Source of the DNA: Elusimicrobiota bacterium
GTDB lineage: Bacteria; Elusimicrobiota; Elusimicrobia; UBA1565
DNA: 64,000 nucleotides
Reading direction: 5' to 3'
Assembly: GCA_043827405.1 (NCBI GenBank)
Contig: JBDRPD010000108.1
Coordinates: 57,617 to 121,616, forward strand
Positions 1-64,000 of this stretch are shown here, piece by piece (within the stretch, counting starts at the first letter, position 1; the number at the start of each line of letters is the position of its first letter). The notes under the pieces were generated by a model. The model saw only the letters and a program-made list of their open reading frames with translations, was not told where the DNA came from and did no database searches. The translations under genes were made by a program, and so were the position numbers.

Positions 1-821
1 GCGGCGAAATATTCGCGCGGCAGGCCGACGCGCAATCCTCCGATGCCGCCCGCGCTGGCGGCGGTGAAGTCCTCCGGAGCGCGCGCGGCGGAGGTCGAAT
101 CCGCCGGATCGTGTCCGGCGATAACGCTGAGGGCGAGAGCGGCGTCCTCGACCGTCCGTGCCAGCGGCCCGATCTGATCGAGCGAGGACGCGTATGCGAC
201 CAAGCCGTAACGCGAGACGGTTCCGTAGCTGGGCTTGAGCCCTACCGTGCCGCAGAAGGACGCCGGCTGACGGATCGAGCCGCCGGTATCCGAGCCGAGC
301 GCCAACGGGACCATGCGTGCAGCCACCGCGGCGGCCGAACCGCCGCTGGATCCCCCCGGAACGCGCTCCGGGTCCCAGGGGTTGCGCGTCGGCGGGAAGG
401 CGGAGTTTTCGGTGGATGAGCCCATGGCGAACTCGTCCATATTGGTCTTGCCCACGATGACCGCGCCCTCTTCCTTGATGCGGCGCACAACCGTTGCGTC
501 GTAAACCGCACGGTAGTTCTTGAGAAATTTCGAGCCGCAGGTCGCCGCCGCACCGCGCACCAGCATATTGTCCTTGACCGCCACGGGAACGCCGGCCAAG
601 CGGCCGGCCGTACCGCCGGCCGCGACCCTGCGGTCGACCGCGCGCGCAGCGGCAAGAGCATCTTCTTCGAGGACCTGCAAAAAAGCGCGAATCCCGGGGT
701 CCGCCGCGCGGATACGGCTCAGATGCGCGACCGCGACCGCTTCGGCTCGCAGCTCCCCGGCGTTGACGCGACGGGCGATTTCGCCGGCCGGCAGCTCGAG
801 GAGCTGTCTTTCATCCGTCAT
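1..821 (-). CDS. gatA: Glu-tRNA(Gln)/Asp-tRNA(Asn) amidotransferase subunit A, 3' part outside window
   Basis: Manual translation from ATG 821: [19 protein letters not shown]...GVPVAVKDN...[17 protein letters not shown]...[12 protein letters not shown]...[17 protein letters not shown] (amidase signature); gatC nearby. Not in the ORF track because it runs off the window. Confidence 0.95.
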
Positions 822-2041
822 TGGAGGAACAGCACATCGTCGGAGGCCTCGATATTGTCGAACGGCAGGCGGGAGGGCGGCGGCGCAAGCTCCTCATCGG
901 AAGGAAGCGGCTCCAACGGAACATCTTTGGTCTCAGCGGGCTCACGGGCCGCCCGCTTTTCCTTCTTTTTCTTCCGCGGAGGCGCGGCCTTCTCCTCCGG
1001 CTCTTGCGACGCCTCTTGAGCCGCCTCTTGAGACGGCTCCTCGTCCGCTCCCGCGTCCTCGCCGCTGAAGTCGGACGCCGCTTCCAGATTGTCTTCGGCG
1101 GCTTCCTGATCCGCGACAATCGCGTCGATCTGCCCCTGAATGCTTTCCGCTTTGGCGGGATTGAGGGCTTTGGCTTGGCGCAGATCTTCGATGGCGCCCT
1201 CCCGGTTGCCCAACTGGTTGCGCGCGACTCCCCGGTTGGCATAAGCCAGACCATGCATCGGCTTGAGCGCGATAACCCGGTTAAGGTCCTGCAGCGCCAG
1301 CTCATATTCCGCGAGCAGGAAGTAGGCGTTGCTGCGCAGATACAGCGCTTCATAATAGTCCGGGTGGTGCTTTAAAAATCGGGTAAAGTCGACTATCGCC
1401 TTCCGGTAATCTTTGAGTTCGCGGTAGGCCCGGCCGCGGTAGAAGTGCGCCCATTTGAAGCCGGGCGTCAGCTCGATGACGCGCGAGTAGTCGGCAGCCG
1501 CATACTTATGCTGTTTAAGCTTATCCTGAACCGTCCCGCGAACGATATAGACGACAGAGGCCTTGGGCGAGTACTTCAGCGCGAGATCGAGATTGGTCAG
1601 CGCCTTTTTGAGCTGGCCCTGTGAACTAAGCACGCTGCCCATGCCGAAATACGCCAGCGCGTATTTGGGATCGCTTTTGGCGGCCTTGACGAAATCCGCC
1701 CCCGCCCGCTCCAGGTCGCGCGTCACAAAACGGGCGAGTCCGCGCGCCGTGTACGTCTCAGCGCCGTTGGGACGCAGCTTGAGCGCGACGCGGGCGTCCC
1801 GGCGGGCGGAGACGATATCGCCCGTCGTCCACAGGCACATCGCGCGAAACGCCGACGCCGTCTTCCAGCCCGGCCGCTTATTGATCGCCTGGGTCAGCAG
1901 ATCGATCCCCTCATCAAACTGCGCCCGCTCATACGCTTCGATGCCTTCCCGCATCAGCCGCCTGGCCTCCGCGTTCGGCTCTCGGGGCTGGGCGGCGGCG
2001 GCGCAGGTACACGCCAATAGGACGACCGCGGCTGTTCTCAT
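818..2041 (-). CDS. Secreted TPR-repeat protein with acidic/low-complexity C-terminal tail
   Basis: Signal-peptide-like N-terminus; multiple TPR motifs (e.g. [44 protein letters not shown]); ATGA overlaps with gatC and gatA. Confidence 0.85.
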
Positions 2042-2325
2042 TCGATCACCTTGGGCACTGTGAAATAATCCCCGTCGGACTGCGGCGCCGCCGCGAGCAG
2101 CTCCTTGCTCCCGGCGAACGGCCGCGGGACATCCTCCCGCAGCACATTTGTCAAAGCCGAAGAGTGCGCGGCCGGAGGGACTCCGTCGGTATTGATCCGC
2201 CGCAGCTCCTCCATGTGCTCGAGCACCCGTCCCAGCTGCTGCGCATAGCGGGAGAGCTCGCCCTCCGTGAGCCGCAGCCGGGCGAGATGCGCGACATGCG
2301 CCACTTCCTTTTCATCGATCTTCAT
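2038..2325 (-). CDS. gatC: Amidotransferase subunit C (alternative starts 2331/2337)
   Basis: EVAHVAHLARL...LREDVP...[18 protein letters not shown] is typical GatC. Confidence 0.93.
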   Translation of the reverse strand: MKIDEKEVAHVAHLARLRLTEGELSRYAQQLGRVLEHMEELRRINTDGVPPAAHSSALTNVLREDVPRPFAGSKELLAAAPQSDGDYFTVPKVIE

Positions 2326-2342
2326 AAACATCAACATCGGTA

Positions 2343-2412
2343 CCGGTTATTAACATTAACTTTTGTATATGTGGGAAAGAGGCTTAACCCAAAAGTTAAT
2401 GTTAATAACCGG
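2343..2412. repeat. Perfect 23-bp AT-rich inverted repeat with 24-nt spacer
   Basis: CCGGTTATTAACATTAACTTTTG (2343-2365) is the exact reverse complement of CAAAAGTTAATGTTAATAACCGG (2390-2412). Confidence 0.95.
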
Positions 2413-2431
2413 CACCCTCCTCGGTGTCCTC

Positions 2432-4573
2432 CTATACGGGCGTCAGCGGCGCGTAGCGTAAAAGCAGTTTTTTCGTCTTGCCGCTGTCGAAGACTACCGT
2501 TACCTTCAGACCCTCCCCGGATCCGCTCTTGTCCGCGATGCGGCCGAGGCCGAACTCTGGATGCCGAACGCGCTGGCCGCTGCAAACCCTGGTTTGGGCC
2601 AATGGCACGATCGGCGCGATATCTTCAACGGGCTCCGCATGATAGCCCGCCAATTCCGCCTCCAGAATAAAACGCGACGGCAAATTGGAGTATATCCGCC
2701 CGAACAAACGGCGCGTCGCCGCATGGGTCAGAAACAGCCGCTCCCGGGCGCGCGTCATCGCCACATGGCAGATGCGCCGCTCTTCCTCGAGCTCCTCCTC
2801 GGAAGCGTTGCCCGCGCCGATGGGAAACAGCCCCTCCTCAAGCCCGGTCACGAAAACGGACGGAAACTCCAGCCCTTTCGCCAGGTGGACGGTCATCAAG
2901 GTCACCGCCGGCGCGCGTTCGTCGTAGCCGTCCGCCCCGGACCGCAGCGCGACGTCCTCGAGAAAGCGCTCCAGCCGCGCGGGGGAGTCTTCCGTTCCCA
3001 TCTCTTCAAATTCCTTAACGGCGTTGACCAGCTCCTGGATATTGTTCATCCGGCTGGTCGCTTCCGGATCGGTTTCCGCCAGATTCTCCAGCCAGTCCCA
3101 GTAGCCGCTCCGATGCATCACGGACTGCAGCGTCTCGGTCGGCGCCTGCCGCGCCGCGTCCGCGGACAGGCCGTCAAGCAGATGCGCCAGCTCGCGCGCG
3201 CCGCGGCGCGCCGCGCCCGAGAGCTGGGGCACCAGGTCCGCCCGGCGCAGAGCGTCGCGCAGCGTGATGCCCGACTCGCGCGCGTACTGCGTGAGCCGCT
3301 CCTCCGCCGCTTTGCCGATGCCGCGCGCCGGCACGTTGAGGATGCGTGAGACCGAGATGCTGTCGCTGGAGTTGAGCGCCGCGCGAGCATAGGCGAGAAT
3401 GTCTTTGACTTCCCGGCGCTCAAAAAAGCGAACCGAACCGACGACGCGGTACGGCAGCCGCGCCAAGCTCAGGGCCTCCTCAAAGGAGCGGCTCTGCGCG
3501 TTGGTGCGGTAAAAAATGGCGATATCGGAGAGCGCCTCCCCCTCATCGGCCAAGCCGATGATGCGGCGCACGATGCCCCGCGCCTCCTCGCGCTCGTCGG
3601 CGTACTCCACCGTGGTCACCGCTTCCCCCGCCCCCTTCTCGGTCCACAGGGTCTTGCGCACCCGCTTCTTGTTGTAGTTGATGACGGCGGTAGCGGCCTC
3701 GAGGATATTGGACGTGGACCGGTAGTTCTGCTCAAGCTTCACGGACTTGGCGTCCTCGAAATCCGACTCGAACTCGAGGATGTTGCGGATCGTCGCGCCC
3801 CGCCACTGGTAGATCGACTGGTCCGGATCCCCCACCACGCACAGGTTGCGGTGCTGCGCCGCCAGCGTCTTGGTGATCAGATACTGCGCGTAGTTCGTAT
3901 CCTGGTATTCGTCGATGAGGATATGGGCAAAGAGCTTCTGATAATAATCCCGCGCGCTTGCGCTCTCGCGCAGGAGCTGGGAAAGCCTGAGCAGCAGGTC
4001 GCCGAAATCAAGGCTGCCGGAAGCGTCCAGCCGGCGCTGATACAGCTCGTAAACCTTCGCGACGTTCTGGCGAAAAACGTCTCGCTGCGCCATCGCATGG
4101 ATCGCATAGGAGCCCGCGTCGAGCAGGTCGTCCTTGGCCCGGGAGATCACCGACACGTAAAGCCGGGCCTTGTTCGTCTCGTTATCGAGCCCCAGTTCCT
4201 TGAGGCACTGCACGACGAGGCGCTTCTGATCGTCGGCGTCTAAAACGGTGAAGTGCGGCGTCAGCTTGAGCTCCGCCGCATGCCGGCGCAGCACCCGCAC
4301 GGCGAAGGCATGAAAGGTGAACACCCAGACCCGCGACGCCTGGCCCGGCACCAGCGCATCGATCCGCCGGCGCATCTCCGCCGCCGCCTTATTGGTGAAG
4401 GTCAGCGCCAGGATGCGCGCAGGTGAGACCTCCTCGGCGATTAGCGAGGCGATGCGGTAAACGATGACGCGCGTTTTACCCGTGCCCGCGCCCGCGAGCA
4501 CCAGCAGCGGACCGGCGCGATAAAGCGCGGCTTCCTTCTGCGGCGGGTTCAGTTCACACAGGTCGACGGACAT
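2432..4573 (-). CDS. pcrA: ATP-dependent SF1 DNA helicase PcrA/UvrD
   Basis: LAGAGTGKT, TFTNKAA, IDEYQDTN, VVGDPDQSIY, LEQNYRST, KGLEF, EEERR..HVAMTRA; C-terminal Tudor-like RVRHPEFGLG. Confidence 0.95.
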   Translation of the reverse strand: MSVDLCELNPPQKEAALYRAGPLLVLAGAGTGKTRVIVYRIASLIAEEVSPARILALTFTNKAAAEMRRRIDALVPGQASRVWVFTFHAFAVRVLRRHAAELKLTPHFTVLDADDQKRLVVQCLKELGLDNETNKARLYVSVISRAKDDLLDAGSYAIHAMAQRDVFRQNVAKVYELYQRRLDASGSLDFGDLLLRLSQLLRESASARDYYQKLFAHILIDEYQDTNYAQYLITKTLAAQHRNLCVVGDPDQSIYQWRGATIRNILEFESDFEDAKSVKLEQNYRSTSNILEAATAVINYNKKRVRKTLWTEKGAGEAVTTVEYADEREEARGIVRRIIGLADEGEALSDIAIFYRTNAQSRSFEEALSLARLPYRVVGSVRFFERREVKDILAYARAALNSSDSISVSRILNVPARGIGKAAEERLTQYARESGITLRDALRRADLVPQLSGAARRGARELAHLLDGLSADAARQAPTETLQSVMHRSGYWDWLENLAETDPEATSRMNNIQELVNAVKEFEEMGTEDSPARLERFLEDVALRSGADGYDERAPAVTLMTVHLAKGLEFPSVFVTGLEEGLFPIGAGNASEEELEEERRICHVAMTRARERLFLTHAATRRLFGRIYSNLPSRFILEAELAGYHAEPVEDIAPIVPLAQTRVCSGQRVRHPEFGLGRIADKSGSGEGLKVTVVFDSGKTKKLLLRYAPLTPV

Positions 4574-4620
4574 ACCCAGACATTTTAACCTATGAGGGAG
4601 GCGGGGGGAACAGATTTAGC

Positions 4621-5250
4621 TTACTTCTTCCCGCCGAACAAGCCGCCGATGAAGTGGCCGAGCAGACCGCCGACCACGGCGCCGATCAAGCCGCCGATCG
4701 GTCCGCCGAGCGCGGTGCCGATGATGGCGCCGCCCACGATGCCGAACGATGCGCCATAATCGCCCTTTTTGTAGAAGTGCGCTCCCGCCAGCGCCATCCC
4801 GGCTCCCGCCAGCGCGCCGAGAGGGCCGCCGGTGAAAAATCCCTGCAGGCCGCCGAGCAGCGCCGCCCCGCCGTAATGCGCCCAGTCCGGGAGATTCGAC
4901 AGCATGCCGCCTTCCTTCTTCCCGCCCGGCGGCGATGGCACGCTGTCCGCATCCTTATTGGCGTCGGCCTGCGCCACCGTGAAGTTTCCCGACGCGCCGC
5001 GCAGACCGCTGCCGTTGACGGCATGCGCGGCGTTGACAACGCCGCCGCTGCCGTTTCCGTCCATGACCCGGCCGGCCAGCGCATGCGAGGTCTCGTTGGA
5101 ATGCGCCCCGGCCGCATAGCCGACATCGCCCGCCATCTCCTTGACCTTGCCGTAGGTGGGCGAAGCGCCGAATTCGACCGCGGCCTCCGCCGAGAAAGCG
5201 CAGGCGGTCAAAATCCCGCTTAAGATAACGGTGGACACGAATTGCTTCAT
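4621..5250 (-). CDS. Secreted glycine-zipper protein
   Basis: Signal peptide; C-terminal half made of two hydrophobic GxxxG-rich hairpins (GGPLGALAGAGMALAG; GGPIGGLIGAVVGGLLG). Confidence 0.75.
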   Translation of the reverse strand: MKQFVSTVILSGILTACAFSAEAAVEFGASPTYGKVKEMAGDVGYAAGAHSNETSHALAGRVMDGNGSGGVVNAAHAVNGSGLRGASGNFTVAQADANKDADSVPSPPGGKKEGGMLSNLPDWAHYGGAALLGGLQGFFTGGPLGALAGAGMALAGAHFYKKGDYGASFGIVGGAIIGTALGGPIGGLIGAVVGGLLGHFIGGLFGGKK

Positions 5251-5328
5251 AGCCTATCATTAGGATACCGGCCGTTCCGCCGCGGCGTAAGAGCAGGGCG
5301 GCCCCCTATTTTCTGGGACCAAAGGCCT

Positions 5329-6735
5329 ATGCGCAGCACTTTCATACTTGCCGCCGCACTGCTCACCGCCGCCGCGTTGGGCGCCTTCGCTGAACCCGGC
5401 GCCACCTACGACGACGCCCCCGGAGAAACCGCGGCGCAAAAACCCGGCCTGTCGCCCGAAGGCGAAAAGAAGGTCCAGGAAATACGTGAACGCATCGCCC
5501 GGGGCGAGCGCGTCGATGTAAAGCAGGCGTTCTCGGGGCTCATGGAAACGGAACTCAGGAATGCCTGGCCCCTGATCGACCAGCTGGCACGAGAACTAAG
5601 CAGCAACGGCAACGCCGATCTCACCCAGGCGCGAATGGGAATGTGGCGGCAGTATATCGACAAATACAACGACATGCCGGAAGGTCATATCGGACTGGGA
5701 GAAAGCAGCGCCGACAGCGAAGACTATGAGGGGGCGGTGCTGTCGTTTTCCCGGGCGATCGAGCTTGGAGCGCTGCGGCCGGACCTGTTCTACAAGCGGG
5801 GGCTCGCCGCGGACCGCATCGGAGACTATGAGCTCGCGCACCGCGACGCGGCGATGACGCTGAAAATGGAGCCGGACGATCAGAAAGCCTTATCGCTCTT
5901 CAAGCTCACGCGCGACCGTCCCTCCAAGACCTATATCGACCTGCAGACGGGACGGCTCCTCGCCGCCGCCGCCGCCGTCGCGCCGCAAAGAGGCGGCGCC
6001 TCCGCCGCAGCCGCGCGCATACCCGGAGACAAAACCGCCGCTATCCCGGCGGAGACCGACCCCGTCATGCGGTCCACGCACCGGACGCGCGACGCACAGC
6101 ACTACCTGCAGCTGGGCAACGCGGCGGCGGCGGCCGCGGCGGCGAAAAACGCCATCGAGCTTAACCCGCGAAACGCCCAGGCGCACAATCTGCTGGCCAC
6201 CGCCGAAGAGCGCGCGGGCGATCATAAGGCCGCGATCAAAAACGCCACGCGGGCTCTCGAGCTGCAGCCCGGCAGCGTCCCGGCGCTGAATACGCGCGCC
6301 TGGTCCAAAAGCGGCCTCGGCCATTTCGCGGCGGCGCTTGACGATGCCCGCGGGATATTGACCGCTGATCCCTACAACGCTTTCGGCCATGTAAACAAAG
6401 CGCGCGCGCTCGGCGGGCTTGGCCGGCGTTCGGAAATGATGGAGGCCCTGAGCCGCGCGGCCCAGTTCGACGAACGCTTTACCGGCCTACGGGACCAGGC
6501 GCTCCAGCTCACCTCGGACGCGGACACCGAGCTGCTGTTCGCAGGGCTGTTCGGCGGCGCGACCTCCGCCGCGGCGGCGCCCCCGCGGCCGGGACGCCGC
6601 AAGCGGTTTCTGCTGCTGATTATCTCCTGCATGCTGGGCGGCCTGCTGGTGGCGGCGGGAGTACTGCACATCTTCGCGCCCGGGCGCAACGAAGCAGAGG
6701 GGCGCAAGCGCTCGACTCGACGCGGCCAGCGCTGA
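5329..6735 (+). CDS. TPR-repeat membrane protein (signal peptide, TPRs, C-terminal TM, short basic tail)
   Basis: MRSTFILAAALL signal at ATG 5329; TPR motifs (AHNLLATAEERAGDHKAAIKNA); TM FLLLIISCMLGGLLVAAGVLHIF. Confidence 0.8.
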   Translation: MRSTFILAAALLTAAALGAFAEPGATYDDAPGETAAQKPGLSPEGEKKVQEIRERIARGERVDVKQAFSGLMETELRNAWPLIDQLARELSSNGNADLTQARMGMWRQYIDKYNDMPEGHIGLGESSADSEDYEGAVLSFSRAIELGALRPDLFYKRGLAADRIGDYELAHRDAAMTLKMEPDDQKALSLFKLTRDRPSKTYIDLQTGRLLAAAAAVAPQRGGASAAAARIPGDKTAAIPAETDPVMRSTHRTRDAQHYLQLGNAAAAAAAAKNAIELNPRNAQAHNLLATAEERAGDHKAAIKNATRALELQPGSVPALNTRAWSKSGLGHFAAALDDARGILTADPYNAFGHVNKARALGGLGRRSEMMEALSRAAQFDERFTGLRDQALQLTSDADTELLFAGLFGGATSAAAAPPRPGRRKRFLLLIISCMLGGLLVAAGVLHIFAPGRNEAEGRKRSTRRGQR

Positions 6736-6753
6736 GCTCGCAAGCGTTTAGTA

Positions 6754-7959
6754 TTACGAGAAAACGCTTCTCAGGAGGGCGACTGATTCCAGGTGGTCGG
6801 TATGCGGGAAGAGATCGATGCCTTCGATTTTGTGGATATCGTAGATATCCGTCAGGTTGCGGATGTCCTCGATCATCGCCTTCGGATTGCAGGAAACATA
6901 CACGATCCATGGCGGAGCCATTTCTTTTATCGCCGCCCGCACCTTGGGATGAATGCCTGAGCGGGGAGGGTCGATGACGATCCCGTCCACCTCGATCTTC
7001 TGCGCGGCAAGCCCCGGCAGCACATCCTCCGCCTTGGCCGCCACAAAATCAACATTCTCTACTTTGTTGACTCCCGCATTGTGGCGGGCGTCCTCAACGG
7101 CGGCCTCGATAACCTCGATACCCATGACGCGGCCGCACTGCTCGGCGATGGAAAGGCTGATGCCGCCGCCGCCGCAGTACAGATCAAGGACATTGCCGGG
7201 CTTGAGCGGCTCGATCCATTCGCGCAGCAGGCGGTAGAGAAATTCGGCGCCGTGCGTATTCGTCTGGAAAAATGAGTACGGCGAGATACGGAAGGTTTTA
7301 CCCAGCGCCTGTTCATGGATATGCCCGGGGCCGAACAGCAGCTCGACAGCCGAAGATGAAGCCACGTCGCCCTTGCCGGTATTAACCCCATGCAGTATAG
7401 TGGCCGCCGGATAGGCGCCGCGCACCGCCCGCACGAAGCTCTCCGCCGGCAGCGCCCCCTCGCCCGTCAGCAGGTTCACCATGCGCTCGCCCGTATTCCT
7501 GCCCTCACGGACGACAAGATGGCGCAGGAAGCCGACCTGCTTGTGGATATTGTAGGGCTCCAAACCCTCTTTGCTCGCCCAGGCATGGACCGCGTCGAGC
7601 AGCGGGATCACCTCCGGCGAAAGCAGGAAGCACTCCCGCAGGTTCATGACTTTATCCCACCGGTTGCGGCGCTTGAGCCCCAGCAGGATGGGGTCCTCGC
7701 CCTCGGCGGGCGCGGGAAATACATCCTGAAAAGCGAACTCCATCTTGTTGCGGTAGTACCAGTGCTCGGGAGAGGGGTGCACGAGCACCTTGACCTGCCA
7801 GCCGACTCGGGCCGCGAGCATGCTCAGGTATTCGCTCTTCTGCTCAACCTGATCTGCGTAGGCATACTCCTGCAGACGGCAGCCGCCGCATTCGCCGAAA
7901 TGGCGACAGCGCGGCTCGGCGGTTGCTTTCTCAGCTGGAGAATTTAAAGTTGCAGACAT
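6754..7959 (-). CDS. rlmD: 23S rRNA (uracil-C5)-methyltransferase RlmD family, no TRAM domain
   Basis: CRHFGECGGC Fe-S motif, YRNKMEF, SFFQTN, LDLYCGGG, DPPRSG, YVSCNP, DLFPHT. Confidence 0.9.
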   Translation of the reverse strand: MSATLNSPAEKATAEPRCRHFGECGGCRLQEYAYADQVEQKSEYLSMLAARVGWQVKVLVHPSPEHWYYRNKMEFAFQDVFPAPAEGEDPILLGLKRRNRWDKVMNLRECFLLSPEVIPLLDAVHAWASKEGLEPYNIHKQVGFLRHLVVREGRNTGERMVNLLTGEGALPAESFVRAVRGAYPAATILHGVNTGKGDVASSSAVELLFGPGHIHEQALGKTFRISPYSFFQTNTHGAEFLYRLLREWIEPLKPGNVLDLYCGGGGISLSIAEQCGRVMGIEVIEAAVEDARHNAGVNKVENVDFVAAKAEDVLPGLAAQKIEVDGIVIDPPRSGIHPKVRAAIKEMAPPWIVYVSCNPKAMIEDIRNLTDIYDIHKIEGIDLFPHTDHLESVALLRSVFS

Positions 7960-9001
7960 CACCGTCACGGACAATATAATCTTTGCCTTCAGAGCGGATC
8001 AAGCCTTTTGCGCGCAGCGCGGCTTCCGCTCCGTGCTTATCGAGGTCGCTAAAGGCGTAGACGTCGGCGCGAATAAAGCCTTTTTCGAAATCGGTATGGA
8101 TAACCCCGGCCGCCTGCGGGCTGCGCATGCCCGCACGGATCGTCCACGCCCGCACCTCATCCGACAGGTGAGTGAAGTAGCTTTCCAATCCCAGCAGCCG
8201 GTAGGCGCTCTCGATCACGCGCTCGAGGCCCATCCTCTCAAGGCCGAGCTCGGACAGAAAAGCGCCGCGATCCTCCGGCGGAAGCTCCGCGATTTCCGCT
8301 TCGATCTTGCCGCACAGCGTCAGGCTGGCCGCCTCGCGCTCCACCGCCAAAGCCGCAAGCTCGCCGACGGCGTCCGCCTCCGGCGTCTCACCGGTATTGC
8401 CGACGAAGAGTACCGGCTTGGCCGTCAGCAGGAACAAATCCTTGATCTCGCCGAGAGGGATATCGAGCGCGCGGGCCGGGCGTCCCGCGTTGAGACCGGA
8501 CCGCAGCGTTTCCAGCAGCGCGAGCTCCGCTTTCGCGGCCTTGTCGCCCGAGCGCGCCTTGCCCTCGGCTTTTTCGCACCGCCGCTCCACCCCGGCCAAA
8601 TCGGCCAGGATCAGCTCGGTTTCGACGATCTCCACATCACGCCGCGGATCGACATCCCCCAGCGTGTGCACGACGTCTTCGTCTTTAAACAAGCGCACGA
8701 GATGCAGCACCGCGTCGACCTCGCGGATATTGGCGAGAAACTGATTGCCGAGCCCCTCCCCTTTGGACGCGCCCTTGACCAGACCCGCGATATCGACGAA
8801 ACGCACCGTCGCCGGCGTCGTCTTCTTGGGCTGAAAGATCTCGGACAGGCGCTGGAGCCGCGCGTCCGGCACGGACACCACTCCGATATTGGGCTCGATG
8901 GTGGTGAAAGGATAATTGGAACTGGGAGCGTTGGCGGCGGTCAGGGCGTTAAAGAGCGTGGACTTTCCGACGTTCGGCAGGCCGACGATTCCGATCTCCA
9001 T
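7931..9001 (-). CDS. ychF: Redox-regulated ATPase YchF
   Basis: GIVGLPNVGKSTLFNALT, NYPFTTIEPN, DIAGLVKGASKGEGLGNQFL, AAGVIHTDFEKGFIRA. Confidence 0.97.
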   Translation of the reverse strand: MEIGIVGLPNVGKSTLFNALTAANAPSSNYPFTTIEPNIGVVSVPDARLQRLSEIFQPKKTTPATVRFVDIAGLVKGASKGEGLGNQFLANIREVDAVLHLVRLFKDEDVVHTLGDVDPRRDVEIVETELILADLAGVERRCEKAEGKARSGDKAAKAELALLETLRSGLNAGRPARALDIPLGEIKDLFLLTAKPVLFVGNTGETPEADAVGELAALAVEREAASLTLCGKIEAEIAELPPEDRGAFLSELGLERMGLERVIESAYRLLGLESYFTHLSDEVRAWTIRAGMRSPQAAGVIHTDFEKGFIRADVYAFSDLDKHGAEAALRAKGLIRSEGKDYIVRDGDVCNFKFSS

Positions 9002-9027
9002 CGGGTGGGATGATACCAAAAACGCGG

Positions 9028-11004
9028 CTACTTGCTCTTGGCGAGTTCCTGCATGCTGAGACGCGCGTCGCAGACGTCGATATATGCCGCCGTCGCCGCC
9101 TCGCCCGAGCGCACCAGCGCCGACAGCGAATCGGCGGCCGAATTTACATGGGAATAAGCCTGGTTCGAGTTGCCGACGGCATCCGTCATGCTCGACTGCA
9201 TCTTTTGCAGATCGCGGGTCTGCGGGTAGCCGAGGTTGTCGGCCTTGGCCTTCTTATCCAGTTCGCGGATATCCTCGCGCCCCGTCTTGACGCCCTTCTG
9301 GATCGGACCCAGATCACCGCTCAAGCTGCCCACCATTAACGACTGGGGGATGAGGTCCAGCACCCGCTTCATCTCCCGGCCTACCGTTTCGCCGAAGCTC
9401 TGAAACGCTTCCGCCTCAGCGCTGGGCATGCCGCGCGAGATCGGCGGGAACTCTTTGGGGATGAGGCTGCGGGTGATATCCGCGTACTGGCGGACATGCT
9501 GGGCATAGTCCATCGCGTTGCGCAGCTTCTTGTGTGAAGCCAGGGCGCCCGCCCGGGGATCGATGGGCTCGCGGCGTTCGACCGTCTTGCTCCAGCGGCC
9601 GTCGTGCTCCGCCCAACCCTGGTTTTTCAGGTTCTTTTGCTGGTAGTACGAGAGATACTCCTTTTCGTTGCCGCGATCGTTGTAGTAGAGCGTATCCCAA
9701 TGCGAAACGTAGCGGCGGCAGCCGCCCGGAACCTTGGCGATCTCGCCGATGCTCGACGCCATATCCGCACTCGCGACGGCGATGCGCGGGCGCTGCTCGT
9801 TCTTGATGGCGTCTTCGATATCCTGCGCCGCGGCATAGGCTTCCGGGTAGGCCCGGTAGCGGCTCTTGGCGGAAACGACGGCCTGCTCCAGGGACGCGAG
9901 AACGGCGTCGGCCTCCTGCAGCCTGGAGCGGAGCGCCGGAATCTTCTGTATCTCGAAATCGGTTATTTTCGAGACGACATTCTCGAAATAGGAGTCCGCG
10001 ACATTGAGGAAATCCCCCGCCTGCCCCGTCATCGCGCTCGCGCTCTTATCCTTGACCGGCGTCTCCTTCGGCTTGGCGGTCGCCGCGCCGGCGCCGCCCT
10101 TGCCGAAGCCTCCCCCTCCTCCTCCGCCGCCCATGGTCGCACCGCCGCCACCGCCGCCGCCGCCCATGCTGGCCGCCCCCTTGCCGGGGCCGTTACCGCC
10201 GCCGGAACGCGGCAATGCCGCCTGGGGAATCTCCAGATTGGGAGGAGCCGCATTGCCGGCCGCCGCGGCCGGTGCCGCCGCGGCGGTCGATCCGGCTCCC
10301 GCCGCAGCCGCCTGCAGCGCCGCCCGCGCCGAGGCCATATGCCCGGCCATCGGAGCTCCGCCCGACGCGGCCTGCCCGCGAACAAAAGACCGGCCGCCGG
10401 CTTTAGCCGCGGCCGTATGGCCCGCGGCGGAAGCCGTCTTGATGGTCTTGGCCTGCTCCTCGCTTAACGGCCCATCATGGGCGCTTTCGGCGTCCTGGGC
10501 GATCGCCGCCGCCCCGGCGGCGACATAGTCATTATTGGCCAACGGATTAATCATCTCGAACGACCCCTTGTCCGGCCGTGCCGCCCGCTCCTTCACCTGC
10601 GCCATGCTGTCGGCCTCAACGTCGCCGATACGCGCCGTCTGCTGCGCCGCCATCTGCGCCATCCGCACCGCGTCCAGGGTTCCCCCGCGCGCGGAAGCGT
10701 CGCGCGCCGCCTCTTCCGCCTCCATGGAATCCGCGGTAATCACCGAAGCCGGCAGCTTCGCGTTGGTCAGCTTCTTGACGATCAGGTGGCCGCCGGCGGA
10801 CACGTCATTGGCTTCGGCGGAGTCCGACTTGTTCTGCAGCGCCGAGTCCATAATCTTCGCGATCTCCTCCGATGTCTGCCGCGGCTCAGACTTCTCGCCG
10901 CCAAACAGAATGGTTAAAGACCAAACAGTCACGCCGAGGAAAGCCGCCCCCCCCGCCGCGAGGCCCATAAGCTTCGGGTCGTTAATGATGCGCTCAAACT
11001 TCAT
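9028..11004 (-). CDS. N-terminally anchored surface protein, Gly/Ala-rich stalk, helical C-terminal region
   Basis: 658-aa ORF; TM LMGLAAGGAAFLGVTVWSLTILF; poly-Gly linker; predicted coiled-coil C-terminal half; SD-like AAGAAG; 12 bp downstream of the 847-aa gene. Confidence 0.75.
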   Translation of the reverse strand: MKFERIINDPKLMGLAAGGAAFLGVTVWSLTILFGGEKSEPRQTSEEIAKIMDSALQNKSDSAEANDVSAGGHLIVKKLTNAKLPASVITADSMEAEEAARDASARGGTLDAVRMAQMAAQQTARIGDVEADSMAQVKERAARPDKGSFEMINPLANNDYVAAGAAAIAQDAESAHDGPLSEEQAKTIKTASAAGHTAAAKAGGRSFVRGQAASGGAPMAGHMASARAALQAAAAGAGSTAAAAPAAAAGNAAPPNLEIPQAALPRSGGGNGPGKGAASMGGGGGGGGATMGGGGGGGGFGKGGAGAATAKPKETPVKDKSASAMTGQAGDFLNVADSYFENVVSKITDFEIQKIPALRSRLQEADAVLASLEQAVVSAKSRYRAYPEAYAAAQDIEDAIKNEQRPRIAVASADMASSIGEIAKVPGGCRRYVSHWDTLYYNDRGNEKEYLSYYQQKNLKNQGWAEHDGRWSKTVERREPIDPRAGALASHKKLRNAMDYAQHVRQYADITRSLIPKEFPPISRGMPSAEAEAFQSFGETVGREMKRVLDLIPQSLMVGSLSGDLGPIQKGVKTGREDIRELDKKAKADNLGYPQTRDLQKMQSSMTDAVGNSNQAYSHVNSAADSLSALVRSGEAATAAYIDVCDARLSMQELAKSK

Positions 11005-11016
11005 CTTCTTTGTCTA

Positions 11017-13560
11017 TCAACACCAGAACTGCCACCAACTGCACTGCGTCGGCGGCTTCGGCGGCGTCGGACAGGTGTAAGCCGGCGACGAGCCGTAGCC
11101 CTGATACTGCGGCGAGCCGTAGCTGCAGCTCGGCACCCGCTGCTTGGCCTTCCAACGCTCCTTGCAGTCGTACTCCCAGAACCAGCAATTGTCCGACTTG
11201 GGCGGGGGCGGGCAGGTATACGCCGGCTTCGCGCCGTAGCCCTCATACTTCGCCGCGCCGAACTGGCACTTGGGGACGGACTGCTTCGCCTTCCAGCGCT
11301 CCTTGCAGTCAAACTCCAGCCAGCCGCAGTTGTCCGACTTGGGACAGGCATAGGCCGGGCTCGCGCCGTAGCCCTGATACTCCGCCTCATATTTACCGCA
11401 ATTCGGGATCGACTGCTTGGCCTTCCAGCGCTCCTTGCAGGCGAAGTCGAAAACGCCGCAGTTGTCCGACTTGGGACAGATATAGGCCGGGCTCTTGCCG
11501 TAGCCCTGATACTCCGCCGTGTACTTGCCGCAATTGGGCACCGGCTGCTTCTGTTTCCACTTCTCCTTGCAGCCGAAGTCCAGGAAGCCGCAGTCTTCGG
11601 ACTTGGGCGGCTCCGGGCACTTCCATGCCGGGCTGGAGCCGTAGCCCTGATAGATGAAGTCTCCGTAGGCGCAGCTCATCTTCGGCTTGAGCTGGCTGGC
11701 CTTCCACCGGTCCTGGCAGTCCCACTCCATGATGCCGCAGTTCTCCGATTTGAGACTGGGCTGGGTGGATGTTCCGCCGCCCGGTATCTGCGGCGTCCAG
11801 CCTTCCAGGCCGCCGCCCTTCGCGGCCTGCGTCTCGCCCGTATCCGGATTGGCGGGACACTTATAGCCGACATTGGCCACGAACTCGGCCGCGCCGTAAA
11901 GGCAGCTTTGCGGCGCCTTGTCCCATATCCGCTTGGCCAATATCTTCTGGTTGTTGAGGCATTCTATTTCGACCGGCGCGCAGTTCTGGTACTTGAAGTC
12001 GTACTTATTGACCGTCTTGAACTCGCTCTGATCGATCGCCTTCTCGACCAGCGGCTTGATCCCGCCCAGGCGGACGCAGTTGATATGCGGGAAGTTTTTG
12101 TTGCGCGCGTCGCCCATCTGGATCGCCGGGCCGTCTTCGCAGGCGTCGGCGGTGAAGTTCACATACGGCTTGAGCGGATCACCCGTCCAGGTCCAGAAGC
12201 TGGTCCCCATTCCCAGCAGACAGACCCGGTCGCCGAAGTAGGGCTGATCGGTGCGCATGTCCTGAAAACCCGCCGGACAGCGATCGGCGCACAGCGGACC
12301 GTGGGTGTCGGTGTAGAGGACCCGGCAGGCCTGGCCGCTCGACCATCGATGCTGCAGGCTGACCAAGCGCACATCCGTCTTGAGCGGCTCTCCGATCGGC
12401 GCCGGAATAACGTTGTTGGCGTATGTCGTTCGCTCCTTCACGGCACTCTGCTCCGGCTGCTGCTCCTGGTTTTTTTCGGGCGGCGGCTCTCCCTCGTCGG
12501 CGGCGGCGTAGGGGTTGGTCGGCGCCTCGGCGACCGCGCCGTCGTTGCCGCCGCCGCCTCCACCGCCTCCGGCAGGCGCGCCGCCGCCCGCGGCCGGCGG
12601 CGCGTCCTTCTCCTTTTTCTCTTCGCGCATGCCCGACCAGGTTTTCTCGCCCCGCGTCTCCTGCACGGCCTCGCGGGCATTGCTGAACGCCCCCTGCACG
12701 CCCTTCAGGCCCGGAGCGGTATCCTGTATCTTCTCGTACGCTGTACCCTGCGCCTGCACGCCGGCCGCCGCGCCGCCCGGCGACTGCGTTTTGGATTCGG
12801 TCTTGCGCCTGCTCTCGCCCGCGGGCGCCGCGGAGCCCGGACGATTCTGCAGCGCATCGTTCTTCTTTTTGCCGTCCCTGTTGCCGAAGGACTCAAACTT
12901 GGCGAAGCCGCCCTGGCCGCCGCCCTGGGACAGACCCGAGAAAGACCGGATCAGCTTGGCGAGCTTATTATCGAGCTTCAGCTTCGCGCTTTCCTCCAAG
13001 GCCTTTCTTTCCGCCTCCTTCTGCGCCAGGATGTCCTCACGCGAGGTCCGGCTTCCACGGTCATCGGCGCTGGGCGCGTCTTTATCCTCATCCGCCTCGC
13101 TGAGAACGTCGGCGGAAGTATCCTCCTTCGACGACTTCTCCAGGCTTTCCATTTGCGCCAGCGTCACGCCCTCATAATCCCGCTTGTTCCAGCCCATCCC
13201 CTTAGTTTCGCCTTTGACGCCGGCCTTGGACATGTCGAAAGGCATGTCCTCCTCATTCGACATGGTCAGCCGGGTGGAATCCATGGCCGTGGCGCCCCCC
13301 TGGCGCCGCGGGTCCTTCAGCTTGGCGACATAGGTCCGCATCGGCGGGGTATCGCCGCCGGAAGAGTTCCCGCGCCCCATGCGGTCGGTGAAATTGACGC
13401 CGTCATGCTCGACCGGCATTACACCGCTATCGGTCCCCGTGAGCATCGCCGCGGCGGCTAAAACGACTACTCCGCCGGCCACCGCCGCCCCGATTCTAAA
13501 CTGTTTTTGCTCCAGCAGTTTGCCGAATTTTCTTTGCGCCTGCTTCATTTTTGATTCCAT
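11017..13560 (-). CDS. N-terminally anchored surface protein with Cys-rich domain and Cys/Trp tandem repeats
   Basis: 847-aa ORF; TM near residues 22-40; SD AGGAG upstream; five ~44-50-aa repeats KSDNCxxxxxxCKERWKAKQxxPxC...YQGYGxxPAYxCP. Confidence 0.85.
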   Translation of the reverse strand: MESKMKQAQRKFGKLLEQKQFRIGAAVAGGVVVLAAAAMLTGTDSGVMPVEHDGVNFTDRMGRGNSSGGDTPPMRTYVAKLKDPRRQGGATAMDSTRLTMSNEEDMPFDMSKAGVKGETKGMGWNKRDYEGVTLAQMESLEKSSKEDTSADVLSEADEDKDAPSADDRGSRTSREDILAQKEAERKALEESAKLKLDNKLAKLIRSFSGLSQGGGQGGFAKFESFGNRDGKKKNDALQNRPGSAAPAGESRRKTESKTQSPGGAAAGVQAQGTAYEKIQDTAPGLKGVQGAFSNAREAVQETRGEKTWSGMREEKKEKDAPPAAGGGAPAGGGGGGGGNDGAVAEAPTNPYAAADEGEPPPEKNQEQQPEQSAVKERTTYANNVIPAPIGEPLKTDVRLVSLQHRWSSGQACRVLYTDTHGPLCADRCPAGFQDMRTDQPYFGDRVCLLGMGTSFWTWTGDPLKPYVNFTADACEDGPAIQMGDARNKNFPHINCVRLGGIKPLVEKAIDQSEFKTVNKYDFKYQNCAPVEIECLNNQKILAKRIWDKAPQSCLYGAAEFVANVGYKCPANPDTGETQAAKGGGLEGWTPQIPGGGTSTQPSLKSENCGIMEWDCQDRWKASQLKPKMSCAYGDFIYQGYGSSPAWKCPEPPKSEDCGFLDFGCKEKWKQKQPVPNCGKYTAEYQGYGKSPAYICPKSDNCGVFDFACKERWKAKQSIPNCGKYEAEYQGYGASPAYACPKSDNCGWLEFDCKERWKAKQSVPKCQFGAAKYEGYGAKPAYTCPPPPKSDNCWFWEYDCKERWKAKQRVPSCSYGSPQYQGYGSSPAYTCPTPPKPPTQCSWWQFWC
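11020..11751 (-). repeat. Intragenic tandem repeat, ~132-150 bp units x5
   Basis: Recurrent GCAGTTGTCCGACTTGGG / GCCTTCCAGCGCTCCTTGCAG / GCCGTAGCCCTGATACT blocks encoding the 4-Cys repeat. Confidence 0.9.
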
Positions 13561-13638
13561 AACGGAATCTCCTGGCCAAGTTCAGATAGAAAGATAGCGC
13601 ACGGACGATCCGCCGCCCGTACGTGCGGGTATACGGTT

Positions 13639-13691
13639 AGGATAGCCCCAGCAGCGCGCAAGTTCCAGACACCTTTACCAAATATTTACCT
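13639..13691 (-). promoter_or_regulatory. Tandem GGTAAA direct repeat plus TATCCT -10 upstream of the 847-aa gene
   Basis: Minus strand AGGTAAAtattTGGTAAA-N26-GGCTATCCT; nearly identical arrangement at 22046-22097. Confidence 0.6.
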
Positions 13692-13784
13692 TTGCGCCGG
13701 CCCGGCCGCATAGGCCTTTGTGCCTATATGGTCCCAGGTCCATAGACCCTGCAAACCGTGCCCCATTAGGCTTACCTTATTGGT

Positions 13785-14924
13785 ATGAAGAGACTGCGGA
13801 CCATCGGCCGGGCCCTCGGGATCGCGCTGCTGACGGCGTCGCTGGCGCAGGCCGAGGCCGGCCTCGTCTCCCAGTACGGCGGCCTGGCGGAGTCGGCGGG
13901 CCGGCAGGGCGCCAAAATCCGCGAGCAGCAGCAGCAGTTCGCCCTTCAGCGCGAGCTGGCCGCCGCCCGCCGCCGCTCGGTCTTCCGCATCCTCTCCTGG
14001 AACGTGCAGACCTTCGGCGATATCAAGCCCGAGCGCGAGGCCGCCTACGAGATGCTCGGGCAGATGTTCTCCAGCCAGCGGTCATCCAAGATTCTGGCCG
14101 TCCAGGAAGTCGCCAACGACAAGGGCTCGGACAAATTCTCGGAGCTCCTGCCCGGCGGCGAGGACCGCTGGAACACCAACTTCCAGAACACCAACGATTC
14201 CCAGGACAACGGCTTCTACGTGCAGAAGTCCGTGCAGGTCGACTGCGAGGAGTTCCTCTTCGCCCGCGCGGATGAAAACGGCGACCACCGGAGCCGGGAC
14301 GACCGGGCCAAGCATCCCGCCCGCGCGGCGCATATGCGCGTCGGCGACTTCGACTTCACCTTGATCACCCTGCACCTGACCTTCAAGGGCGGCAAGACCG
14401 ACGCCAGCGCCGAGGAGCTCAAGCACATCCTCCGCTGGCTCGAGGACTATTTCGACAACCCCGAAAACGACCCGGACGTGATCCTGGCCGGCGACTTCAA
14501 TATGACCACCCGGGCCGGCGCCACCAGCGGCTCCAAAGCGGCGCTCGAGGACATCATCGAGCAGTTCCCGACGTTCCGGCGGGCTTACGACGCTGAGGGC
14601 AAGCGGGTACGCAAGCCGACCGAGCTGATCGCTCTGGTCGACGCCCCGACCTCGCGCTACAAGGGCGAGGCGAGAAACAACTACGACCACTTCATCGTTT
14701 CGGGCGACGTGTTCGACGAGGAGTTCGTCAGCGGCTCGGCCGGGCCGATCCCCGCCTCCTTCATCGAGGCCGCCGAGAAGAAGCACGACGTCTATGTCTC
14801 GGACCATATGCCGATCTCGGCCGGCTTTCTCTCCACGGGCGCCGGCAACGACGGCGAGGCCATCCGGTCCGATCAACCCGGCCCCACCAGCTCCCGCTCC
14901 TGCTGGAAGCGCGGCCGCAAATAA
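13785..14924 (+). CDS. Secreted DNase I-like endonuclease/exonuclease/phosphatase family protein
   Basis: Signal peptide; EEP motifs SWNVQTFG, AVQEV, TLHL, AGDFN, YDHF, SDHMP. Confidence 0.85.
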   Translation: MKRLRTIGRALGIALLTASLAQAEAGLVSQYGGLAESAGRQGAKIREQQQQFALQRELAAARRRSVFRILSWNVQTFGDIKPEREAAYEMLGQMFSSQRSSKILAVQEVANDKGSDKFSELLPGGEDRWNTNFQNTNDSQDNGFYVQKSVQVDCEEFLFARADENGDHRSRDDRAKHPARAAHMRVGDFDFTLITLHLTFKGGKTDASAEELKHILRWLEDYFDNPENDPDVILAGDFNMTTRAGATSGSKAALEDIIEQFPTFRRAYDAEGKRVRKPTELIALVDAPTSRYKGEARNNYDHFIVSGDVFDEEFVSGSAGPIPASFIEAAEKKHDVYVSDHMPISAGFLSTGAGNDGEAIRSDQPGPTSSRSCWKRGRK

Positions 14925-14976
14925 AGCGCACCCTCCCGCCTAGCGCGAAATTTGGTAAGTTTTTTGCGGAAGAACC

Positions 14977-16230
14977 ATGGCCGACTACAAGGAAATCGAC
15001 GCTTGCCGCATCTGCGGCAGCAGCCGCCTCATCCCCATCCTGGAGCTGGGATGCCAAGCGCTGACCGGCGTCTTCCCGAAATCCAGAGAGGAAAAGATCA
15101 CCGCCGGGCCGATCGAGCTCGTCAAGTGCGATGAGTCCGGCGGCGCGGACGCCTGCGGACTGGTGCAGCTGCGGCAGTCCTACAGCAAGGCCGAGATGTA
15201 CGGAAGCAACTACGGCTACCACTCCAGCCTCAACCGCTCCATGGTGGAGCATCTCGAAGACGTGGTCCGCCGGCTCACGGCGGACATCAAGCCCGAACGC
15301 GGCGACATCGTACTCGACATCGGCAGCAACGACGCGACCCTGCTCAAGGCCTATCCGCATGGCGCCGGTCTTGAGCTGACGGGAATAGATCCGACGGGGG
15401 AGAAGTTCAGAAAGTACTACCCTCCGCATATCCGCCTCATCGCGGACTTTTTCACCCGGGAGTCATTCGCCGCGGCCTTTCCGGAACGCCAAGCCAAGAT
15501 CGTCACCTCGATCGCCATGTTCTACGACCTCGACTCGCCGATCGACTTCATGCGGGAAGTCCGGTCCATCCTGCACCCGGAGGGCGTCTGGGTCATGGAG
15601 CAGAGCTACCTCCCCGCCATGCTCGACGCCACCGCCTACGACACGATCTGCCATGAGCACCTGGAATACTACGGCCTGCGGCAGATTCGCTGGATGGCGG
15701 AGCGCTCGGGGCTCAAGATCCTTGACGTCGAGACCAACGACATCAACGGCGGCAGCTTCGCCGTCCGCCTCGCCCGTCAAGACTCGGCCCGGCCGGAAAA
15801 TTCCCCGGCGATTGAAAAACTCCTCCGCCAGGAAGAGGCGTTGGCCGAAATGCGGCCGTACGAGGCGTTTCGCGAACGCGTGCTGCGCCAGCGCGAAAGC
15901 CTGGTGGAGTTTCTGCGCCAGGCCAAAGCCGAGGGCAAGCGCGTGCTCGGCTACGGGGCCTCGACTAAAGGCAACGTCATCCTCCAATACTGCGGCCTGA
16001 CCGAAGCGGACATCCCCTGCATCGGCGAAGTCAACACCGAGAAGTTCGGCTGCTTCACGCCCGGGACCCGCATCCCGATCGTCGATGAAAAGCAGGCGCG
16101 CGCCGACCAGCCGGACTACCTGCTCGTCCTGCCCTGGCATTTCAAAAGCTTCTTCCTCAAGAAAGAGACGGATTTCCTGCGCGCGGGCGGCAAGCTGGTA
16201 TTCCCCCTGCCGCAGATCGAGATCCATTAG
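14977..16230 (+). CDS. NDP-hexose C-methyltransferase (Zn-binding N-terminus + class I SAM domain)
   Basis: CRICGS...CGLVQL, LDIGSNDATLL, YDTICHEHLEYY, GYGASTKGNVILQYC, LVLPWHF. Confidence 0.88.
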   Translation: MADYKEIDACRICGSSRLIPILELGCQALTGVFPKSREEKITAGPIELVKCDESGGADACGLVQLRQSYSKAEMYGSNYGYHSSLNRSMVEHLEDVVRRLTADIKPERGDIVLDIGSNDATLLKAYPHGAGLELTGIDPTGEKFRKYYPPHIRLIADFFTRESFAAAFPERQAKIVTSIAMFYDLDSPIDFMREVRSILHPEGVWVMEQSYLPAMLDATAYDTICHEHLEYYGLRQIRWMAERSGLKILDVETNDINGGSFAVRLARQDSARPENSPAIEKLLRQEEALAEMRPYEAFRERVLRQRESLVEFLRQAKAEGKRVLGYGASTKGNVILQYCGLTEADIPCIGEVNTEKFGCFTPGTRIPIVDEKQARADQPDYLLVLPWHFKSFFLKKETDFLRAGGKLVFPLPQIEIH

Positions 16231-16231
16231 C

Positions 16232-17173
16232 ATGCGCAGGGCGGTGATCGTCGGCTGCGGCGGGCAGGACGGCCGGCTGCTGTTCGATCTTCTGCGGGAC
16301 AAGGGCTACGCGCTGACCGGCCTCGACGTCCGGCGCCGGCGCTGCGCGCGCTGCCGCGGCGGCGGGCCGGTCGACATCCGCAATGCCGGACAGGTGGAGC
16401 GGCTCATCCGCCGCTTCCGACCGCATGAAGTGTACTACCTCGCCGCCCGCCACCGCTCCGCGGAAGGCCGCGACGCGGAAAGCGCGGCGCTGCTGCGCGA
16501 CAGCTACGAGATCCACGTCCTCGGCCTGCTGCGCTTCCTCGATGCCATGCGGGTGTTTTCCCCCCGCACCCGGCTGTTCTACGCCTCATCCTCTTTGGTG
16601 TTCGGCACGCGGCGGGGCGGACGATTCGACGAGCGCTCGCCGCTGCGTCCCGATGAGATTTACGGCATCACCAAGGCCCAGGGGATGGCGCTGTGCCGCT
16701 TCTACCGGCGCCGGCACCGCTTGTTCACCGCCTCCGGCATCCTCTTCAACCACGAATCGCCGCTGCGCGGCGAAAGCTTCGTCTCCCGCCGCATCGTGCG
16801 CGGCGCGGTCGAAGTAAAGAAGGGCCACCGCCGCGCCGTGGTGCTCGGCGACCTCCGCGCCCAGGCGGACTGGGGCTGGGCGCCCGACTACGTGGAAGCG
16901 ATGCGGCGCATCCTCCGCGCCCCCCAGCCTGAGGACTTTATCGTGGCCACCGGGAAGAAGCATTCCGTCGGCGAGTTCGCGCGCCGGGTCTGCGCCCGTC
17001 TCGGCCTGGATCCCGAAAAACACCTGCACATCGACCAGCGGCGCCTGACGCGGCGCACGGGAGCTCGCGTCGGCGACGCCGGCCGGCTGCGGCGGCGCAC
17101 CGGATGGAAGCCGACCGTGGATTTCCCGGGGATGGTCGACCGGCTGCTGGCGGCCGAGCTGAAGGCGTCATGA
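16232..17173 (+). CDS. GDP-mannose 4,6-dehydratase-like SDR epimerase/dehydratase
   Basis: GCGGQDG, YASSS, YGITK, GILFNHESPLRG, DWGWAPDYVEAM; start at ATG 16232. Confidence 0.85.
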   Translation: MRRAVIVGCGGQDGRLLFDLLRDKGYALTGLDVRRRRCARCRGGGPVDIRNAGQVERLIRRFRPHEVYYLAARHRSAEGRDAESAALLRDSYEIHVLGLLRFLDAMRVFSPRTRLFYASSSLVFGTRRGGRFDERSPLRPDEIYGITKAQGMALCRFYRRRHRLFTASGILFNHESPLRGESFVSRRIVRGAVEVKKGHRRAVVLGDLRAQADWGWAPDYVEAMRRILRAPQPEDFIVATGKKHSVGEFARRVCARLGLDPEKHLHIDQRRLTRRTGARVGDAGRLRRRTGWKPTVDFPGMVDRLLAAELKAS

Positions 17174-17913
17174 AGCGGCCGCTGGTATTCATCCCGACCT
17201 ACAACGAGCGCAGCAACGTCGGCACCATCCTTAAGGAGCTCTGCGCCCTGGAGGTCGAGCTCGACATCCTGTTTCTCGACGACAATTCTCCCGACGGCAC
17301 GGGAGAGGTGCTCGACAAACTGGTCGCGGCATTCCCGCAGGTCAGCGTAATCCATCGCGCCGGCAAGCAGGGCATCGGCAGCGCCCACCAGGAAGGAATC
17401 CGCTGGGCCTACGAGAAAGGCTACCGCGTACTGATCACCATGGACTGCGACTTCACCCATCCGACCTGCTATATCCCGGACTTTATTGCCAAAGGGGAAC
17501 AAGGGACCGTCGTCGTCGGCTCACGCTATGTCCGTCACGACAGCCTGCAGAACTGGGACCTAACGCGCATCGTGCTGACGCATTTAGGCCACTTCATGAC
17601 CAAGTATTTCCTCTGCCTGCCCTACGACGCCACCGGCGCCTACCGCCTCTACCGGCTCGATAAGGTGCCGCATACGGCGTTCCTCCGCGTGCGCTCCCCG
17701 GGTTATTCCTTTTTCTTCGAAAGCCTCTACCTGCTGCACCGCAACGGCTTCCCGATCGAGGAAGTCGGCATCACCCTGCCGGCGCGCACGCGCGGCTACT
17801 CCAAGATGACTTTCCGCGACGCCTTCGTAAGCGCGCGCACGGTATGGGCGCTGTGGTGGGCGGGCCTGACCGACCGCAAGCGCTTCCTTATCGACGGGAA
17901 CAAGGACGCATGA
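17170..17913 (+). CDS. GT2 polyprenol-monophosphomannose synthase-like glycosyltransferase
   Basis: IPTYNERSN, DDNSPDGT, MDCDFTH, VVGSRY, DATGAYRLY; ATGA overlap. Confidence 0.88.
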   Translation: MKRPLVFIPTYNERSNVGTILKELCALEVELDILFLDDNSPDGTGEVLDKLVAAFPQVSVIHRAGKQGIGSAHQEGIRWAYEKGYRVLITMDCDFTHPTCYIPDFIAKGEQGTVVVGSRYVRHDSLQNWDLTRIVLTHLGHFMTKYFLCLPYDATGAYRLYRLDKVPHTAFLRVRSPGYSFFFESLYLLHRNGFPIEEVGITLPARTRGYSKMTFRDAFVSARTVWALWWAGLTDRKRFLIDGNKDA

Positions 17914-18575
17914 GCCGCATCAACACCGACGGCTGGAACGAGGACTCCGTCGTCCTTATCGAAAGCCCCCTCGCCAAGCTGCACCGCGCCTGGATGATGT
18001 CGCTGCTGGGCTTTCACCGGCTGGTGCCCGACAAGCAGGCGCGCATCCTCGACCTCGGCTGCGGCTCGGGCCCGTTTCTCGCCTACTTCGCCCGCCGCGG
18101 CTACCGCCGGCTCTGCGGCATCGAGCCCGACTCGGCGCTGATCGGCAACATCCCCAAGTACGTCGGGGCCGAGGTCAAGAACTGCCCGGCGGAGCAGATC
18201 GAGTTCGCCGACAGCACCTTCGATGTGGTTTTCATCTACTGCGTGCTGCATCATCTTAAAGACGAAGACGCCTACCGCGCCGCCTGCGCCGAGGTGCTGC
18301 GGGTTCTCAAGCCCGGCGGCCACATTTTCATCGTTGAACCCGGGCGCTACCGGGTTTTTCTCGCCCTGGAATTCGCCTCCTGGCTGCTCGGCTTCGTCTC
18401 CAAGACCTTCCGCGCGCTGTGGAATACCATGGAGGAAGAACGTCCGGTCCAGCACCATTTCCTCAAGAACCATCACGTCGTGCGCGAGCGGCTGCTGGCC
18501 GGCGGCGTCGAGACGCTGCGCGACGACTACTTCCTTTACTCCTGGATCTTCACCGCCCGCAAGCCGGAGCACTGA
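17910..18575 (+). CDS. Class I SAM-dependent methyltransferase
   Basis: ILDLGCGSG, FDVVF, VLHHL, RVLKPGG; ATGA overlap. Confidence 0.85.
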   Translation: MSRINTDGWNEDSVVLIESPLAKLHRAWMMSLLGFHRLVPDKQARILDLGCGSGPFLAYFARRGYRRLCGIEPDSALIGNIPKYVGAEVKNCPAEQIEFADSTFDVVFIYCVLHHLKDEDAYRAACAEVLRVLKPGGHIFIVEPGRYRVFLALEFASWLLGFVSKTFRALWNTMEEERPVQHHFLKNHHVVRERLLAGGVETLRDDYFLYSWIFTARKPEH

Positions 18576-19198
18576 TGCCGCCCGAACGCCTGCGCGACAT
18601 CGTCCCGGAATACCACAGCGGCAATCCGCTGGTGCGTTGGGTTTTCCGTCGGCGCGTCGACCTGGCGCTCGAACTGGCGCGGCTCGACGGCGCGGACTCC
18701 ATGGACATCCTGGACCTGGGCTGCGGCGAGGGCGTGCTGCTGCGCGCCATCGGCGAACGCTTTCCCGCACACCGGATGACGGGCGCGGATTTCCACCCGG
18801 ACGTCGAGCGGCTCGAGCTGCCGCAGGTGCGCGCCCTGCGCGTGGACTTTATGCGGGAGAACCCATTTCCGGAAGCGGCCTTTGACCGCGTCTTCTGCAT
18901 GGACGTGCTCGAGCATGTCGAAGACCTGAGCCGGCCGTTGGCGCTCATCCGCCGCGCCCTCAAGCCGGGCGGCCGCTTCGTCATATCGGCCCCGACCGAG
19001 AACTTCGCGCATCAGTTCAGCCGCTTCCTAATAAAAGGGACGTTCTCCGAGAAGGCGGGGCCGGCGGCGAGCCCGCACTACCATAAGGCGGATACGCTGT
19101 GCGCGGCGATCAACAAACATAACTTTATGCTGGAAGAAGTCCGCTCCATTCCCCTCCCGGGGCCGCTGGCGCTCAACCAGGTCTGCAGTTTTATCTAA
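18575..19198 (+). CDS. Class I SAM-dependent methyltransferase
   Basis: ILDLGCGEG, FDRVFCMDVLEHV, LKPGG; TGATG overlap. Confidence 0.85.
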   Translation: MPPERLRDIVPEYHSGNPLVRWVFRRRVDLALELARLDGADSMDILDLGCGEGVLLRAIGERFPAHRMTGADFHPDVERLELPQVRALRVDFMRENPFPEAAFDRVFCMDVLEHVEDLSRPLALIRRALKPGGRFVISAPTENFAHQFSRFLIKGTFSEKAGPAASPHYHKADTLCAAINKHNFMLEEVRSIPLPGPLALNQVCSFI

Positions 19199-19229
19199 GT
19201 ATTATCTACAGATACGCTGGTTCCAGGTC

Positions 19230-19258
19230 TTGATTTAGCAACATTCCCGCCCTATATT
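19230..19258 (+). promoter_or_regulatory. Sigma70-like promoter for the Tad-domain gene
   Basis: TTGATT (19230-35)-N17-TATATT (19253-58), ATG at 19274. Confidence 0.5.
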
Positions 19259-19273
19259 AGGGTAAAAGACGTT

Positions 19274-20473
19274 ATGTCTCTAATTGTTCGACACCTCCTC
19301 GCGGCCGCGCGGCCGCTTAGGAATAGGCGGGGTCAGTTGGCCATTCCCTCCCTATTCATTCTTCCTGCTTTGTTCCTGTTTGTATTCCTGATCTTTGAGA
19401 CGGCGAAGATTTCCCGCGAGAAAATCCGCCACCAGTTCGCGGTCGACTCGGCGGCTTTCGTCGAGATGTCGATCTACTCGGACTTTTTGAACCGCACCGC
19501 CTACAACAACGGCGCCTTTCCCCAGCGCGTCTTCGACCTGAGCTTTCGCGGCATCTGCATGGAGACCAAGACCGATACCGCCGCGATCCCGAGCCCCTAC
19601 TGCGGTGCGAAGTCGGCCAACCTCTACGACATCTTGTACAAGAACGGCGCCTTCCCGTCGGACCCGGGCAAGACCAAGACCGAACAGTACGAATCGATCG
19701 ACGATGAGGGCGAATGGAATCTCCGCTTCGGCGAGAACCCGATGTTCCCCGAGAATCGCAACGACTCCTCACCGAGTCTTAATGACAAGCTCTACCTCAT
19801 CACGGAAGAAGATGCGCACAACTACTGGATCACCTGGGACGACGCCAAGGACATCTACAAGCTCTACGTCCAGCTCTACCAGCTGGTGGGGATCGTCGAG
19901 GACTCGCAGTTCTCGGTGTTCTGCCGCATGACCGGAGCGACCGGCTGCACAAGCTCCGACAACCGGCACAACTACTTCCGCAAGTCGTACTGGCTCAATA
20001 CCAATGCCGGCGTCGAAGACGCCTATGACGGCGCGCAGGTCTTTAACGACTACAGCTTTGAGCCCGAGCCGAACTGTCTCAAGGAAATTATGATCTTCGG
20101 CAATAAGGCGACGCCCAACGCCTTCCAGCCCTTCCAGGTCTACGAGCCGCCGAATGCCGTCCAGATGAAGGACACCATCACCGGCTGCAGCGGGCTGTTT
20201 CAGATGGAGACGATCGATGAGGGCCAACTCCTGGATCTGGCCACACCGCACGGGGACTCGCCGCATCCCGGAATCCCCATCACCCAGCACTGGGACCTGG
20301 AAGGCACCTTGCTGAAGAACTACTTTGAAGTGGATTTCCATCAGGCGGTGCGCTGCCAGGACGGCGGCGGACCCTGCGTGCACGCGACCGTCGGGATATC
20401 TCATCCGGCCGGTACCGGCAAAGGGGTATGGCCGAACTCTACGCCGAAATTTCAGACCAGGCTTTATCCGTAG
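19274..20473 (+). CDS. Tad/TadG-like pseudopilin with large Cys-containing extracellular domain
   Basis: Basic leader RNRRGQ, hydrophobic helix, then REKIRHQFAVDSAAF (Tad N-terminal motif). Confidence 0.7.
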   Translation: MSLIVRHLLAAARPLRNRRGQLAIPSLFILPALFLFVFLIFETAKISREKIRHQFAVDSAAFVEMSIYSDFLNRTAYNNGAFPQRVFDLSFRGICMETKTDTAAIPSPYCGAKSANLYDILYKNGAFPSDPGKTKTEQYESIDDEGEWNLRFGENPMFPENRNDSSPSLNDKLYLITEEDAHNYWITWDDAKDIYKLYVQLYQLVGIVEDSQFSVFCRMTGATGCTSSDNRHNYFRKSYWLNTNAGVEDAYDGAQVFNDYSFEPEPNCLKEIMIFGNKATPNAFQPFQVYEPPNAVQMKDTITGCSGLFQMETIDEGQLLDLATPHGDSPHPGIPITQHWDLEGTLLKNYFEVDFHQAVRCQDGGGPCVHATVGISHPAGTGKGVWPNSTPKFQTRLYP

Positions 20474-20480
20474 GGGCGCG

Positions 20481-21977
20481 CTACCACCATTTCGTCACGG
20501 CGCCAAGAGCGGCGATGCCTCCGGCGACTCCACCCACTACAGCGCCGACAATTGCGCCAGTCACGGCTCCCGGAGCCCCCCCGGTCACGCCGCCGATGGC
20601 CGCACCAACACCCGCGCCGGCGGCCCCCCCGGCGATGGCACCCGCGCCGACCTTCTTCGTCTTGCACCACCAATCGCACGCCTCCGGCTCTGGAGCAGCA
20701 GGCGCCTCCGGCTCAGCGAGCAACGCGGGCACTTGCGGCCCCTGCGGCTGCCGCTGAGTCTGCGGCTGGGTCTGCGGCTGGGGCTGGGTCTGGGGCTGGG
20801 TCTGCGGCTGAGTCTGCTGCGCCGCTGCCAGACGCGCCGCCGCCAACCGTGCCGCTTCCTCCGCCGCCAGCCGCGCCGCTTCCGCATCCGCCAGCCGCTC
20901 CGCATTCGCCAGCCGCGCCGCTTCCGCATCCGCCGCCGCCAACCGCGCCGCCTCCGCGGCCGCCTCGGCATCCGCGCGCGCGCGCGCGATCTCCGCCGCA
21001 GCGTCTTCTTTAATGAAATCTATTTCCTTATTCTTCTCCGCGAGCAGCCGGCCGGCCTCATCGTCAAAATCATCAATATCCTTCCAGCCGGCGAGCCCAT
21101 TGCCGCCGACCACTCCGGGCTGCATACTGCTGACCTTGCTCGGTTTGCCGTCAGCGCCGAACTTCATCATGCCCGCCGCCCCACCGCCGCCGGCCGCGCC
21201 GCCGGCCGACCCGCGCGCCAGCATATTGCTGCCGGTCAGCTGCCGGCCTGCCGCCGCGCCGCCCGCGCCCGCGGGACCCATACCGCCGCCGGACCCATCA
21301 TTCTTGGTGAACCCCGCGCGCCCGAAGCTGCCCGCGGACGCGTCACTTCCCGACTGTCCGGATAAAGAGCGAATTTTCTTAAACTTGCCCGCGGTACCGG
21401 ACCGAACACCTTTTCCGGAAAGAACTCCAGGTCCGTATTTTCCCCCGCCCGCAGCCGCGCCCCCGCCCATACCCGCCACCGCATTCTTATACTGCGCCGA
21501 AGAACCCCCGCCGCCGCCCGCCCCGGATGCGCCGAGGGCCGACCCCCCGCCGCCGGCATCGATGCCGCCCATCTTCGCGATCTTCATATCGCCCCGCCCG
21601 CCTCGGGCGCCGCCGCTTCCCGGCGGCAGGTCGGCTTTGGACATATCGAAGGGCATATCGTCGCCGGCGACCGCCAACTGGGTACGGTCTCCGCCGCTGC
21701 GCACTGCCGCACCGGCCGCAGAGCGTGCCGCGCCGGCATCGCTATCGCCGGAGAGCTTCTTGACGTAGGAACGCATGGAGAAGATGCCGCCGCCCGCGTC
21801 TTTCTTGACCTCGCGCTGTCCGCCGTTCCATTCTACGCCGCCCTTGGGTGCCGGCTCACGCGATACCAGTAAAGCACCAACAGTCAGCACGGCGACCGCG
21901 CCCAGGCCGATCAACGGGCCCTTATTACCGAACTTGTCCAGCAAGCCGCCTTTATTTTTCATTGGCATCAATTCCAT
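20481..21977 (-). CDS. N-terminally anchored surface protein: Gly-rich region, AEAARLA helical stalk, QTQP linker, C-terminal glycine zipper
   Basis: 498-aa ORF; TM LIGLGAVAVLTVGALLV; shares MRxYVxKL, DMPFDMSKA and IRS(F/L)SG motifs with the 847-aa protein. Confidence 0.8.
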   Translation of the reverse strand: MELMPMKNKGGLLDKFGNKGPLIGLGAVAVLTVGALLVSREPAPKGGVEWNGGQREVKKDAGGGIFSMRSYVKKLSGDSDAGAARSAAGAAVRSGGDRTQLAVAGDDMPFDMSKADLPPGSGGARGGRGDMKIAKMGGIDAGGGGSALGASGAGGGGGSSAQYKNAVAGMGGGAAAGGGKYGPGVLSGKGVRSGTAGKFKKIRSLSGQSGSDASAGSFGRAGFTKNDGSGGGMGPAGAGGAAAGRQLTGSNMLARGSAGGAAGGGGAAGMMKFGADGKPSKVSSMQPGVVGGNGLAGWKDIDDFDDEAGRLLAEKNKEIDFIKEDAAAEIARARADAEAAAEAARLAAADAEAARLANAERLADAEAARLAAEEAARLAAARLAAAQQTQPQTQPQTQPQPQTQPQTQRQPQGPQVPALLAEPEAPAAPEPEACDWWCKTKKVGAGAIAGGAAGAGVGAAIGGVTGGAPGAVTGAIVGAVVGGVAGGIAALGAVTKWW

Positions 21978-22045
21978 AAATCACCCCCGGCAAACGCGAA
22001 AACCGCGGCCGGCTGCATAAACCCGACAAACACCCACTCACCTTA

Positions 22046-22097
22046 AGGATAGCCGGATGAAAGCGGAAAACAATACCTATTTACCATAAATTTACCT
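22046..22097 (-). promoter_or_regulatory. Tandem GGTAAA direct repeat plus TATCCT -10 upstream of the 498-aa gene
   Basis: Minus strand AGGTAAAtttaTGGTAAA-N25-GGCTATCCT; matches 13639-13691. Confidence 0.6.
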
Positions 22098-22121
22098 AAA
22101 AAAATACTTAAAAAAACGGCA

Positions 22122-23648
22122 CTATTGCTGATTACAATAGGCGCTCATCTCGGTCTTCCAGTTAGCGCAGTCCGCCATGCTGGCATTCTTGTAGAGCGGG
22201 CAAATCTCCGCCATCGCCGTCGCCTGGGTATTGGTCTCCGAACACTTGCCGAAAGCAATTTCCACCAAGGAGTTGCATTCCCCTGTACATACCTGCCACT
22301 GGTTTAAATATTCTTTTGACCGCTCCATGTGCGGGTCGCACTTCTCCGCACAATCTTCCTCGCAGCCGTTCATGCAGTTATGGTAGTCATGCTCTTTTTT
22401 GATGCTGTTTATTAACAGCTCATGACATATGCGGGCCTTGGGATAAACGATGCTCTGGTTATGCCTCTTGGTTTCCAGCATCGCGTCACGCACTTTCTTT
22501 CCCTGGTCCTTCTCCGCCTCGGCGCAGTCGTCAACCGCTTCCTCATACTCCTTCGATTTCTTCCGCAGGGTGTCTATATCCCCCCCGCCCCCTATCCCGG
22601 CGACGCCGCCGCCTCCCAGCTGGGTGGCGGGCAACTTATTGCCGTCATAAACAATCCCGGCGGCATCTTTGGCCGTACCGGCGGGGCAGGCCCCCGAGCT
22701 GCAGCCCTCGGGCTGGTCGGAAGCGGCGACGCTGAAAGCATGCGCCATGGACAGCTGATAGACGGCGTCCTCGCCTACCAGTTCCGCTCCGCCCAAAGCG
22801 TTTAAATCCTGCTCGGTCCTGGCGCTAAGCAGCTGCTGGATGCGGCCGCCTTTCTGCAGGCCCTTGATGCTGCTGATGCTTTTTCTATCACGAATGATGT
22901 TCTCTTGAATACGCGACTCGGGACTGAGCGCTTTATGCAGATCCGCCCCCCCCGTAACCAGCTGCTCCGGACCGGGACCGGGGCCGGCGGCGACACCCTT
23001 GCCTATAGCGACGCCTTGACCGCCGCCGACGCCCCCGCCGGCGGCCACGCCCTGACCGGCAGCGACGCCCTCACCGCCGGCGACCCCTCGCCCCCCGGCC
23101 ACGCTTTGACCGGCGGCTACACCCTTACCGCCGGCAACCGGGGCGCCCATATCCATCGCGGCGCCGGCGGGAGACATGGAACGTTTCTTCTCGTCCGAGA
23201 CGACCATGGCATATGAGGCGCTGCGCAAACCTTTTGCCAGCGCCTCTTCGCTGATCGCCAAACCGCCGCCCTTGGGAGCGTCCCGCGGCCGCAGCACGCC
23301 CCGGACCGACTGCGGCATATTCCTGGCTACGCCGTCGAAAGTGAGCGCTTTGCCCTGGATCGCCTGCTGCCCGCGCACGATCTCCTCGATATCGTCTTCT
23401 TCGTCGTCGTAGCTCATCACCATGCGCGCCGACATGCTCCGGCGGTAGGCGCGGACATCCTGCGGCGCCTCGGTCTTGTCTCCGATCATGCTTGCGGACT
23501 TGTCGCCGCCGGAAGAACGCAGGAACAGCGATACGGTCAGCGGCGCCGCGACGATCAGAATGATGGAGGCGCTCTTGTTCTGCTGAAAAAATGCCAGCAG
23601 CGGCGCCAGAAGAGCCTTCTTTTTATTGCGTTCCAGAAACCCCGGCAT
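22122..23648 (-). CDS. N-terminally anchored surface protein with GVAxGx hexapeptide repeats and Cys-rich C-terminal tip
   Basis: Start ATG 23648 (MPGFLERNKKK) lies downstream of a consensus promoter; TM SIILIVAAPLTVSLFL; about 12 Cys in the last ~135 aa. Confidence 0.78.
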   Translation of the reverse strand: MPGFLERNKKKALLAPLLAFFQQNKSASIILIVAAPLTVSLFLRSSGGDKSASMIGDKTEAPQDVRAYRRSMSARMVMSYDDEEDDIEEIVRGQQAIQGKALTFDGVARNMPQSVRGVLRPRDAPKGGGLAISEEALAKGLRSASYAMVVSDEKKRSMSPAGAAMDMGAPVAGGKGVAAGQSVAGGRGVAGGEGVAAGQGVAAGGGVGGGQGVAIGKGVAAGPGPGPEQLVTGGADLHKALSPESRIQENIIRDRKSISSIKGLQKGGRIQQLLSARTEQDLNALGGAELVGEDAVYQLSMAHAFSVAASDQPEGCSSGACPAGTAKDAAGIVYDGNKLPATQLGGGGVAGIGGGGDIDTLRKKSKEYEEAVDDCAEAEKDQGKKVRDAMLETKRHNQSIVYPKARICHELLINSIKKEHDYHNCMNGCEEDCAEKCDPHMERSKEYLNQWQVCTGECNSLVEIAFGKCSETNTQATAMAEICPLYKNASMADCANWKTEMSAYCNQQ

Positions 23649-23670
23649 GAGAACCCACTCCGCTACTTTA

Positions 23671-23698
23671 AGTATACCGCCGGGTCCCGGCCTGTCAA
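23671..23698 (-). promoter_or_regulatory. Near-consensus sigma70 promoter
   Basis: TTGACA (23698-23693)-N16-TATACT (23676-23671). Confidence 0.7.
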
Positions 23699-23749
23699 TA
23701 CCGCGGCAAAGTCCTTGATTTCGCAATGTTTTTGAGCGACACTAAGACA

Positions 23750-25534
23750 ATGCTGAAAGCCCAGACGCCGCCGTCCTTGAAGCTGACCCCCAAGACCATC
23801 GCCCTGTTGGTTTTGGCCGGCATCATCCTCGGCGTGGCGACCGGACTGTGCATGAAGCTCCTGAAAAAAGGCCGCCCCGCCGCCGGCCGGATGGGTGCCG
23901 ACGAACGCGTAATCTGGCGCGATATCGACAGCCGCCACATGCGCTGGCGCAAGCTCGACGCACGCAAGCTGATCGTCAATAATGTCGGGCTCAAGCCGCT
24001 CAACCCGAACTACACCAAGAACGCGACCCTCGGCTACCTGCCGCTCAATCCTTCGCTGCGGGGCGCTACGGTCGGCCGATTAGCCGCTACCGAGATCCCA
24101 GACATGGGCCGCGAGCGCGCCAATGCCGAAAAGGAGCGCAAAAAGCGCAGCGACCGGCGCCGCCCCTCGCCCTCCCACCAACTGACGCCCAAGCCGCCCA
24201 AGACCGACGCCGCGACGAACTTCATCCCGCAGACGCAGGCGTTCACTTTGCCCGATCCCGCGGCGGACCTGGTAAGTCAGGCCGCGAACTCGCTGCGGCT
24301 CGGCGACATCGACGATGCGCTCGCCGCCGCCGACCGGGCGATCGCCGCCAATCCGGCCAGCGCCGCCGCCTTCACCGTCCGGGCGGACGCGCTGATCGCC
24401 CGCGAGCGCTACCTCGATGCGGCGAAAAGCGCCTGGAAGGCGACCCGCCTGGACCCCAAAGAGGCGAACGCCTACCGGGTCTTGGGGTTGGCGCAGATGC
24501 ACCTGGAAAAGCGAAAATCCGCGCTGGCCAACCTGAATTATTCCGTCAAGCTGAACCCGTACGATGCGAGAATTTTCGCGGCGCGGGCGACCCTGCACCA
24601 GCTGCTGGGAGACACCGCGGCCATGACGGCCGACCTGGAGCGGGCGGAAGAAATTAAAAAAGCGCTCACCGCGGAAGAGCCGTCCCCGGAGCCGCCGCTG
24701 AGCGCGGGGATACTGGCCGCCCTGGCGCTGGGCGCCGCGCTCCTCCTCGTCGGCGGAGTTTTCTTTCTCCTGCGTTCGCGTCCGGCGCCCCGCAAGATCT
24801 CGCTGGAAGCCATCGCCCCCGCCAAGCCCGCGGTCACCCCGCTGCCGGCCGCCGACGGCGCGCCCCTCCCGGGGAAGTACCAGCGCGTCCGCGCTCTAGG
24901 CGGGGGGCCCGGCGGTCCGCTATGGCTGGTGCGCCACCCGTCGTCGCCGCAGCAGCTTGTCGCCAAGCCGCTGCGCCCCGGCGCGGCGCTGAGCGAAGCG
25001 GAGAGACACGCGGCCCGCACGCGCCTGCAGGCGATCGGCGGCTTGGGAGACCCGCGCATCGTCCGGGTCCTGGACCTGCTGGAAGACGCGGCGCCGCCGC
25101 TGCTCGTGCAGGAATATGTGCTGGACAGCACGCTGCGGCAGGTGCTGGAAAGCGGCGGCGCGCTCGGCATCGCGCCGGCGCGGGCGATCCTGCTTCCCGT
25201 CTGTGAGGCCCTGACGAACTGCCACGGCAACGGCATCCTGCACCTGAACCTCAAGCCCGCCAATATCTTCGTCGGCCAGGACGGCGGCGCCCGCATCGCC
25301 GACTTTCGGCTGCTGGCGGCCGCCGGCGAGCACCTCGCCCCGGAGCTGGCCAAAGGACTGGCTTCGCCGCGCTCCGACATATACTCGCTGGGCGTCTGCC
25401 TGCGGGAAGCGGTGGGCGAAGGGCCGGGCAGAACGCCCGAAGCCGAGGCGCTGATCGCCAAAGCGACGAATGCGGAACCCCTGCTGCGCCACGCCACAGT
25501 CCTTGAGTTCCAGACCGACCTGCACGCCCTCTAG
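23750..25534 (+). CDS. TPR-TM-Ser/Thr kinase-like receptor (probable pseudokinase)
   Basis: N-terminal TM, TPRs, second TM, Hanks-type fold (LGGGPGG, LVAK, HLNLKPANI, IADF, LAPE, SDIYSLG). Confidence 0.8.
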   Translation: MLKAQTPPSLKLTPKTIALLVLAGIILGVATGLCMKLLKKGRPAAGRMGADERVIWRDIDSRHMRWRKLDARKLIVNNVGLKPLNPNYTKNATLGYLPLNPSLRGATVGRLAATEIPDMGRERANAEKERKKRSDRRRPSPSHQLTPKPPKTDAATNFIPQTQAFTLPDPAADLVSQAANSLRLGDIDDALAAADRAIAANPASAAAFTVRADALIARERYLDAAKSAWKATRLDPKEANAYRVLGLAQMHLEKRKSALANLNYSVKLNPYDARIFAARATLHQLLGDTAAMTADLERAEEIKKALTAEEPSPEPPLSAGILAALALGAALLLVGGVFFLLRSRPAPRKISLEAIAPAKPAVTPLPAADGAPLPGKYQRVRALGGGPGGPLWLVRHPSSPQQLVAKPLRPGAALSEAERHAARTRLQAIGGLGDPRIVRVLDLLEDAAPPLLVQEYVLDSTLRQVLESGGALGIAPARAILLPVCEALTNCHGNGILHLNLKPANIFVGQDGGARIADFRLLAAAGEHLAPELAKGLASPRSDIYSLGVCLREAVGEGPGRTPEAEALIAKATNAEPLLRHATVLEFQTDLHAL

Positions 25535-25570
25535 CCGAAAGCGGGGTCGAGTTTGCTACGATAACGCCGC

Positions 25571-27130
25571 ATGACAAAATCGAATGCGGACCGCGGCAAA
25601 ACGGCGCAGGAGCTGGAAATCCTGCTGCGCGCGCGCTGCACCCTCGTCGTCCTGGTGACCCATGAGGAACCCCGGGCGCTCGATATCGTCAAGGGCGTAT
25701 GCGTGCGGCGCGGGCGCCCCTGCTACAGCTGGGACATCGCCGACGGCTTCACGGCGCTGACTACGGAGAAAACTCCCATCCAGTCCGCGAACAAGGCGCT
25801 GACGGCGCTCGGCCGCATCCGTAAGGGGCCCGACAATGCCGTCTACGTGCTGACCGATTTTCACGCCCTGTGGTCCGACCAGCAGATCAAGCGCCGCCTG
25901 CGCTCCGTCACCCAGGAATTGACCTTCACCCGCAAGACCATTGTGGTCACGACGCCGTCTTCGGATATCCCCGAGGAGCTCAAGGACCGGGCGGTGATCC
26001 TGCACCTGCCCTTGCCCGACGAAGAGGATCTCGGCCGCGCCCTCGATGAGCTCCTGCAGAACCCGGATATCCAGATTAAGGTAGACCAGGATCAGCGCCG
26101 CCGGCTGCTCCAGGCCGCGCTCGGCCTGACCTATTCGCAGGCGCAGCGGGTCTTCGCCAAAGGGATCGTCGCCGACGGCAGCCTGCATGAGAGCGACATC
26201 GCGCTGGTGGTGCAGGAGAAGAAAGAGATCATCCGCGACAGCAAGGCGCTGGAGTTCTACTCCGTGCAGGAAACCCCCGCCAACGTGGGCGGCCTCGGCG
26301 TTCTCAAGGAGTGGTTCAAGCTGCGGGAGAAGGCCTTCAGCCCCGAAGCGAAAGAATACGGCCTGCCGATCCCCAAGGGCATCGCCCTTATCGGCATCCC
26401 GGGCACGGGCAAAACCCTGTCGGCCAAGATGATCGGCAATCTCTGGGGCCTGCCGCTGGTGCGCTTCGACGTGGGCGCCTTGTTCGGCAGCTTTGTAGGC
26501 GAGTCGGAAGAGCGCACCCGCAAAGCCCTGCGCCTGGCGGAAGCCGTGTCGCCCTGCATCCTGTGGATCGACGAGATGGAGAAGGCCTTGGCCCACGGCG
26601 GCAACGACAGCGGTACCAGCACCCGGGTCTTCGGCTCGATCCTCACCTGGATGGCGGAAAAGACCGCGCCCTGCTTTGTGGTCGCCACCGCCAACGACAT
26701 CTCGCGCCTGCCCCCGGAGCTGCTGCGGCGCGGACGCTTCGATGAAATATTCTTTCTCGACCTGCCGACGCCGGAAGAGCGCGCGGACATACTCGCCGTA
26801 CATATCCGCAAACGCGGACGCGAACCCGAAAAGTACGACCTCAAAACGCTCGCGGCGGCCTCTCCCGGCTATACCGGAGCGGAACTCGAGAACGCCATCA
26901 CCGATTCGATGTACGCCGCCTTCAGCGAACAGCGCGAATTCAGCACCGACGACATCCTCGCCGCCCTCAAGCGGCTGGTGCCGCTGTCGGTCTCCCAGCG
27001 CGAACGGGTAGCCTACCTGCGCAACTGGCTCATGGAAGGCCGGGCCCAAAGCGCCTCCTTCCCCGCCGCCGCCGACGCCAAAAAAGCCTTCGTCGAACCG
27101 CCCCCGGTCGATAGTCCCAGCGCCCGGTAG
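25571..27130 (+). CDS. AAA+ ATPase, Ycf46/SpoVK-like
   Basis: Walker A GIPGTGKT, Walker [30 protein letters not shown]; degenerate N-terminal AAA domain (THEEPR). Confidence 0.9.
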
Positions 27131-27200
27131 GGCCTCTACCCGACGAGCCTTAGGCCTTTAGCTTCCTCCCTTTTCCCCGTCCGCTTGGTAGCATGAGGCG

Positions 27201-29858
27201 GTGAAGAGCGCGCTCCGCCTGCTTCTCGTATTGTCTATAGCCTGCCCGCCCGGCGTCCAGGCGGGCGGCATTGTAACATCCGTTCCGGCCGCGGCCGGGA
27301 GCATGCCGGCGGCCGCCGCGGGTGCGGCCGCGCTCGGCGCCCGCTTCGGCGACCCGGCCGTCGGCGCGGCGCTGATCGACTACCGCCTGTCGACGCGCGA
27401 TATGATCCGCGGCTACCGGGCGGCCGAGGCCGAGCTCTCCGCCGCCGCCGACGCGGTCGCCGCCATCCCCGCAGCCGAGCGCACCTTCGCCAATACGGTA
27501 CTGGCCCTGGAGAACGCCGATGCGGTCTTCAGCGAAAAGACCCGCCCCTACTCGTTTCTCGCCGACGTCTCCCCGGACAAAAACGCGCGCCGCGCGGGCA
27601 ACGCCATCGAGCGCCGGCGCGGCCGCTTCTTTCTCGCCTACGGCGACCGCGATGATATTTACCGCGCCTACAAGGAATATGCCGCCAAGGGCGAGCAGCT
27701 TACAGGCGAGGACAAGCTGCTCCTCGACGATATCCTGCGCGCCTATAAAATGCGCGGCATGGACCGGCCGCTGGCCGAGCGCATCAACCTCAAAGCCATC
27801 CACCAGCGCCTCGACGAGCTCTCCCAGAACTTCGAGAACAACCTGGCGGAGCTCGACGGCGCGATCGAAGTAGACCTCGCCGACCTCAAAGGCCTGCCGC
27901 CGGACTACATCGACGAGCTGAAGACGACTCCGGCCGGCAAGCGCCGGGTGACCCTGGACGATCCCACCTATTGGCCTTTCATGCGGCTGGCCCGCAGCCC
28001 CGAACTCAGACGGCAGCTGCACGAGAAGCGCGAGACCCGCGCCGCCGAGAAGAACGTGCCGATCCTGGAGGAAGCGCTGGTCAAGCGCCGCGAGCTCGCG
28101 GGCCTGATGAAGTTCAAGAACTACGCCGACATGGTCATCGCGGAGGAGATGGCCGGATCAGCGCACAATGTCTGGAAGTTCCTCAAACGAATAGGCGGGC
28201 TGCTGCGCGGTCCCGCCCGCGAGGAGACGGCCGCGCTGCTGGAAGAGAAGCGGCGGGAATACCCCGCAGCGCAGCAGGTGCGCGACTGGGAACGGCTCTA
28301 CTACTCCACCAAGCTCAAGAAGCGGCGCTACGACTTCGAGAACGAGGAAGCGCGCGAGTACTTCCCCGCGGACACCGTGGTTAAAGGCACCCTCGAAGTC
28401 TATCAAGAACTGCTGGGCCTGGAGTTCCAGCGCGTCCCCGCCCAGGCTTGGCACGAAGACGTGGAGCTTTACACCGTAGCCGACGCCGCCAGCGGCCGCC
28501 GCCTCGGCTATTTCTACATGGACCTTCTGCCCCGCCGGGGCAAGTACGGGCATAACGCGATGTTCCCGCTCATCGACGGGCACCGGCTGCCCGACGGCGG
28601 CTACCGCATGCCGGTGGCGGCGCTGATCGCCAACCTCGCCAAGAAGCGCGGCGACCAGCCGGGGCTGATGTATCACGGCGACGTCGAGACCTTCTTCCAC
28701 GAGTTCGGCCATGTCATGCACCATGTCCTGACCGAGGCCCGCTACGTCGGCTACTCCGGGACCAATGTCGCCATGGACTTCGTGGAGATGCCGTCCCAGA
28801 TGATGGAGAACTTCGTCTGGCAGCCGGAGATCCTGGCCAAGATCTCCGGCCACTATCAGGATCGCGCCAAAAAGCTGCCGCCGGCGCTTCTCGGCAAGAT
28901 GCTGGCCGCCCGCAATTTCATGAGCGCCACCGCGAACCTCTGGCAGGTGGCCTTCGCGGCCATGGACCTGGCGTTCAACACCGTCAAGCCGCCGGTGGAC
29001 ACCACCGCGCTCCTGCGCCGCGTCTATAAGGCGGTGGGCGTTCCGGTCCCGGAGGCGAACGAGCGCTCACAGGCCAGCTTCGGCCACCTCATCGGCGGCT
29101 ATGCGGCGCGCTACTACGGCTATCTCTGGTCCGAGGTCTATGCCAAGGACGCCTTCTCCGTCATCAAGGCCGCGGGAGTGCTTAATCCCGCGATCGGCAT
29201 GCGCTACCGGCAGACCATCCTGCGGCGCGGCTCAAGCGTGGAGGAAGCCCGGCTGCTGCGCGATTTCCTGGGCCGCGAGCCGAGCGAGCGGGCCTTTCTC
29301 GAATCGTTGGGAATCGCGCCGCAGGAGAAGCCGGACGCCCCCGGCGTGACGCCGGAGCAGGCGCGCGAGATACTCAACAGGCTCGCGGCCAAGGCCCGCC
29401 TGCGCCGGACGCCCGTACTCGACATCGTAGAGTCTTTCCGCACCAATGCCGCCGCCCACAAGCGGGGCTGGAAGATCGAAGCCACGACCGCGCTCCTGGC
29501 CTTTCTCAACGCCGGCGAACTGGAGGCGGTATTCGCGCATGAGATAGGGCATCTGAAGGGCGGGACCTGGCGGGTCTTTCTCAATGTGGCCCTGCCGCCG
29601 CTGTTGGCCCAAGCCGTCGGCATCCTGGCCCTGATGGGCCTTTTCCCCTGGAATATCATGCTCGGCGGCATCGCGTCTTTGGCCGCGCTCTTCTGGAGCG
29701 TACCACGCTACTTCGAGCGCGAGGAATTCGCCGCCGACCGGATCGCGGCGCGGCTGCTGGACAACGGCACCCGGTTGGCTCAGGTACTGCGCAAGCTCCC
29801 CGGCTCGATCACGGATCCGAGAGTCCCCGAGCGCGTCCGCCGGCTTAACAACGAGTAA
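27201..29858 (+). CDS. Secreted M3 (thimet oligopeptidase-like) peptidase fused to C-terminal M48/HtpX-like peptidase
   Basis: Signal peptide; FHEFGH, DFVEMPSQMMENF, GYAARYYGYLWS; then NAAA, EAVFAHEIGH, two TMs, EEFAADRIAA. Confidence 0.88.
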   Translation: MKSALRLLLVLSIACPPGVQAGGIVTSVPAAAGSMPAAAAGAAALGARFGDPAVGAALIDYRLSTRDMIRGYRAAEAELSAAADAVAAIPAAERTFANTVLALENADAVFSEKTRPYSFLADVSPDKNARRAGNAIERRRGRFFLAYGDRDDIYRAYKEYAAKGEQLTGEDKLLLDDILRAYKMRGMDRPLAERINLKAIHQRLDELSQNFENNLAELDGAIEVDLADLKGLPPDYIDELKTTPAGKRRVTLDDPTYWPFMRLARSPELRRQLHEKRETRAAEKNVPILEEALVKRRELAGLMKFKNYADMVIAEEMAGSAHNVWKFLKRIGGLLRGPAREETAALLEEKRREYPAAQQVRDWERLYYSTKLKKRRYDFENEEAREYFPADTVVKGTLEVYQELLGLEFQRVPAQAWHEDVELYTVADAASGRRLGYFYMDLLPRRGKYGHNAMFPLIDGHRLPDGGYRMPVAALIANLAKKRGDQPGLMYHGDVETFFHEFGHVMHHVLTEARYVGYSGTNVAMDFVEMPSQMMENFVWQPEILAKISGHYQDRAKKLPPALLGKMLAARNFMSATANLWQVAFAAMDLAFNTVKPPVDTTALLRRVYKAVGVPVPEANERSQASFGHLIGGYAARYYGYLWSEVYAKDAFSVIKAAGVLNPAIGMRYRQTILRRGSSVEEARLLRDFLGREPSERAFLESLGIAPQEKPDAPGVTPEQAREILNRLAAKARLRRTPVLDIVESFRTNAAAHKRGWKIEATTALLAFLNAGELEAVFAHEIGHLKGGTWRVFLNVALPPLLAQAVGILALMGLFPWNIMLGGIASLAALFWSVPRYFEREEFAADRIAARLLDNGTRLAQVLRKLPGSITDPRVPERVRRLNNE

Positions 29859-29940
29859 AAACCCCCCACTTTCCTCACCCCTCCAAAGTCGCCTCTATTT
29901 GTTCTTGAATTTTTCAGCGGAAGCTGTTAAGTTTGAAGGG

Positions 29941-30270
29941 ATGAACAAGCTTCTCGTTTTGCTTGTCCTGGCCGCCGCGGGCGGAGGAGTTTACTGGCTT
30001 TTCAGCGGCAGCGAGCCCCCGGACATCACCGATGAACGGGCCAAAGAAATCGCGGAGGGGGCTATTTACGATTTCGCCCAAGAGGAGTCGGGGGATTTCG
30101 TGGATTTTATCGCCCAGGGTGAACAGCCGCCGAAAGATGAAAAGTACAAGTGGGCTTTTCACTTCAAGAACACCAAGCATCGGCCCTGCCTCGAGGTGAT
30201 CATTCTAGTGACCGGAAAGGGTGAAAAAGATATCGAGATGGAGGGGATCACTTGCCCCCCGGGAGACTGA
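29941..30270 (+). CDS. Small anchored hypothetical protein (PepSY-like spacing)
   Basis: MNKLLVLLVLAAAGGGVYWLF anchor; ITDERAKEIA; TTGAAT-N17-TAAGTT promoter 7 nt upstream. Confidence 0.65.
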   Translation: MNKLLVLLVLAAAGGGVYWLFSGSEPPDITDERAKEIAEGAIYDFAQEESGDFVDFIAQGEQPPKDEKYKWAFHFKNTKHRPCLEVIILVTGKGEKDIEMEGITCPPGD

Positions 30271-30728
30271 GCCGCGGCTTTACTTTGATCGAGCTGATGA
30301 TCGTCGTCGCGATCATCGGGATTCTTTCCATGGTCGCCATCCCGAAGTTCGCCGACATGGTGCGCAAGTCGCACGAGGGCGCAACCAAAGGGAACCTCGC
30401 CGCCCTGCGCTCCGCCATCCAAATCTACTACGGCGACACCGAGGGCACCTACCCGACAAACAGCTATTCCACCAACTCCTCCGTGCTGACCAACGCTTTG
30501 GTCCCGACCTACATCAACGCCATCCCGATTAGCCGCGCCTCCCCTTACCATGATCCTTCCACTAAGGTCTACTGCCACCGGTCTATCTGGGGCACGGGCA
30601 CGCACCAGCACGACGGCTGGGGTTGGATTTACGACGGCGATAAAGCGTACCTGGACGCTAATCTTGGAAAGGTCTGGGTCGGCTGCACGCATACCGACAA
30701 GAACGGAAGCAACTGGACGCAGTACTAG
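30252..30728 (+). CDS. Type IV pilin / T2SS pseudopilin with N-methylation motif
   Basis: RGFTLIELMIVVAIIGILSMVAIPKF prepilin cleavage motif; TTG start after GAGGGG. Confidence 0.9.
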   Translation: MPPGRLSRGFTLIELMIVVAIIGILSMVAIPKFADMVRKSHEGATKGNLAALRSAIQIYYGDTEGTYPTNSYSTNSSVLTNALVPTYINAIPISRASPYHDPSTKVYCHRSIWGTGTHQHDGWGWIYDGDKAYLDANLGKVWVGCTHTDKNGSNWTQY

Positions 30729-30775
30729 CTGCCTACAGCAAGAAATCCAGGCAGCTTGTCCCGCCGTAAGGCGGG
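30727..30775. terminator. Two hairpins between convergent pilin and trmH genes
   Basis: AGCTGCCT...AGGCAGCT (30727-30756) and CCCGCC-GTAA-GGCGGG (30760-30775); no clear U-tract. Confidence 0.35.
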
Positions 30776-30776
30776 G

Positions 30777-31532
30777 CTAAGTCCGCGTTGCCTCGTAAAA
30801 CAGCACCGCCGCCGCCGCCGAGACATTGAGGCTGTCCACCTTCCCGCGCATCGGCAGAGCGATCGCCGTAATATCCTCACCCCGCCAGGCATCGGTCAGG
30901 CCCGCGGCCTCGCTGCCCAGCGCGATGGCGCAGCGCCCGGAGTAATCCGCCTTGGCATGCGGTATCGCCCCGTCCACGCGGGCCGCGAGAATGCGAAACC
31001 TGCTGCGGCGCAGCCAGTCGCGCGCCGCCGCCGCATCGCAGGCGGCGACCGGCACGGTGAAGATCGCGCCCAGGCTGGCGCGGATGGTGTTGGGATTGTA
31101 GAGGTCGGTGCCGCCGTCGACGACCAAGAGCGCGGCCAGGCCGGCGGCGTCGGCAGTGCGCAGCACGGCGCCGACATTGCCGGGCTTCTCCACCCCCTCC
31201 AGAACGGCCACGACGGCATTCCCGGAAACGGACAGCTTATCCAGCGAAACCGCGGGGATATCGGCGACGGCGACCAGCCCTTCGTCCCGGTTGCCGTAGG
31301 CCAGCTTGGCGAAAACCGCCGGGCTCACTTCGAAGATCTCCGCCTTGCCGATCTTGGGCGCCGGCGCCGCGCCGCATATAAACAGCTCGCGCACCGCGAC
31401 CCCGGCGGCGGCCGCCCGCTCGATTTCGCGCCGGCCGTCGATAATCATCCGGCCCTGCTGGGCGCGTCCGCGCCGGTCGCGCAGCCGGACCGCCGACTTG
31501 ATGCGCGGATTCTGCACGCTGGTGATCTTCAT
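30777..31532 (-). CDS. TrmH/SpoU family RNA methyltransferase
   Basis: ITSVQNPRIK, EKPGNVGAVLRTADAAG, LGSEAAGL, PMRGKVDSLNVSAAAAV. Confidence 0.92.
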   Translation of the reverse strand: MKITSVQNPRIKSAVRLRDRRGRAQQGRMIIDGRREIERAAAAGVAVRELFICGAAPAPKIGKAEIFEVSPAVFAKLAYGNRDEGLVAVADIPAVSLDKLSVSGNAVVAVLEGVEKPGNVGAVLRTADAAGLAALLVVDGGTDLYNPNTIRASLGAIFTVPVAACDAAAARDWLRRSRFRILAARVDGAIPHAKADYSGRCAIALGSEAAGLTDAWRGEDITAIALPMRGKVDSLNVSAAAAVLFYEATRT

Positions 31533-31569
31533 CTGCGGGTATTCTATTTCATTTTGCGCCGCCGCGCCC

Positions 31570-31598
31570 TTGACGCCCGGCGCGGCAGTTCCTATCCT
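31570..31598 (+). promoter_or_regulatory. Sigma70 promoter, likely leaderless transcript
   Basis: TTGACG-N17-TATCCT with ATG 31605 only 6 nt downstream. Confidence 0.65.
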
Positions 31599-31604
31599 TC
31601 CAGC

Positions 31605-32432
31605 ATGAAGCTGCTGCAGGCCGTGCGCGAAAAATATCCGCAGCTGTCGCGGAAAAAGGCCCGCGCGCTGCTGCGCGCCGGAAAAATTCGGCTCAATAAA
31701 CGCCGAGCGAAAATCTCCGACCGGGTACGGGCCGCCGATACCGTAAGTATCCCGCGCGAGCACCTAGCGGATCATCTAACAGCCAACAGCGCGCTGAAGA
31801 TATCCGTACTGAAGGAGACCGCCGAATTCCTATTCCTACGCAAGCCCTCCGGAGTCCACTCAGTAGCACAAGACTTCGCGGATACAAACTCCGTCGCCAA
31901 CTGGCTGCTGAGCCATGATCCCGGCTGCGCCGCGCTGCACCCGCTGGAATGCGGCCTCGCCCACCGGCTGGATTACGAAACCTCGGGCGTGATGGTCGCG
32001 GCAAAAACAAAAACGGCGCTCGCCTTCCTGCGCCGGGCCTTTAAAGAAAGGCGCGTCGAAAAGATATATACCTGTCTGGTTTCGGGAGAGCCCCTCGCTC
32101 GCGGCGTTTACCGGGCCTCTGCGAGACCGGGAGCCAAGTCCGCCAAAAAGGTCCGGCTGTCGCCGCAGGCCGCGGGCGGCCCGGAACTGATCACCGAAGT
32201 CCGGTCCTGCCGCAGAGCGGGCAAATATTATCGGCTCACCCTCCAGCTCATCACCGGGTACCGTCATCAGCTGCGCGCCCAGCTCGCCCTGCTCGAGCGC
32301 CCGATCGCGGGCGATCCGCTCTACGGCGGCGCCCCCGCCCCGCGGCTCATGCTGCATGCGCGATCATTGGCTTTTCAGCACGCAGGCCGCGCCTGCTCGG
32401 CCGCTTCTCCGGCGCGTTTTCCCGTCCGCTAG
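31605..32432 (+). CDS. RluA/RluD family pseudouridine synthase with S4 domain
   Basis: SRKKARALL S4 motif, KPSG, HRLDYETSG, TGYRHQLRAQL, PIAGDPLYG, LMLHA. Confidence 0.9.
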   Translation: MKLLQAVREKYPQLSRKKARALLRAGKIRLNKRRAKISDRVRAADTVSIPREHLADHLTANSALKISVLKETAEFLFLRKPSGVHSVAQDFADTNSVANWLLSHDPGCAALHPLECGLAHRLDYETSGVMVAAKTKTALAFLRRAFKERRVEKIYTCLVSGEPLARGVYRASARPGAKSAKKVRLSPQAAGGPELITEVRSCRRAGKYYRLTLQLITGYRHQLRAQLALLERPIAGDPLYGGAPAPRLMLHARSLAFQHAGRACSAASPARFPVR

Positions 32433-32522
32433 CCGCCTTCCGCTGTAATGGTTTGGCGGGCCCACGCGACTCATTATCAGCACCATGAATATGCCGATAC
32501 AAGCAACCGGAGGCTGGCTGCA

Positions 32523-33584
32523 ATGAAATTCCAAAAAATCACATACCTGGTATTATGCGGTCTGCTGACCGCGTCTTTCGCCGGCGCGGAAGCGACATGG
32601 AGGTCCGGCATGGTGGATAAAAGCGATCTCAAAAAGCGGCTGACGCCCATCCAATACGAGGTCACCCAGCAGGAAGGTACGGAACGGCCGTTTCGCAACG
32701 AATACTGGAACCACAAAGAAGCCGGCATCTACGTGGATATCGTCTCCGGGGAGCCGCTGTTTAGTTCCCTCGACAAATACGATTCGAAAACGGGCTGGCC
32801 CAGTTTTACCCGCGCGCTGGAACCGGAACATGTGGTTGAGCGTAAAGACAGCAAGCTCTGGATGACGCGAGTCGAAGTGCGCAGCAAGCAGGCCGATTCC
32901 CACCTCGGGCACGTCTTCGATGACGGGCCCGCGCCGACCGGCAAGCGCTACTGCATCAACTCGGCGGCGCTGCGGTTCGTCCCGTCAGCCGAACTCGAAA
33001 AGGAAGGGTACACCCGCTACGCCGCCCTCTTTAACGGCAGCGCCGCGCTGGCTAAGGCGACGTTCGCGGGCGGCTGCTTCTGGTGCATGGAGCCGCCGTT
33101 CGAGAAGCTCGACGGAGTCAAGGATGCGGTGTCCGGCTACATGGGCGGACAGGTCAAAGACCCCAGCTATGAACAGGTCTCCGCCGGCGGGACCGGACAT
33201 GCTGAGGTTGTGCAGGTCCTCTACGATCCGCGCCGGGTCTCTTACGAGACGCTGCTGGACGCCTTTTGGCGCAGCGTCGACCCGACCACCAGGGACCGCC
33301 AATTTGTCGACGTCGGCACGCAGTACCGAACCGCCGTCTTCTATCATGACGAGGAGCAGCGCAAAGCCGCTATCGCCTCACGCGACAAGCTGGTAAACGC
33401 CAAACGATTCGGCGCTCCTATCGTTACCGAAATTACGCGCGCCGGGGACTTCTACCGGGCGGAGGATTATCATCAGGACTACTACAAGAAAAATCCCGTC
33501 CGCTACAAATGGTACCGCTACCATTCCGGGCGCGACAAGTATCTGGATGCGACCTGGAAGGATGAAAAAGCCGGCCGGATGTAG
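32523..33584 (+). CDS. msrAB: Exported MsrB-MsrA fusion, methionine sulfoxide reductase
   Basis: Signal peptide; MsrB ([24 protein letters not shown]) then MsrA ([22 protein letters not shown]); SD GGAGG. Confidence 0.95.
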
Positions 33585-34374
33585 GCTCCGGCTTACGCTC
33601 TGCGTCGCCGCCTGGATCACGGCATCCGCCGCCGACGCCTCTCCCCTGTCGGGCAGCGCGGAACTGACCGCCGGCGATGCCGGCTATCTCAGACACGGCC
33701 TAAGCCTGGGCGTCCGCGGCGCGGGCGTCCGATACGAGGCGTACGACGACGCGAACACGCCGCATCCCATCCATCTATTCGGCGCCGACATCGGCCGCGC
33801 CATTGGCCCCGCGCGAATAACGCTGACCGGAGAATCGATCCCGGGCGCCGACGGCTACCGCATGCACGGCGGCGGCGGCGAACTGGAATGGACGCCGCGC
33901 GAACCGCAGCGGCGCGGACTCTTCGCCCTGAACAGCTGGCGCGTCGGAGGGCTGCTCAAAGAACATACCGAAACCATCGGCGGCGAACCGGGTCAAGTCG
34001 TCACCATGCGTTCCTACGGCGAACTGCGCGGAGCCGGCGGGCCCTTCGCGCTGCGTCTTATGGCGGTCAAGGTCGGCTTCGCGCCGCACCACGGCCCCCT
34101 GCCGATCCTCCGCCATGTCCGCCTGCCGGGCGTCCTGCGGGCGGAAATGGGGACCTACCCCGATTACAGCTTCCTGCTGGAAAGCGTGCTTGCGTACGGC
34201 GGCTGGGAGCCTTTCGCGCGCTACGTCTATACCGGCTACAAGCTCGACGCCCCTGACGCGCACTATCTAGCTTTGGGTCTGCGGCGCAGCGCGGGAACCG
34301 CCGTCATCAGCGCCGAACTGCAGGGCGAGCCTGGCGCCGGGACCGTCGCGTTCCGTTTGCGGGCCGCGCGATGA
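33562..34374 (+). CDS. Hypothetical exported protein, possible outer-membrane beta-barrel
   Basis: Signal-like N-terminus; alternating-residue strands rich in Gly/aromatics; ATGA overlap with the next gene; start uncertain. Confidence 0.55.
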
Positions 34375-35642
34375 TACGCGCGACAGCGCTGGCCCTATGC
34401 GTCCTGCTCCCCTCCTCCGCCGGCGCCGAAGTTCTCGACGCTTTTGACCTGAGCGCTACGCGGACCCGAATTCCCGTTCTGCGCGATCTGCTGGAAACGC
34501 GGCCGGGCGTGGAATTCACTCCCCAAATATGGCGGCAGGACATACGCCGGCTGGAAGACACCCGTCTTTTCTATGAAATTGACGCGTCGACCGCGGCGCT
34601 TAACGGCAAGCTCCGCGCCCGGCTGCGAGCCAAAAATAAATTTTCCACCATCCCCATCCTGAAATTCAAGCGCGGCGGCGGCGCCTCCGTGGTCACCGCC
34701 GGCATCTACGATGTCAATTTATTCCGCCGCCTGCTGGAAGGCGGCATCCAATACGAGTCCTTCAACGGCAAGCCCGGCTTCACCGCCTGGTTCCGCCATC
34801 CGTATTTCCCGAGCCGCCGCGACCGGGCAGGAATCGACGCGACGGCGCATACGGTAAACCTGCCGCTGCTGAGCCCCAAGGCGCACCGCGAGGCCGATTT
34901 CGAGCATGAGGAGGTCCGGCTCAACCTGCGCTATACCCGGGAGCTGCGCTCTTGGGCGAGTGCCGGACTCGACGCGAGCATCTACCGCAACGTATTCCGC
35001 CGCGACGACTCGACCGCCGAGAAGGCCGCCCGCAACGACACCTTCGCCGCCGCGACGCCTCTCAGTTCCGGCCGCACCGTATCCCTGACGCCGCGGCTTC
35101 GTCTCGGCCGCCTAAAAAGAGACGGCATCCAGTTGCGGGGCTTTGAAACGGAGGCCGAAGGTGAATGGTCATGGACCGGCCTCGGGTCTCAATATGAATT
35201 CATCCGCGGCAATCTGACGCTGCGCGGCGGCGCTGTCCCGCTGCCCCGGCTCAATATCGCCGCCCAGATGATGGCCGGATCCAAGACCGGTTCTGAGTTC
35301 CAACATAAGTTCTACCTAGGCGGACTCGACAGCGTGCGCGGCTTCATCGACGGACAGTTCCGGGGCAATCACGTCTGGCTGGCCAATCTGGAACTGCGTC
35401 CCACCTTACTCGAACGTCCGCGATGGGTGGTTCAGGGGAACCTATTCACCGATTGGACCAAAACCTGGGACAGCGACCGCTTCGGCCTGGAAGGCTTCAA
35501 GCATCCTTTTCTCAGCCACGGGGCCGGCTTTCGCCTTATCCTGCCGCGCGTCTACCGCGCGGTCCTGCGCGTTGATATCGCCTGGACGCGCCGTCCGGTC
35601 AAGCGCACGGGCTTCAGCATGGGACTGCAGCAGTTTTTTTAA
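34371..35642 (+). CDS. Omp85/BamA-TamA family beta-barrel protein
   Basis: FYLGGLDSVRGF (VRGF/Y loop-6 motif), NLELR, GAGFRL, C-terminal ...MGLQQFF. Confidence 0.8.
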   Translation: MIRATALALCVLLPSSAGAEVLDAFDLSATRTRIPVLRDLLETRPGVEFTPQIWRQDIRRLEDTRLFYEIDASTAALNGKLRARLRAKNKFSTIPILKFKRGGGASVVTAGIYDVNLFRRLLEGGIQYESFNGKPGFTAWFRHPYFPSRRDRAGIDATAHTVNLPLLSPKAHREADFEHEEVRLNLRYTRELRSWASAGLDASIYRNVFRRDDSTAEKAARNDTFAAATPLSSGRTVSLTPRLRLGRLKRDGIQLRGFETEAEGEWSWTGLGSQYEFIRGNLTLRGGAVPLPRLNIAAQMMAGSKTGSEFQHKFYLGGLDSVRGFIDGQFRGNHVWLANLELRPTLLERPRWVVQGNLFTDWTKTWDSDRFGLEGFKHPFLSHGAGFRLILPRVYRAVLRVDIAWTRRPVKRTGFSMGLQQFF

Positions 35643-35887
35643 CGGCGGTCGCTAGCCAGCCGTTCCACGAGCTTATGCTGGAAACGCTCCATATCCGCAC
35701 CGGCCATCCGGCGCTCCAGCCCGTGGCGCAGGGCCGAGGAAATGAGACGCAGCTGCCGCACGAACATGGCGCACGGAGGGCAGATCCTGACGTGCAGCCA
35801 CCCGGACAAACGCGTCGGCCAAGCGGCGTCTTCGAGATCGCCGCGTGCCTTCGCTTCTACGAAATGCCGACAGTTCAGGAGAATCAT
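35639..35887 (-). CDS. Zinc-binding (zf-HC2/ZAS) anti-sigma factor, cytoplasmic
   Basis: NCRHF...HVRICPPC (HxxxCxxC); no TM; ATGA overlap with the sigma gene. Confidence 0.85.
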   Translation of the reverse strand: MILLNCRHFVEAKARGDLEDAAWPTRLSGWLHVRICPPCAMFVRQLRLISSALRHGLERRMAGADMERFQHKLVERLASDRR

Positions 35888-36438
35888 GCCGCCGCGCCCT
35901 TTTCTTCCAGGCAATTGCGCATCTTAATACGGGCGCGAAAAAGCAGCACCCTTAAGTAGTTGTCCGAGACGTCCAGAACGTTACACACTTCCCAGCTCCC
36001 CTGGCGCAGCACCTCCTTCAGCTGAAAAGCCGAGCGCTGCGCGTCGGTAAGGCCCTCCAGACATTCTTCAATCATGCGGTAAAGTTCCGCTGCTTGCGCC
36101 TCGTCGTCTGGACCGCTGGGCGGCGGACTCCAGTGGCCGTTGGGCCCGGACATGCGCCGGTCGAAAACCGCGTCAACGGGGTCGACGGAGAGCTCGCGCA
36201 CCCGCTTGCGGCGGCGCTCGAGGGACTTATTGTGCAGGATGCCGAAGAGATAGGTTCGCAAGCTCGAACGCCCTTCGAACCGGTCGGATTTCTTCACATA
36301 GGTGAGCAGGGTTTCCTGCACCAGGTCCTCGGCCTCGCTCATTTGAAAGCCCTGGCTAAGCGCGCCCCGCAGCAGAATTTCCGAGTGTTCGCGTACGATG
36401 CGTTCGAGTTCGTCTCGAGAGGGCTTGGGCTTGGTCAC
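35884..36438 (-). CDS. ECF RNA polymerase sigma factor
   Basis: AEDLVQET, FEGRSSLRTYLFGILHNK, NGHW, region 4 RVLLFRARIKMRNCLE; GTG start. Confidence 0.9.
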   Translation of the reverse strand: MTKPKPSRDELERIVREHSEILLRGALSQGFQMSEAEDLVQETLLTYVKKSDRFEGRSSLRTYLFGILHNKSLERRRKRVRELSVDPVDAVFDRRMSGPNGHWSPPPSGPDDEAQAAELYRMIEECLEGLTDAQRSAFQLKEVLRQGSWEVCNVLDVSDNYLRVLLFRARIKMRNCLEEKGAAA

Positions 36439-36659
36439 GGGGTACGCGTCGCGTATCTCCCTTTCTTCTGATCCAGGTAGTCGCGCACGTCGCCCGACTC
36501 GGTGTAAAACAGCGCCGCGGCGTCGATCCGCCGATCGAGGTTCCGGCGGAAGATATTTCCCGCCGCTCCGGGAATCAGCGGGCTCGTCCGGTGGGCGGCG
36601 GCGAGAAAAAGCGCCAGCGCCGCGGCCGCCAGCGCGAGACGGCGCCATTTGCGCGCCAT
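36435..36659 (-). CDS. Small membrane protein (74 aa) coupled to YeiH
   Basis: TAATG overlap with the yeiH stop and GTGA overlap with sigma; TM followed by IDAAALFYTES. Confidence 0.7.
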   Translation of the reverse strand: MARKWRRLALAAAALALFLAAAHRTSPLIPGAAGNIFRRNLDRRIDAAALFYTESGDVRDYLDQKKGRYATRTP

Positions 36660-37984
36660 TAGATAACCTTCGGAAACAGCACGCCGCCGAACGCCAGCCA
36701 TGCCATGAGCAGCGTGAGGATAATATTAAAGCTCTGGCCGACGATATAGAGGATAATCGGCTTGCCGCCCACCAGCTGCCCGGCCAGCTCCTTGAAGTTG
36801 GACTCCAGGCCGATCGAGACGAAGGCCAGACAGAAAAACCAGCCGCGGAAACGCTTGGACTGATTTAAAACCGCGCTTACGCCGTCGGCGCCCAGCAGCG
36901 GCAGCAGAACGAAGCTGAAGAGCACCGACGCCAGAACGAAGCCGACGATAAACTTCGGGAAACGGTACCAGACCTCCAATAGGCTCGGGCGCGGCGCCTG
37001 CGGATCATGCTCGACATTCGTTACCCAGAACACCGCGATGCAGAAGGCGACCAGGCCGATGAGGACATTCTGGATCATCTTGACCACGGCCGCGACCTTC
37101 TCGGCGTCCTCGCCCAGAAAGGCGCCGGCCGCGACCACGGCGCCCGTGGCGTCAATCGTCCCGCCGAGCCAAGCGCCGGCCACCGCCGCGTCGAGACCGA
37201 TAAACTTCGCCAACGCCGGCATGCCGATCATCATCAGCACCGTGAATATCATAGTCATGCCCACGGCGAGCGTCAGCTCGGCTTTCTTGGCGCGGCAGGC
37301 GGCGGCGGCGGCGATGGCGGCCGAAACGCCGCAGACGGAAGTGGCCGTCGCCACGATAATGGTCAGCCGCTTGGAAGTCATCTTAAGCCAGCGCGTACCG
37401 AAAAACCACATAAATATGATCACTATCGGGGTAACGACCCAGGCGACGAGAAGACCGGGAACGCCGAGCTTGAGGATCTTGGAGAACAAAATCTCGGCGC
37501 CCAGGCAGACGAGCCCCGTCTTGATGAACATCTCCGAGCGCGCGCCGCTGAGCAGCCAGCGCGGCGTGCCCACCGTATTGGAGATCAGCAGCCCGATGCC
37601 CAAAGCCCAGATCGCATAGCCCATGCCCCAGGCATTCATGGTCGCCTGATGCGCCAATAAATAAGACAGGCAGGCGAGGAGGAATATGGCGAAGAATCCG
37701 CCCAGATACTTCTTCCAATCCTCCCGCATGACGCGCATGCCGACGGCCGTGAAAGCTCCGAGCCCTGCGGCCAAGGCGGCGAGGGGAAGGAGGAGGCCGG
37801 CGGGGAACGCATCCAGCGGGTTGACCGACCACTTGCCGATCATGGGAACCTTGGTTACAAACCCGGCGAGAATGCATACGATCAGGCCCCCGGCGAACCA
37901 GATCGCCCACCAGTCCTCGGTCCGGTAAATCTCGCGCCAGCCCAGACGGACCGCGGTTACGGGAGAGTCCTTTTCTTCAGCCAT
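36659..37984 (-). CDS. YeiH family putative sulfate exporter
   Basis: EDWWAIW, FIKTGLV, TSVCGVSAAIA, WLGGTID..GAV.AAG, FPKFIVGF; multiple TMs. Confidence 0.88.
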   Translation of the reverse strand: MAEEKDSPVTAVRLGWREIYRTEDWWAIWFAGGLIVCILAGFVTKVPMIGKWSVNPLDAFPAGLLLPLAALAAGLGAFTAVGMRVMREDWKKYLGGFFAIFLLACLSYLLAHQATMNAWGMGYAIWALGIGLLISNTVGTPRWLLSGARSEMFIKTGLVCLGAEILFSKILKLGVPGLLVAWVVTPIVIIFMWFFGTRWLKMTSKRLTIIVATATSVCGVSAAIAAAAACRAKKAELTLAVGMTMIFTVLMMIGMPALAKFIGLDAAVAGAWLGGTIDATGAVVAAGAFLGEDAEKVAAVVKMIQNVLIGLVAFCIAVFWVTNVEHDPQAPRPSLLEVWYRFPKFIVGFVLASVLFSFVLLPLLGADGVSAVLNQSKRFRGWFFCLAFVSIGLESNFKELAGQLVGGKPIILYIVGQSFNIILTLLMAWLAFGGVLFPKVI

Positions 37985-38870
37985 TGGGCGCCCCCCCCTC
38001 TCCGGGGCCGAGCGTGCGCCACGAGTCGGGGTGCTTGAGGTTGAAATCGTCGACGCGCTGCCGGTAGTCGGGCTCAAAGCCCTCCCGGCGGATCGCCTGC
38101 ACCAGCTCGCCGAACTCGGCGGTGCTCTTCAGGTCGGTCGAGCCCGCCTTCTTCTTGACCGGATAGTCGGCCACCAGCTTGGCGCCGCGGCGGACGTTCG
38201 TGGTCCCTCGCGCATCGGAGTAGAACTGGGAGAGCACCAGCACCCGCGACCCGAGAAACACCGCTTCTTCGAGGTCGTGGGTGACGAAGAAGATCGTCAT
38301 CTTGAGCTCTTCCCACGTCTCCAGCAAGTGTACCTGCATATCCTCGCGCGTTCCGGGATCGAGCGCGCCGAAGGGCTCATCCATGAGCAGGATCTTCGGC
38401 TTCATGATCAGCGCCTGGGCGATCGCCACCCGCTGCTGCATGCCGCCGGAAAGCTCATGCGGATACTTGTTGTGGTCCGTGCCGAGGCGCATCTTGCGCA
38501 AGAGCTCCATCGCCTCCTCGGCGAAGCCGGCGCGCTGCTTCCGCCACGCGAAGAATCCCGCGTTCATCTTCTTGCCGAGCAGGACATTGTCGAGAACCGA
38601 GAGGTGCGGAAACAGCGAGTAGCGCTGGTAGACGATCCCGCGCAACGGATCGGGCGGCCCCACCGGCTGGCCGTCGATAAGAACACGCCCTGAGCTGGCC
38701 CACTCCGCGCCCAGGATCAAGCGCAGCAAAGTGGACTTGCCGCAGCCGCTGGGGCCGACGACGCTGCAGAACTCTCCATCGCTCACCGAAAGGTCGATAT
38801 CGTCGAGGATGAGCTTGGGCCCGTAGGACTTGTAGACGTCCTCCACATGCAGCAGCTTATCCGCGCTCAT
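37977..38870 (-). CDS. ABC transporter ATPase (TauB/SsuB type)
   Basis: GPSGCGKST, LSGGMQQR, LLMDEPFGALD, FVTHD. Confidence 0.93.
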   Translation of the reverse strand: MSADKLLHVEDVYKSYGPKLILDDIDLSVSDGEFCSVVGPSGCGKSTLLRLILGAEWASSGRVLIDGQPVGPPDPLRGIVYQRYSLFPHLSVLDNVLLGKKMNAGFFAWRKQRAGFAEEAMELLRKMRLGTDHNKYPHELSGGMQQRVAIAQALIMKPKILLMDEPFGALDPGTREDMQVHLLETWEELKMTIFFVTHDLEEAVFLGSRVLVLSQFYSDARGTTNVRRGAKLVADYPVKKKAGSTDLKSTAEFGELVQAIRREGFEPDYRQRVDDFNLKHPDSWRTLGPGEGGAPNG

Positions 38871-39694
38871 GAATCTTCCGCCGTATACCAGGGGTAAAGC
38901 CGGCGCGTGAGCAGCTGCAGGATGCGGTCGAGGCTGAAACCGAGAACCGTAATCCACAAGGCGTAGGGGATGATGACGTCCATCGCCAGGTAGCGGCGGA
39001 CCAGAAAGATGCGGTAGCCGAGGCCGTCCGCGGAGGCGATCGCCTCGGACGCGATGAGAAACAGCCAGGCCGCGCCCAAAGTCAGGCGCACCGCCTCCAG
39101 CAGCCGCGGCATGACCTGCGGCAGCACGATCCGGTAGACGACCTCGAGCTGCGACGCGCCCAAAGACAGCGCCTTAACGATCTGCTCCCGCGGGGTCTTT
39201 CTCACCGCCAGCATGATGTCGCGCGTGATGATGGGAAAGGTCCCGATGAATATCAGCACCACCTTGGACAGCTCATCGACGCCGAAGGTGATAAAGAGAA
39301 TAGGCAGGAGCGCCAAGGGCGGGATAATCGAGCCGAAGGTCACGCTCGGCTGCAGCAGGGCGTTGCAGCCCGGGAAGATCCCGAGGTTGAGGCCCAGAAA
39401 CAGCCCGACGACCGCTCCGCAGAAGACGCCGATCGCCAGCCGCCGCAGGCTCGACTTCGTATCCTGCAGCAGCACATAGGTTTCGGTCCGTTTGTCCAGC
39501 GTGAACGCCATCCGCTTGACGGCCCGGACCATCTTCTGCGGCGACGGCAGGAGCTTGTCCGCGGGGTTGTCCTTGAGCCGGAGATGGGAAGCTCCCAAGT
39601 AGACGCCCAGAACCAGAAGAAAAGGCAGCGCGCCCAACGCCCACCGATGCCAGCGGGCGGGGCGCGCGTGCAGTCCCCAGATCTTCGGGTTCAT
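38867..39694 (-). CDS. ABC transporter permease (TauC/SsuC type)
   Basis: IPPLALLPILF, KALSLGAS (EAA loop), GLGYRIFLVRRYLAMDVI. Confidence 0.92.
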   Translation of the reverse strand: MNPKIWGLHARPARWHRWALGALPFLLVLGVYLGASHLRLKDNPADKLLPSPQKMVRAVKRMAFTLDKRTETYVLLQDTKSSLRRLAIGVFCGAVVGLFLGLNLGIFPGCNALLQPSVTFGSIIPPLALLPILFITFGVDELSKVVLIFIGTFPIITRDIMLAVRKTPREQIVKALSLGASQLEVVYRIVLPQVMPRLLEAVRLTLGAAWLFLIASEAIASADGLGYRIFLVRRYLAMDVIIPYALWITVLGFSLDRILQLLTRRLYPWYTAEDS

Positions 39695-39715
39695 CAGCCT
39701 TCAGCCGGGCGACGG

Positions 39716-40780
39716 CTACTTCTTCAGCTTCCCGTCCGCCGCCAGCTGCATGTAGCTGGCGTCGAAGCGCAGCTTGACGTTGTCCTTGTCGCCCATGATG
39801 CTCTGGTCGGGGAACTGGATGCCGACCAGGTCCTTCGACGCCGCGCCTTCGCCGTAGAGGCCCTGATCGAACGAGAAGGTCCGCACGTACTCCATCGTAT
39901 TCTTCAAGTCCTTGCCCAGTGTGAACTTGGCGGCCTCCGCGGCCGTATAAAACATCTTCGTCGTCTTCAGCTGCGCCTTGAACTCGGCGAGCGTGCCGCC
40001 GGCAACCTTCGCCATATGCGTGAGCGCCGGGTTCTCCTTGCCGCGAGCGGACATGGCGGCCATGGTCTCATACCAGGCGCCGGTCAGCGCCTTCTTGAAG
40101 GCGTCGGACGCGTCGGTCTTGACCACCATCATGTCGATGATCTCTCCCGGGATCTTGGCCGAGTCGAACACCATCTTCACGCCTTTGCCGTTGCGCACCT
40201 GCATGAGAATAGGGTTCCAGGTGACCGCGATCCCTTCGGGGTCGGAGAGGAATACCGCGCCGATGTCGGCGTCGCTGGTATTGACCAGCTTAATATCCTT
40301 CTCCTTCATCTTGTTCATGGCGAGGGCGCGGCTGAGCAGGTAATGCGAAACAGAGAACTGCACCAGCTTGACCGTGCGGCCCTTGAGGGCCTTAACGCTC
40401 TCCCCCTTCCGGACGACGATGCCGTCGTTGCCGTTGGAGAAGTCGCCGACGATCAGCGCCGTCGAATCCACCCCGCCCACAGCCGGGATCGTCAGCGCAT
40501 CCATATTGGTCATGGTGCAGGCATCGAATTTTCCCGAGGTGTAGAGGTTGATCGACTCGACATAGTCGTTAACCAGGGTAATACTGATCTTGATGCCGTA
40601 CTTCTTGGCCCACTTCTCAAGTATCCCGGAATGCTCGGCGTAGGCCCAGGGCTCCCAGCCCGTATAGTGCGACCAGGCGACGGCGAACTCTTTCTTGTCC
40701 GCCGCCCCGGCGGCGGCCGGCGACTGGAGGTACAGCCCGGCGACGGCCAGCGCCAAAAACAATCTCATCAGTTTCTTCAT
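39716..40780 (-). CDS. ABC substrate-binding protein, putative urea/guanidine-carboxylase-region type
   Basis: AWSHYTGWEPW, NDYVESINLYT, MTNMDAL, GDFSNGNDG, SVSHYLL, IPGEIID, KLRFDASYM. Confidence 0.85.
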   Translation of the reverse strand: MKKLMRLFLALAVAGLYLQSPAAAGAADKKEFAVAWSHYTGWEPWAYAEHSGILEKWAKKYGIKISITLVNDYVESINLYTSGKFDACTMTNMDALTIPAVGGVDSTALIVGDFSNGNDGIVVRKGESVKALKGRTVKLVQFSVSHYLLSRALAMNKMKEKDIKLVNTSDADIGAVFLSDPEGIAVTWNPILMQVRNGKGVKMVFDSAKIPGEIIDMMVVKTDASDAFKKALTGAWYETMAAMSARGKENPALTHMAKVAGGTLAEFKAQLKTTKMFYTAAEAAKFTLGKDLKNTMEYVRTFSFDQGLYGEGAASKDLVGIQFPDQSIMGDKDNVKLRFDASYMQLAADGKLKK

Positions 40781-40800
40781 CTCGGATCTCCTTTGCCTGT

Positions 40801-41979
40801 CTATTCGATCTCGATCGGTATGACCTGGGAGGTCTTGGCGGCCTCCTCCTTCTTCTTGATCGCCTCGCCCGCCTCCGCGGTCAAGGCTTCCATCTCTTCG
40901 ATGTTCTTGGCCATGGCCGGCAGCGCATTGGAACGGAAGGTCGCGATATCCTCCATGGCGTCGCGGATGTCCGAGAAGGCGGTTCGCAGCGCATCGATGT
41001 CGAGCTGGGTCGAGGAAGCCATCTTGTGGATCTCCGGTCCCTGCTCCTTGAGCCGCGCCGCCGTCTTGGCGATCAGGTCGGATGTCGTCGCGCTCAGCGC
41101 CTGCACCTTCTCCAGGACGATCTTCTGATCGGCCAGGGCCAGCGCCACGGTGACCGCCACCTGCAGGGCGTTGATGGTGACCTGGAGCGCCCGGTTGACG
41201 CCGCGAATGAGCTCCTTGTTGTTGCGGATGATGATCTCCATCGCCAGGACGCCCTGCTGGTTGACCGCCAGCTGCTGTTGCAGGTCGACGATGCGCTGGC
41301 GCAGCGGGAACAGCAGCTCCTCCTTGATGAACCTGCTGCGCGGGTCCTCCTGCGGAATCTCGTTTTCGACCTTGTCGCTCAGCTTCTTGTCGATGAGCTG
41401 CGCCAGGTTGATGGCCTTGATGAGCTTCTTGGTGATCTCGCGCATCCGGACCTGATCGTCCTTGAGCGTGATATTGTCGCGCTTGAGCTGCTCGCGGCCC
41501 TGCTCCAGGGATTCGATAATGGAGTTGATGACGGTCTGCGCGCTCTCATAGCGCGAGAAGTAGCGCTTGAGCGGCGTGCCGACCCCGGGCAGATAGCCGA
41601 GCATGCGGGTGGCCCAGCCGGCGTCAAAGTCGAAGCGGGCGGGATCGAGCTCCTCGACCTGGATGCGCAGGTCGATGAGGGACTTGGCCACATCGCTGCC
41701 CTCCTCGCTGCGGAAGGACATCTTCTTGACCGGCTCTTTGAGCTTCTCGCTCTGCTCCGCCGCCCGCTTCTGCAGCTCGACCCCGATATTCTCGACCGAG
41801 GCCTTGCTCTGCTCGCGCGCCTTGATATCGTCGCCCTTGAGGTCGAGCAGCATGCCGACGACCTCGCTGGCCTTCTTGTCCAGCTGGGGATCGACCTCCT
41901 TCTCGACGGCGACATCTTTGGGCTCGACGAGACCGAGATCTTTCTTTACTTCTTCTTTATTGACAGTGGCTAGACTCAC
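40801..41979 (-). CDS. telA: Toxic anion resistance protein TelA/KlaA family
   Basis: LIDLRIQVEELDP, RYFSRYESAQ, LRQRIVDLQQQLAVNQQG, NNKELIRGV; GTG start with GGAGG SD. Confidence 0.88.
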   Translation of the reverse strand: MSLATVNKEEVKKDLGLVEPKDVAVEKEVDPQLDKKASEVVGMLLDLKGDDIKAREQSKASVENIGVELQKRAAEQSEKLKEPVKKMSFRSEEGSDVAKSLIDLRIQVEELDPARFDFDAGWATRMLGYLPGVGTPLKRYFSRYESAQTVINSIIESLEQGREQLKRDNITLKDDQVRMREITKKLIKAINLAQLIDKKLSDKVENEIPQEDPRSRFIKEELLFPLRQRIVDLQQQLAVNQQGVLAMEIIIRNNKELIRGVNRALQVTINALQVAVTVALALADQKIVLEKVQALSATTSDLIAKTAARLKEQGPEIHKMASSTQLDIDALRTAFSDIRDAMEDIATFRSNALPAMAKNIEEMEALTAEAGEAIKKKEEAAKTSQVIPIEIE

Positions 41980-42001
41980 GAGATTCTCCTCCGCCCGGGC
42001 C

Positions 42002-42050
42002 CTTAAGCCTGTCCGGCCCGCTGACGGCACAATTATACTTACTTAAGCCT
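42002..42050 (-). promoter_or_regulatory. Internal promoter for telA: TATAAT -10 flanked by CTTAAGCCT direct repeats
   Basis: ATTATA at 42032-42037; CTTAAGCCT at 42002-42010 and 42042-42050. Confidence 0.5.
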
Positions 42051-42059
42051 AAAGCTTTC

Positions 42060-42884
42060 TCAGCCGGAGTAGTGCTGCACCCGCTGGGCCAAATCTTCCA
42101 TCTCGGCGATCGCGCCGTCGAGGTCCTTGGATGCCCGCCCGCGCACGATCTTGGCCTCGGCGAGAGCGGCGTTGAGCTTGTCCATCTGCGTGATCGCCAC
42201 TTCGTTCTGCGTCAGCAAAGCGTTCACCTTGTCCAGCTGCCCGCGCAGCAGCTTCTCGCGCTCTTCCAGGGTCAGCATCTCCTCACGGTCGGCCTCTTGC
42301 GGCTCCGCCAGCGCCGTCAGCGCCTGCTTGCGGGAGGCGATGTACTTGGCGTCGATCGCGCTGGCGCTCTGCAGAATGGAAAGCGTCAAATTGAGGTTGT
42401 CGAGCACCGAGAGGTAGACCTGCTCCGCCGCCCCCAGATAGCGGCCGTAGGTCAGCTCGCCCGGATTGAGCTTCTGCTGCAAGGTCCGGCGCGCGGTCTC
42501 GAAGCGCTGCGGCGCCTTGACGAACTGCTTGGCCGCCTGGTCGGCGAAGGCGCGGGCATCCCCCTTGCTCCGGGACCTGAGCTTTTTAAACGACAGCTCA
42601 AGCTCGGCGATGATCATATGGCGGCGCTTTTCCATCTCCGCGTAAAGCTGCTGCACGTGCCGGTCGGCGAGCGTGTCGCCGCGCATATAGAAGTTCACCA
42701 GCCAGCTGCCGACGCCCACGCCGAAGCCGCCGAGCGCGGCGGCGACGGGGATCGTCGCCGGACCGAACAGGCCGATCGCCAGCGTGCCCAGGATGCCCAC
42801 CCCGGTGGAATACATGGTCAGCGGATTCTCGAGCGTGGTCTTCAGGACGGCTTTCTTGGCGGCGGCCTTCGAGAAATCCGGCAT
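42060..42884 (-). CDS. XpaC-like membrane/coiled-coil protein, TelA partner
   Basis: Two N-terminal TMs followed by a long helical region; lies immediately upstream of telA. Confidence 0.6.
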   Translation of the reverse strand: MPDFSKAAAKKAVLKTTLENPLTMYSTGVGILGTLAIGLFGPATIPVAAALGGFGVGVGSWLVNFYMRGDTLADRHVQQLYAEMEKRRHMIIAELELSFKKLRSRSKGDARAFADQAAKQFVKAPQRFETARRTLQQKLNPGELTYGRYLGAAEQVYLSVLDNLNLTLSILQSASAIDAKYIASRKQALTALAEPQEADREEMLTLEEREKLLRGQLDKVNALLTQNEVAITQMDKLNAALAEAKIVRGRASKDLDGAIAEMEDLAQRVQHYSG

Positions 42885-44443
42885 CAAAGACTCTCCGCCA
42901 CCAAATAGAGCTCGACGCGGGGCAGCCGGTAGTTGAAGGCGCGGCTCGATTCGCCGGGCTTGCGCGGCAGCGGCGCCGACGAGCCCAGGCCGAGCGCCCG
43001 CAGGCGGTCGTCGTCGATGTCATGCGTTATCGTCAGGTAGCGCTGCACCGACTTCGCCCGCTCCTCCGAGAGCAGCCGGTTCTGGCCGCTATCGCCCTTG
43101 ATCCCCGTATGCCCTTTGAGGACCACCCGGAAATTCGGATAGTGCCGCAGATGGGACGCCGCCTTATCCAGCTCCGCCTTGCCGTCCTGGTCCAGGTCCG
43201 AGGTACCGCTCTGAAAGGTGATCGGCAGGATCTTCAGCGTGCCGACCTCGCGCAGGCGATTCCAGGCCGCCGGCTGGAGCGGCGCGAAATCCTTCTTCAA
43301 GGAGGACGAATCCGCGGGCGCGGCGGCGCCGAACTGACCGGAAACGCCGGTCTTGAACAAATCCTCAATGAAGGAACGATTCTGCAGCTGATAGGGATCT
43401 CCCTGCGGGACGGGCGTGGCGGCGAAATCGCCGTTCTCGACCAGTATCTGCACGGTGGACTCGATCGTATCGACCAGGCCTTCGTCGGCGAGGCCGGAAC
43501 CGGTCCCGATGCCGAACCAGGTCGCGGCGTTGTCGTAGAGCGTGGCCCAGGCCACGCCCTTGAGCATCGCGTCCACCTGGTCGGTCTTGAGCTTGGCCGA
43601 CAGGATCAGCTCCTTTCGCAGCAGCTCGGGATCATCGCGATAGGTCTTGAGCGTACGGAAATAGTTGGCCAGCAGGACCTTGACCGCTTCGGGCTTGTTG
43701 ACCAGAAAATCCCGGTTGACCAGCAGGATGTCGACGATCAGCCGCCGGGTGTTTTCCGTGCCCAGGAGCTTTATCATGTCCTTGCGCGCCGTCGCCCGCG
43801 ACACGTCGGGCTCCCACAGCACCGCCGCGTCGGCCTTGGCCGCGCGCAGCATCTCGAGCGCTTCCGACGAACCCCGGGACTCCACCCGCCAGGCGCCGCG
43901 CTTGTCGCGCAGCAGCGGGATGTCGAAATGCACGGCCACCGACTTCAGCAGATGCTCGCTGGGCGAGTTCGGCGTGAAGGCGATGCGCAGGCCCTTGACG
44001 TTCTTGAGATCGTCGATGCTCTTGACCTTGCGCTGATTGGCCACGATCGCATCGCCGCCCTTGGACTCGTCGATGACGGCCACGATAGCGCCCGGGAAGG
44101 ACTCGGGAGCGCCGTTGATGAGAAACGAATCGACGGTCGCCACGGCGAAGTCGAGCTCCTTGCGGGCCAGCTTCTTCATCCGCCCCGGATAGTCGGCCTC
44201 ATCGTCGACGCACTGCAGGAGGTATTTGGCGCCCCGCATGCGTTTTTTCATCTCCGGGCTGCACAGCGGGAAGTACCCTACCCAGTTGTCGACGCCGACC
44301 GTGATCGTTCCCTTCATCCCCTTGGCGTCGGAGGTAGCGCGCAGGCGCTTGGCGTCCAGGCGGGGCTTGAGGAATTTGAGCGCCAGCAGCCCCCCCGTTC
44401 CCAGGACGAGAAAGGCCGCGAAGAAGGCGATCTTCTTATTCAC
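42884..44443 (-). CDS. Membrane-anchored NMT1/SsuA-like SBP fused to OmpA-like peptidoglycan-binding domain
   Basis: DNWVGY, DESKGGDAIV, AVLWEPD; C-terminal ITFQSGTSDL, GHT, NRLLSEERA, RVEL. Confidence 0.85.
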   Translation of the reverse strand: MNKKIAFFAAFLVLGTGGLLALKFLKPRLDAKRLRATSDAKGMKGTITVGVDNWVGYFPLCSPEMKKRMRGAKYLLQCVDDEADYPGRMKKLARKELDFAVATVDSFLINGAPESFPGAIVAVIDESKGGDAIVANQRKVKSIDDLKNVKGLRIAFTPNSPSEHLLKSVAVHFDIPLLRDKRGAWRVESRGSSEALEMLRAAKADAAVLWEPDVSRATARKDMIKLLGTENTRRLIVDILLVNRDFLVNKPEAVKVLLANYFRTLKTYRDDPELLRKELILSAKLKTDQVDAMLKGVAWATLYDNAATWFGIGTGSGLADEGLVDTIESTVQILVENGDFAATPVPQGDPYQLQNRSFIEDLFKTGVSGQFGAAAPADSSSLKKDFAPLQPAAWNRLREVGTLKILPITFQSGTSDLDQDGKAELDKAASHLRHYPNFRVVLKGHTGIKGDSGQNRLLSEERAKSVQRYLTITHDIDDDRLRALGLGSSAPLPRKPGESSRAFNYRLPRVELYLVAESL

Positions 44444-44456
44444 CGGATTCGAACTC

Positions 44457-45281
44457 TCAATTCTTAAAGCCGCTCACGTCGAACGATTCCGACTCCGCCA
44501 GCACCGCGCTCAAGCCCGCCTTCAGCTCGCCGGGATTGGCGGCGGCCTTGTACAGGGTCTGTCCCGGCTGATTGAGCGAATGCTGCTCCCCGATACAGAA
44601 GCCGATCGTATGCAGGACCACCGGCGACCGGCCCAGCAGTTCGGCCACGACCCGGGCGGGGTCCTCATTGAGCGAAGCCTCGCCGTCGGTCACGACCACC
44701 AGGTGGTACTCGCCGTAGCCGAGCTGCCGCCGCGCCTGCTCCTCGAGCTTGGCGACGCCGATATCGATCGCGGTCTTCAGCGGCGTCCCGCCGCTGGCAT
44801 TCACTTGTTTGACCGCGGCGATGAAGCGGTCGCGGTTGCCAGTGCCCAGCGGCACGCGCTCATTGTTCCCGTTGCGGTCAAAGACCAGCAGTCCCAGCTG
44901 CGCGTCGCGGGGGACCACCTGCGAGAACTCCGTCAGCGCCCGCTTGGCTGCCCGCATCTTGTTGGTATCGCCGGAGCACTTCGTATCCTGCATGCTCCCC
45001 GAACCGTCCAGGATGACGTAGTAATTTCGCAGCGTCAAATCCTCGGCCAATACCGGCGCGGCGCCGTCCGGCGCCGCCCGCGGCCAGTCGAAGGGGGCCA
45101 GCCCCTGCGGCGCCGGCGCCGGCTTGGCGACCGGCGGCGCGCCCCTTGGCGGCGTCACCTTCTTGCTGCCCGATGTTCGAAAGAGCATGATAGCGGCGAT
45201 CACGACCGCGATCCAGAACCAGACATTCCCGCTTCCGGACTTCTTCGTGCGGCCCCGCGACGGCGTTCTTTTCTGTGCCAT
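44457..45281 (-). CDS. Membrane-anchored von Willebrand factor A domain protein
   Basis: TM; MIDAS DGSGS, GGTPL, VVVTDGEA, HTIGF. Confidence 0.9.
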   Translation of the reverse strand: MAQKRTPSRGRTKKSGSGNVWFWIAVVIAAIMLFRTSGSKKVTPPRGAPPVAKPAPAPQGLAPFDWPRAAPDGAAPVLAEDLTLRNYYVILDGSGSMQDTKCSGDTNKMRAAKRALTEFSQVVPRDAQLGLLVFDRNGNNERVPLGTGNRDRFIAAVKQVNASGGTPLKTAIDIGVAKLEEQARRQLGYGEYHLVVVTDGEASLNEDPARVVAELLGRSPVVLHTIGFCIGEQHSLNQPGQTLYKAAANPGELKAGLSAVLAESESFDVSGFKN

Positions 45282-45291
45282 GATCCCGACC

Positions 45292-46995
45292 TCAGAGCGG
45301 CTTAAAAACGTTCTCTTCGGCTTCGACCTGGATGATGCGGAATTCCACCCGCATATTGTCGAGCCATTGCTGCTCCGTTTTCGGCGCGCAGGGCTCGCCG
45401 CCGCACATCCCGCTGCGCGGCTTGCTGATGCCGTGGCCGACGACCGCGAACTGGGAGCGGTCCAGGCTGATGCCTTTCTTGCCCGCATAGCCCATCAAGC
45501 TGTCGCGCACCGCATTGGCGCGCGACAGGCTGAGATTGCTGGCCGCCTGGCGTACGCGCTTGAGCACGACATCGGGGCTGTTCTCCTTCTTTTTGCGCAG
45601 ATAGCCGAGCGGGTCGGAATGCCCCTCCACCGTCAGGATGGCGCCGCCGTAGGTGGCGGCCAGGTTGATGGCCTTGTTAAACTCCTTCTCGTAAAGGCTG
45701 GACGGAAAATCCGCCTGATTCGCCTTAAAGAAAACCTCGAAGGAAAACAGGCCGCTCTCGCCCAGGGTCCCCTGCTTCTGCCGGCGGGATACGACCTGAG
45801 CCACCTGCGACTCATTGAAGCGTTGGACCTCGACCTTCTGCGTATCGGCGAGCCCGGTCTTCATGCCGTTGTAGTCCCAACTGCTCTTGGCGATCGACTG
45901 GCGCGAACCGAGCAGTCCCAGCTGCAGGAAGCCGGCCTGGATCTCGTCGTTGAGTTTGCTGAAGTTCCGCGGATAGGACGCCGCGGTGAAAAAGTTGAGG
46001 TTCCCGACATAGCCGGCGAACTCGGCGTCGGCGTAGAGCCCTTCGGCGTCCTTGGTCGCCTGCGGGCTGTCGAGCAGAATCTGCCCGGCGGCGGCCAGCA
46101 GCTTCTTGTAATCCGCGCCGCGGGAGCGCTGCTCCTTGAATAGTTTCTTGGTTTCCTCCTGCGCCTTGAACAGGCCCTTAACGAACATCTCGACCTGGCC
46201 GCGGTTCTGTTTATAGTAGTCGGACCGTACGGCGTAGACGTCGGCGATGATGCGGTTGGCCGATTTGGTAGTCAGCAGGATGCGGGCGCCCTTCACCGAG
46301 TCCTCCGCGCCGGTGCCGACGGTGCCTCCCGAGGTAAGGGCCAGCGCGTCGGGTACGATCACCATGGCGGCGTGCACGTCGCCCTGAGCGAAGGCCGCGC
46401 CCGGCGTCTTGTCGGTGCCGGTCAGGTCCGTGACCCACTTGAGCCGCACATCCGAGAGCGAAAGGCCGGCGTCGGAGAGCACCTTGGCCAGATAGTCGAC
46501 ATGGGGGCCGTAGGCCTGGATCGCGACGGTCTTTCCCTTAAGGTCCTTGGGCGAGCGGATGCCGCTCTTGACCACCATGGCGTCGCCGCCCGCCGACCAG
46601 GTCAACTGGTAGATGACCACCGGTTTGGTGCGGGGATCGCGGTTGGCGATCTCGGAGGCCATGGCGATCATACCCGCCGTCCCGCGCAGATATGGAGAAT
46701 CGCAGCGCAGGTAGGACTCCACCTGCCTGGCGAACACATCCTCGCGCGCCAGCTTGAACATGAGCCCCTGCTTGCCGAAGATGCTGCCGGCGGCGGTCAG
46801 CGCAGCGTTGCCGTTGGCGAAGATGGTCGGGATATCGCCGCCCCAGGTGATCAGCGGCACCTGCACCGTTCCCCCCTGCCGGCAGTCGCGCACGGAAGCG
46901 CTCACCACCTGGGTCAAAGGCTTGGATTCCACGGCCGCCGCGGCGGGCGCGAAAACCAGCGCCGCGAGCGAGAAAAACGCCAAGAATTTATTCAC
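45292..46995 (-). CDS. Exported NMT1/SsuA-like SBP fused to OmpA-like domain
   Basis: Signal peptide (GTG start, GGAGG SD); ITWGGD, WSAGGDAMVV; C-terminal FFKANQ, EGHSD, NLSLSRANAV, NMRVEFRI. Confidence 0.85.
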   Translation of the reverse strand: MNKFLAFFSLAALVFAPAAAAVESKPLTQVVSASVRDCRQGGTVQVPLITWGGDIPTIFANGNAALTAAGSIFGKQGLMFKLAREDVFARQVESYLRCDSPYLRGTAGMIAMASEIANRDPRTKPVVIYQLTWSAGGDAMVVKSGIRSPKDLKGKTVAIQAYGPHVDYLAKVLSDAGLSLSDVRLKWVTDLTGTDKTPGAAFAQGDVHAAMVIVPDALALTSGGTVGTGAEDSVKGARILLTTKSANRIIADVYAVRSDYYKQNRGQVEMFVKGLFKAQEETKKLFKEQRSRGADYKKLLAAAGQILLDSPQATKDAEGLYADAEFAGYVGNLNFFTAASYPRNFSKLNDEIQAGFLQLGLLGSRQSIAKSSWDYNGMKTGLADTQKVEVQRFNESQVAQVVSRRQKQGTLGESGLFSFEVFFKANQADFPSSLYEKEFNKAINLAATYGGAILTVEGHSDPLGYLRKKKENSPDVVLKRVRQAASNLSLSRANAVRDSLMGYAGKKGISLDRSQFAVVGHGISKPRSGMCGGEPCAPKTEQQWLDNMRVEFRIIQVEAEENVFKPL

Positions 46996-47082
46996 TTGTC
47001 GGACCTCCGGGGCACGCCGTATGGGCGCAAAAACACACTTGTGGATGTTATCAAATTTGCCCAAAGGGCAAGGAGGATGCGG

Positions 47083-48129
47083 CTACAGCGTGCACATGTC
47101 GACGTTGTCGAAGTTGCGGCCGTAGAACTGCATGTACTGGACCTTGCGGTTAAGCGCCTCGATGACGTAGCGGCAGAAGTTTATCTTGGTGAATTTCTGC
47201 GCGCTGCCCAGGCCGCCGGGGCTGAACACGTTGATCTCCATGAGCTTGTCGCCGACCACATCCAGCCCCACCAGGAACATGCCGTCCTGAACCAGCTTGG
47301 GACGAACGATCTCGGCGATGCGCAAGGCGGCGTCGCCGACCTGGGCTTCCGCCAAGGTGCCGCCGGCGTGGATGTTGGAGCGCATATCGCCGCCGGAGCG
47401 TACGCGGCGGAAGGCGGCGTACTTGCCCTTGATCCGCAGCGGCCGGCCGTTCATCACGAATAGGCGCGTATCCCCCTCCGCCGCCTGGGGAAGATACTCC
47501 TGGGCGATCACGTAGCCGTCGCGGCTGACGGCGTCGATCATCTGGTTGATATTGGGCACGTCGTCGGGGCGGACCAGGAACACGCTGGCTCCCCCCGCGC
47601 CCTGCAGCGGCTTGAGCACGACATTGCCGCCTTGATCCTTGGCGAAGTTCTTGATCTCGGCATGATCGCGTGTGATCAAGGTGCGGGGGCGGACCTCCTC
47701 GGGGAAGAGCTGAAAATACATCTTGCTCGCCGCCTTGGCCAGGCCGTTGGGATCATTAACCACAATCACGCCCCGCCGCATCGCCAGGCGCCCGAACTCG
47801 GCGGCGATACTCGCCGCCCAGGGGCGCTGGATCATATCATCGGACGGCACATTGCGCAGCATCAGCACGTCGAGATCGTCCACCGTGATCCGCCGCTGGA
47901 CCGCCGACCGGCCGCGCAGGTCGTTGAGGTAGCTCTCGGAGGTCTTGTAGCGGGTCCGCTGGACGGACCGCGCGCGCGCCCGAATGTGTTCGTCCGGATC
48001 ATAGGCGAGGTCGCCCACTCCCATCACCCAGGTCTCATGTCCCTGGTTGACTGCTTCCGCGCCCAGGCGCATGGTCGTATAGCCGGGCCCCTCGGTCTTG
48101 ATATCGTTGACGACGAAGCCGATTTTCAT
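47083..48129 (-). CDS. GshB-like ATP-grasp ligase
   Basis: LMLRN.P, VVNDPNGL, VLKPLQGAGG, IAQEYLP, GDTRLF, RSNIHAGG, GLDVVGDKLMEINVFSPGG. Confidence 0.88.
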   Translation of the reverse strand: MKIGFVVNDIKTEGPGYTTMRLGAEAVNQGHETWVMGVGDLAYDPDEHIRARARSVQRTRYKTSESYLNDLRGRSAVQRRITVDDLDVLMLRNVPSDDMIQRPWAASIAAEFGRLAMRRGVIVVNDPNGLAKAASKMYFQLFPEEVRPRTLITRDHAEIKNFAKDQGGNVVLKPLQGAGGASVFLVRPDDVPNINQMIDAVSRDGYVIAQEYLPQAAEGDTRLFVMNGRPLRIKGKYAAFRRVRSGGDMRSNIHAGGTLAEAQVGDAALRIAEIVRPKLVQDGMFLVGLDVVGDKLMEINVFSPGGLGSAQKFTKINFCRYVIEALNRKVQYMQFYGRNFDNVDMCTL

Positions 48130-48131
48130 GG

Positions 48132-50048
48132 TTATCTCCCAACGACTAAATCCAACGGTTCGACGCCCGCGCGCAGCCGTTCCAGCCGCGCTTGGGCATC
48201 CGGTAAAGAAAGGTAGCTGGGCAAGAGAGGCGGACGGCGCAGCACCTTGCGCCAGCGGAGCTCCTTAATCACCGGGACATGCGCCATGGCGATCTTGCCG
48301 AACAGCAGAGGCTCCATCTCGCCGCCGCGCCCGAAGTACTCGAGCAGCTCGCACAGCCCGCGCAGGTATACCGCATCCTTGCTCAGGCCGCCGCCGCGAA
48401 ACGCCCGCATCACCACCTGGAAGGCGGCATGCTGGGGGATGCCGCAGTCGCGGACCAACTCGCGGAAGGTCTCGACAAACTCCGCGCCGCTCATCATCCG
48501 GTGCACCGCCAGCACGCGCGCGGCCAGAGTCCGCAGGCGCGAGCCGCTCATGCCGCCGGTCAGATACTCCGCCAGCACGGCCAGGCCCTCCTGCAGTGCG
48601 TCGTAGCCGGCCAGGCCGACCGACAGCTGACGGAGCTTCTGCGCGCGGCCGTTGAAGTAGGTGACCAGATGCGTGCCCACTTCATGCTGCACGATACCCT
48701 GCACCCGTGACGCCGGGATCAGGGTCGAGCGGCCGATCAGCAGCGTGCGGCCCGAAACGACCAGGCCGACGACGTCGTCGCGGATCTCCACCGCCGCGTT
48801 CATCCGCGGATAGCGGGCGCGGCAGCGTTCGATCTCCTCCACGGCCAGCCGCGCGAAGCCGCCGGCATCGATCAGCTCCTCACGCCTGTTATGCCGGCCG
48901 CGCGGAGACAGGCGGTCAAGCAGCTGCCGGGCGCGCTCCAGCAGGCGCGCATCGACTTCCCCGTAGAGCTGGGCGCTTTCATGGCGAAAGCGCGCGGTAT
49001 TGCGCTCCTGCAGCATGGTTATCTTGCGGTCCAGCTCGACGAGCTTCTCCCGGAAAATCTGGCCGAGCGCGGAGTCCTCGACGCGCTCGACCGGCGCCTG
49101 GTACAGCCGGCGCTTGAGCAGGATGGGCTCGGCGGGTAAAGGACGGTACTGGAAGATCGGGTTCCGCTGATAACGTCGGCGGCGAAACATCCGCCACGCC
49201 TGCTCGGAGTTAACGGGGGTCAGCTGCAGCAGGAAATCGAAACTCTCCGAGACCTCGGTAAGAATCCGATCCGCCTCCCAAACAGCGCTGACCACGGCCC
49301 GGCGCCCCAGGGCGTGAAAATGCGGCGGGCGCTGGGTGGTATGCTTCTTCGCGAACTCGAAAAATATCCGCAGCAGCGCCCGGTTTACGGAGCCGCGCAG
49401 GCGCCGCAGCAGCGTGGGGAAGATTTCGCCGCTGACCGGATCGCGGTAAATGGGAGAGACTTCCAGCCCATAGTACCGGCAGTCGATCTCGCTTGCCGCC
49501 GCATGCGTCATCAGCGGGACGATGTCCCGCGGTCCAGGACGGCCGCTGGAATCGACTTTCACCCGCGCCTTTCTTTTGCCGAGGGATATCCGGCCCAGCG
49601 CTTCGGCGAACTCCTCGGTCAATGGGTCGTGCAGCCGCCCTTTCGGCACGACCAGGCGAAAGTCGGGCACCGCGAAGGCGGTGGTGACGGGGCCCTCTGT
49701 TTCCGGCGCCTTCCCGGACCATAACTCCAGGATCAAGAAGGCGCCGAAGTGCTTGTTCATGATCCTCACTACGGCACGGACCAGATCGGCCAGCCCGGCG
49801 CGCAGGCGGCGCTCGCCCGAGCAGATCATATAAGACGCTTCACCGGTGGCCAGCCGCTCGGTTCCCGCGTCGGGACGCCGCGTTGGACGCCGGTAGAGGC
49901 AAAGGAAGGGCAGTTGGCGGTCGATATGGATGCGGCCCCAGAGCGGCAGGAAGCGGCGAACGTGCTGGTTCTGCTCCAGCCGGGCGCTAATATCCCGAAT
50001 AAAACGGTCGGTAATGCCGGCGCGGCGCGGAGAGCGGCGTTTTTTCAT
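48132..50048 (-). CDS. DUF1704 / QEGLA-motif (MATCAP-like) zinc carboxypeptidase with N-terminal extension
   Basis: QHEVGTH (HExxxH), LQEGLAVLAE, RGGGLSKDAVYLRG, GKI. Confidence 0.85.
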   Translation of the reverse strand: MKKRRSPRRAGITDRFIRDISARLEQNQHVRRFLPLWGRIHIDRQLPFLCLYRRPTRRPDAGTERLATGEASYMICSGERRLRAGLADLVRAVVRIMNKHFGAFLILELWSGKAPETEGPVTTAFAVPDFRLVVPKGRLHDPLTEEFAEALGRISLGKRKARVKVDSSGRPGPRDIVPLMTHAAASEIDCRYYGLEVSPIYRDPVSGEIFPTLLRRLRGSVNRALLRIFFEFAKKHTTQRPPHFHALGRRAVVSAVWEADRILTEVSESFDFLLQLTPVNSEQAWRMFRRRRYQRNPIFQYRPLPAEPILLKRRLYQAPVERVEDSALGQIFREKLVELDRKITMLQERNTARFRHESAQLYGEVDARLLERARQLLDRLSPRGRHNRREELIDAGGFARLAVEEIERCRARYPRMNAAVEIRDDVVGLVVSGRTLLIGRSTLIPASRVQGIVQHEVGTHLVTYFNGRAQKLRQLSVGLAGYDALQEGLAVLAEYLTGGMSGSRLRTLAARVLAVHRMMSGAEFVETFRELVRDCGIPQHAAFQVVMRAFRGGGLSKDAVYLRGLCELLEYFGRGGEMEPLLFGKIAMAHVPVIKELRWRKVLRRPPLLPSYLSLPDAQARLERLRAGVEPLDLVVGR

Positions 50049-50827
50049 GAGCGGCGGAGTTCTGTGAGCAGGCCGGGAACGGCGGCGCGCAAGGCTTTTC
50101 CGACAGCGGCTATCATACTTTTATCCGGGATTCCCGTCCATTCGTCCATAAAGAACTTCTTAAACTCGACCGACAGAACGCATATCGAGCGCGCGAAGTT
50201 TTCATGGGTCCACCGCGCCAGATGTCCACCCTGGAATTTGACATTTTCGCGGACATCGAGCCGGCCGCCGGGAAAAGCGAAGGCCGCCATATCGCCCATA
50301 AAGCGGTCCACCAACGGCGACCAGCGCTCACGGACCATGGTCCCCGTTCCGACGTTGACCTGCGGGTTGCCCGCGGGGTCGGCCGGCGGAGCGTCCGGAC
50401 CGCCGCGCCGGTGATTGTAGCTGTGCAAATCGAGCACGACCAGACGTTTATGGCGCCGCAGCTTACGCGTATACAGTGCGCGCAGCATGGCGTAAAAGCC
50501 GTCGTATTCGGCCAATGAGCCGGCGGCCGCGCTTTGCGGCAAGGGACATCTCCACACCCGCAACCCCCAGGCGTCCTGCGGCCCGCGGTATACGGCATTT
50601 TCGCGCGGCCGGTTGAGGTCCACTTCGAAGCGCGAACGCAGCGCGACGATCCTCGCCGGCGCGGCCGTCGTCCAGCGGCCGGTAAAGGGATCCTCCTCGC
50701 GGAGCCGGTCGCCTTCCCCCAGCGCCAGCCGCTGCGCGATCTCCGGGCGGACCGCATGGCCGTCATGAATAGCGGTCGCGACGACGGGACCGGGCCCGGA
50801 AACCAACCGCCAAATCACATCAGCCAT
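50045..50827 (-). CDS. N-formylglutamate amidohydrolase family protein
   Basis: TAIHDGH, RLREEDPFT, SRFEVDLNRP, DLHSYNHRR, ENVKFQGG, VEFKKFFMDEWTG. Confidence 0.88.
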   Translation of the reverse strand: MADVIWRLVSGPGPVVATAIHDGHAVRPEIAQRLALGEGDRLREEDPFTGRWTTAAPARIVALRSRFEVDLNRPRENAVYRGPQDAWGLRVWRCPLPQSAAAGSLAEYDGFYAMLRALYTRKLRRHKRLVVLDLHSYNHRRGGPDAPPADPAGNPQVNVGTGTMVRERWSPLVDRFMGDMAAFAFPGGRLDVRENVKFQGGHLARWTHENFARSICVLSVEFKKFFMDEWTGIPDKSMIAAVGKALRAAVPGLLTELRRS

Positions 50828-50836
50828 AACACATCA

Positions 50837-50864
50837 TACTATGCAAATAAGCGCCCAGAGTTCC
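50837..50864 (-). promoter_or_regulatory. ECF promoter variant
   Basis: GGAACTC-N14-CATAGTA, 9 nt upstream of ATG 50827. Confidence 0.6.
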
Positions 50865-50935
50865 CGCGGGCGAAAGCAGGCCGGCCGACGGACCATCCCG
50901 CCGGCCGGCCCCTGTCATGAGGAGAGAAGATGCAC

Positions 50936-51610
50936 TTATAAATCGTCCGTCTCCTCGAAGTCCTTTTCAACCGGCGTCTGGAACTCCTCTTCTCCGCCGA
51001 TCGGAGCGTCTTCCTCCTCCGGCGCGGCGACCTCCGACTCTCCCTCGTCATGCGCCCCCACCCGGATCCGCCGAAACTCCTTGGTGTAGGAGAACCGCGC
51101 CATGCCGCCGTAGCTGTAGATCACTTCGTCGGTGATCTCCCATGCGCCCTTGGTCTGGGTCAGCGTGAAGTCGGCCAGAACGTCCTCATCCTTCTCGCCG
51201 AACCCCGGATCGCCCCGGGAGATGAACGCCGCCCGCACGATATAGGTCGCATCGTGCACCTTCATGGGATCCTCCGCCGCGAACTTCGAGAACATCAGCG
51301 GCATCGTCTCCTCCGACTCATCATCGTAGAATGGATAGAGCCCGCCGCCCGACTTGGCCTGCGTCCGCACATGCTTATCCACCGCGTCCTGCAGGGCCTT
51401 CTTGAGCGCGGCGTCGAACTTCACCGCGACCGGCGCCTTGGGTGTTTCCTTCACCGCGGCCGGCGCCTTGGGCATTTCTTTCTCCACGACCGGCGCCTTG
51501 GGCGTCTCCTTTTCCGCGGCCGCGGCCGCCGCCGCCAAACCCAACGCCAAAGCCATACTCAAAGACATCACCTTATTCATCCTCATAGTCTGAATTCTCC
51601 TCTCCATCAT
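50936..51610 (-). CDS. Secreted protein with KETPKAP repeats and acidic tail
   Basis: Signal peptide; three 30-bp tandem repeats at 51421-51510; C-terminal EEEDAPIGGEEEF...DDL; true start may be 51586. Confidence 0.75.
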   Translation of the reverse strand: MMERRIQTMRMNKVMSLSMALALGLAAAAAAAEKETPKAPVVEKEMPKAPAAVKETPKAPVAVKFDAALKKALQDAVDKHVRTQAKSGGGLYPFYDDESEETMPLMFSKFAAEDPMKVHDATYIVRAAFISRGDPGFGEKDEDVLADFTLTQTKGAWEITDEVIYSYGGMARFSYTKEFRRIRVGAHDEGESEVAAPEEEDAPIGGEEEFQTPVEKDFEETDDL

Positions 51611-51624
51611 TTTGCCGCCACCGG

Positions 51625-51652
51625 GACTACGCGGAGTGCGGGGAAAAGTTCC
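51625..51652 (-). promoter_or_regulatory. ECF promoter
   Basis: GGAACTT-N14-CGTAGTC. Confidence 0.8.
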
Positions 51653-51666
51653 CGCTTTTTCTCCTC

Positions 51667-52050
51667 TCAGGCCGCGCTGTAATCCGCCAAAATCTCCCGC
51701 ACCTTCTCGCGCAAGCGCTTCGCGTTGAAGGGCTTGGCCAGCCAGCCGTTGGCGCCGGCGCCGAGGCCCTTCCAGACATTCTTCTCTTCGGGGACGGCCG
51801 TCAGAAAAAGCACCGGCACGCCGCGGCCGGCCTTGGAGGACCGCAGGCGCCGGCAGGCGCTGATGCCGTCCAGCCCGGGCATGACCACATCCATGATCAC
51901 CAGATCCGGCGCGAACAAAGATACCGCCTCATCCAGGTCATCTGCCGACTCAAGAGTGGATATCTCATACCGCGTCCCCAGCGCCTCATGGACGATGCTG
52001 CGCAGATCGGGATCATCGTCGACGACCAACAGCCTTGTCTTATTCATCAT
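51667..52050 (-). CDS. Single-domain response regulator
   Basis: LVVDDD, IMDVVMPGLDG, FLTA, AKPF. Confidence 0.92.
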   Translation of the reverse strand: MMNKTRLLVVDDDPDLRSIVHEALGTRYEISTLESADDLDEAVSLFAPDLVIMDVVMPGLDGISACRRLRSSKAGRGVPVLFLTAVPEEKNVWKGLGAGANGWLAKPFNAKRLREKVREILADYSAA

Positions 52051-52066
52051 TGCACCGCCTTGACAG

Positions 52067-52132
52067 GACTACGCAGTCACCGGTCGAAAGTTCCCGCGCT
52101 CGGCGGAACTTTCTCCGGCGCGCTGCGTAGTC
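52067..52132. promoter_or_regulatory. Back-to-back divergent ECF promoters
   Basis: GGAACTT-N14-CGTAGTC on - (52094-52067) and on + (52105-52132). Confidence 0.85.
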
Positions 52133-52172
52133 CTAGCGGCATAGCGGAATCGACACCTCTGGAGGAGTTCGC

Positions 52173-52640
52173 GTGGAACGGATACCCGACCATTCGCGCC
52201 GCCGTATAAAGATACTGCTAGTCGAGGACGATCCTGCCGTGCGCGAGGCCACGGCGGAATTGCTGCGCCGCGCGGGATATACGGTGCGGACCCGCGCCGA
52301 CGGCGAGTCCGCGCGCAAAGCCGTGCTGAAGAACAAGTTTAATCTGGTTCTCTGCGACTACGAACTCCCCGGACTCAACGGCCTCGAATTCGCCGCGCAC
52401 CTGCGGAGCGTCGCGCCGGAAACGCCCTTGGTGATGGTTTCCGGCGTCGCCCCGGTCGAGGCCACCTTGGCCGCCGTATCCAGCGGCGTCGCCGGCTTTC
52501 TTTCGAAGCCCTACGAGACCGGCAACCTGCTGTGGATGATCGAGCGGGCGCTGCGCAGCGGCACGGAACGGCTCATCCCCGCTCCGCCCGCCCCTCCGCC
52601 GACCGAAGACGGCCGGAACTTTCCCGCCGAACCTGCGTAG
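52173..52640 (+). CDS. Single-domain response regulator
   Basis: LLVEDD, LCDYELPGLNG, MVSG, SKPY; GTG start with GGAGG SD. Confidence 0.9.
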   Translation: MERIPDHSRRRIKILLVEDDPAVREATAELLRRAGYTVRTRADGESARKAVLKNKFNLVLCDYELPGLNGLEFAAHLRSVAPETPLVMVSGVAPVEATLAAVSSGVAGFLSKPYETGNLLWMIERALRSGTERLIPAPPAPPPTEDGRNFPAEPA

Positions 52641-52642
52641 TC
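52615..52642 (+). promoter_or_regulatory. ECF promoter embedded in the end of the response regulator gene
   Basis: GGAACTT-N14-CGTAGTC; the TAG stop lies inside the -10 element. Confidence 0.8.
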
Positions 52643-52668
52643 CCGCCGTAGGGTTTGGGGAGGCTTTA

Positions 52669-54024
52669 ATGACGCACCTGCGCTCGCGCCTGACCGTCCA
52701 CATCGGGATCTACGCCCTGCTGCTGCTGCTCGCGGCGGCGGCGGCGACCACTTGGCGGGGACGCATACACGCCGAGCTTGCCGCGAGCTTCGACAACGAC
52801 CTCAAAGCCCTAACCCACATCTCCGAGCTGCGCCTGGCCCTGCGGCACCTCGAACATCCGAACCGCGACCTGCAGAAGACGGCGCACACGCGCGCGACGG
52901 AGAAGCTCAAGGACCTTAACGCTCTGCAAATGTCCGACCTGGAGCGCTCCCTCATGCGGGCAGTCACCAGCGACTTCGCCAGCCAATTGAAAACCGGTTA
53001 TGCGGAAGACCTCCGGCGGCTTAAGCGGCTCAACCTCAAGCAGCTCGAAACCCGCCGCCGGGCGGCCCGGCGGGCCTCCTTTGCGACTTATATTTTCATG
53101 TCTCTTGCCGTAGCGCTCTCGTCATGGGGGCTCGCGCGAAGCCTCAGCCGAACCATCATCCGTCCGATACAGGATCTCGCCCTGCGCGTCCAGAACCTCG
53201 ACTCCGACCGAGCCTGGGGAATGAAGCACGAACGCAGCGGCCTCTGGGAGATCGATACCCTATATGATGACGTGTCGGCCGCCGCCGTACGGCTCAAGGT
53301 CCAGTACGCGAAACTGGAGCACCTAAACGCCCTGCGCGGCCAGCTGGTATCGTTGGCCAGCCACGAATACGGCAATTTCATGACCGCCGTGCTCACCGGG
53401 CTAAGCCTTCTCGAGCTGGATGACCTGCCCGCCGAACGCCGCCAAAAGCTCTTCGGCATCGTCCGCTCCAACGCCCAGCTCCTGGTCCGCCTGGGCGAGG
53501 ACTTCCTAAACCTGGCGCGCGCCGACCTCGGAATCATCGAGCTGGAAAAGAGCCCGCTCGACTTCGGCCAGCTCATCCGCGGCTTCATCAGCGTGTCCGA
53601 ACTGCGCGCCGTCTCCCGCGGCATCCGTCTGCAGGTCGAGATCGAAAAGGACCTGCCCGAGGTCCGCGGCCACCGCGCGACCCTGGCCTTCGTGGTCAAC
53701 AGCCTCATCAGCAATGCGCTCAAGTACGGCAAAGACGGCGGCAGCGCACAGGTCCGCTTGCGGCGGATCGACGACGCGATCGAGTTCTCGGTGCGCGACG
53801 ACGGCGTCGGCATGGACGAGGACACCATTAAAAAAGTGCTCGCCGGCGGCTATCGCGGCAAGGATTTCCGGGCCACAACGCAGGGCTTCGGAGTGGGACT
53901 GTCGATGGCGCAGGAGATACTCGCCGCCCACGGAACACGGCTGGAAATCGAGAGCCAGCCGGGCCGCGGCTCCACACTCCGGGTGCGCCTGCCGATCCTG
54001 TCCGGCAGCACGGCGTCCGCCTGA
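52669..54024 (+). CDS. Membrane sensor histidine kinase (2 TM, HAMP, HisKA, HATPase)
   Basis: ASHEYGN H-box, SLISNALKY, DDGVGM, GFGVGL, GRGST. Confidence 0.88.
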   Translation: MTHLRSRLTVHIGIYALLLLLAAAAATTWRGRIHAELAASFDNDLKALTHISELRLALRHLEHPNRDLQKTAHTRATEKLKDLNALQMSDLERSLMRAVTSDFASQLKTGYAEDLRRLKRLNLKQLETRRRAARRASFATYIFMSLAVALSSWGLARSLSRTIIRPIQDLALRVQNLDSDRAWGMKHERSGLWEIDTLYDDVSAAAVRLKVQYAKLEHLNALRGQLVSLASHEYGNFMTAVLTGLSLLELDDLPAERRQKLFGIVRSNAQLLVRLGEDFLNLARADLGIIELEKSPLDFGQLIRGFISVSELRAVSRGIRLQVEIEKDLPEVRGHRATLAFVVNSLISNALKYGKDGGSAQVRLRRIDDAIEFSVRDDGVGMDEDTIKKVLAGGYRGKDFRATTQGFGVGLSMAQEILAAHGTRLEIESQPGRGSTLRVRLPILSGSTASA

Positions 54025-54025
54025 T

Positions 54026-55051
54026 TCAGCCGTTCGACCGTTCCAGCGCCTCGCGCACGTCTTTGAGGCGCCGGCGGCTGAGGTCGCCCACGATCAGGTA
54101 GTAATACTTGCCGTTCTTCCAGGACAGGAAGCTGCCGGCCCAGGAAACGGCCGCGAATTCGGCGTCCGCGTCATCCTCCTCTTCGCCGGCGGCCGAGAAG
54201 TCGGAAGCGTCAATGGCATAAGGAGAAACAAAAACCGACAGCAGCGACAGGCCGTTGGAGTAGCGAAAGTGCGCCACCGTTTCCCCGGCGAGAGGGATGG
54301 CGCGGACCGTATCCAGACGGTAGCCGAAGGGCAGGGTAGCGTGCCATGCCGTGCCCGTAAAACCGTACCGCGCCAGCGCTCCCGACGACACGATCGCCGC
54401 ACGCTCAGGAGCATTTATGATTTCGATATTGCCGCCGGCCGGCGGCTTGAACAGCGCGTCATCAAGGTCCTGCTTGATCTCGACATGCGTCAGGCGGGCC
54501 TCCTGGATGCGCTGCCCCGCGTGGCTGCTCTGCCGGCGGTGCATGACGATCCCGCTCCGGGGATCGACCCACAGGACGCGGCGGGAGCCGGCATCCGCCT
54601 TCGGCTGCAGCACTACCCCCTGCGCGCCAACTCCCGAATACTCCTGCACTCCCGCGTCGCGGACCTCGAAGTTTTCGGCCAGCAGCGCCTTGAGCCCGCT
54701 GTCGTTGAGCTCGCCGTGGCGGATGCGCCGGATATCGCGCGCCAAGACCACGTCGGAGCCCGCGCGCTGGACCCACTCCCGGGCGCCGTTTTGAACCGTG
54801 GTCTTAATGACGCCGCCGGCGGAGTCCAGCACCTCATGGCGCCAGCGATTGGGCGGTTTGTAGTAAACGCGCACCTCGTGCGCCCGGCTCTGCTTCCCAT
54901 GCCAGGATACGACGAGCTTTTGGCCCATGTACGCCGTCTTGGGCGGCAGCACGACGAGCTCCAACAGCTTGTCCTTGGATATCGGCGCCGCCTCGCCGAA
55001 CACCGGTACGGCGAGAGCGGCCAGCAGCAGCGGCAGCGCGCCGCGGCTCAC
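54026..55051 (-). CDS. MucB/RseB-like periplasmic sigma-E regulator
   Basis: Signal peptide; LolA-like N-domain (RRVLWVDPRSGIVM); C-domain LPFGYRL, HFRYSNGLSLLSVF, LIVGDL; GTGA overlap. Confidence 0.8.
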   Translation of the reverse strand: MSRGALPLLLAALAVPVFGEAAPISKDKLLELVVLPPKTAYMGQKLVVSWHGKQSRAHEVRVYYKPPNRWRHEVLDSAGGVIKTTVQNGAREWVQRAGSDVVLARDIRRIRHGELNDSGLKALLAENFEVRDAGVQEYSGVGAQGVVLQPKADAGSRRVLWVDPRSGIVMHRRQSSHAGQRIQEARLTHVEIKQDLDDALFKPPAGGNIEIINAPERAAIVSSGALARYGFTGTAWHATLPFGYRLDTVRAIPLAGETVAHFRYSNGLSLLSVFVSPYAIDASDFSAAGEEEDDADAEFAAVSWAGSFLSWKNGKYYYLIVGDLSRRRLKDVREALERSNG

Positions 55052-55533
55052 CGCATGCCCTGGTTGTGCGCGATGAAGTCGTACGGCGCCGCGACGAGGA
55101 TCGCCCGTTGGATATCCGCCGACTTGCGGCTGGAGCGCACATGCTCCGCCAGCAGCGTCCGCAGCAGAACCTTGGGCTCCTCCTCTCGCGGCAGCCACTG
55201 TGTGGCGGCAAAGGCCAGCATAACCGCGGCCATGGCGCCCGCCAGCGCCCAGCGCGGCGCCGCCGGCAGCAGGAAGCTCGACCACGACCGCGGCATGACC
55301 GGCTCGGCCGCCCCCGCCTCGTCGATCATCCCGGCGATCCGCGCCCGCAGAACTTCCGGCAAAGGGCGGATGGACTTTTCCGCGAGCACCGCCTTGGCCC
55401 GCTCCAGTCCCAGATGCTCCGCACGGCAGGCGGCGCAGTCCCGCAGATGCTCCACCAGCGGCACTCTCTCCACCGGCGCCAGCGCCGCGTCCACATAAGC
55501 GGAAATCGATTCTAATGCTTTGCCGCAGTCCAT
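55048..55533 (-). CDS. ZAS-type transmembrane anti-sigma factor
   Basis: MDC..ALESISAYVD..L, HLRDCAAC, single TM. Confidence 0.88.
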   Translation of the reverse strand: MDCGKALESISAYVDAALAPVERVPLVEHLRDCAACRAEHLGLERAKAVLAEKSIRPLPEVLRARIAGMIDEAGAAEPVMPRSWSSFLLPAAPRWALAGAMAAVMLAFAATQWLPREEEPKVLLRTLLAEHVRSSRKSADIQRAILVAAPYDFIAHNQGMR

Positions 55534-56102
55534 AATATGCCTCCCGCAACGTAATAGGGCTCGATAATCTTCTTTAAAATCTGCCGGCCGCGGAAAATTC
55601 GCGAGCGTACGGTACCGATAGGCAGCCGCAGAAAGCGCGAGATATCTTCATAGCTCATTCCCATTAGGTCGCAAAGAGCCAACGGTTCGCGATAGACCGC
55701 AGGAGTTCGACCCAGCGCCGCGCGGACCATCGATCTTTCTTCCTGCGCGGCCAGTTCCTGCTCGGGGAGCCGCGCCCGATCGCTCTTCCGCTCGCCCAGC
55801 GTCCGCCGATCGTCCCCGCCGTCGTCCGCCTCGTCAAGCGACACGGTCGGCCGCGTCTTCTGCCGCCGCTTGACGTCGAAATAGACGTTCTGCACGATCT
55901 TGTAAAGCCAGCTCTCAAACGGCCGCGCCGGATCGTAGCGCGCGAAGCTCTTCAAAGCGCGGGCGAATGCCTCGGCGGTGATATCCGCCGCCTCCTGCTC
56001 GCCGCCGGCCAAAGTCACGGCAAACGAATAAATCCGGTCCCCTTTCTCCTCGAGCAGGCGGCGAAACATCTCCCGGCGCGCCTGGTTGAGGCTGCCGCTC
56101 AT
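55512..56102 (-). CDS. ECF sigma factor (RpoE-like), autoregulated
   Basis: AADITAEAF, FESWLYKIVQN, SYEDIS..L..PIGTVRSRIFRGR; ECF promoter at 56141-56114; AGGAG SD. Confidence 0.92.
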   Translation of the reverse strand: MSGSLNQARREMFRRLLEEKGDRIYSFAVTLAGGEQEAADITAEAFARALKSFARYDPARPFESWLYKIVQNVYFDVKRRQKTRPTVSLDEADDGGDDRRTLGERKSDRARLPEQELAAQEERSMVRAALGRTPAVYREPLALCDLMGMSYEDISRFLRLPIGTVRSRIFRGRQILKKIIEPYYVAGGILWTAAKH

Positions 56103-56113
56103 GCGGCTCCTAG

Positions 56114-56236
56114 TACTACGCAGAACGCCATGGGAAGTTCCATCAATAAACTCCGCGGCCGGCCGCGGCCGCACCCACATATTAGCCGATTTCACGACTT
56201 CCCCGCCGGGAACTTTCTCCCGGTTGCCGCGTAGTC
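56114..56236. promoter_or_regulatory. Divergent ECF promoters (sigma autoregulation and exported protein/amidohydrolase)
   Basis: GGAACTT-N14-CGTAGTA on - (56141-56114); GGAACTT-N14-CGTAGTC on + (56209-56236). Confidence 0.85.
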
Positions 56237-56244
56237 TTTCGAGA

Positions 56245-56664
56245 ATGCTGCCCAGGACGATGCTTGCCGTCGGCGCCCTATTGGCGCTGCTCGCGCTCCC
56301 CGGCGCGGCGGGCGACGACGCCGCCGGGGCGAAAGCCGCGCCCGCGGAACGCGAAGCCGTCGTCGTCGAGGTAGACGTGAAGGCGAAAATCCTGCGCGTC
56401 CACGAAGCGCACAGCTCGACGACGACTCTCCGCGTGACGGCGCGCTGGACCCTCACCGCCGGCTGCGGCCGCGAAAATATCCGGCTCGCCGACATCCGCA
56501 CCGGCGACCGCGTCCGCTACCGGGACCGACAGCTGCACGTCGAAGGCCGCTGCCGCAAGACGCCGCCGGCGCAGGAAGAAGACCAGGACCGCTATATCGA
56601 GGAGCTCGACGACCAGAACTATGCAAGCGCCGACACAACCTGGAGCCGGCCCAAAGAGGATTAA
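56245..56664 (+). CDS. Small exported OB-fold-like protein with acidic tail
   Basis: Signal peptide; VVVEVDVKAKILRV...LADIRTGDRVRY pattern. Confidence 0.6.
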   Translation: MLPRTMLAVGALLALLALPGAAGDDAAGAKAAPAEREAVVVEVDVKAKILRVHEAHSSTTTLRVTARWTLTAGCGRENIRLADIRTGDRVRYRDRQLHVEGRCRKTPPAQEEDQDRYIEELDDQNYASADTTWSRPKED

Positions 56665-56696
56665 ATACTGGCGGCCAGCCGCCAAGGAACGCGCCC

Positions 56697-57386
56697 ATGA
56701 AGCTCCCCCTCATTATTTCCGTCCCGCACGCGGGCGTGCGCGTCCCGTCCGAGGTCGGCGGTCTATGCCGGCTCTCGCCTGAAGAGATAGCCGCCGACGG
56801 CGACGTCGGCGCGCGCGAAATATTCGCTATTGAAAACGAGGTCGAACACCACGTAACCACCGACATTTCACGGGTCTTCGCCGACCTGAACCGCGCGCCG
56901 GACGATCTCGGCAAGGACGGCGCGGTGAAGTCCCATACCCTGTGGGATGTCCGCGTCTACTGCCGGCCGCTCAAGGAGCAGGAGAAAATGCGGCTGATCG
57001 AGAGCTACCACCGGCCCTACCACCGCCGGCTCGCGGAACATGCGCGCGCCGACGTGCGCCTCGGCATCGACTGCCACACCATGGCGCCCGCTGGTCCGGC
57101 GCTCGCGCCGGACCCGGGAATGACGCGGCCGGAAATCTGCCTATGCAATGCCGGCGGAACCTGCCCGCAGCCGTGGTTCGATGCCCTCGCCGCATGCCTG
57201 GAGCAGACCTTCGAGCTCTATGTCGCGCGCAACGAGCCGTTCGCCGGAGGGTATATCATCAGCGAGCATTCCAAGGAGCTGCCTTGGGTACAGTTATTAT
57301 TCTCGAGCGCGCCGTTCATGAGCTCGCGGAAAAAACGCGAAGGGCTTCTGGATGCCCTCGAGCGCTGGTGCCGTCGACGGCTGTAG
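56697..57386 (+). CDS. Second N-formylglutamate amidohydrolase family protein
   Basis: ISVPHAG, SRVFADLNRAP, YHRPYHRRL, IDCHTM, NEPFAGGYI. Confidence 0.88.
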   Translation: MKLPLIISVPHAGVRVPSEVGGLCRLSPEEIAADGDVGAREIFAIENEVEHHVTTDISRVFADLNRAPDDLGKDGAVKSHTLWDVRVYCRPLKEQEKMRLIESYHRPYHRRLAEHARADVRLGIDCHTMAPAGPALAPDPGMTRPEICLCNAGGTCPQPWFDALAACLEQTFELYVARNEPFAGGYIISEHSKELPWVQLLFSSAPFMSSRKKREGLLDALERWCRRRL

Positions 57387-57407
57387 GAAAATGCGCGCCC
57401 GCGGCGT

Positions 57408-57608
57408 TCAGCCGTCGTCTTCTTCTTCGGCGCCCGCGTCCGGCGCCTCTTCGGCGGGGCGGTAATTGCTCGCCACCCACCGCAGGAACCACGCCGGCTG
57501 GGCGATGATCACATAGGCGGCGAGCAGGCTGGTCAGCGGCACGAAAAAAACCGCCGTATCCACCAGCACGATGCAGAACGCGAGCAGTACCCGGTGATGT
57601 GTTTTCAT
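57408..57608 (-). CDS. Small membrane protein (66 aa) with acidic tail
   Basis: Hydrophobic hairpin; GGAG SD; ECF promoter upstream. Confidence 0.7.
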   Translation of the reverse strand: MKTHHRVLLAFCIVLVDTAVFFVPLTSLLAAYVIIAQPAWFLRWVASNYRPAEEAPDAGAEEEDDG

Positions 57609-57618
57609 CCGTCTCCAA

Positions 57619-57646
57619 GACTACTATTTATCGGCCGATAAGTTCC
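57619..57646 (-). promoter_or_regulatory. ECF promoter variant containing a 14-bp palindrome
   Basis: GGAACTT-N14-AGTAGTC; TTATCGGCCGATAA at 57628-57641. Confidence 0.7.
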
Positions 57647-57731
57647 CATCCGCGCGATGCCGGAGCCGGCGAGAGCAGCCGAATACACAGGCAGGGCCTT
57701 GTCCCGGCTTGCCGCACATTTGATGCTCGAA

Positions 57732-58181
57732 CTAACGGAAGTAATAACGCAGGCCCAGCCCCGCGTCCAAACCGACGCTGGTGCCCGGGGTCAAACGGAA
57801 GACGGGAGCGACTTCCAGGAATATCTCCACGGGATTGCGCGGCAGCCAGTACGCCAGCCCGGCGACCGCGCGAATACCGAACTCCGCGGTATGGAAGGTC
57901 CGAACCTGCGCACCCAGGCCGAAATAGACGGGCAGTTTCCCTTCGGGCGGCTGCGGGAGAACCTTCCAACCATGCCAGAGATAGTCCCCATACACGGCCA
58001 ATTTTGTGCTGAAGCCTATGCCCATGTCCACGGCCTGCGCCTCGTTAATCCAGACTTTGCCCGTGACGCCTGTGGGATTACCGAGAATGACGCCGGCGCC
58101 CATGTCCCCCGTCTTCTGTGCCCAAAGAGGACTTGCACCGGTTACGACCAGGCATACGAATGCTAGTAGTGTGTTTTTCAT
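57732..58181 (-). CDS. Small outer-membrane beta-barrel protein
   Basis: Signal peptide; GAGVILGNPTGVTGK; C-terminal GLGLRYYFR. Confidence 0.75.
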   Translation of the reverse strand: MKNTLLAFVCLVVTGASPLWAQKTGDMGAGVILGNPTGVTGKVWINEAQAVDMGIGFSTKLAVYGDYLWHGWKVLPQPPEGKLPVYFGLGAQVRTFHTAEFGIRAVAGLAYWLPRNPVEIFLEVAPVFRLTPGTSVGLDAGLGLRYYFR

Positions 58182-58316
58182 TCAATCTCCATCCGCGATG
58201 TCTAAAGCTCTACCCCCCAAGTATGGCAGAGAAATAATAATTTAAAAAATAGATAATATTGTAAAATTCCATCTATAAAACTTATGGTACCACCGCGCGG
58301 CCGCTCGCTGGCGGCA

Positions 58317-58344
58317 TGAAACCTTTCCGCTACTCGACTGTATA
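58317..58344 (+). promoter_or_regulatory. SigW-like ECF promoter
   Basis: TGAAAC-N16-TGTATA upstream of ECF gene 58365. Confidence 0.55.
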
Positions 58345-58364
58345 ACTAGGTAAGCGCGCTGATT

Positions 58365-58883
58365 ATGGAACAGCCCGACCGGGACATCGCAGCGGACGTG
58401 CTCGCCGGAGACCAAGCGGTCTTCCGCGTTATCGTCGAGCGCTATCAGGACCGGCTGTTCGACCTTGCGCTGCGGATGACGCGCAGCCGGCAGGACGCAG
58501 AGGACCTCGTGCAGACGGCTTTCATCCGGATGTTCGCAAAATTAAAAAGCTACGACCGCCGCTACGCCTTTTCGACCTGGGCCTATACGATCACGCTGAA
58601 CCTCGTTCGCAACCATCAGCGGCGCAAGCGCCTGATCCGTTTTCTGTCGCTGGAGGCCGCGCCCGAGCCGCGGGCCGAGGACGCGCCGGCGCCGCGGCTC
58701 GAGCGCGCGATCGCGGAGCTGCCGGAGACTCTGCGCGAGGCCTTCGTGCTCCACTATATCCACGAGGAACCGGTGAGGGCGGTCGCCGAGATGCTGGGCG
58801 TGAGCGAGAACGCGGCCAAGCTTAGGCTGCTGCGGGCGCGCGGCGCGCTGCGTGAACGGATACAGGGTGATCTGAATGGATGA
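58365..58883 (+). CDS. ECF sigma factor (SigW-like)
   Basis: DAEDLVQTAF, FSTWAYTITLN, VAEMLGVSENAAKLRLLRAR. Confidence 0.92.
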   Translation: MEQPDRDIAADVLAGDQAVFRVIVERYQDRLFDLALRMTRSRQDAEDLVQTAFIRMFAKLKSYDRRYAFSTWAYTITLNLVRNHQRRKRLIRFLSLEAAPEPRAEDAPAPRLERAIAELPETLREAFVLHYIHEEPVRAVAEMLGVSENAAKLRLLRARGALRERIQGDLNG

Positions 58884-59301
58884 CTTCGAGAAAGAATTGA
58901 GGGCCGCCTGCGGCGAGCTGCCCCGGCATAAGCCGGAGCAGAGCCTGTGGCCCGCCGTCGAGCGCCGGCTCGAGCCGCGGCGCCTGCCGCTCGTCCCGGT
59001 GTTCGCGTTCGCGGCCGCCGCGGCCGTTCTCGCGCTCATCCTGCGGCCGAGCCCCGACGACCCGGCGGCGCCGGTACCGCCGCGCGCGCGCGTTTCCGTC
59101 GAGATCGTCAAGGCGGCCGCGCCTGAACCGGTCTTTGTCGCGGTCCGTCCGGTCGACGAGCGGCGGCCCAACGGCCATCCCCTGTTCGCCAAGGTCGGCC
59201 GACCCGTCGATCTCAAGGCGTCGCGCGAGCGGCAGGACGACGCGGCTTTTCCTTTTATCGACCGGCCGGTTAAGATCGACGACATTTTCCAGTCTTTATG
59301 A
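58876..59301 (+). CDS. Putative transmembrane anti-sigma factor
   Basis: Overlaps the sigma stop; short cytoplasmic SLWPAVERRL, one TM, Pro-rich extracytoplasmic part. Confidence 0.65.
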   Translation: MDDFEKELRAACGELPRHKPEQSLWPAVERRLEPRRLPLVPVFAFAAAAAVLALILRPSPDDPAAPVPPRARVSVEIVKAAAPEPVFVAVRPVDERRPNGHPLFAKVGRPVDLKASRERQDDAAFPFIDRPVKIDDIFQSL

Positions 59302-59324
59302 GACAGAAAAACAGGAGGCAGGTT

Positions 59325-59771
59325 ATGAGCAATACATGGACAAGGCTGACGATGGCCGTCTGCCTGGCGGGCTTCATGGCCGCCGGCGCCGTCGCCGAAG
59401 ACAAGAAGTCGGCGGACAAAGAGGCAAAAGCGTGGCACGGGTATCGGAGCTTCATGCTGCCGGTGGATGCGTACGTGACGCAGTACCTGAAGAAAGAGGA
59501 CCGGATCGATCTCCTCGTCACCTTCGACGCTCAAGTCAAGGACGTCAAGGAGAAGGTCACGGCGACCATACTGCAGAACGTGCTGGTCATCGACGTGCGG
59601 CCGATGGCCGGCGAGACCAAGGCCTCGCTGCTCCTGCTGATGAATCCGAAGGAGGCGCAGTACACGGCGCTTTCGCTCGTGCAGGGGGAGGTCGTCGTCA
59701 TCAAACGCCAGGAAGGGGACACGGAGATGACGCCGATGGAGATGTCGAGCTTCCGCAAGCTGTTCCGCTAG
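59325..59771 (+). CDS. Exported stand-alone CpaB/RcpC-like domain protein
   Basis: Signal peptide; GYRSFMLPV...KKEDRIDLLVTF...TATILQNVLVIDV...LLMNPKEAQ; no SAF domain; AGGAGG SD. Confidence 0.75.
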   Translation: MSNTWTRLTMAVCLAGFMAAGAVAEDKKSADKEAKAWHGYRSFMLPVDAYVTQYLKKEDRIDLLVTFDAQVKDVKEKVTATILQNVLVIDVRPMAGETKASLLLLMNPKEAQYTALSLVQGEVVVIKRQEGDTEMTPMEMSSFRKLFR

Positions 59772-59783
59772 GGCGGTACTCCC

Positions 59784-61286
59784 ATGCGGCGGGCTCTTCT
59801 CTATATCCCGGCGGGGCTGCTGTTCTTCTTGGCGGGCCGCACGATGTCGGAGCGCGGTAAGCCGGAGCCCGACTTCGGGTGGGCGGCGACCTCCTCGCAG
59901 GCGATCGCGCTCCATGAGCAGGGCCTCTACGCCGAGGCCCTGCTTCCCGCCGCGGAGACCTTGCAGATCGCCGAGGGCTTCGGCGAAAACGACTTCCGGA
60001 TCGTCTACTCTCTCGACCTGACCGGCAGGATCTACCGCCGGATCGGAAGGCTCGAAGAGGCGGAGGACCTGCACCGCCGCGCCGTCGAAATCAACCAGAA
60101 GACGCTCGCCGCCGATGATATCAAGCATGTCTTCTATCTCGGCAATCTCGCCGACGCCCTGGCGGCGCGGGGCAAGTTCGACGAGGCGGAGCCGCTGTAT
60201 TACCGCGTTCTCGCGCTGCACCGCCGGGCGGCGGACGAGTTCAGCAACCCGGTCGCCCGCGACTGGGCGCGGATCGGCACGCTCTACAAGAACTGGGGTC
60301 TTTATAAGCGGGCAGGCGAGACCTTCCGGCGCGTGGGCGCGATAACCGAGAGGATCGACGCGCCTGATCCCATGGTGAGCGCCGATAGGACTTCCGCCAT
60401 GTGCGGGATGCTCCTTAAGAAGGGCTGGCCGCTGGTCGCGCGGCCGCTGGCGCGGAACAGATTCCTCAAGGATGTCGATCCCCAGGAAGACGCCGCAGCG
60501 CTCTGCGCGCAGGCCCTAAGCCTGCGCCTGGCGCGGCTGCCGCCGGATCATCCCGACCTGGCCGAGGCGCACAGCGACATGGGGCTCGTCAGCTTGAGAA
60601 AGGGAGACCTGGAGGCTGCGGAGGAGCACCTCGCCAGCGCGCTGCGCATCTACGGCCGCAATTCCCGCGCCGAGGCGGCGCGCCAGGCGGAGGCGCGGCT
60701 GAACCTGGCGGAGCTGCGCGCTGCCCAGGGCCGGATCGCGGAGGCCAAGGATATGTTTTCCGCGCTGCTGCCGCAGTACGAACATGTCCTGGGCGTCGAT
60801 CACTACGCCGTGGTCCGGCGGGTCATGGACATCGCCCGCTTTCACGCCGCCGCCGGAGACTACGCCGCCGCCGAGGCGCTTTATCGGAAGGCGGCCGTGC
60901 GGCAGGCCGAGTCGCCGCAGGCGGATAGGGCCGATCGCGAATACCTGCTGTCCAGGATCGCCGAGCTTTACTGGATGCGCGGAAAGTACGAGGAAGCCGA
61001 GGCCTATTACCGGCGCGCGGTCGAGGCCAACGAGATTGAGAACGGTCTCGACGATCGGAGCGTCCTCGATACCCTGCATGCGCTGGCCCGTCTCTACGCT
61101 CAGCGTCGCCGGTCCGTCGAGCTGAACCTATGCGTCGAGCGCATGCAGCGGATATTGGAGAGAAATCTAGGCATCCGCCATCGCGCCAATAGCGCCGCGT
61201 ATCATGCGATAATGAGGCTGTACCGGGACGCCGACATCGCGCCGCCTCGACGTCTCTTCGCGAAGCGGGCGAGCGGACTGCGCTGA
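59784..61286 (+). CDS. Anchored TPR protein (kinesin-light-chain-like repeats)
   Basis: LGNLADALAARGKFDEAEPLYYRVL, DHPDLAEAHSDMG, GKYEEAEAYYRRA. Confidence 0.85.
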   Translation: MRRALLYIPAGLLFFLAGRTMSERGKPEPDFGWAATSSQAIALHEQGLYAEALLPAAETLQIAEGFGENDFRIVYSLDLTGRIYRRIGRLEEAEDLHRRAVEINQKTLAADDIKHVFYLGNLADALAARGKFDEAEPLYYRVLALHRRAADEFSNPVARDWARIGTLYKNWGLYKRAGETFRRVGAITERIDAPDPMVSADRTSAMCGMLLKKGWPLVARPLARNRFLKDVDPQEDAAALCAQALSLRLARLPPDHPDLAEAHSDMGLVSLRKGDLEAAEEHLASALRIYGRNSRAEAARQAEARLNLAELRAAQGRIAEAKDMFSALLPQYEHVLGVDHYAVVRRVMDIARFHAAAGDYAAAEALYRKAAVRQAESPQADRADREYLLSRIAELYWMRGKYEEAEAYYRRAVEANEIENGLDDRSVLDTLHALARLYAQRRRSVELNLCVERMQRILERNLGIRHRANSAAYHAIMRLYRDADIAPPRRLFAKRASGLR

Positions 61287-61293
61287 GTCGGCA

Positions 61294-61335
61294 CTTTACG
61301 AATAGCTTTACTTATACTTTACTTATTATTATACT
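61294..61335 (+). promoter_or_regulatory. CTTTAC direct repeats over the Fic promoter, TATACT -10
   Basis: CTTTAC at 61294, 61306 and 61317; TATACT at 61330-61335, 6 nt before ATG. Confidence 0.55.
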
Positions 61336-61341
61336 ATCCCT

Positions 61342-62346
61342 ATGGCCTACACTCCCTCCTTCCAGGCTACGCCCCATCTCCTCAAGGTTTTGGAGGAAAT
61401 CGCCGCGCTGAACGCCCGCATACAGGGAGCCACGGTAGGGGTTAGCTGGATTCCTTCGCTCCAGAAGGAAGCCGCCGCTCGGCAGGCACACGGCTCCACG
61501 GCCATCGAAGGGAATCCCCTGACCTTGGCCGAAGTGAAGGTTTTGGCGGAAGGCGGAAACCTGCCGCACGCCAGGCCGAGAGCCGTCCAAGAGGTGCTGA
61601 ACTACTTCGCGGTTCTGAGATTCATCGAGAAGCACGCCAAGGCACGGGCGATCGGGGTTCGCGACGTTCTCAGGCTCCACTCCATCATCGGGCAGAAGGG
61701 AGCTCTGGATCGCGAGCCGGTAGGACTATTCCGCCCCTACGCGGTCCGGGTTGGCGATCATCTTCCACCTACCGCCAATAAGGTCCCGGGCCTAATGAAA
61801 GACCTGCTCGAATGGATCAACGGCCCCGGCAGGGCATGGCCCGCGGTTGTTAGTTCCGCGATCCTTCACTATCAGTTCGAGTACATCCATCCCTTCGGCG
61901 ACGGCAACGGACGCGTAGGCCGAGCCTTGGCCGCCTGGGAGCTCTATCGGCGCCAATTCGATAACCAGCATATCTTCGCGAGCGACGAGATCCTGCTGGA
62001 AGACAGGCAGGCCTACTACCGCGCGCTCCACCGCGCCCAAGCCGAAGGCCACGATCTCACCGGATGGGTCGAATTCATCGCGGAGGCGCTCAACGAGGCG
62101 CTCAATCGCACATGGAAGCGCATCGAGACGGTCAGCGCTTCAGGCAAGGGCAAGGCGTTGACGCTGACCCCGCGGCAAGAGCGCTTGCTGGCCCTGCTCA
62201 GGCAGGGACCTCTCGGCATCCTGGAAATTCAGAAAGCGCTCGGCGTCACCAAACCCGGCGCCCATCACATACTCAAGCCTCTATTGGGCGCCAGTCTCGT
62301 CAAGCGCGAGGGCGGGCACAAGACCGGCAAGTATCGGATCACATGA
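61342..62346 (+). CDS. Fic family protein (class II, N-terminal inhibitory helix, C-terminal wHTH)
   Basis: STAIEGN inhibitory motif; HPFGDGNGRVGR catalytic motif; C-terminal HTH-like segment. Confidence 0.93.
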   Translation: MAYTPSFQATPHLLKVLEEIAALNARIQGATVGVSWIPSLQKEAAARQAHGSTAIEGNPLTLAEVKVLAEGGNLPHARPRAVQEVLNYFAVLRFIEKHAKARAIGVRDVLRLHSIIGQKGALDREPVGLFRPYAVRVGDHLPPTANKVPGLMKDLLEWINGPGRAWPAVVSSAILHYQFEYIHPFGDGNGRVGRALAAWELYRRQFDNQHIFASDEILLEDRQAYYRALHRAQAEGHDLTGWVEFIAEALNEALNRTWKRIETVSASGKGKALTLTPRQERLLALLRQGPLGILEIQKALGVTKPGAHHILKPLLGASLVKREGGHKTGKYRIT

Positions 62347-62399
62347 GTACGCTTGACGAGAAAAGGCCGGCAGAACCCGCGGGCGCTCCGCATGGAGAA

Positions 62400-62699
62400 A
62401 CCGGATGAGTTCGCCCCCCTGCGCGAGGTCCTTGCCCGCCTTGGTTCGAAAGGCGGCCTCCCTCTCTTCCGAAACCAGAATCTTATGCAGCGCGAACCTC
62501 GCCGGATCCGGCACGAGGACGAGGAAGCCGCCCCGTTCGGGCACCGCCGCCCGCTGAGGGTTCTCGAGCAGGAAGTCCAGGTACGAAAGGGGGTGAGCGC
62601 TCGTCTTCAGACGCGGCAACGGTACCGGCCGGCCTCCGCGAGGAGGCGGTCGAAGAGTTCCGAATAGAGGTCCTGAGTCTGGGCGGGCAGTCGCTCCAT
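62400..62699 (-). pseudogene. Internally deleted, frameshifted GSU2403-like nucleotidyltransferase remnant
   Basis: ATG 62699 MERLPAQTQDLYSELFD (stop 62607) joins out of frame to PVPLPRLKTSAHPLSYLDFLL...VPDPARFALHKILVS...KAGKDLAQ, resembling the two ends of that family. Confidence 0.6.
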
Positions 62700-62701
62700 G
62701 G

Positions 62702-62744
62702 GTTATACGTAGTATTAGTATAACCTACGTATAACTCCTGTCAA
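62702..62744 (-). promoter_or_regulatory. Sigma70 promoter with 11-bp inverted-repeat operator
   Basis: TTGACA (62744-39)-N16-TATACT (62722-17); GTTATACGTAG 62702-12 / CTACGTATAAC 62725-35. Confidence 0.75.
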
Positions 62745-62781
62745 GGCTGGATCGACGCGTCCCGGAGACGTGCGCGCGGCG

Positions 62782-64000
62782 TCAGCGGGGGCGGATCACC
62801 ACATCCGCGCCGGCCTGCAGGGAAGGCGTCTGCTCCCGGTTCTGCCGCCGGGCTTGGTCCTGGACCTTGGGCTTGAGATACTCGTAAAGTCCCTGCGCCG
62901 TCACCCGCCCGTCCGCCGCCAGCCCTTTCAGGAAGTAGTAGGTGAAGATGCCGTGGCCTTCCCGATCGAGAGTGGAGGTGATCTCATCACCCGAGGCGGC
63001 GGCGAAGAGGACGATCTTGCCCTGCGGAACGACCCCTTCCTGGATCTTCATGACCAGCGGGCGCGCGCCCTTGGCCAGGACCGAGCGGCCGCCGGCGCCG
63101 GAGAAGCAGGCGTCGAGGGCGGCGATCACGCGCTTAGCCCGGAGCTTGTCGAGAGAGGCGTAGAGCCGTTTGAGGGGGTAGGCGGTGCTCTTGAGAAACT
63201 GCGGGTTGCCGTCCCAGGGCACCAGGTAGGCGTCGCCGGTCTGCGCGTCGGGCGCGCCGTGCCCGGAGTAGTAGAAGAAGACCGTGGACTCCGGCTTGAC
63301 GTTCTTCGGCAGCCACTCTTCAAGGTAGCCCTGGAAGGTGGCGCGCGTCGCGTCCGCGCCTTTGAGATGGATAATGTTGCGCTCCGGGTAGCCGAGCGCC
63401 AGGAGGTGACGGCGCACGGCGTCCGCATCGCGGTCGGCGTAGTCCGCCGCCGCCAGGTCCTTATACTTATCGATGCCGATGACGAGCGCGAAGTCGTTGG
63501 GGTTCTCCGCGAGCTGATAGCCCGGCTCGTCGACGACGGAGGTCCTGGGCGCCGGCGGGGCTGCGGCCGCGGTCTTGTGAGGCAGGGACTCGGCCAGCGC
63601 CAGCAGGCCCTTGGCCGAGGGCAGGGACTTCCCCAGCTGCCGGAGGACCTGATCGAACGCGCGCCGGGTCGCGCCCTGGACCGCCGGCGGGCCGACGCCC
63701 TTGGGCTTGACCAGGGCTTTGGCTTCGACCTTATCGAGCGGCTTCTTGTCCAAGGTGAGGAAGTGCAGGCCGATGCGCACGTCCGCCTTGTGGAAGATGC
63801 TCATTGGCGTCTTGGCGTAGATATCGAGCACGGCTCCCACGGAGGCGTCGGTGCGCGCGAGCTGATCGATGTCGTCGACTTTCTCCACCGAGCGGAAATT
63901 ATCGCGCAGGAAGTTGATCGTCTCCGTGAACACGAAGCTCTGATCGATCCCCTGGCTCCACATGCTGCTGCGCTGTTTGATGATCTCCATGGACTTGCGC
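62782..64000 (-). CDS. Caspase family (C14) protease, 5' end probably outside window
   Basis: FALVIGIDKY, YYSGHGAP (His), ALDACFSG (Cys), HGIFTYYFLKGL, QTPSL. Confidence 0.88.
   Translation of the reverse strand, partial: RKSMEIIKQRSSMWSQGIDQSFVFTETINFLRDNFRSVEKVDDIDQLARTDASVGAVLDIYAKTPMSIFHKADVRIGLHFLTLDKKPLDKVEAKALVKPKGVGPPAVQGATRRAFDQVLRQLGKSLPSAKGLLALAESLPHKTAAAAPPAPRTSVVDEPGYQLAENPNDFALVIGIDKYKDLAAADYADRDADAVRRHLLALGYPERNIIHLKGADATRATFQGYLEEWLPKNVKPESTVFFYYSGHGAPDAQTGDAYLVPWDGNPQFLKSTAYPLKRLYASLDKLRAKRVIAALDACFSGAGGRSVLAKGARPLVMKIQEGVVPQGKIVLFAAASGDEITSTLDREGHGIFTYYFLKGLAADGRVTAQGLYEYLKPKVQDQARRQNREQTPSLQAGADVVIRPR

Follow-up and report, generated by a model that had tools for sequence, protein, structure and literature searches.

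The region at positions 9028–23648 of the window (the whole 64,000-nucleotide stretch of Elusimicrobiota DNA analysed) is best explained, at a probability of roughly one half, as a satellite cassette: a Tad-associated set of contact proteins, expanded and diversified, whose ends would bind membranes, not a product of toxin swapping. Here a duplicated, fast-evolving Tad minor pilin and a copy of the array gene F7 would join the lineage-restricted proteins A847 and B498 and the resident protein C658, likely giving the one Tad-associated apparatus in the cell envelope further, alternative modules for contact. At the level of sequence comparison, the duplications, the A847/B498 paralogy, selection on their motifs and the genome-wide expansion are established; the contact function is argued from sequence features and from analogy.

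Four genes encode stalked proteins, all on the minus strand. C658 (P0003; 9028–11004; 658 aa) is a family-wide protein, resident beside ychF, with a conserved helical C-terminal half. A847 (P0001; 11017–13560; 847 aa) has an anchor at residues 23–41, a motif-bearing stalk and a Cys-rich tip with five tandem repeats. Its paralogue B498 (P0002; 20481–21977; 498 aa) has an anchor at residues 20–38 and A847-type motifs, followed by an Ala/Glu repeat helix, a Gln/Pro linker, a CDWWC loop and a C-terminal Gly-rich hydrophobic hairpin. D508 (P0004; 22122–23648; 508 aa) is a diverged paralogue of core-array gene F7. The plus strand carries an EEP-family nuclease/phosphatase with a signal-peptide-like N-terminus (13785–14924), five sugar-modifying genes (14977–19198; a C-methyltransferase, a GDP-mannose dehydratase-like gene, a GT2 glycosyltransferase and two methyltransferases), and a TadG-like minor pilin (P0005; 19274–20473), a lineage-specific duplicate of the same genome's core copy on contig C1. 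The preliminary description placed the pilin and nuclease correctly between the gene pairs but left the five sugar-modifying genes unmentioned. B498 and D508 lie on the strand opposite the pilin, and A847 and C658 sit 6 kb off behind unrelated genes, an arrangement that speaks against a cassette. A promoter and terminator scan of the region performed no better than chance level.

The four proteins each have one N-terminal hydrophobic helix preceded by more basic than acidic residues, and the first Cys past this helix is residue 316–434. These helices and the gene coordinates agree with the common layout described earlier; B498, however, is not a single-TM protein, because two extra hydrophobic helices lie at its C-terminus. 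The 'swapped' tips and 'surface' location claimed at the same time are not readable from sequence. Nor do the proteins form one four-member family. Three families were found instead: A847 with B498, D508 within F7, and C658 in a family of its own. Local-alignment z is 9.3 for A847–B498 and at most 0.4 for every pair involving C658 or D508, each of which has clear homologues of its own. The 36-column anchor of the C658 family is the sole part resembling the A847/B498 anchor (hhalign 69% vs at most 5% for 10 control families).

D508 matches an F7 HMM built without it at E 1.8e-19 (hhalign 99%). The homology is full-length and includes both the QL..A..AY..C..CP..GxVYDG motif and the conserved Cys-clamped helical hairpin, which in D508 carries an insertion. 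In the F7 tree, D508 groups with the C1 copy, both long-branched, and its placement is unsure. In a search of 101 genomes, F7 has four matches in the source genome; among the other 74 positive genomes, 67 have one and 7 have two. One of the source-genome copies (C1:47371) has no pilin nearby. A C91-type partner was considered as a further F7 relative from its similar-looking motif, but was rejected at hhalign 1.8%.

The P0005 leader (RNRRG-Q) is basic and Gly-ended, lacks Glu at +5 and precedes a long hydrophobic N-terminal helix. PF13400 matches P0005 at E 0.033, below the cut-off, and the C91 paralogue above it. The AF2 model (pLDDT 92.9) predicts a 57-residue N-terminal helix (3–59) and a globular head for which, among the fold-search matches listed, none exceeded Z 5.0 or reached E 0.001 or better. 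This pilin family is Elusimicrobiota-wide (80 loci). In its tree, the window and C28 pilins fall in a clade with the source genome's core copy (support 100/99); their branches are the longer ones, at 0.46 and 0.94 vs 0.16 for the core copy. Both of these recent duplicates adjoin an F7 copy, and the pilin and F7 pairing is seen again on C28/C94. Judged by these alignments and trees, P0005 and D508 are long-branch duplicates of Elusimicrobiota-wide Tad-tip and Gly-rich array genes. A co-fold of the window pilin with the C-terminal part of D508 scored 0.00, which is evidence neither way.

The earlier proposal of a link to Tad was borne out for two genes of the region, P0005 and D508, which duplicate genes of a conserved Elusimicrobiota locus; A847, B498 and C658 are tied to Tad by adjacency only. 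Across the family, tadC lies within 10 kb of the pilin in 19 of 80 loci. Where at least 6 kb of downstream sequence is present (42 loci), array genes follow the pilin in 35 and the pilin stands without an array in the other 7, so pilin genes and array are separable. The full Tad machine of the source genome is on contig C83, separate from the window contig, and comprises two Flp-like pilins, TadE, a CpaB-like protein, a secretin, TadA, TadB/C-like proteins and TPR genes (names other than Pfam matches are by sequence reading). TadE matches in this genome are confined to C83 and C1. The window satellite has one pilin, and a second pilin or TadE/F partner and FtsH are absent from it. Eleven further F2–F6-type satellites were found in the source genome, while in relatives F8 is the expanded type (up to nine matches).

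While the C83 gene set is like that of Tad/Flp (type IVc) loci, the Gly-rich array F1–F8 and its satellites are unlike them and gave no significant family match (F3, F5 and F6 against Pfam only). Tad systems have been detected in Elusimicrobia (PMC6668835). Among the closest parallels is the Kil (Tad) pilus of Myxococcus xanthus, described as having four paralogous Tip clusters, kilLMN, for one Tad pilus (PMC12075869). As in Kil, the genome pairs one Tad machine with several paralogous minor-pilin loci at other sites, and one of the pilins is large, TadG/KilN-like and extended by a head domain. In contrast, Kil Tips are pilin heterotrimers (PMC12075869), whereas the window satellite encodes a lone pilin without a TadE/F partner. 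The window also encodes anchored stalk proteins that are not pilins and belong to no Pfam or NCBIfam family. In a literature search, part of it swamped by unrelated word uses, no listed paper had a title or abstract describing the Elusimicrobiota array. The main text of 10.1101/765248, whose supplements might list these families, contains none of the words pili, Tad, secretion or predat, and the available text of 10.1101/2023.11.21.568195, on Elusimicrobiota, only mentions large genes.

A847 and B498 are homologous over a collinear N-terminus of ~135 residues (4–138; hhalign probability 96%, E 2e-9; phmmer E 4.5e-4 in a search of 3,651 genes), and on these alignments they are true paralogues there. 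The motifs MR(T/S)YV, DMPFDMSKA and IRS(F/L)SG, previously noted as common to both, were confirmed: in A847, MRTYVAKL (residues 74–81) lies at 13318–13341, DMPFDMSKA at 13222–13248 and IRSFSG at 12934–12951, and in B498, DMPFDMSKA lies at 21633–21659, all on the minus strand. A six-frame search of the genome (37,251 stretches) places MR(T/S)YV and IRS(F/L)SG in these two proteins only. A single 9-mer match is not rare by itself, since one further 9-mer match arose by chance for A847 and one for B498. DMPFDMSKA is identical in both proteins although 4 of its 9 codons carry synonymous differences, and the codon comparison shows that these short motifs are kept under selection. The idea of an invariant docking word fails nonetheless, with the site reading DPDFDMNNS and NMSVNMANS in P0007 and P0008, the sole two outside relatives, both fragmentary. 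DMPFDMSKA is predicted to lie on the periplasmic side of the membrane. If the predicted N-in topology holds, the motifs are unlikely to be an export signal for a cytoplasmic machine, because they come after the membrane anchor.

Relatives of A847 and B498 were found in 0 of 392 other class genomes searched. An A2 profile gave four weak matches in 393 genomes, each unrelated on inspection; residues 1–240 of P0002 (8,000 candidates), P0001 (61 genomes) and an A1 profile run against longer proteins recovered nothing beyond the query, and none of 253 pattern matches in a metagenome scan was confirmed. Pieces of A847 differ by 3.4% and 4.1% in a related strain, compared with 0.9% for trmA/ychF; the excess is modest, since other non-housekeeping pieces also differ by 1.9–3.0%. 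Against core-array profiles, A847 and B498 reach at most 2% in hhalign, and neither is matched by a 57-row F8 HMM or a 20-row F6 HMM; a by-eye derivation from F8 or F6 is thus unsupported by profile tests. F2 tops the A/B motif scan (mean 31.8 vs 17.8 for other ORFs), a score that comes from the anchor plus SLDYFAKAN; the F2 rows compared are related to one another, and only four rows make up the A/B profile. A DMPF word in Elusimicrobium array proteins (hhalign 0.5%) was taken as chance. A 1390-aa protein on C96 ranked 3 of 2,392 in the collinear motif scan; as a third member it is suggestive only (Gumbel-fit E ~3.5, hhalign 1.8%), and its N-terminus gave five weak matches in 101 genomes, the three inspected being unrelated.

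The A847 tip (11020–11751, minus strand) comprises five four-Cys repeats of 44–49 aa and a terminal CSWWQFWC. Each repeat is predicted to form a helix plus hairpin, with an aromatic loop between Cys 1 and Cys 2. No relative of the tip was found beyond the query (1,598 candidates; Atlas), a repeat profile gave one match in 393 genomes, interrupted by stops, and a repeat model (pLDDT 76, pTM 0.42) had no fold match at Z 2 or more. The B498 tip (20496–20678, minus strand) combines CDWWC with two Gly-rich hydrophobic helices. Earlier called unrelated, the two tips are indeed not alignable (z 1.3), but both contain a Cys-clamped Trp loop.

Polymorphic toxin systems include CDI/CdiA, Rhs and the glycine-zipper Cdz toxins of Caulobacter. 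A similar arrangement here, with motifs addressing cargo to Tad and exchangeable tips such as the B498 hairpin perforating or poisoning targets as contact-dependent toxins or effectors, is distinctly unlikely. The common head and different tails of A847 and B498 would suit it, as would the likeness of the B498 hairpin to pore-forming glycine zippers, which is by eye only and without a Pfam Gly-zipper match. Two hints of exchange come from other contigs: on C28, a small exported-looking orphan ORF carries a copy of its neighbour's tip (67% identical), and a 938-aa protein on C96 combines an anchor like that of C658 (ranked 4th of 3,653) with one A847-like module (z 5.0) that the A847 repeat HMM misses at E 10. 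Tad pili also mediate killing in Myxococcus (PMC12075869). Against this, Pfam and NCBIfam detect no toxin domain, no small immunity-like ORF directly follows A847 or B498 (the next genes are 13 and 8 bases away), no transporter or junction motif was found, and the motifs differ between relatives. Tip exchange itself, proposed earlier, finds no support. For A847, the comparison covered one related strain, which retains the repeats, and two relatives known as fragments, of which P0008 has the first Cys module of the tip in common with A847. C658 aligns end to end with eight full-length relatives, and D508 keeps its Cys hairpin. A role of the nuclease as an effector is not supported either: it is single-copy, present in 30 of 101 genomes and without a family gene beside any of the five homologues checked. 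It is probably a passenger, and the five sugar-modifying genes look like passengers too.

Such passengers, together with mixed strands, three families, the resident C658 and GC3 of 0.74–0.92, would fit the idea that an insertion hot spot beside ychF gathered unrelated duplicates and orphans by chance, with only a membrane-protein layout in common. We regard this as very improbable, as all reading frames in the region are intact, the motifs are under selection and the pilin and F7 pairing recurs; a second tandem with similar parts on C96 is suggestive only.

Relatives of C658 lie beside ychF without an A/B-like neighbour in 7 of 13 loci, and therefore its position predates the cassette; against core-array profiles C658 reaches hhalign 14% at best. 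This stable, family-wide protein is one reason to consider A847, B498 and C658 as internal envelope tethers that span the periplasm and grip the outer membrane or wall without cell contact. TolA and TonB have such a layout, with a single N-terminal anchor, a long low-complexity stalk and a folded end, and span the periplasm. The Ala/Glu-rich repeat helix of B498 fits this idea, the highest-scoring non-candidate in the motif scan resembles TonB (a name given by sequence reading) and has exbBD-like neighbours, and a route across the outer membrane is not evident. Tethers are nevertheless an unlikely explanation: the stalked proteins have no TolA/TonB match in Pfam or NCBIfam and their ends are disulfide-rich or hydrophobic, A847 and B498 are lineage-restricted and fast-diverging, unlike housekeeping tethers, and the co-duplicated pilin is left unexplained.

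Under the satellite-cassette reading, the stalked proteins would be anchored in the inner membrane (N-in) by ordinary membrane insertion, after which the anchor-proximal motifs may bind a shared periplasmic partner. Beyond a largely disordered stalk of ~300 residues, the Cys-clamped aromatic loops, the Gly-rich hairpin and the Cys-clamped helical hairpin at the distal ends could bind membranes or surfaces, and the extra pilin could serve as an alternative pilus tip, like the four Kil Tips. Diversity would arise mainly from duplication, rapid divergence, repeat expansion and tip insertion, with module exchange only hinted at.

The aromatic loops may be likened to fusion loops. By this analogy, a bolder and quite improbable proposal is an undescribed Tad-coupled apparatus whose array of stalk proteins pushes its hydrophobic hairpins, or its aromatic loops clamped by disulfides, into another cell's membrane, and which the source genome would have expanded into more than a dozen target-specific variants, addressed through short linear docking motifs. 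If so, free-living Elusimicrobiota would live as epibionts or as predators acting by contact, and would combine tips from a repertoire; if the rival explanations hold, the window is merely an orphan-rich island. A widespread array without known protein families, tied to Tad tip pilins, bears on how free-living Elusimicrobiota live. F7, the pilin and F2–F6 are amplified here and F8 in related genomes, as would be expected if diversifying pressure acted on a cell-contact system. The region offers as targets an orphan four-cysteine repeat of 44 aa, a pilin head that is modelled with confidence and lacks a listed structural match, and motifs testable by pull-down. The core function may be approachable because the core locus appears to be present in cultured Elusimicrobium relatives (loci L072–L077).

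The four open reading frames of the preliminary description, A847 (11017..13560), B498 (20481..21977), C658 (9028..11004) and D508 (22122..23648), all on the minus strand, are present as described. The feature is real; its interpretation, a polymorphic adhesin/effector family docking on Tad with swapped tips, was half right. Basic residues outnumber acidic ones ahead of the anchor in all four proteins, as had been noted, and the cysteines after the anchor all lie far downstream. The sequences predict an N-in topology, under which the motifs and tips would lie on the non-cytoplasmic side of the membrane. A847 and B498 share the proposed N-terminal kinship, with homology over residues 4-138 (hhalign 96%, E 2e-9; phmmer E 4.5e-4 genome-wide). 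DMPFDMSKA is indeed encoded twice, at 13222-13248 and 21633-21659, with four synonymous differences in nine codons, and different codons are used at 13 of the 26 identical residues across five motif blocks. Since the two genes give no DNA alignment except a 31-base match at DMPFDMSKA and matches in Gly runs, selection, and not a recent copying event, probably explains why the peptide persists in both. Their tails, reported as unrelated, gave no alignment, yet each contains a Cys-clamped Trp loop.

Searching 1.84 billion representatives with residues 1-230 of A847 gave only two outside matches, P0007 at E 5e-13 and P0008 at E 9e-4, each apparently a fragment; 392 other genomes of the class yielded no A847/B498 family member. 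The anchor and the DST-L, KL..L.RS.SG and FGNKD.KK blocks are kept in both. At the position of DMPFDMSKA they read DPDFDMNNS and NMSVNMANS, so this word is genome-specific, as would fit co-evolution with a partner peculiar to this genome. P0008 can also be aligned to A847 at the GAFSNAR block and at the first of the Cys modules; the start of the tip has thus stayed with the head. The A847 tip comprises five repeats of 44-49 aa, modelled as a helix plus hairpin (pLDDT 76), and a search for relatives of these repeats found none. The same repeats adjoin C658 in a related strain, whose contigs (depth about 5) are taken as one organism by assumption. Two pieces there that are mostly A847 show 3.4% and 4.1% differences, compared with 0.9% for trmA/ychF and 1.9-3.0% for five others. 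The best-matching runs are groundwater metagenomes; one of them may be the source, and a contig of that run spans the region in three listed pieces.

C658 did not hold up as a variable tip. It is a resident gene with relatives in at least 10 of 16 family genomes (a floor, from a stricter first look), aligns over its whole length with eight full-length relatives, each segment being 18-25% identical, and belongs to a family adjoining ychF, without an A847/B498-like neighbour, in 7/13 loci (14 fetched, one excluded as a kinase-like false member). Its likeness to A847 and B498 is limited to the anchor (69% vs 5% or less in 10 controls), and in a direct HMM comparison they rank only 116th and 153rd of 3,653. 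That the anchored proteins are internal envelope tethers is an unlikely alternative.

Relatives of the window's TadG-like minor pilin gene (19274..20473, plus strand) occur in Elusimicrobiota records or 'bacterium' bins (80 loci). The conserved core locus, split here between contigs C1 (70181-78650, L089) and C22 (51959-73168, L088), runs from two Tad-type pilins through an FtsH-like protease and six related Gly-rich proteins, F1-F6 (hydrophobic hairpins end F2-F6), to F7, F8 and two large genes (1083 and 3018 aa). No significant Pfam family except TadE and FtsH was found in the core-locus genes scanned. Array genes lie 3' of the pilin in 35/42 informative loci; within 10 kb, tadC is found at 19 and FtsH at 58 of 80 loci, many of them cut by contig ends. 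By these counts the array and the pilins go together but can also be separated. The Tad machine itself is encoded on contig C83. PF00437 has 22 matches in this unusually pilus-rich genome (20 over cut-off), with three secretins over cut-off. In Elusimicrobium-like loci (L071-L081) the pair of proteins that opens the array looks different and contains DLADMPFS/DLGNMPFD; the stretch fetched there yielded no FtsH match.

D508 is a paralogue of F7. It retains the conserved motif and also the Cys hairpin, which has an insertion. This genome has four F7 matches; among the other positive genomes 67 have one and seven have two (75/101 positive). The tree joins the window pilin and its copy on contig C28 to the core pilin of the same genome (100/99), the two having longer branches, and each is adjoined by an F7 copy. 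TPR and Ser/Thr-kinase-like genes (window 23726-25534; C1:43426-47374) adjoin two of three F7 satellites, the extra copies away from the core. A near-consensus sigma-70-like site (11/12) lies just upstream of D508 (23671-23698, minus strand); such sites are about as numerous in the region as chance would give. A further, older paralogue of the pilin (C91:33473-35900, L091; L143-L153) is family-conserved and in every case comes with a membrane-anchored protein as its partner (11/11 relatives' loci of that type); the partner ends QLLeTKR..C..C..E.RI..RAtfyGE. In one relative, G003, this partner has an FHA-like start, and that genome has two more related genes. This genome also has eleven additional F2-F6-like satellites at scattered sites, two of them at an assembly branch, whereas F8 is what relatives multiply. 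F8 paralogues, tandem and scattered (G008:C12:52000-59000, G004:C367 and G001:C41:129000-137500; L123, L128, L130), have a conserved N-terminal half and C-termini very unequal in length, and show the head/variable-tail pattern more clearly than the window does. Some HMM matches (L135, L136, L138, L139) appear to be putative vWA-type fusions, beside a sigma factor.

Two loci hint that modules are reused. On contig C96 (20222-27286, L157) a tandem encodes two anchored orphans rich in Cys, of 938 aa (16 Cys) and 1390 aa (52 Cys), laid out as in A847-type proteins; it is possibly a second A847/C658-type pair. The former combines an anchor like that of C658 with an MPFD word and a single A847-like module (z 5.0, one of many comparisons; the repeat HMM misses it). 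The latter has two CxxWW..WGC loops, and its A847/B498-like motifs stand in order; the motif scan ranks it third of 2,392, which falls short of significance by a Gumbel fit. Trp loops in the tandem proteins resemble those of A847. In the second satellite, the gene after a pilin duplicate is an F7 copy divided between two contigs (C28:1-4852, L090; C94:39631-40554, L160). Anchored stalk genes lie on the strand opposite the C28 duplicate, and a small exported-looking ORF (2236-2742) carries a copy of the tip of its neighbour, 67% identical at the DNA level. These cases leave the swapping idea alive without proving it. Polymorphic toxins are an unlikely explanation of the region.

The EEP-family nuclease (13785..14924, plus strand) is an ordinary enzyme, single-copy in 30/101 genomes, and no array, A847/B498 or C658-type genes were found within about 1.5 kb of its homologues in 5/5 cases checked. 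Five sugar-modifying genes follow it, and all six are probable passengers. We consider chance clustering of the region quite improbable. A 209-aa protein (4621-5250, minus strand), 4 kb from the region, begins with a signal-peptide-like sequence and matches a glycine zipper weakly.

The most likely reading, at a probability of roughly one half, is that the region supplies the Tad-linked apparatus with a diversified accessory repertoire for contact. The closest described case is the Kil Tip set of Myxococcus, with its four paralogues (PMC12075869); the likeness is in logic and not in membership, because the satellite consists of one pilin plus non-pilin proteins. From topology onward, we infer a mechanism for this contact repertoire that would comprise the window pilin as an alternative pilin tip, the diverged F7, D508, and stalked proteins with anchor-proximal motifs that would bind a common partner and far ends that would bind membranes or surfaces.

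Follow-up and report, generated by a model that had tools for sequence, protein, structure and literature searches.

The bipartite motif GGAACT(T)-N14-CGTAGT is probably (about 75%) the -35/-10 promoter of the ECF sigma factor encoded among its sites, hereafter sigma A, with a regulon that would lie both inside and outside the surrounding gene cluster. This reading is drawn from the sequence of a 64,000-nucleotide stretch of an Elusimicrobiota genome (the window), of the other contigs and of related genomes. Six exact sites of GGAACTT-N14-CGTAGT, one site with one mismatch and one with two were found in the window (Table 1). These eight matches compare with 0.56 expected and a maximum of three in 100 shuffles, which shows that the eight sites of the preliminary description are real. 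Their position near start codons, given there as 8-40 nt upstream, also stands, with a measured range of 9-41 nt. Genome-wide, the 11 exact sites all had a spacer of 14 nt and there was none at any of the spacers 10-13 and 15-18, so that the spacing is invariant, as had been claimed. For the shorter form GGAAC-N16-CGTAGT, 14 of 17 sites were intergenic, in a genome that is 11.9% intergenic, and GGAAC-N17-CGTAGT occurred only twice, both times within genes. Looser patterns were discarded because their controls were high.

A matrix was trained on 17 sites from relatives, the seed pattern itself being derived from the window motif, and used to scan the genome. All of the 13 best sites were located at most 200 nt from a start on the same strand, versus 7.7% at random, which confirms the enrichment before genes; ten of ten column-shuffled matrices gave no hit at the threshold of these 13 sites. 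The site at 57620-57646 scored 19.9, a value reached by 19 sites in the genome (15 of them at most 200 nt from a start). The site at 50838-50864 scored 11.4, which 103 sites reach, 34 of them at such a distance.

Table 1. Motif sites and genes of the window (positions in the 64,000-nucleotide stretch).
Feature	Position	Strand	Remarks
Promoter motif, exact	56115..56141	-	12 nt before sigma A; putative autoregulatory site; same before G002 and G003 orthologues
Promoter motif, exact	56209..56235	+	Divergent from sigma A site; 9 nt before 139-aa exported protein
Promoter motif, exact	52615..52641	+	27 nt before histidine kinase
Promoter motif, exact	52105..52131	+	41 nt before receiver 2
Promoter motif, exact	52068..52094	-	17 nt before receiver 1; motif also before G003 orthologue
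Promoter motif, exact	51626..51652	-	15 or 39 nt before 216/224-aa exported acidic-tailed protein
Motif, 1 mismatch, probable	57620..57646	-	11 nt before 66-aa membrane protein
Motif, 2 mismatches (G of CGTA lost), doubtful	50838..50864	-	10 nt before amidohydrolase 1
ECF sigma A, 196 aa, sigma2 + sigma4	55512..56102	-	PF04542, PF08281; clade A in tree
Zinc-binding anti-sigma, 161 aa	55048..55533	-	zf-HC2; HxxxCxxC motif; overlaps sigma gene
Exported RseB/MucB-fold protein, about 340 aa	54026..55051	-	Pfam MucB_RseB
Membrane histidine kinase	52669..54024	+	HisKA/HATPase_c; convergent with sigma operon; arrangement kept in G002, G003
Single-domain response regulator 1 (receiver 1), 127 aa	51667..52050	-	PF00072
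Single-domain response regulator 2 (receiver 2), 155 aa	52173..52640	+	PF00072
Exported acidic-tailed protein (216/224 aa)	50936..51610	-	No Pfam family
Exported 139-aa protein	56245..56664	+	OB-like lead (DUF5666/CusF-like), TM under 0.5, lead only
N-formylglutamate amidohydrolase 2	56697..57386	+	FGase; 32-nt gap from upstream gene
66-aa membrane protein, acidic tail	57408..57608	-	No Pfam hit
Amidohydrolase 1	50827-50045	-	Regulon membership doubtful
MATCAP/QEGLA protein	50048-48132	-	Regulon membership doubtful
Glutathione-synthetase-like ATP-grasp	48129-47083	-	Regulon membership doubtful

ECF sigma factors and their anti-sigma factors are a textbook pair. Sigma A has the size and domains of an ECF (group 4 sigma70) factor (TIGR02937, 75.9 bits for a cut-off of 42.9), an anti-sigma gene at position +1, and a fixed-spacer bipartite motif before its own gene. 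The sigma/ZAS/RseB module of the preliminary description was recovered with Pfam (sigma70 regions 2 and 4, zf-HC2 and MucB_RseB). Hydropathy predicts a single membrane helix in the anti-sigma factor, at about residues 96-114. The third protein had no sequence hit in the PDB and was placed there by fold, its model (pLDDT 76) matching RseB (3m4w, E 2.7e-14) and MucB in Foldseek. The proposed autoregulation agrees with the exact site before sigma A, which is kept before the G002 and G003 orthologues. A scan of genome contigs for named relatives of sigma A returned four distant loci only, and a protein search gave 13 hits, none informatively named. Its best PDB match was mycobacterial SigE (E 1.8e-24), its best NCBIfam model, below cut-off, was SigW, and its sigma4 helix GTVRSRIFR is common to AlgU (6in7).

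From this gene content, the membrane zinc anti-sigma factor and its RseB-fold periplasmic partner are predicted to hold sigma A until an envelope signal triggers regulated proteolysis and releases it, as in RpoE/RseA/RseB. Sigma A, as the putative reader of the motif sites, would then activate its own operon together with about 15 transcription units, some within the cluster and some beyond it, and transcripts would start some 7-8 nt past the final T of the motif.

Known systems resemble this one in part. As described in PMC7826278, RpoE/AlgU-RseA/MucA-RseB/MucB have the -35 GAACTT, the GTVRSRIFR helix and autoregulation in common with sigma A, and their group, ECF02, has likewise a membrane anti-sigma at +1 and an RseB-fold protein at +2. 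According to the same source, however, ECF02 reads GAACTTT/GTCT, whereas the -10 of sigma A is CGTAGT. In addition, the anti-sigma factor here is of the zinc-finger type (zf-HC2) and not of the RseA type, there is no RseC at +3, the operon ending against the convergent kinase, and sigma A scores 76.5 with TIGR02939 for a cut-off of 236. Mycobacterial SigE/SigH (ECF14 and kin) also use GGAAC, 17 nt and GT in the account of 10.1101/534826, and a ZAS at +1 is given for ECF14 in PMC7826278. Unlike them, sigma A has an A as third -10 base, an extended GT and an RseB partner, the gene at -1 encodes the divergent 139-aa protein and not an O-methyltransferase, and the SigE model NF007229 gives 107.7 for a cut-off of 265. 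The group description of ECF281 (PMC7826278) includes a zinc-finger, one-helix anti-sigma factor and the -35 GGAACTT, but its -10 is GTCTAA, where CGTAGT is found here, and that description mentions no RseB. Taken alone, sigma A is an autoregulated ECF of an ordinary kind, from a lineage that is unstudied; what is uncommon is the mix of parts, a zinc anti-sigma with RseB and an RpoE-type -35 with a CGTA -10.

The exact motif was counted 11, 8, 4 and 2 times in the four genomes with a clade A sigma and 0-1 times in the other 37, the four being related genomes of one family and not independent. Among 301 genomes of the phylum (a draw that did not include G003 and G011), more than two exact sites were present only in this genome (11) and in G002 (4). 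The motif and its core targets, namely the sigma operon, the kinase, receiver 1 and the acidic exported proteins, are kept in two other genera. The kinase has the motif upstream in both G002 and G003, the homologues of the 216/224-aa protein in these genomes have it in three of three cases, and the receiver 1 homologue lies behind the motif in G003 and within a motif-led gene run in G002; the control proposed for these genes is thereby backed at orthologous loci. No homologue of receiver 2 was seen in the stretches fetched from G002 and G003. Paralogues of the 139-aa protein on contigs C73, C83, C89 and C107 also have the motif. In G011, an assembly 83% complete in 850 contigs, a clade A sigma is present, but the site before it reads CGTCGT and a set of sites is lacking. 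An altered sigma2 loop in G011 that would have moved the regulon to CGTCGT was considered and rejected, only one such site being present in that genome.

The gene labels given earlier were all recovered with Pfam (two Response_reg, HisKA/HATPase_c, two FGase, MATCAP and GSH-S ATP-grasp). The three small proteins described as acidic-tailed envelope proteins all have an N-terminal hydrophobic stretch, and 15, 11 and 8 D/E in their last 35 residues. A weak NTF2-like fold was predicted for the core of the 216-aa protein (best E 0.025, a lead only); it had no fold match at E 0.001, and its atlas hits were unnamed. Most sigma A targets do not belong to any family. Inclusion of the two amidohydrolases in the regulon is less firm: amidohydrolase 1 is doubtful, with its 2-mismatch site, and amidohydrolase 2, having no site of its own, could belong by read-through only.

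A paralogous three-gene module of the same layout, on contig C52, encodes a second ECF, sigma B, 38% identical to sigma A and followed by ZAS and RseB-like genes. The module is present in 38 of 41 genomes. A sister motif, GGAAC-N16/17-CGTA with T, C or A as the next base, precedes 28 of 30 sigma B loci; G came next in none of 29 such sites. It was also found before comEC (26 of 29 loci) and recA (25 of 30), against 0 on the reverse strand and a background of 0.7% of genes. In the genome under study it precedes comF, comEC, comM, integrases and transposases, and 21 of the 39 targets scanned belong to DNA uptake, nuclease, ORF6N, integrase or transposase families. An ATG is located 6-7 nt behind the sister motif in 29 of 66 sites, which pinpoints the likely start site. 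Five genomes from other orders of the class had 0-2 copies of the sister motif each, not above control, and it may therefore be limited to this order.

It is likely that sigma B reads the sister motif, keeping GGAAC and CGTA, with a T before CGTA and a spacer one base longer accepted. Its role is likely like that of streptococcal ComX, though for an anti-sigma-controlled ECF. The likeness to ComX (sigma X) of streptococci and SigH of Lactobacillus sakei lies in one alternative sigma before DNA-uptake and DNA-metabolism genes, as presented in PMC3364868, and comEC, comF, recA and related genes do carry the motif. Sigma B differs from the ComX/SigH family, which has no co-encoded membrane anti-sigma, in being an ECF whose operon also encodes a zinc anti-sigma and an RseB-like protein, and the signal to which it would respond is accordingly extracytoplasmic. 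Its motif further stands before integrases, transposases and ORF6N genes. Literature searches did not return a ComX-like role for an ECF. The Bacillus subtilis factors SigM/W/X/V, in the account of PMC5758882, are likewise paralogous ECFs with overlapping promoters and small -10 and spacer differences, but their regulons are all envelope stress there, whereas the sister regulon here is DNA uptake and recombination.

Sigma B, with its near-identical promoter, is the main rival reader of the window sites, and in biological terms it is the more surprising finding. The two motifs differ by about two letters, and the GGAAC and CGTA core and the GTVRSR helix are common to both sigmas, so one may ask whether sigma B reads the window promoters too, or even replaces sigma A as their reader, the regulons then overlapping and differing only in signal. 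Overlap between ECF regulons is known from Bacillus (PMC5758882). Moreover, two genomes in which no clade A sigma was found, G007 and G013, have CGTAGT before recA; sigma B therefore probably tolerates G, and cross-talk is possible. Still, we hold this distinctly unlikely. Among GGAACTT-N14-CGTA sites, a GT ending was found in 2 of 120 in five genomes without sigma A versus 11 of 24 here, the sites before sigma B genes lack G as noted above, and the two target sets do not mix in the genome under study. A more remote reader, the ECF encoded at 58365-58883, lies 0.7 kb from the last motif site, but it is only 26% identical and has neither the GTVRSRI helix nor an upstream site. That the sites belong to it, or are operator or repeat relics rather than promoters, is hardly credible: the spacers have unrelated sequences, in contrast to the two boxes and the distance between them, which do not vary, and the motif is conserved before sigma A orthologues.

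With sigma A as the reader, its function and the extent of its regulon can be weighed. A general stress response of the EcfG type, with feedback from the kinase and receivers on sigma activity and no envelope-proteolysis switch, would fit the kinase, syntenic and motif-led in three genomes, and receiver 1 as well. EcfG (ECF15), as described in PMC6599016, also has a GGAAC -35, and kinases, single-domain receivers, small exported proteins, MscS and trehalose genes among its targets. Here the last two are linked to the motif in relatives only, together with MgtE, a GCS2 ligase and a cluster with TreS/GlgB/TreY; in G003 the trehalose genes are 6-18 kb from the motif, candidates for read-through only. 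In the genome under study the trehalose link is absent (neither TreY nor a close TreS was found), and the MgtE and MscS hits have no motif site within 700 nt. Furthermore, the -10 of EcfG is GTT or CATT and its control a NepR/PhyR partner switch (PMC6599016), whereas CGTAGT and an operon with a membrane ZAS and an RseB partner are found here. We consider this version unlikely, and support for sigma A serving envelope or osmotic stress is itself thin. The single compact island first proposed, including the amidohydrolase/MATCAP/ATP-grasp operon, is very doubtful. Six of the 11 exact sites do lie in a single 4.6-kb segment of the window, but about half of the strong sites are on other contigs (5/11 exact, 7/13 by matrix), for which reason a compact local regulon is unsupported. 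The operon has a site 10 nt before its first gene, and another ATP-grasp gene stands behind the motif both in this genome (C53) and in G003; the membership of the operon is nevertheless weak, because the site has so many equals in score and is not conserved, the cluster of G002, the only relative with a homologous one, having no motif in 20 kb. A terminator scan between the unit led by the 51652 site and this operon revealed no clear stop, and no paper on an amidohydrolase/DUF1704/ATP-grasp cluster was found in the literature search.

The pair of sigmas matters more than sigma A alone. We lean towards a picture in which the DNA uptake, recombination and mobile-element genes of this order are under one ECF sigma, itself governed by a zinc anti-sigma in the membrane and a sensor resembling RseB, and sigma A is a paralogue that acquired a stress regulon of its own through changes confined to the bases around CGTA and a tighter spacer. 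Chiefly the bases flanking CGTA, and also the stricter spacer of sigma A, would keep the two regulons apart, as near-orthogonal promoters in one cell. The sigma tree (clades A and B) gave no direction for the split. Such a pair predicts a signal pathway that would control recA and natural transformation throughout an uncultured order, and suggests that mobile elements hook onto the host competence switch there. With dozens of natural promoters, it also offers a test of how one or two bases beside the -10 core may insulate paralogous ECFs, a question relevant to promoter biochemistry and synthetic circuits.

An Rfam search of positions 44000-60000 gave no match, and two RNA runs of the same study and two DNA runs, over all contigs, gave no start-site information. 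The sites at 52105 (+) and 52094 (-) stand back to back with a 10-nt gap, an arrangement of ECF promoters for which the literature search found no paper. The 52615 site falls within the 3' end of the receiver 2 gene, and its CGTAGT box includes the TAG stop of that gene (52638-52640).

All eight copies of GGAACTT-N14-CGTAGT that the preliminary description placed in the window were recovered at their positions (six perfect, a seventh with a single mismatch and an eighth with two), where 0.56 are expected and 100 shuffles reached three at most. The invariant spacing held across the genome (4.33 Mb, 63% GC), in which the window occupies G000:C108:57617-121616, with 11 exact matches at a spacer of 14 and none at each of 10–13 and 15–18. 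Placement close upstream of start codons also stood, the distance from the motif end being 9–41 nt rather than about 8–40; window gene labels agreed with Pfam. The genome was also scanned with a matrix built from 17 sites of the relatives G002, G003 and G011, starts being taken from our own simple gene calls. Its best 13 sites all lay less than 200 nt from a same-strand start, where 7.7% would by chance, and none of 10 column-shuffled matrices yielded a match at that level; since the training pattern derives from the window motif, this test is not fully independent. For GGAAC-N16-CGTAGT, 14 of 17 matches were intergenic, against an intergenic share of 11.9% for the whole genome, and the site at 52615 is one of the three genic cases. 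Back-to-back pairs recur: in the window two such pairs are separated by 10 and 67 nt, a pair on contig C83 by 5 nt, and pairs in relatives by 7, 7, 20 and 33 nt. ECF promoters depend on both boxes and on a rigid spacer, and the SigH promoter is GGAACA, 17 nt, GTT (10.1101/534826); in the window motif, GGAAC and GT likewise lie 17 nt apart. Judged from sequence, the window motif behaves like a promoter; the eight-site observation is confirmed, and the interpretation built on it is partly supported.

The regulon reaches beyond the compact local one that had been proposed. Five exact sites lie off the window, on contigs C22, C29, C83, C89 and C107 (C89 and C107 are near-identical copies), as do 7 of the 13 best matrix sites. 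Off-window targets comprise four paralogues of the 139-aa exported window protein, an MFS transporter, an M48 peptidase (presumably HtpX-type), a tandem ATP-grasp ligase and two family-less proteins; the 460-aa exported protein on C22 had no match in Pfam or NCBIfam. Save for one weak HTH match, no CGTAGT target belongs to the DNA uptake, recombination or mobile classes. Membership of the MATCAP operon (amidohydrolase 1, MATCAP, ATP-grasp) is doubtful: it rests on the weakest site, at 50864, whose score of 11.4 is equalled by 103 sites, 34 of them near a start. The first gene of this operon was matched in only 1 of 40 relatives, G002, and the motif was absent from the 20 kb fetched around its cluster there. 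The site at 57646 is more credible (19 genome sites as good, 15 near a start). In G002, amidohydrolase and MATCAP form a single 660-aa frame behind an ATP-grasp gene, a fusion that supports a shared pathway. In the window, a same-strand run lies downstream of the ATP-grasp gene.

Coordinates of features discussed in the text
Feature	Location	Remarks
Sigma A gene	window 56102-55512	
Histidine kinase	window 52669-54024	atypical H-box SHEYGNFMT; GHEFGNVMT in G002
Further ECF sigma gene	window 58365-59301 (+)	
Further ECF sigma gene	window 35884-36342 (-)	
Same-strand gene run	window 37977-47064 (-)	NMT1-like/OmpA fusion, VWA protein, second binding-protein/OmpA fusion, TelA, ABC transporter
Exported protein, 460 aa	G000:C22:6193-7575	perfect site 5 nt upstream
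Amidohydrolase-MATCAP frame	G002 L110:11501-13483	
LexA-like palindrome CTGTACATTTGTACAG	own genome C7:11839-11854	overlaps sigma70-like promoter
Sister motif before recA, genomes with no LexA DNA-binding domain found	G007, G013, G026, G029, G039	79-123 nt before recA

Several lines point to sigma A, the window ECF sigma, as reader of the motif. Close orthologues were found in 4 of 41 genomes (own; G003, 52%; G011, 49%; G002, 46%) and form clade A (support 99/92, tree of 47 rows). Exact motifs number 11, 8, 2 and 4 in these genomes, respectively; outside them, four genomes have one and 33 have none. The order sigma, anti-sigma, RseB-like protein, convergent kinase is retained in G002 and G003, and in both the motif lies before sigma, the kinase and homologues of the 216-aa exported protein, which supports the proposed autoregulation and control of the kinase and this exported protein. 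Control of receiver 1 agrees as well, the motif lying upstream of it in G003 and heading a gene run that contains it in G002. Against sigma A, however, the own site of G011 is CGTCGT, with no comparable site set, and the four holder genomes are related, so not independent. The motif was absent upstream of both further ECF sigma genes of the window. Related ECFs that also come with zinc anti-sigmas form a third, widespread clade (loci L005-L023); it had no upstream GGAAC/CGT site and was missing among the own-genome matches.

The sigma/ZAS/RseB module was borne out. A zf-HC2 motif and a single predicted membrane helix mark its anti-sigma, and the third protein, by fold comparison, is predicted to be RseB/MucB-like (E 2.7e-14; pLDDT 76, 4-row alignment). 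Sigma A shares GTVRSRIFR in sigma4 with AlgU. By analogy with RpoE/RseA/RseB (PMC7826278), the tail of the anti-sigma would become open to proteolysis upon an envelope signal; sigma A would be released and would boost its own expression. In relatives, the motif is linked to MgtE, an MscS-like channel and a GCS2 ligase, and TreS, GlgB and TreY lie 6–18 kb behind a motif site; such targets also occur in EcfG regulons (PMC6599016). These links were absent in the own genome. ECF02 shares RseB and the -35, and ECF14 and ECF281 the zinc anti-sigma, but the -10 differs in each. Against partial group descriptions, sigma A matches no described ECF group on every feature; a matching group may exist.

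A paralogue on contig C52, sigma B (38% identical to sigma A), heads a module of three genes laid out in the same way, behind which stands a presumably RadC-like gene; the two RseB-like proteins are 30% identical. With sigma B as query and E 1e-38, 38 of 41 genomes gave a match. A sister motif, GGAAC-N16/17-CGTA (class B; window type, class A), lies upstream in 28 of 30 sigma B loci fetched (reverse strand, 0), with G directly after CGTA in 0 of 29 sites. The class B pattern has 5–47 sites in 40 of 41 genomes (control, 0–2). GGAACTT-N14-CGTA sites end in GT in 11 of 24 cases in the own genome and in 2 of 120 in five genomes that yielded no clade A sigma.

Of these 120 sites, 66 were examined; 65 had an open frame and 50 a Pfam match. 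Targets at 35 were RecA, ComF-, ComEC- and ComM-type proteins (the names ComF and ComM follow from the domains present, the ComF match being under its cut-off), MutS, RecQ-family, ERCC4, HNH, GIY-YIG, YhcG, RhuM, AlbA, ORF6N, integrase and transposase. Thirty comEC loci were fetched and 29 aligned; 26 of these have the sister motif before the gene, and one without it has no upstream DNA. The motif lies less than 500 nt from recA in 25 of 30 loci (one without it has 66 nt upstream); reverse-strand controls gave 0, and background is 0.7% of genes. In the own genome it occurs at comF, comEC and comM, with a dprA-like gene four genes downstream of comM. Among 39 targets scanned there, from 45 intergenic class B sites, 21 fell in the same DNA classes, 5 were toxin-antitoxin-like, 2 SpoVG or NYN, and 11 had no clear family.

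The two classes differ around the -10 box. In sets both selected by pattern, the base preceding CGTA is G or C at 27 of 29 class A sites and T at 63 of 72 class B sites; CGTA is followed by GT in class A and by T, C or A in class B. Class A has one spacer and class B two. In class B, an ATG lies 6–7 nt behind the motif at 29 of 66 sites, a mark of leaderless messages; the -10 box would then span roughly -13 to -7. Offset 1 shows a lesser peak (11 of 66), for which another in-frame ATG, at 7, accounts only in part. Class A shows no such peak. CGTAGT occurs upstream of recA in G007 and G013, so insulation is not absolute. Overlapping Bacillus ECF regulons are sorted by slight -10 and spacer differences (PMC5758882).

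LexA-like palindromes vary across the order and overlap sigma70-like promoters; recA upstream regions of other genomes (L080-L109) carry CTGAACAAATGTTCAG, CTGAACCCTTGTTCAG, CGAACTTGTGTTCG and CTGGACAAATATCCAG. The Gram-positive LexA box is GAAC-N4-GTTC and the enteric one CTG-N10-CAG; some palindromes of the order join both. The LexA DNA-binding domain was not found in 9 of 41 genomes. In the seven of these for which recA was sampled, the sister motif shortly precedes recA in five, lies 375 nt before it in G008 and is absent in G038. It is possible that sigma B control replaced LexA in these genomes. G038 has a sigma B-like match and no class B site by pattern, nor one at comEC or recA; its specificity may have shifted.

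The window regulon alone, as read from sequence, is a modest addition to known ECF systems; it is outweighed by the paralogue pair with a sister motif that marks genes for competence and recombination throughout the order. Competence run by alternative sigmas is known in Firmicutes (PMC3364868). Among open-access papers searched, none described a competence or recA regulon under an ECF, or any ECF regulon in Elusimicrobiota.

The sister motif is also found at integrases (one integron-type) and at IS91 and IS200-like transposases. ORF6N genes with this motif number eight in the own genome (C25, C40, C53, C54) and account for 11 of the 65 sites examined in relatives. In G024 and G028, numerous class B sites share identical spacers, about 10 copies each, which suggests spread via a repeated element.
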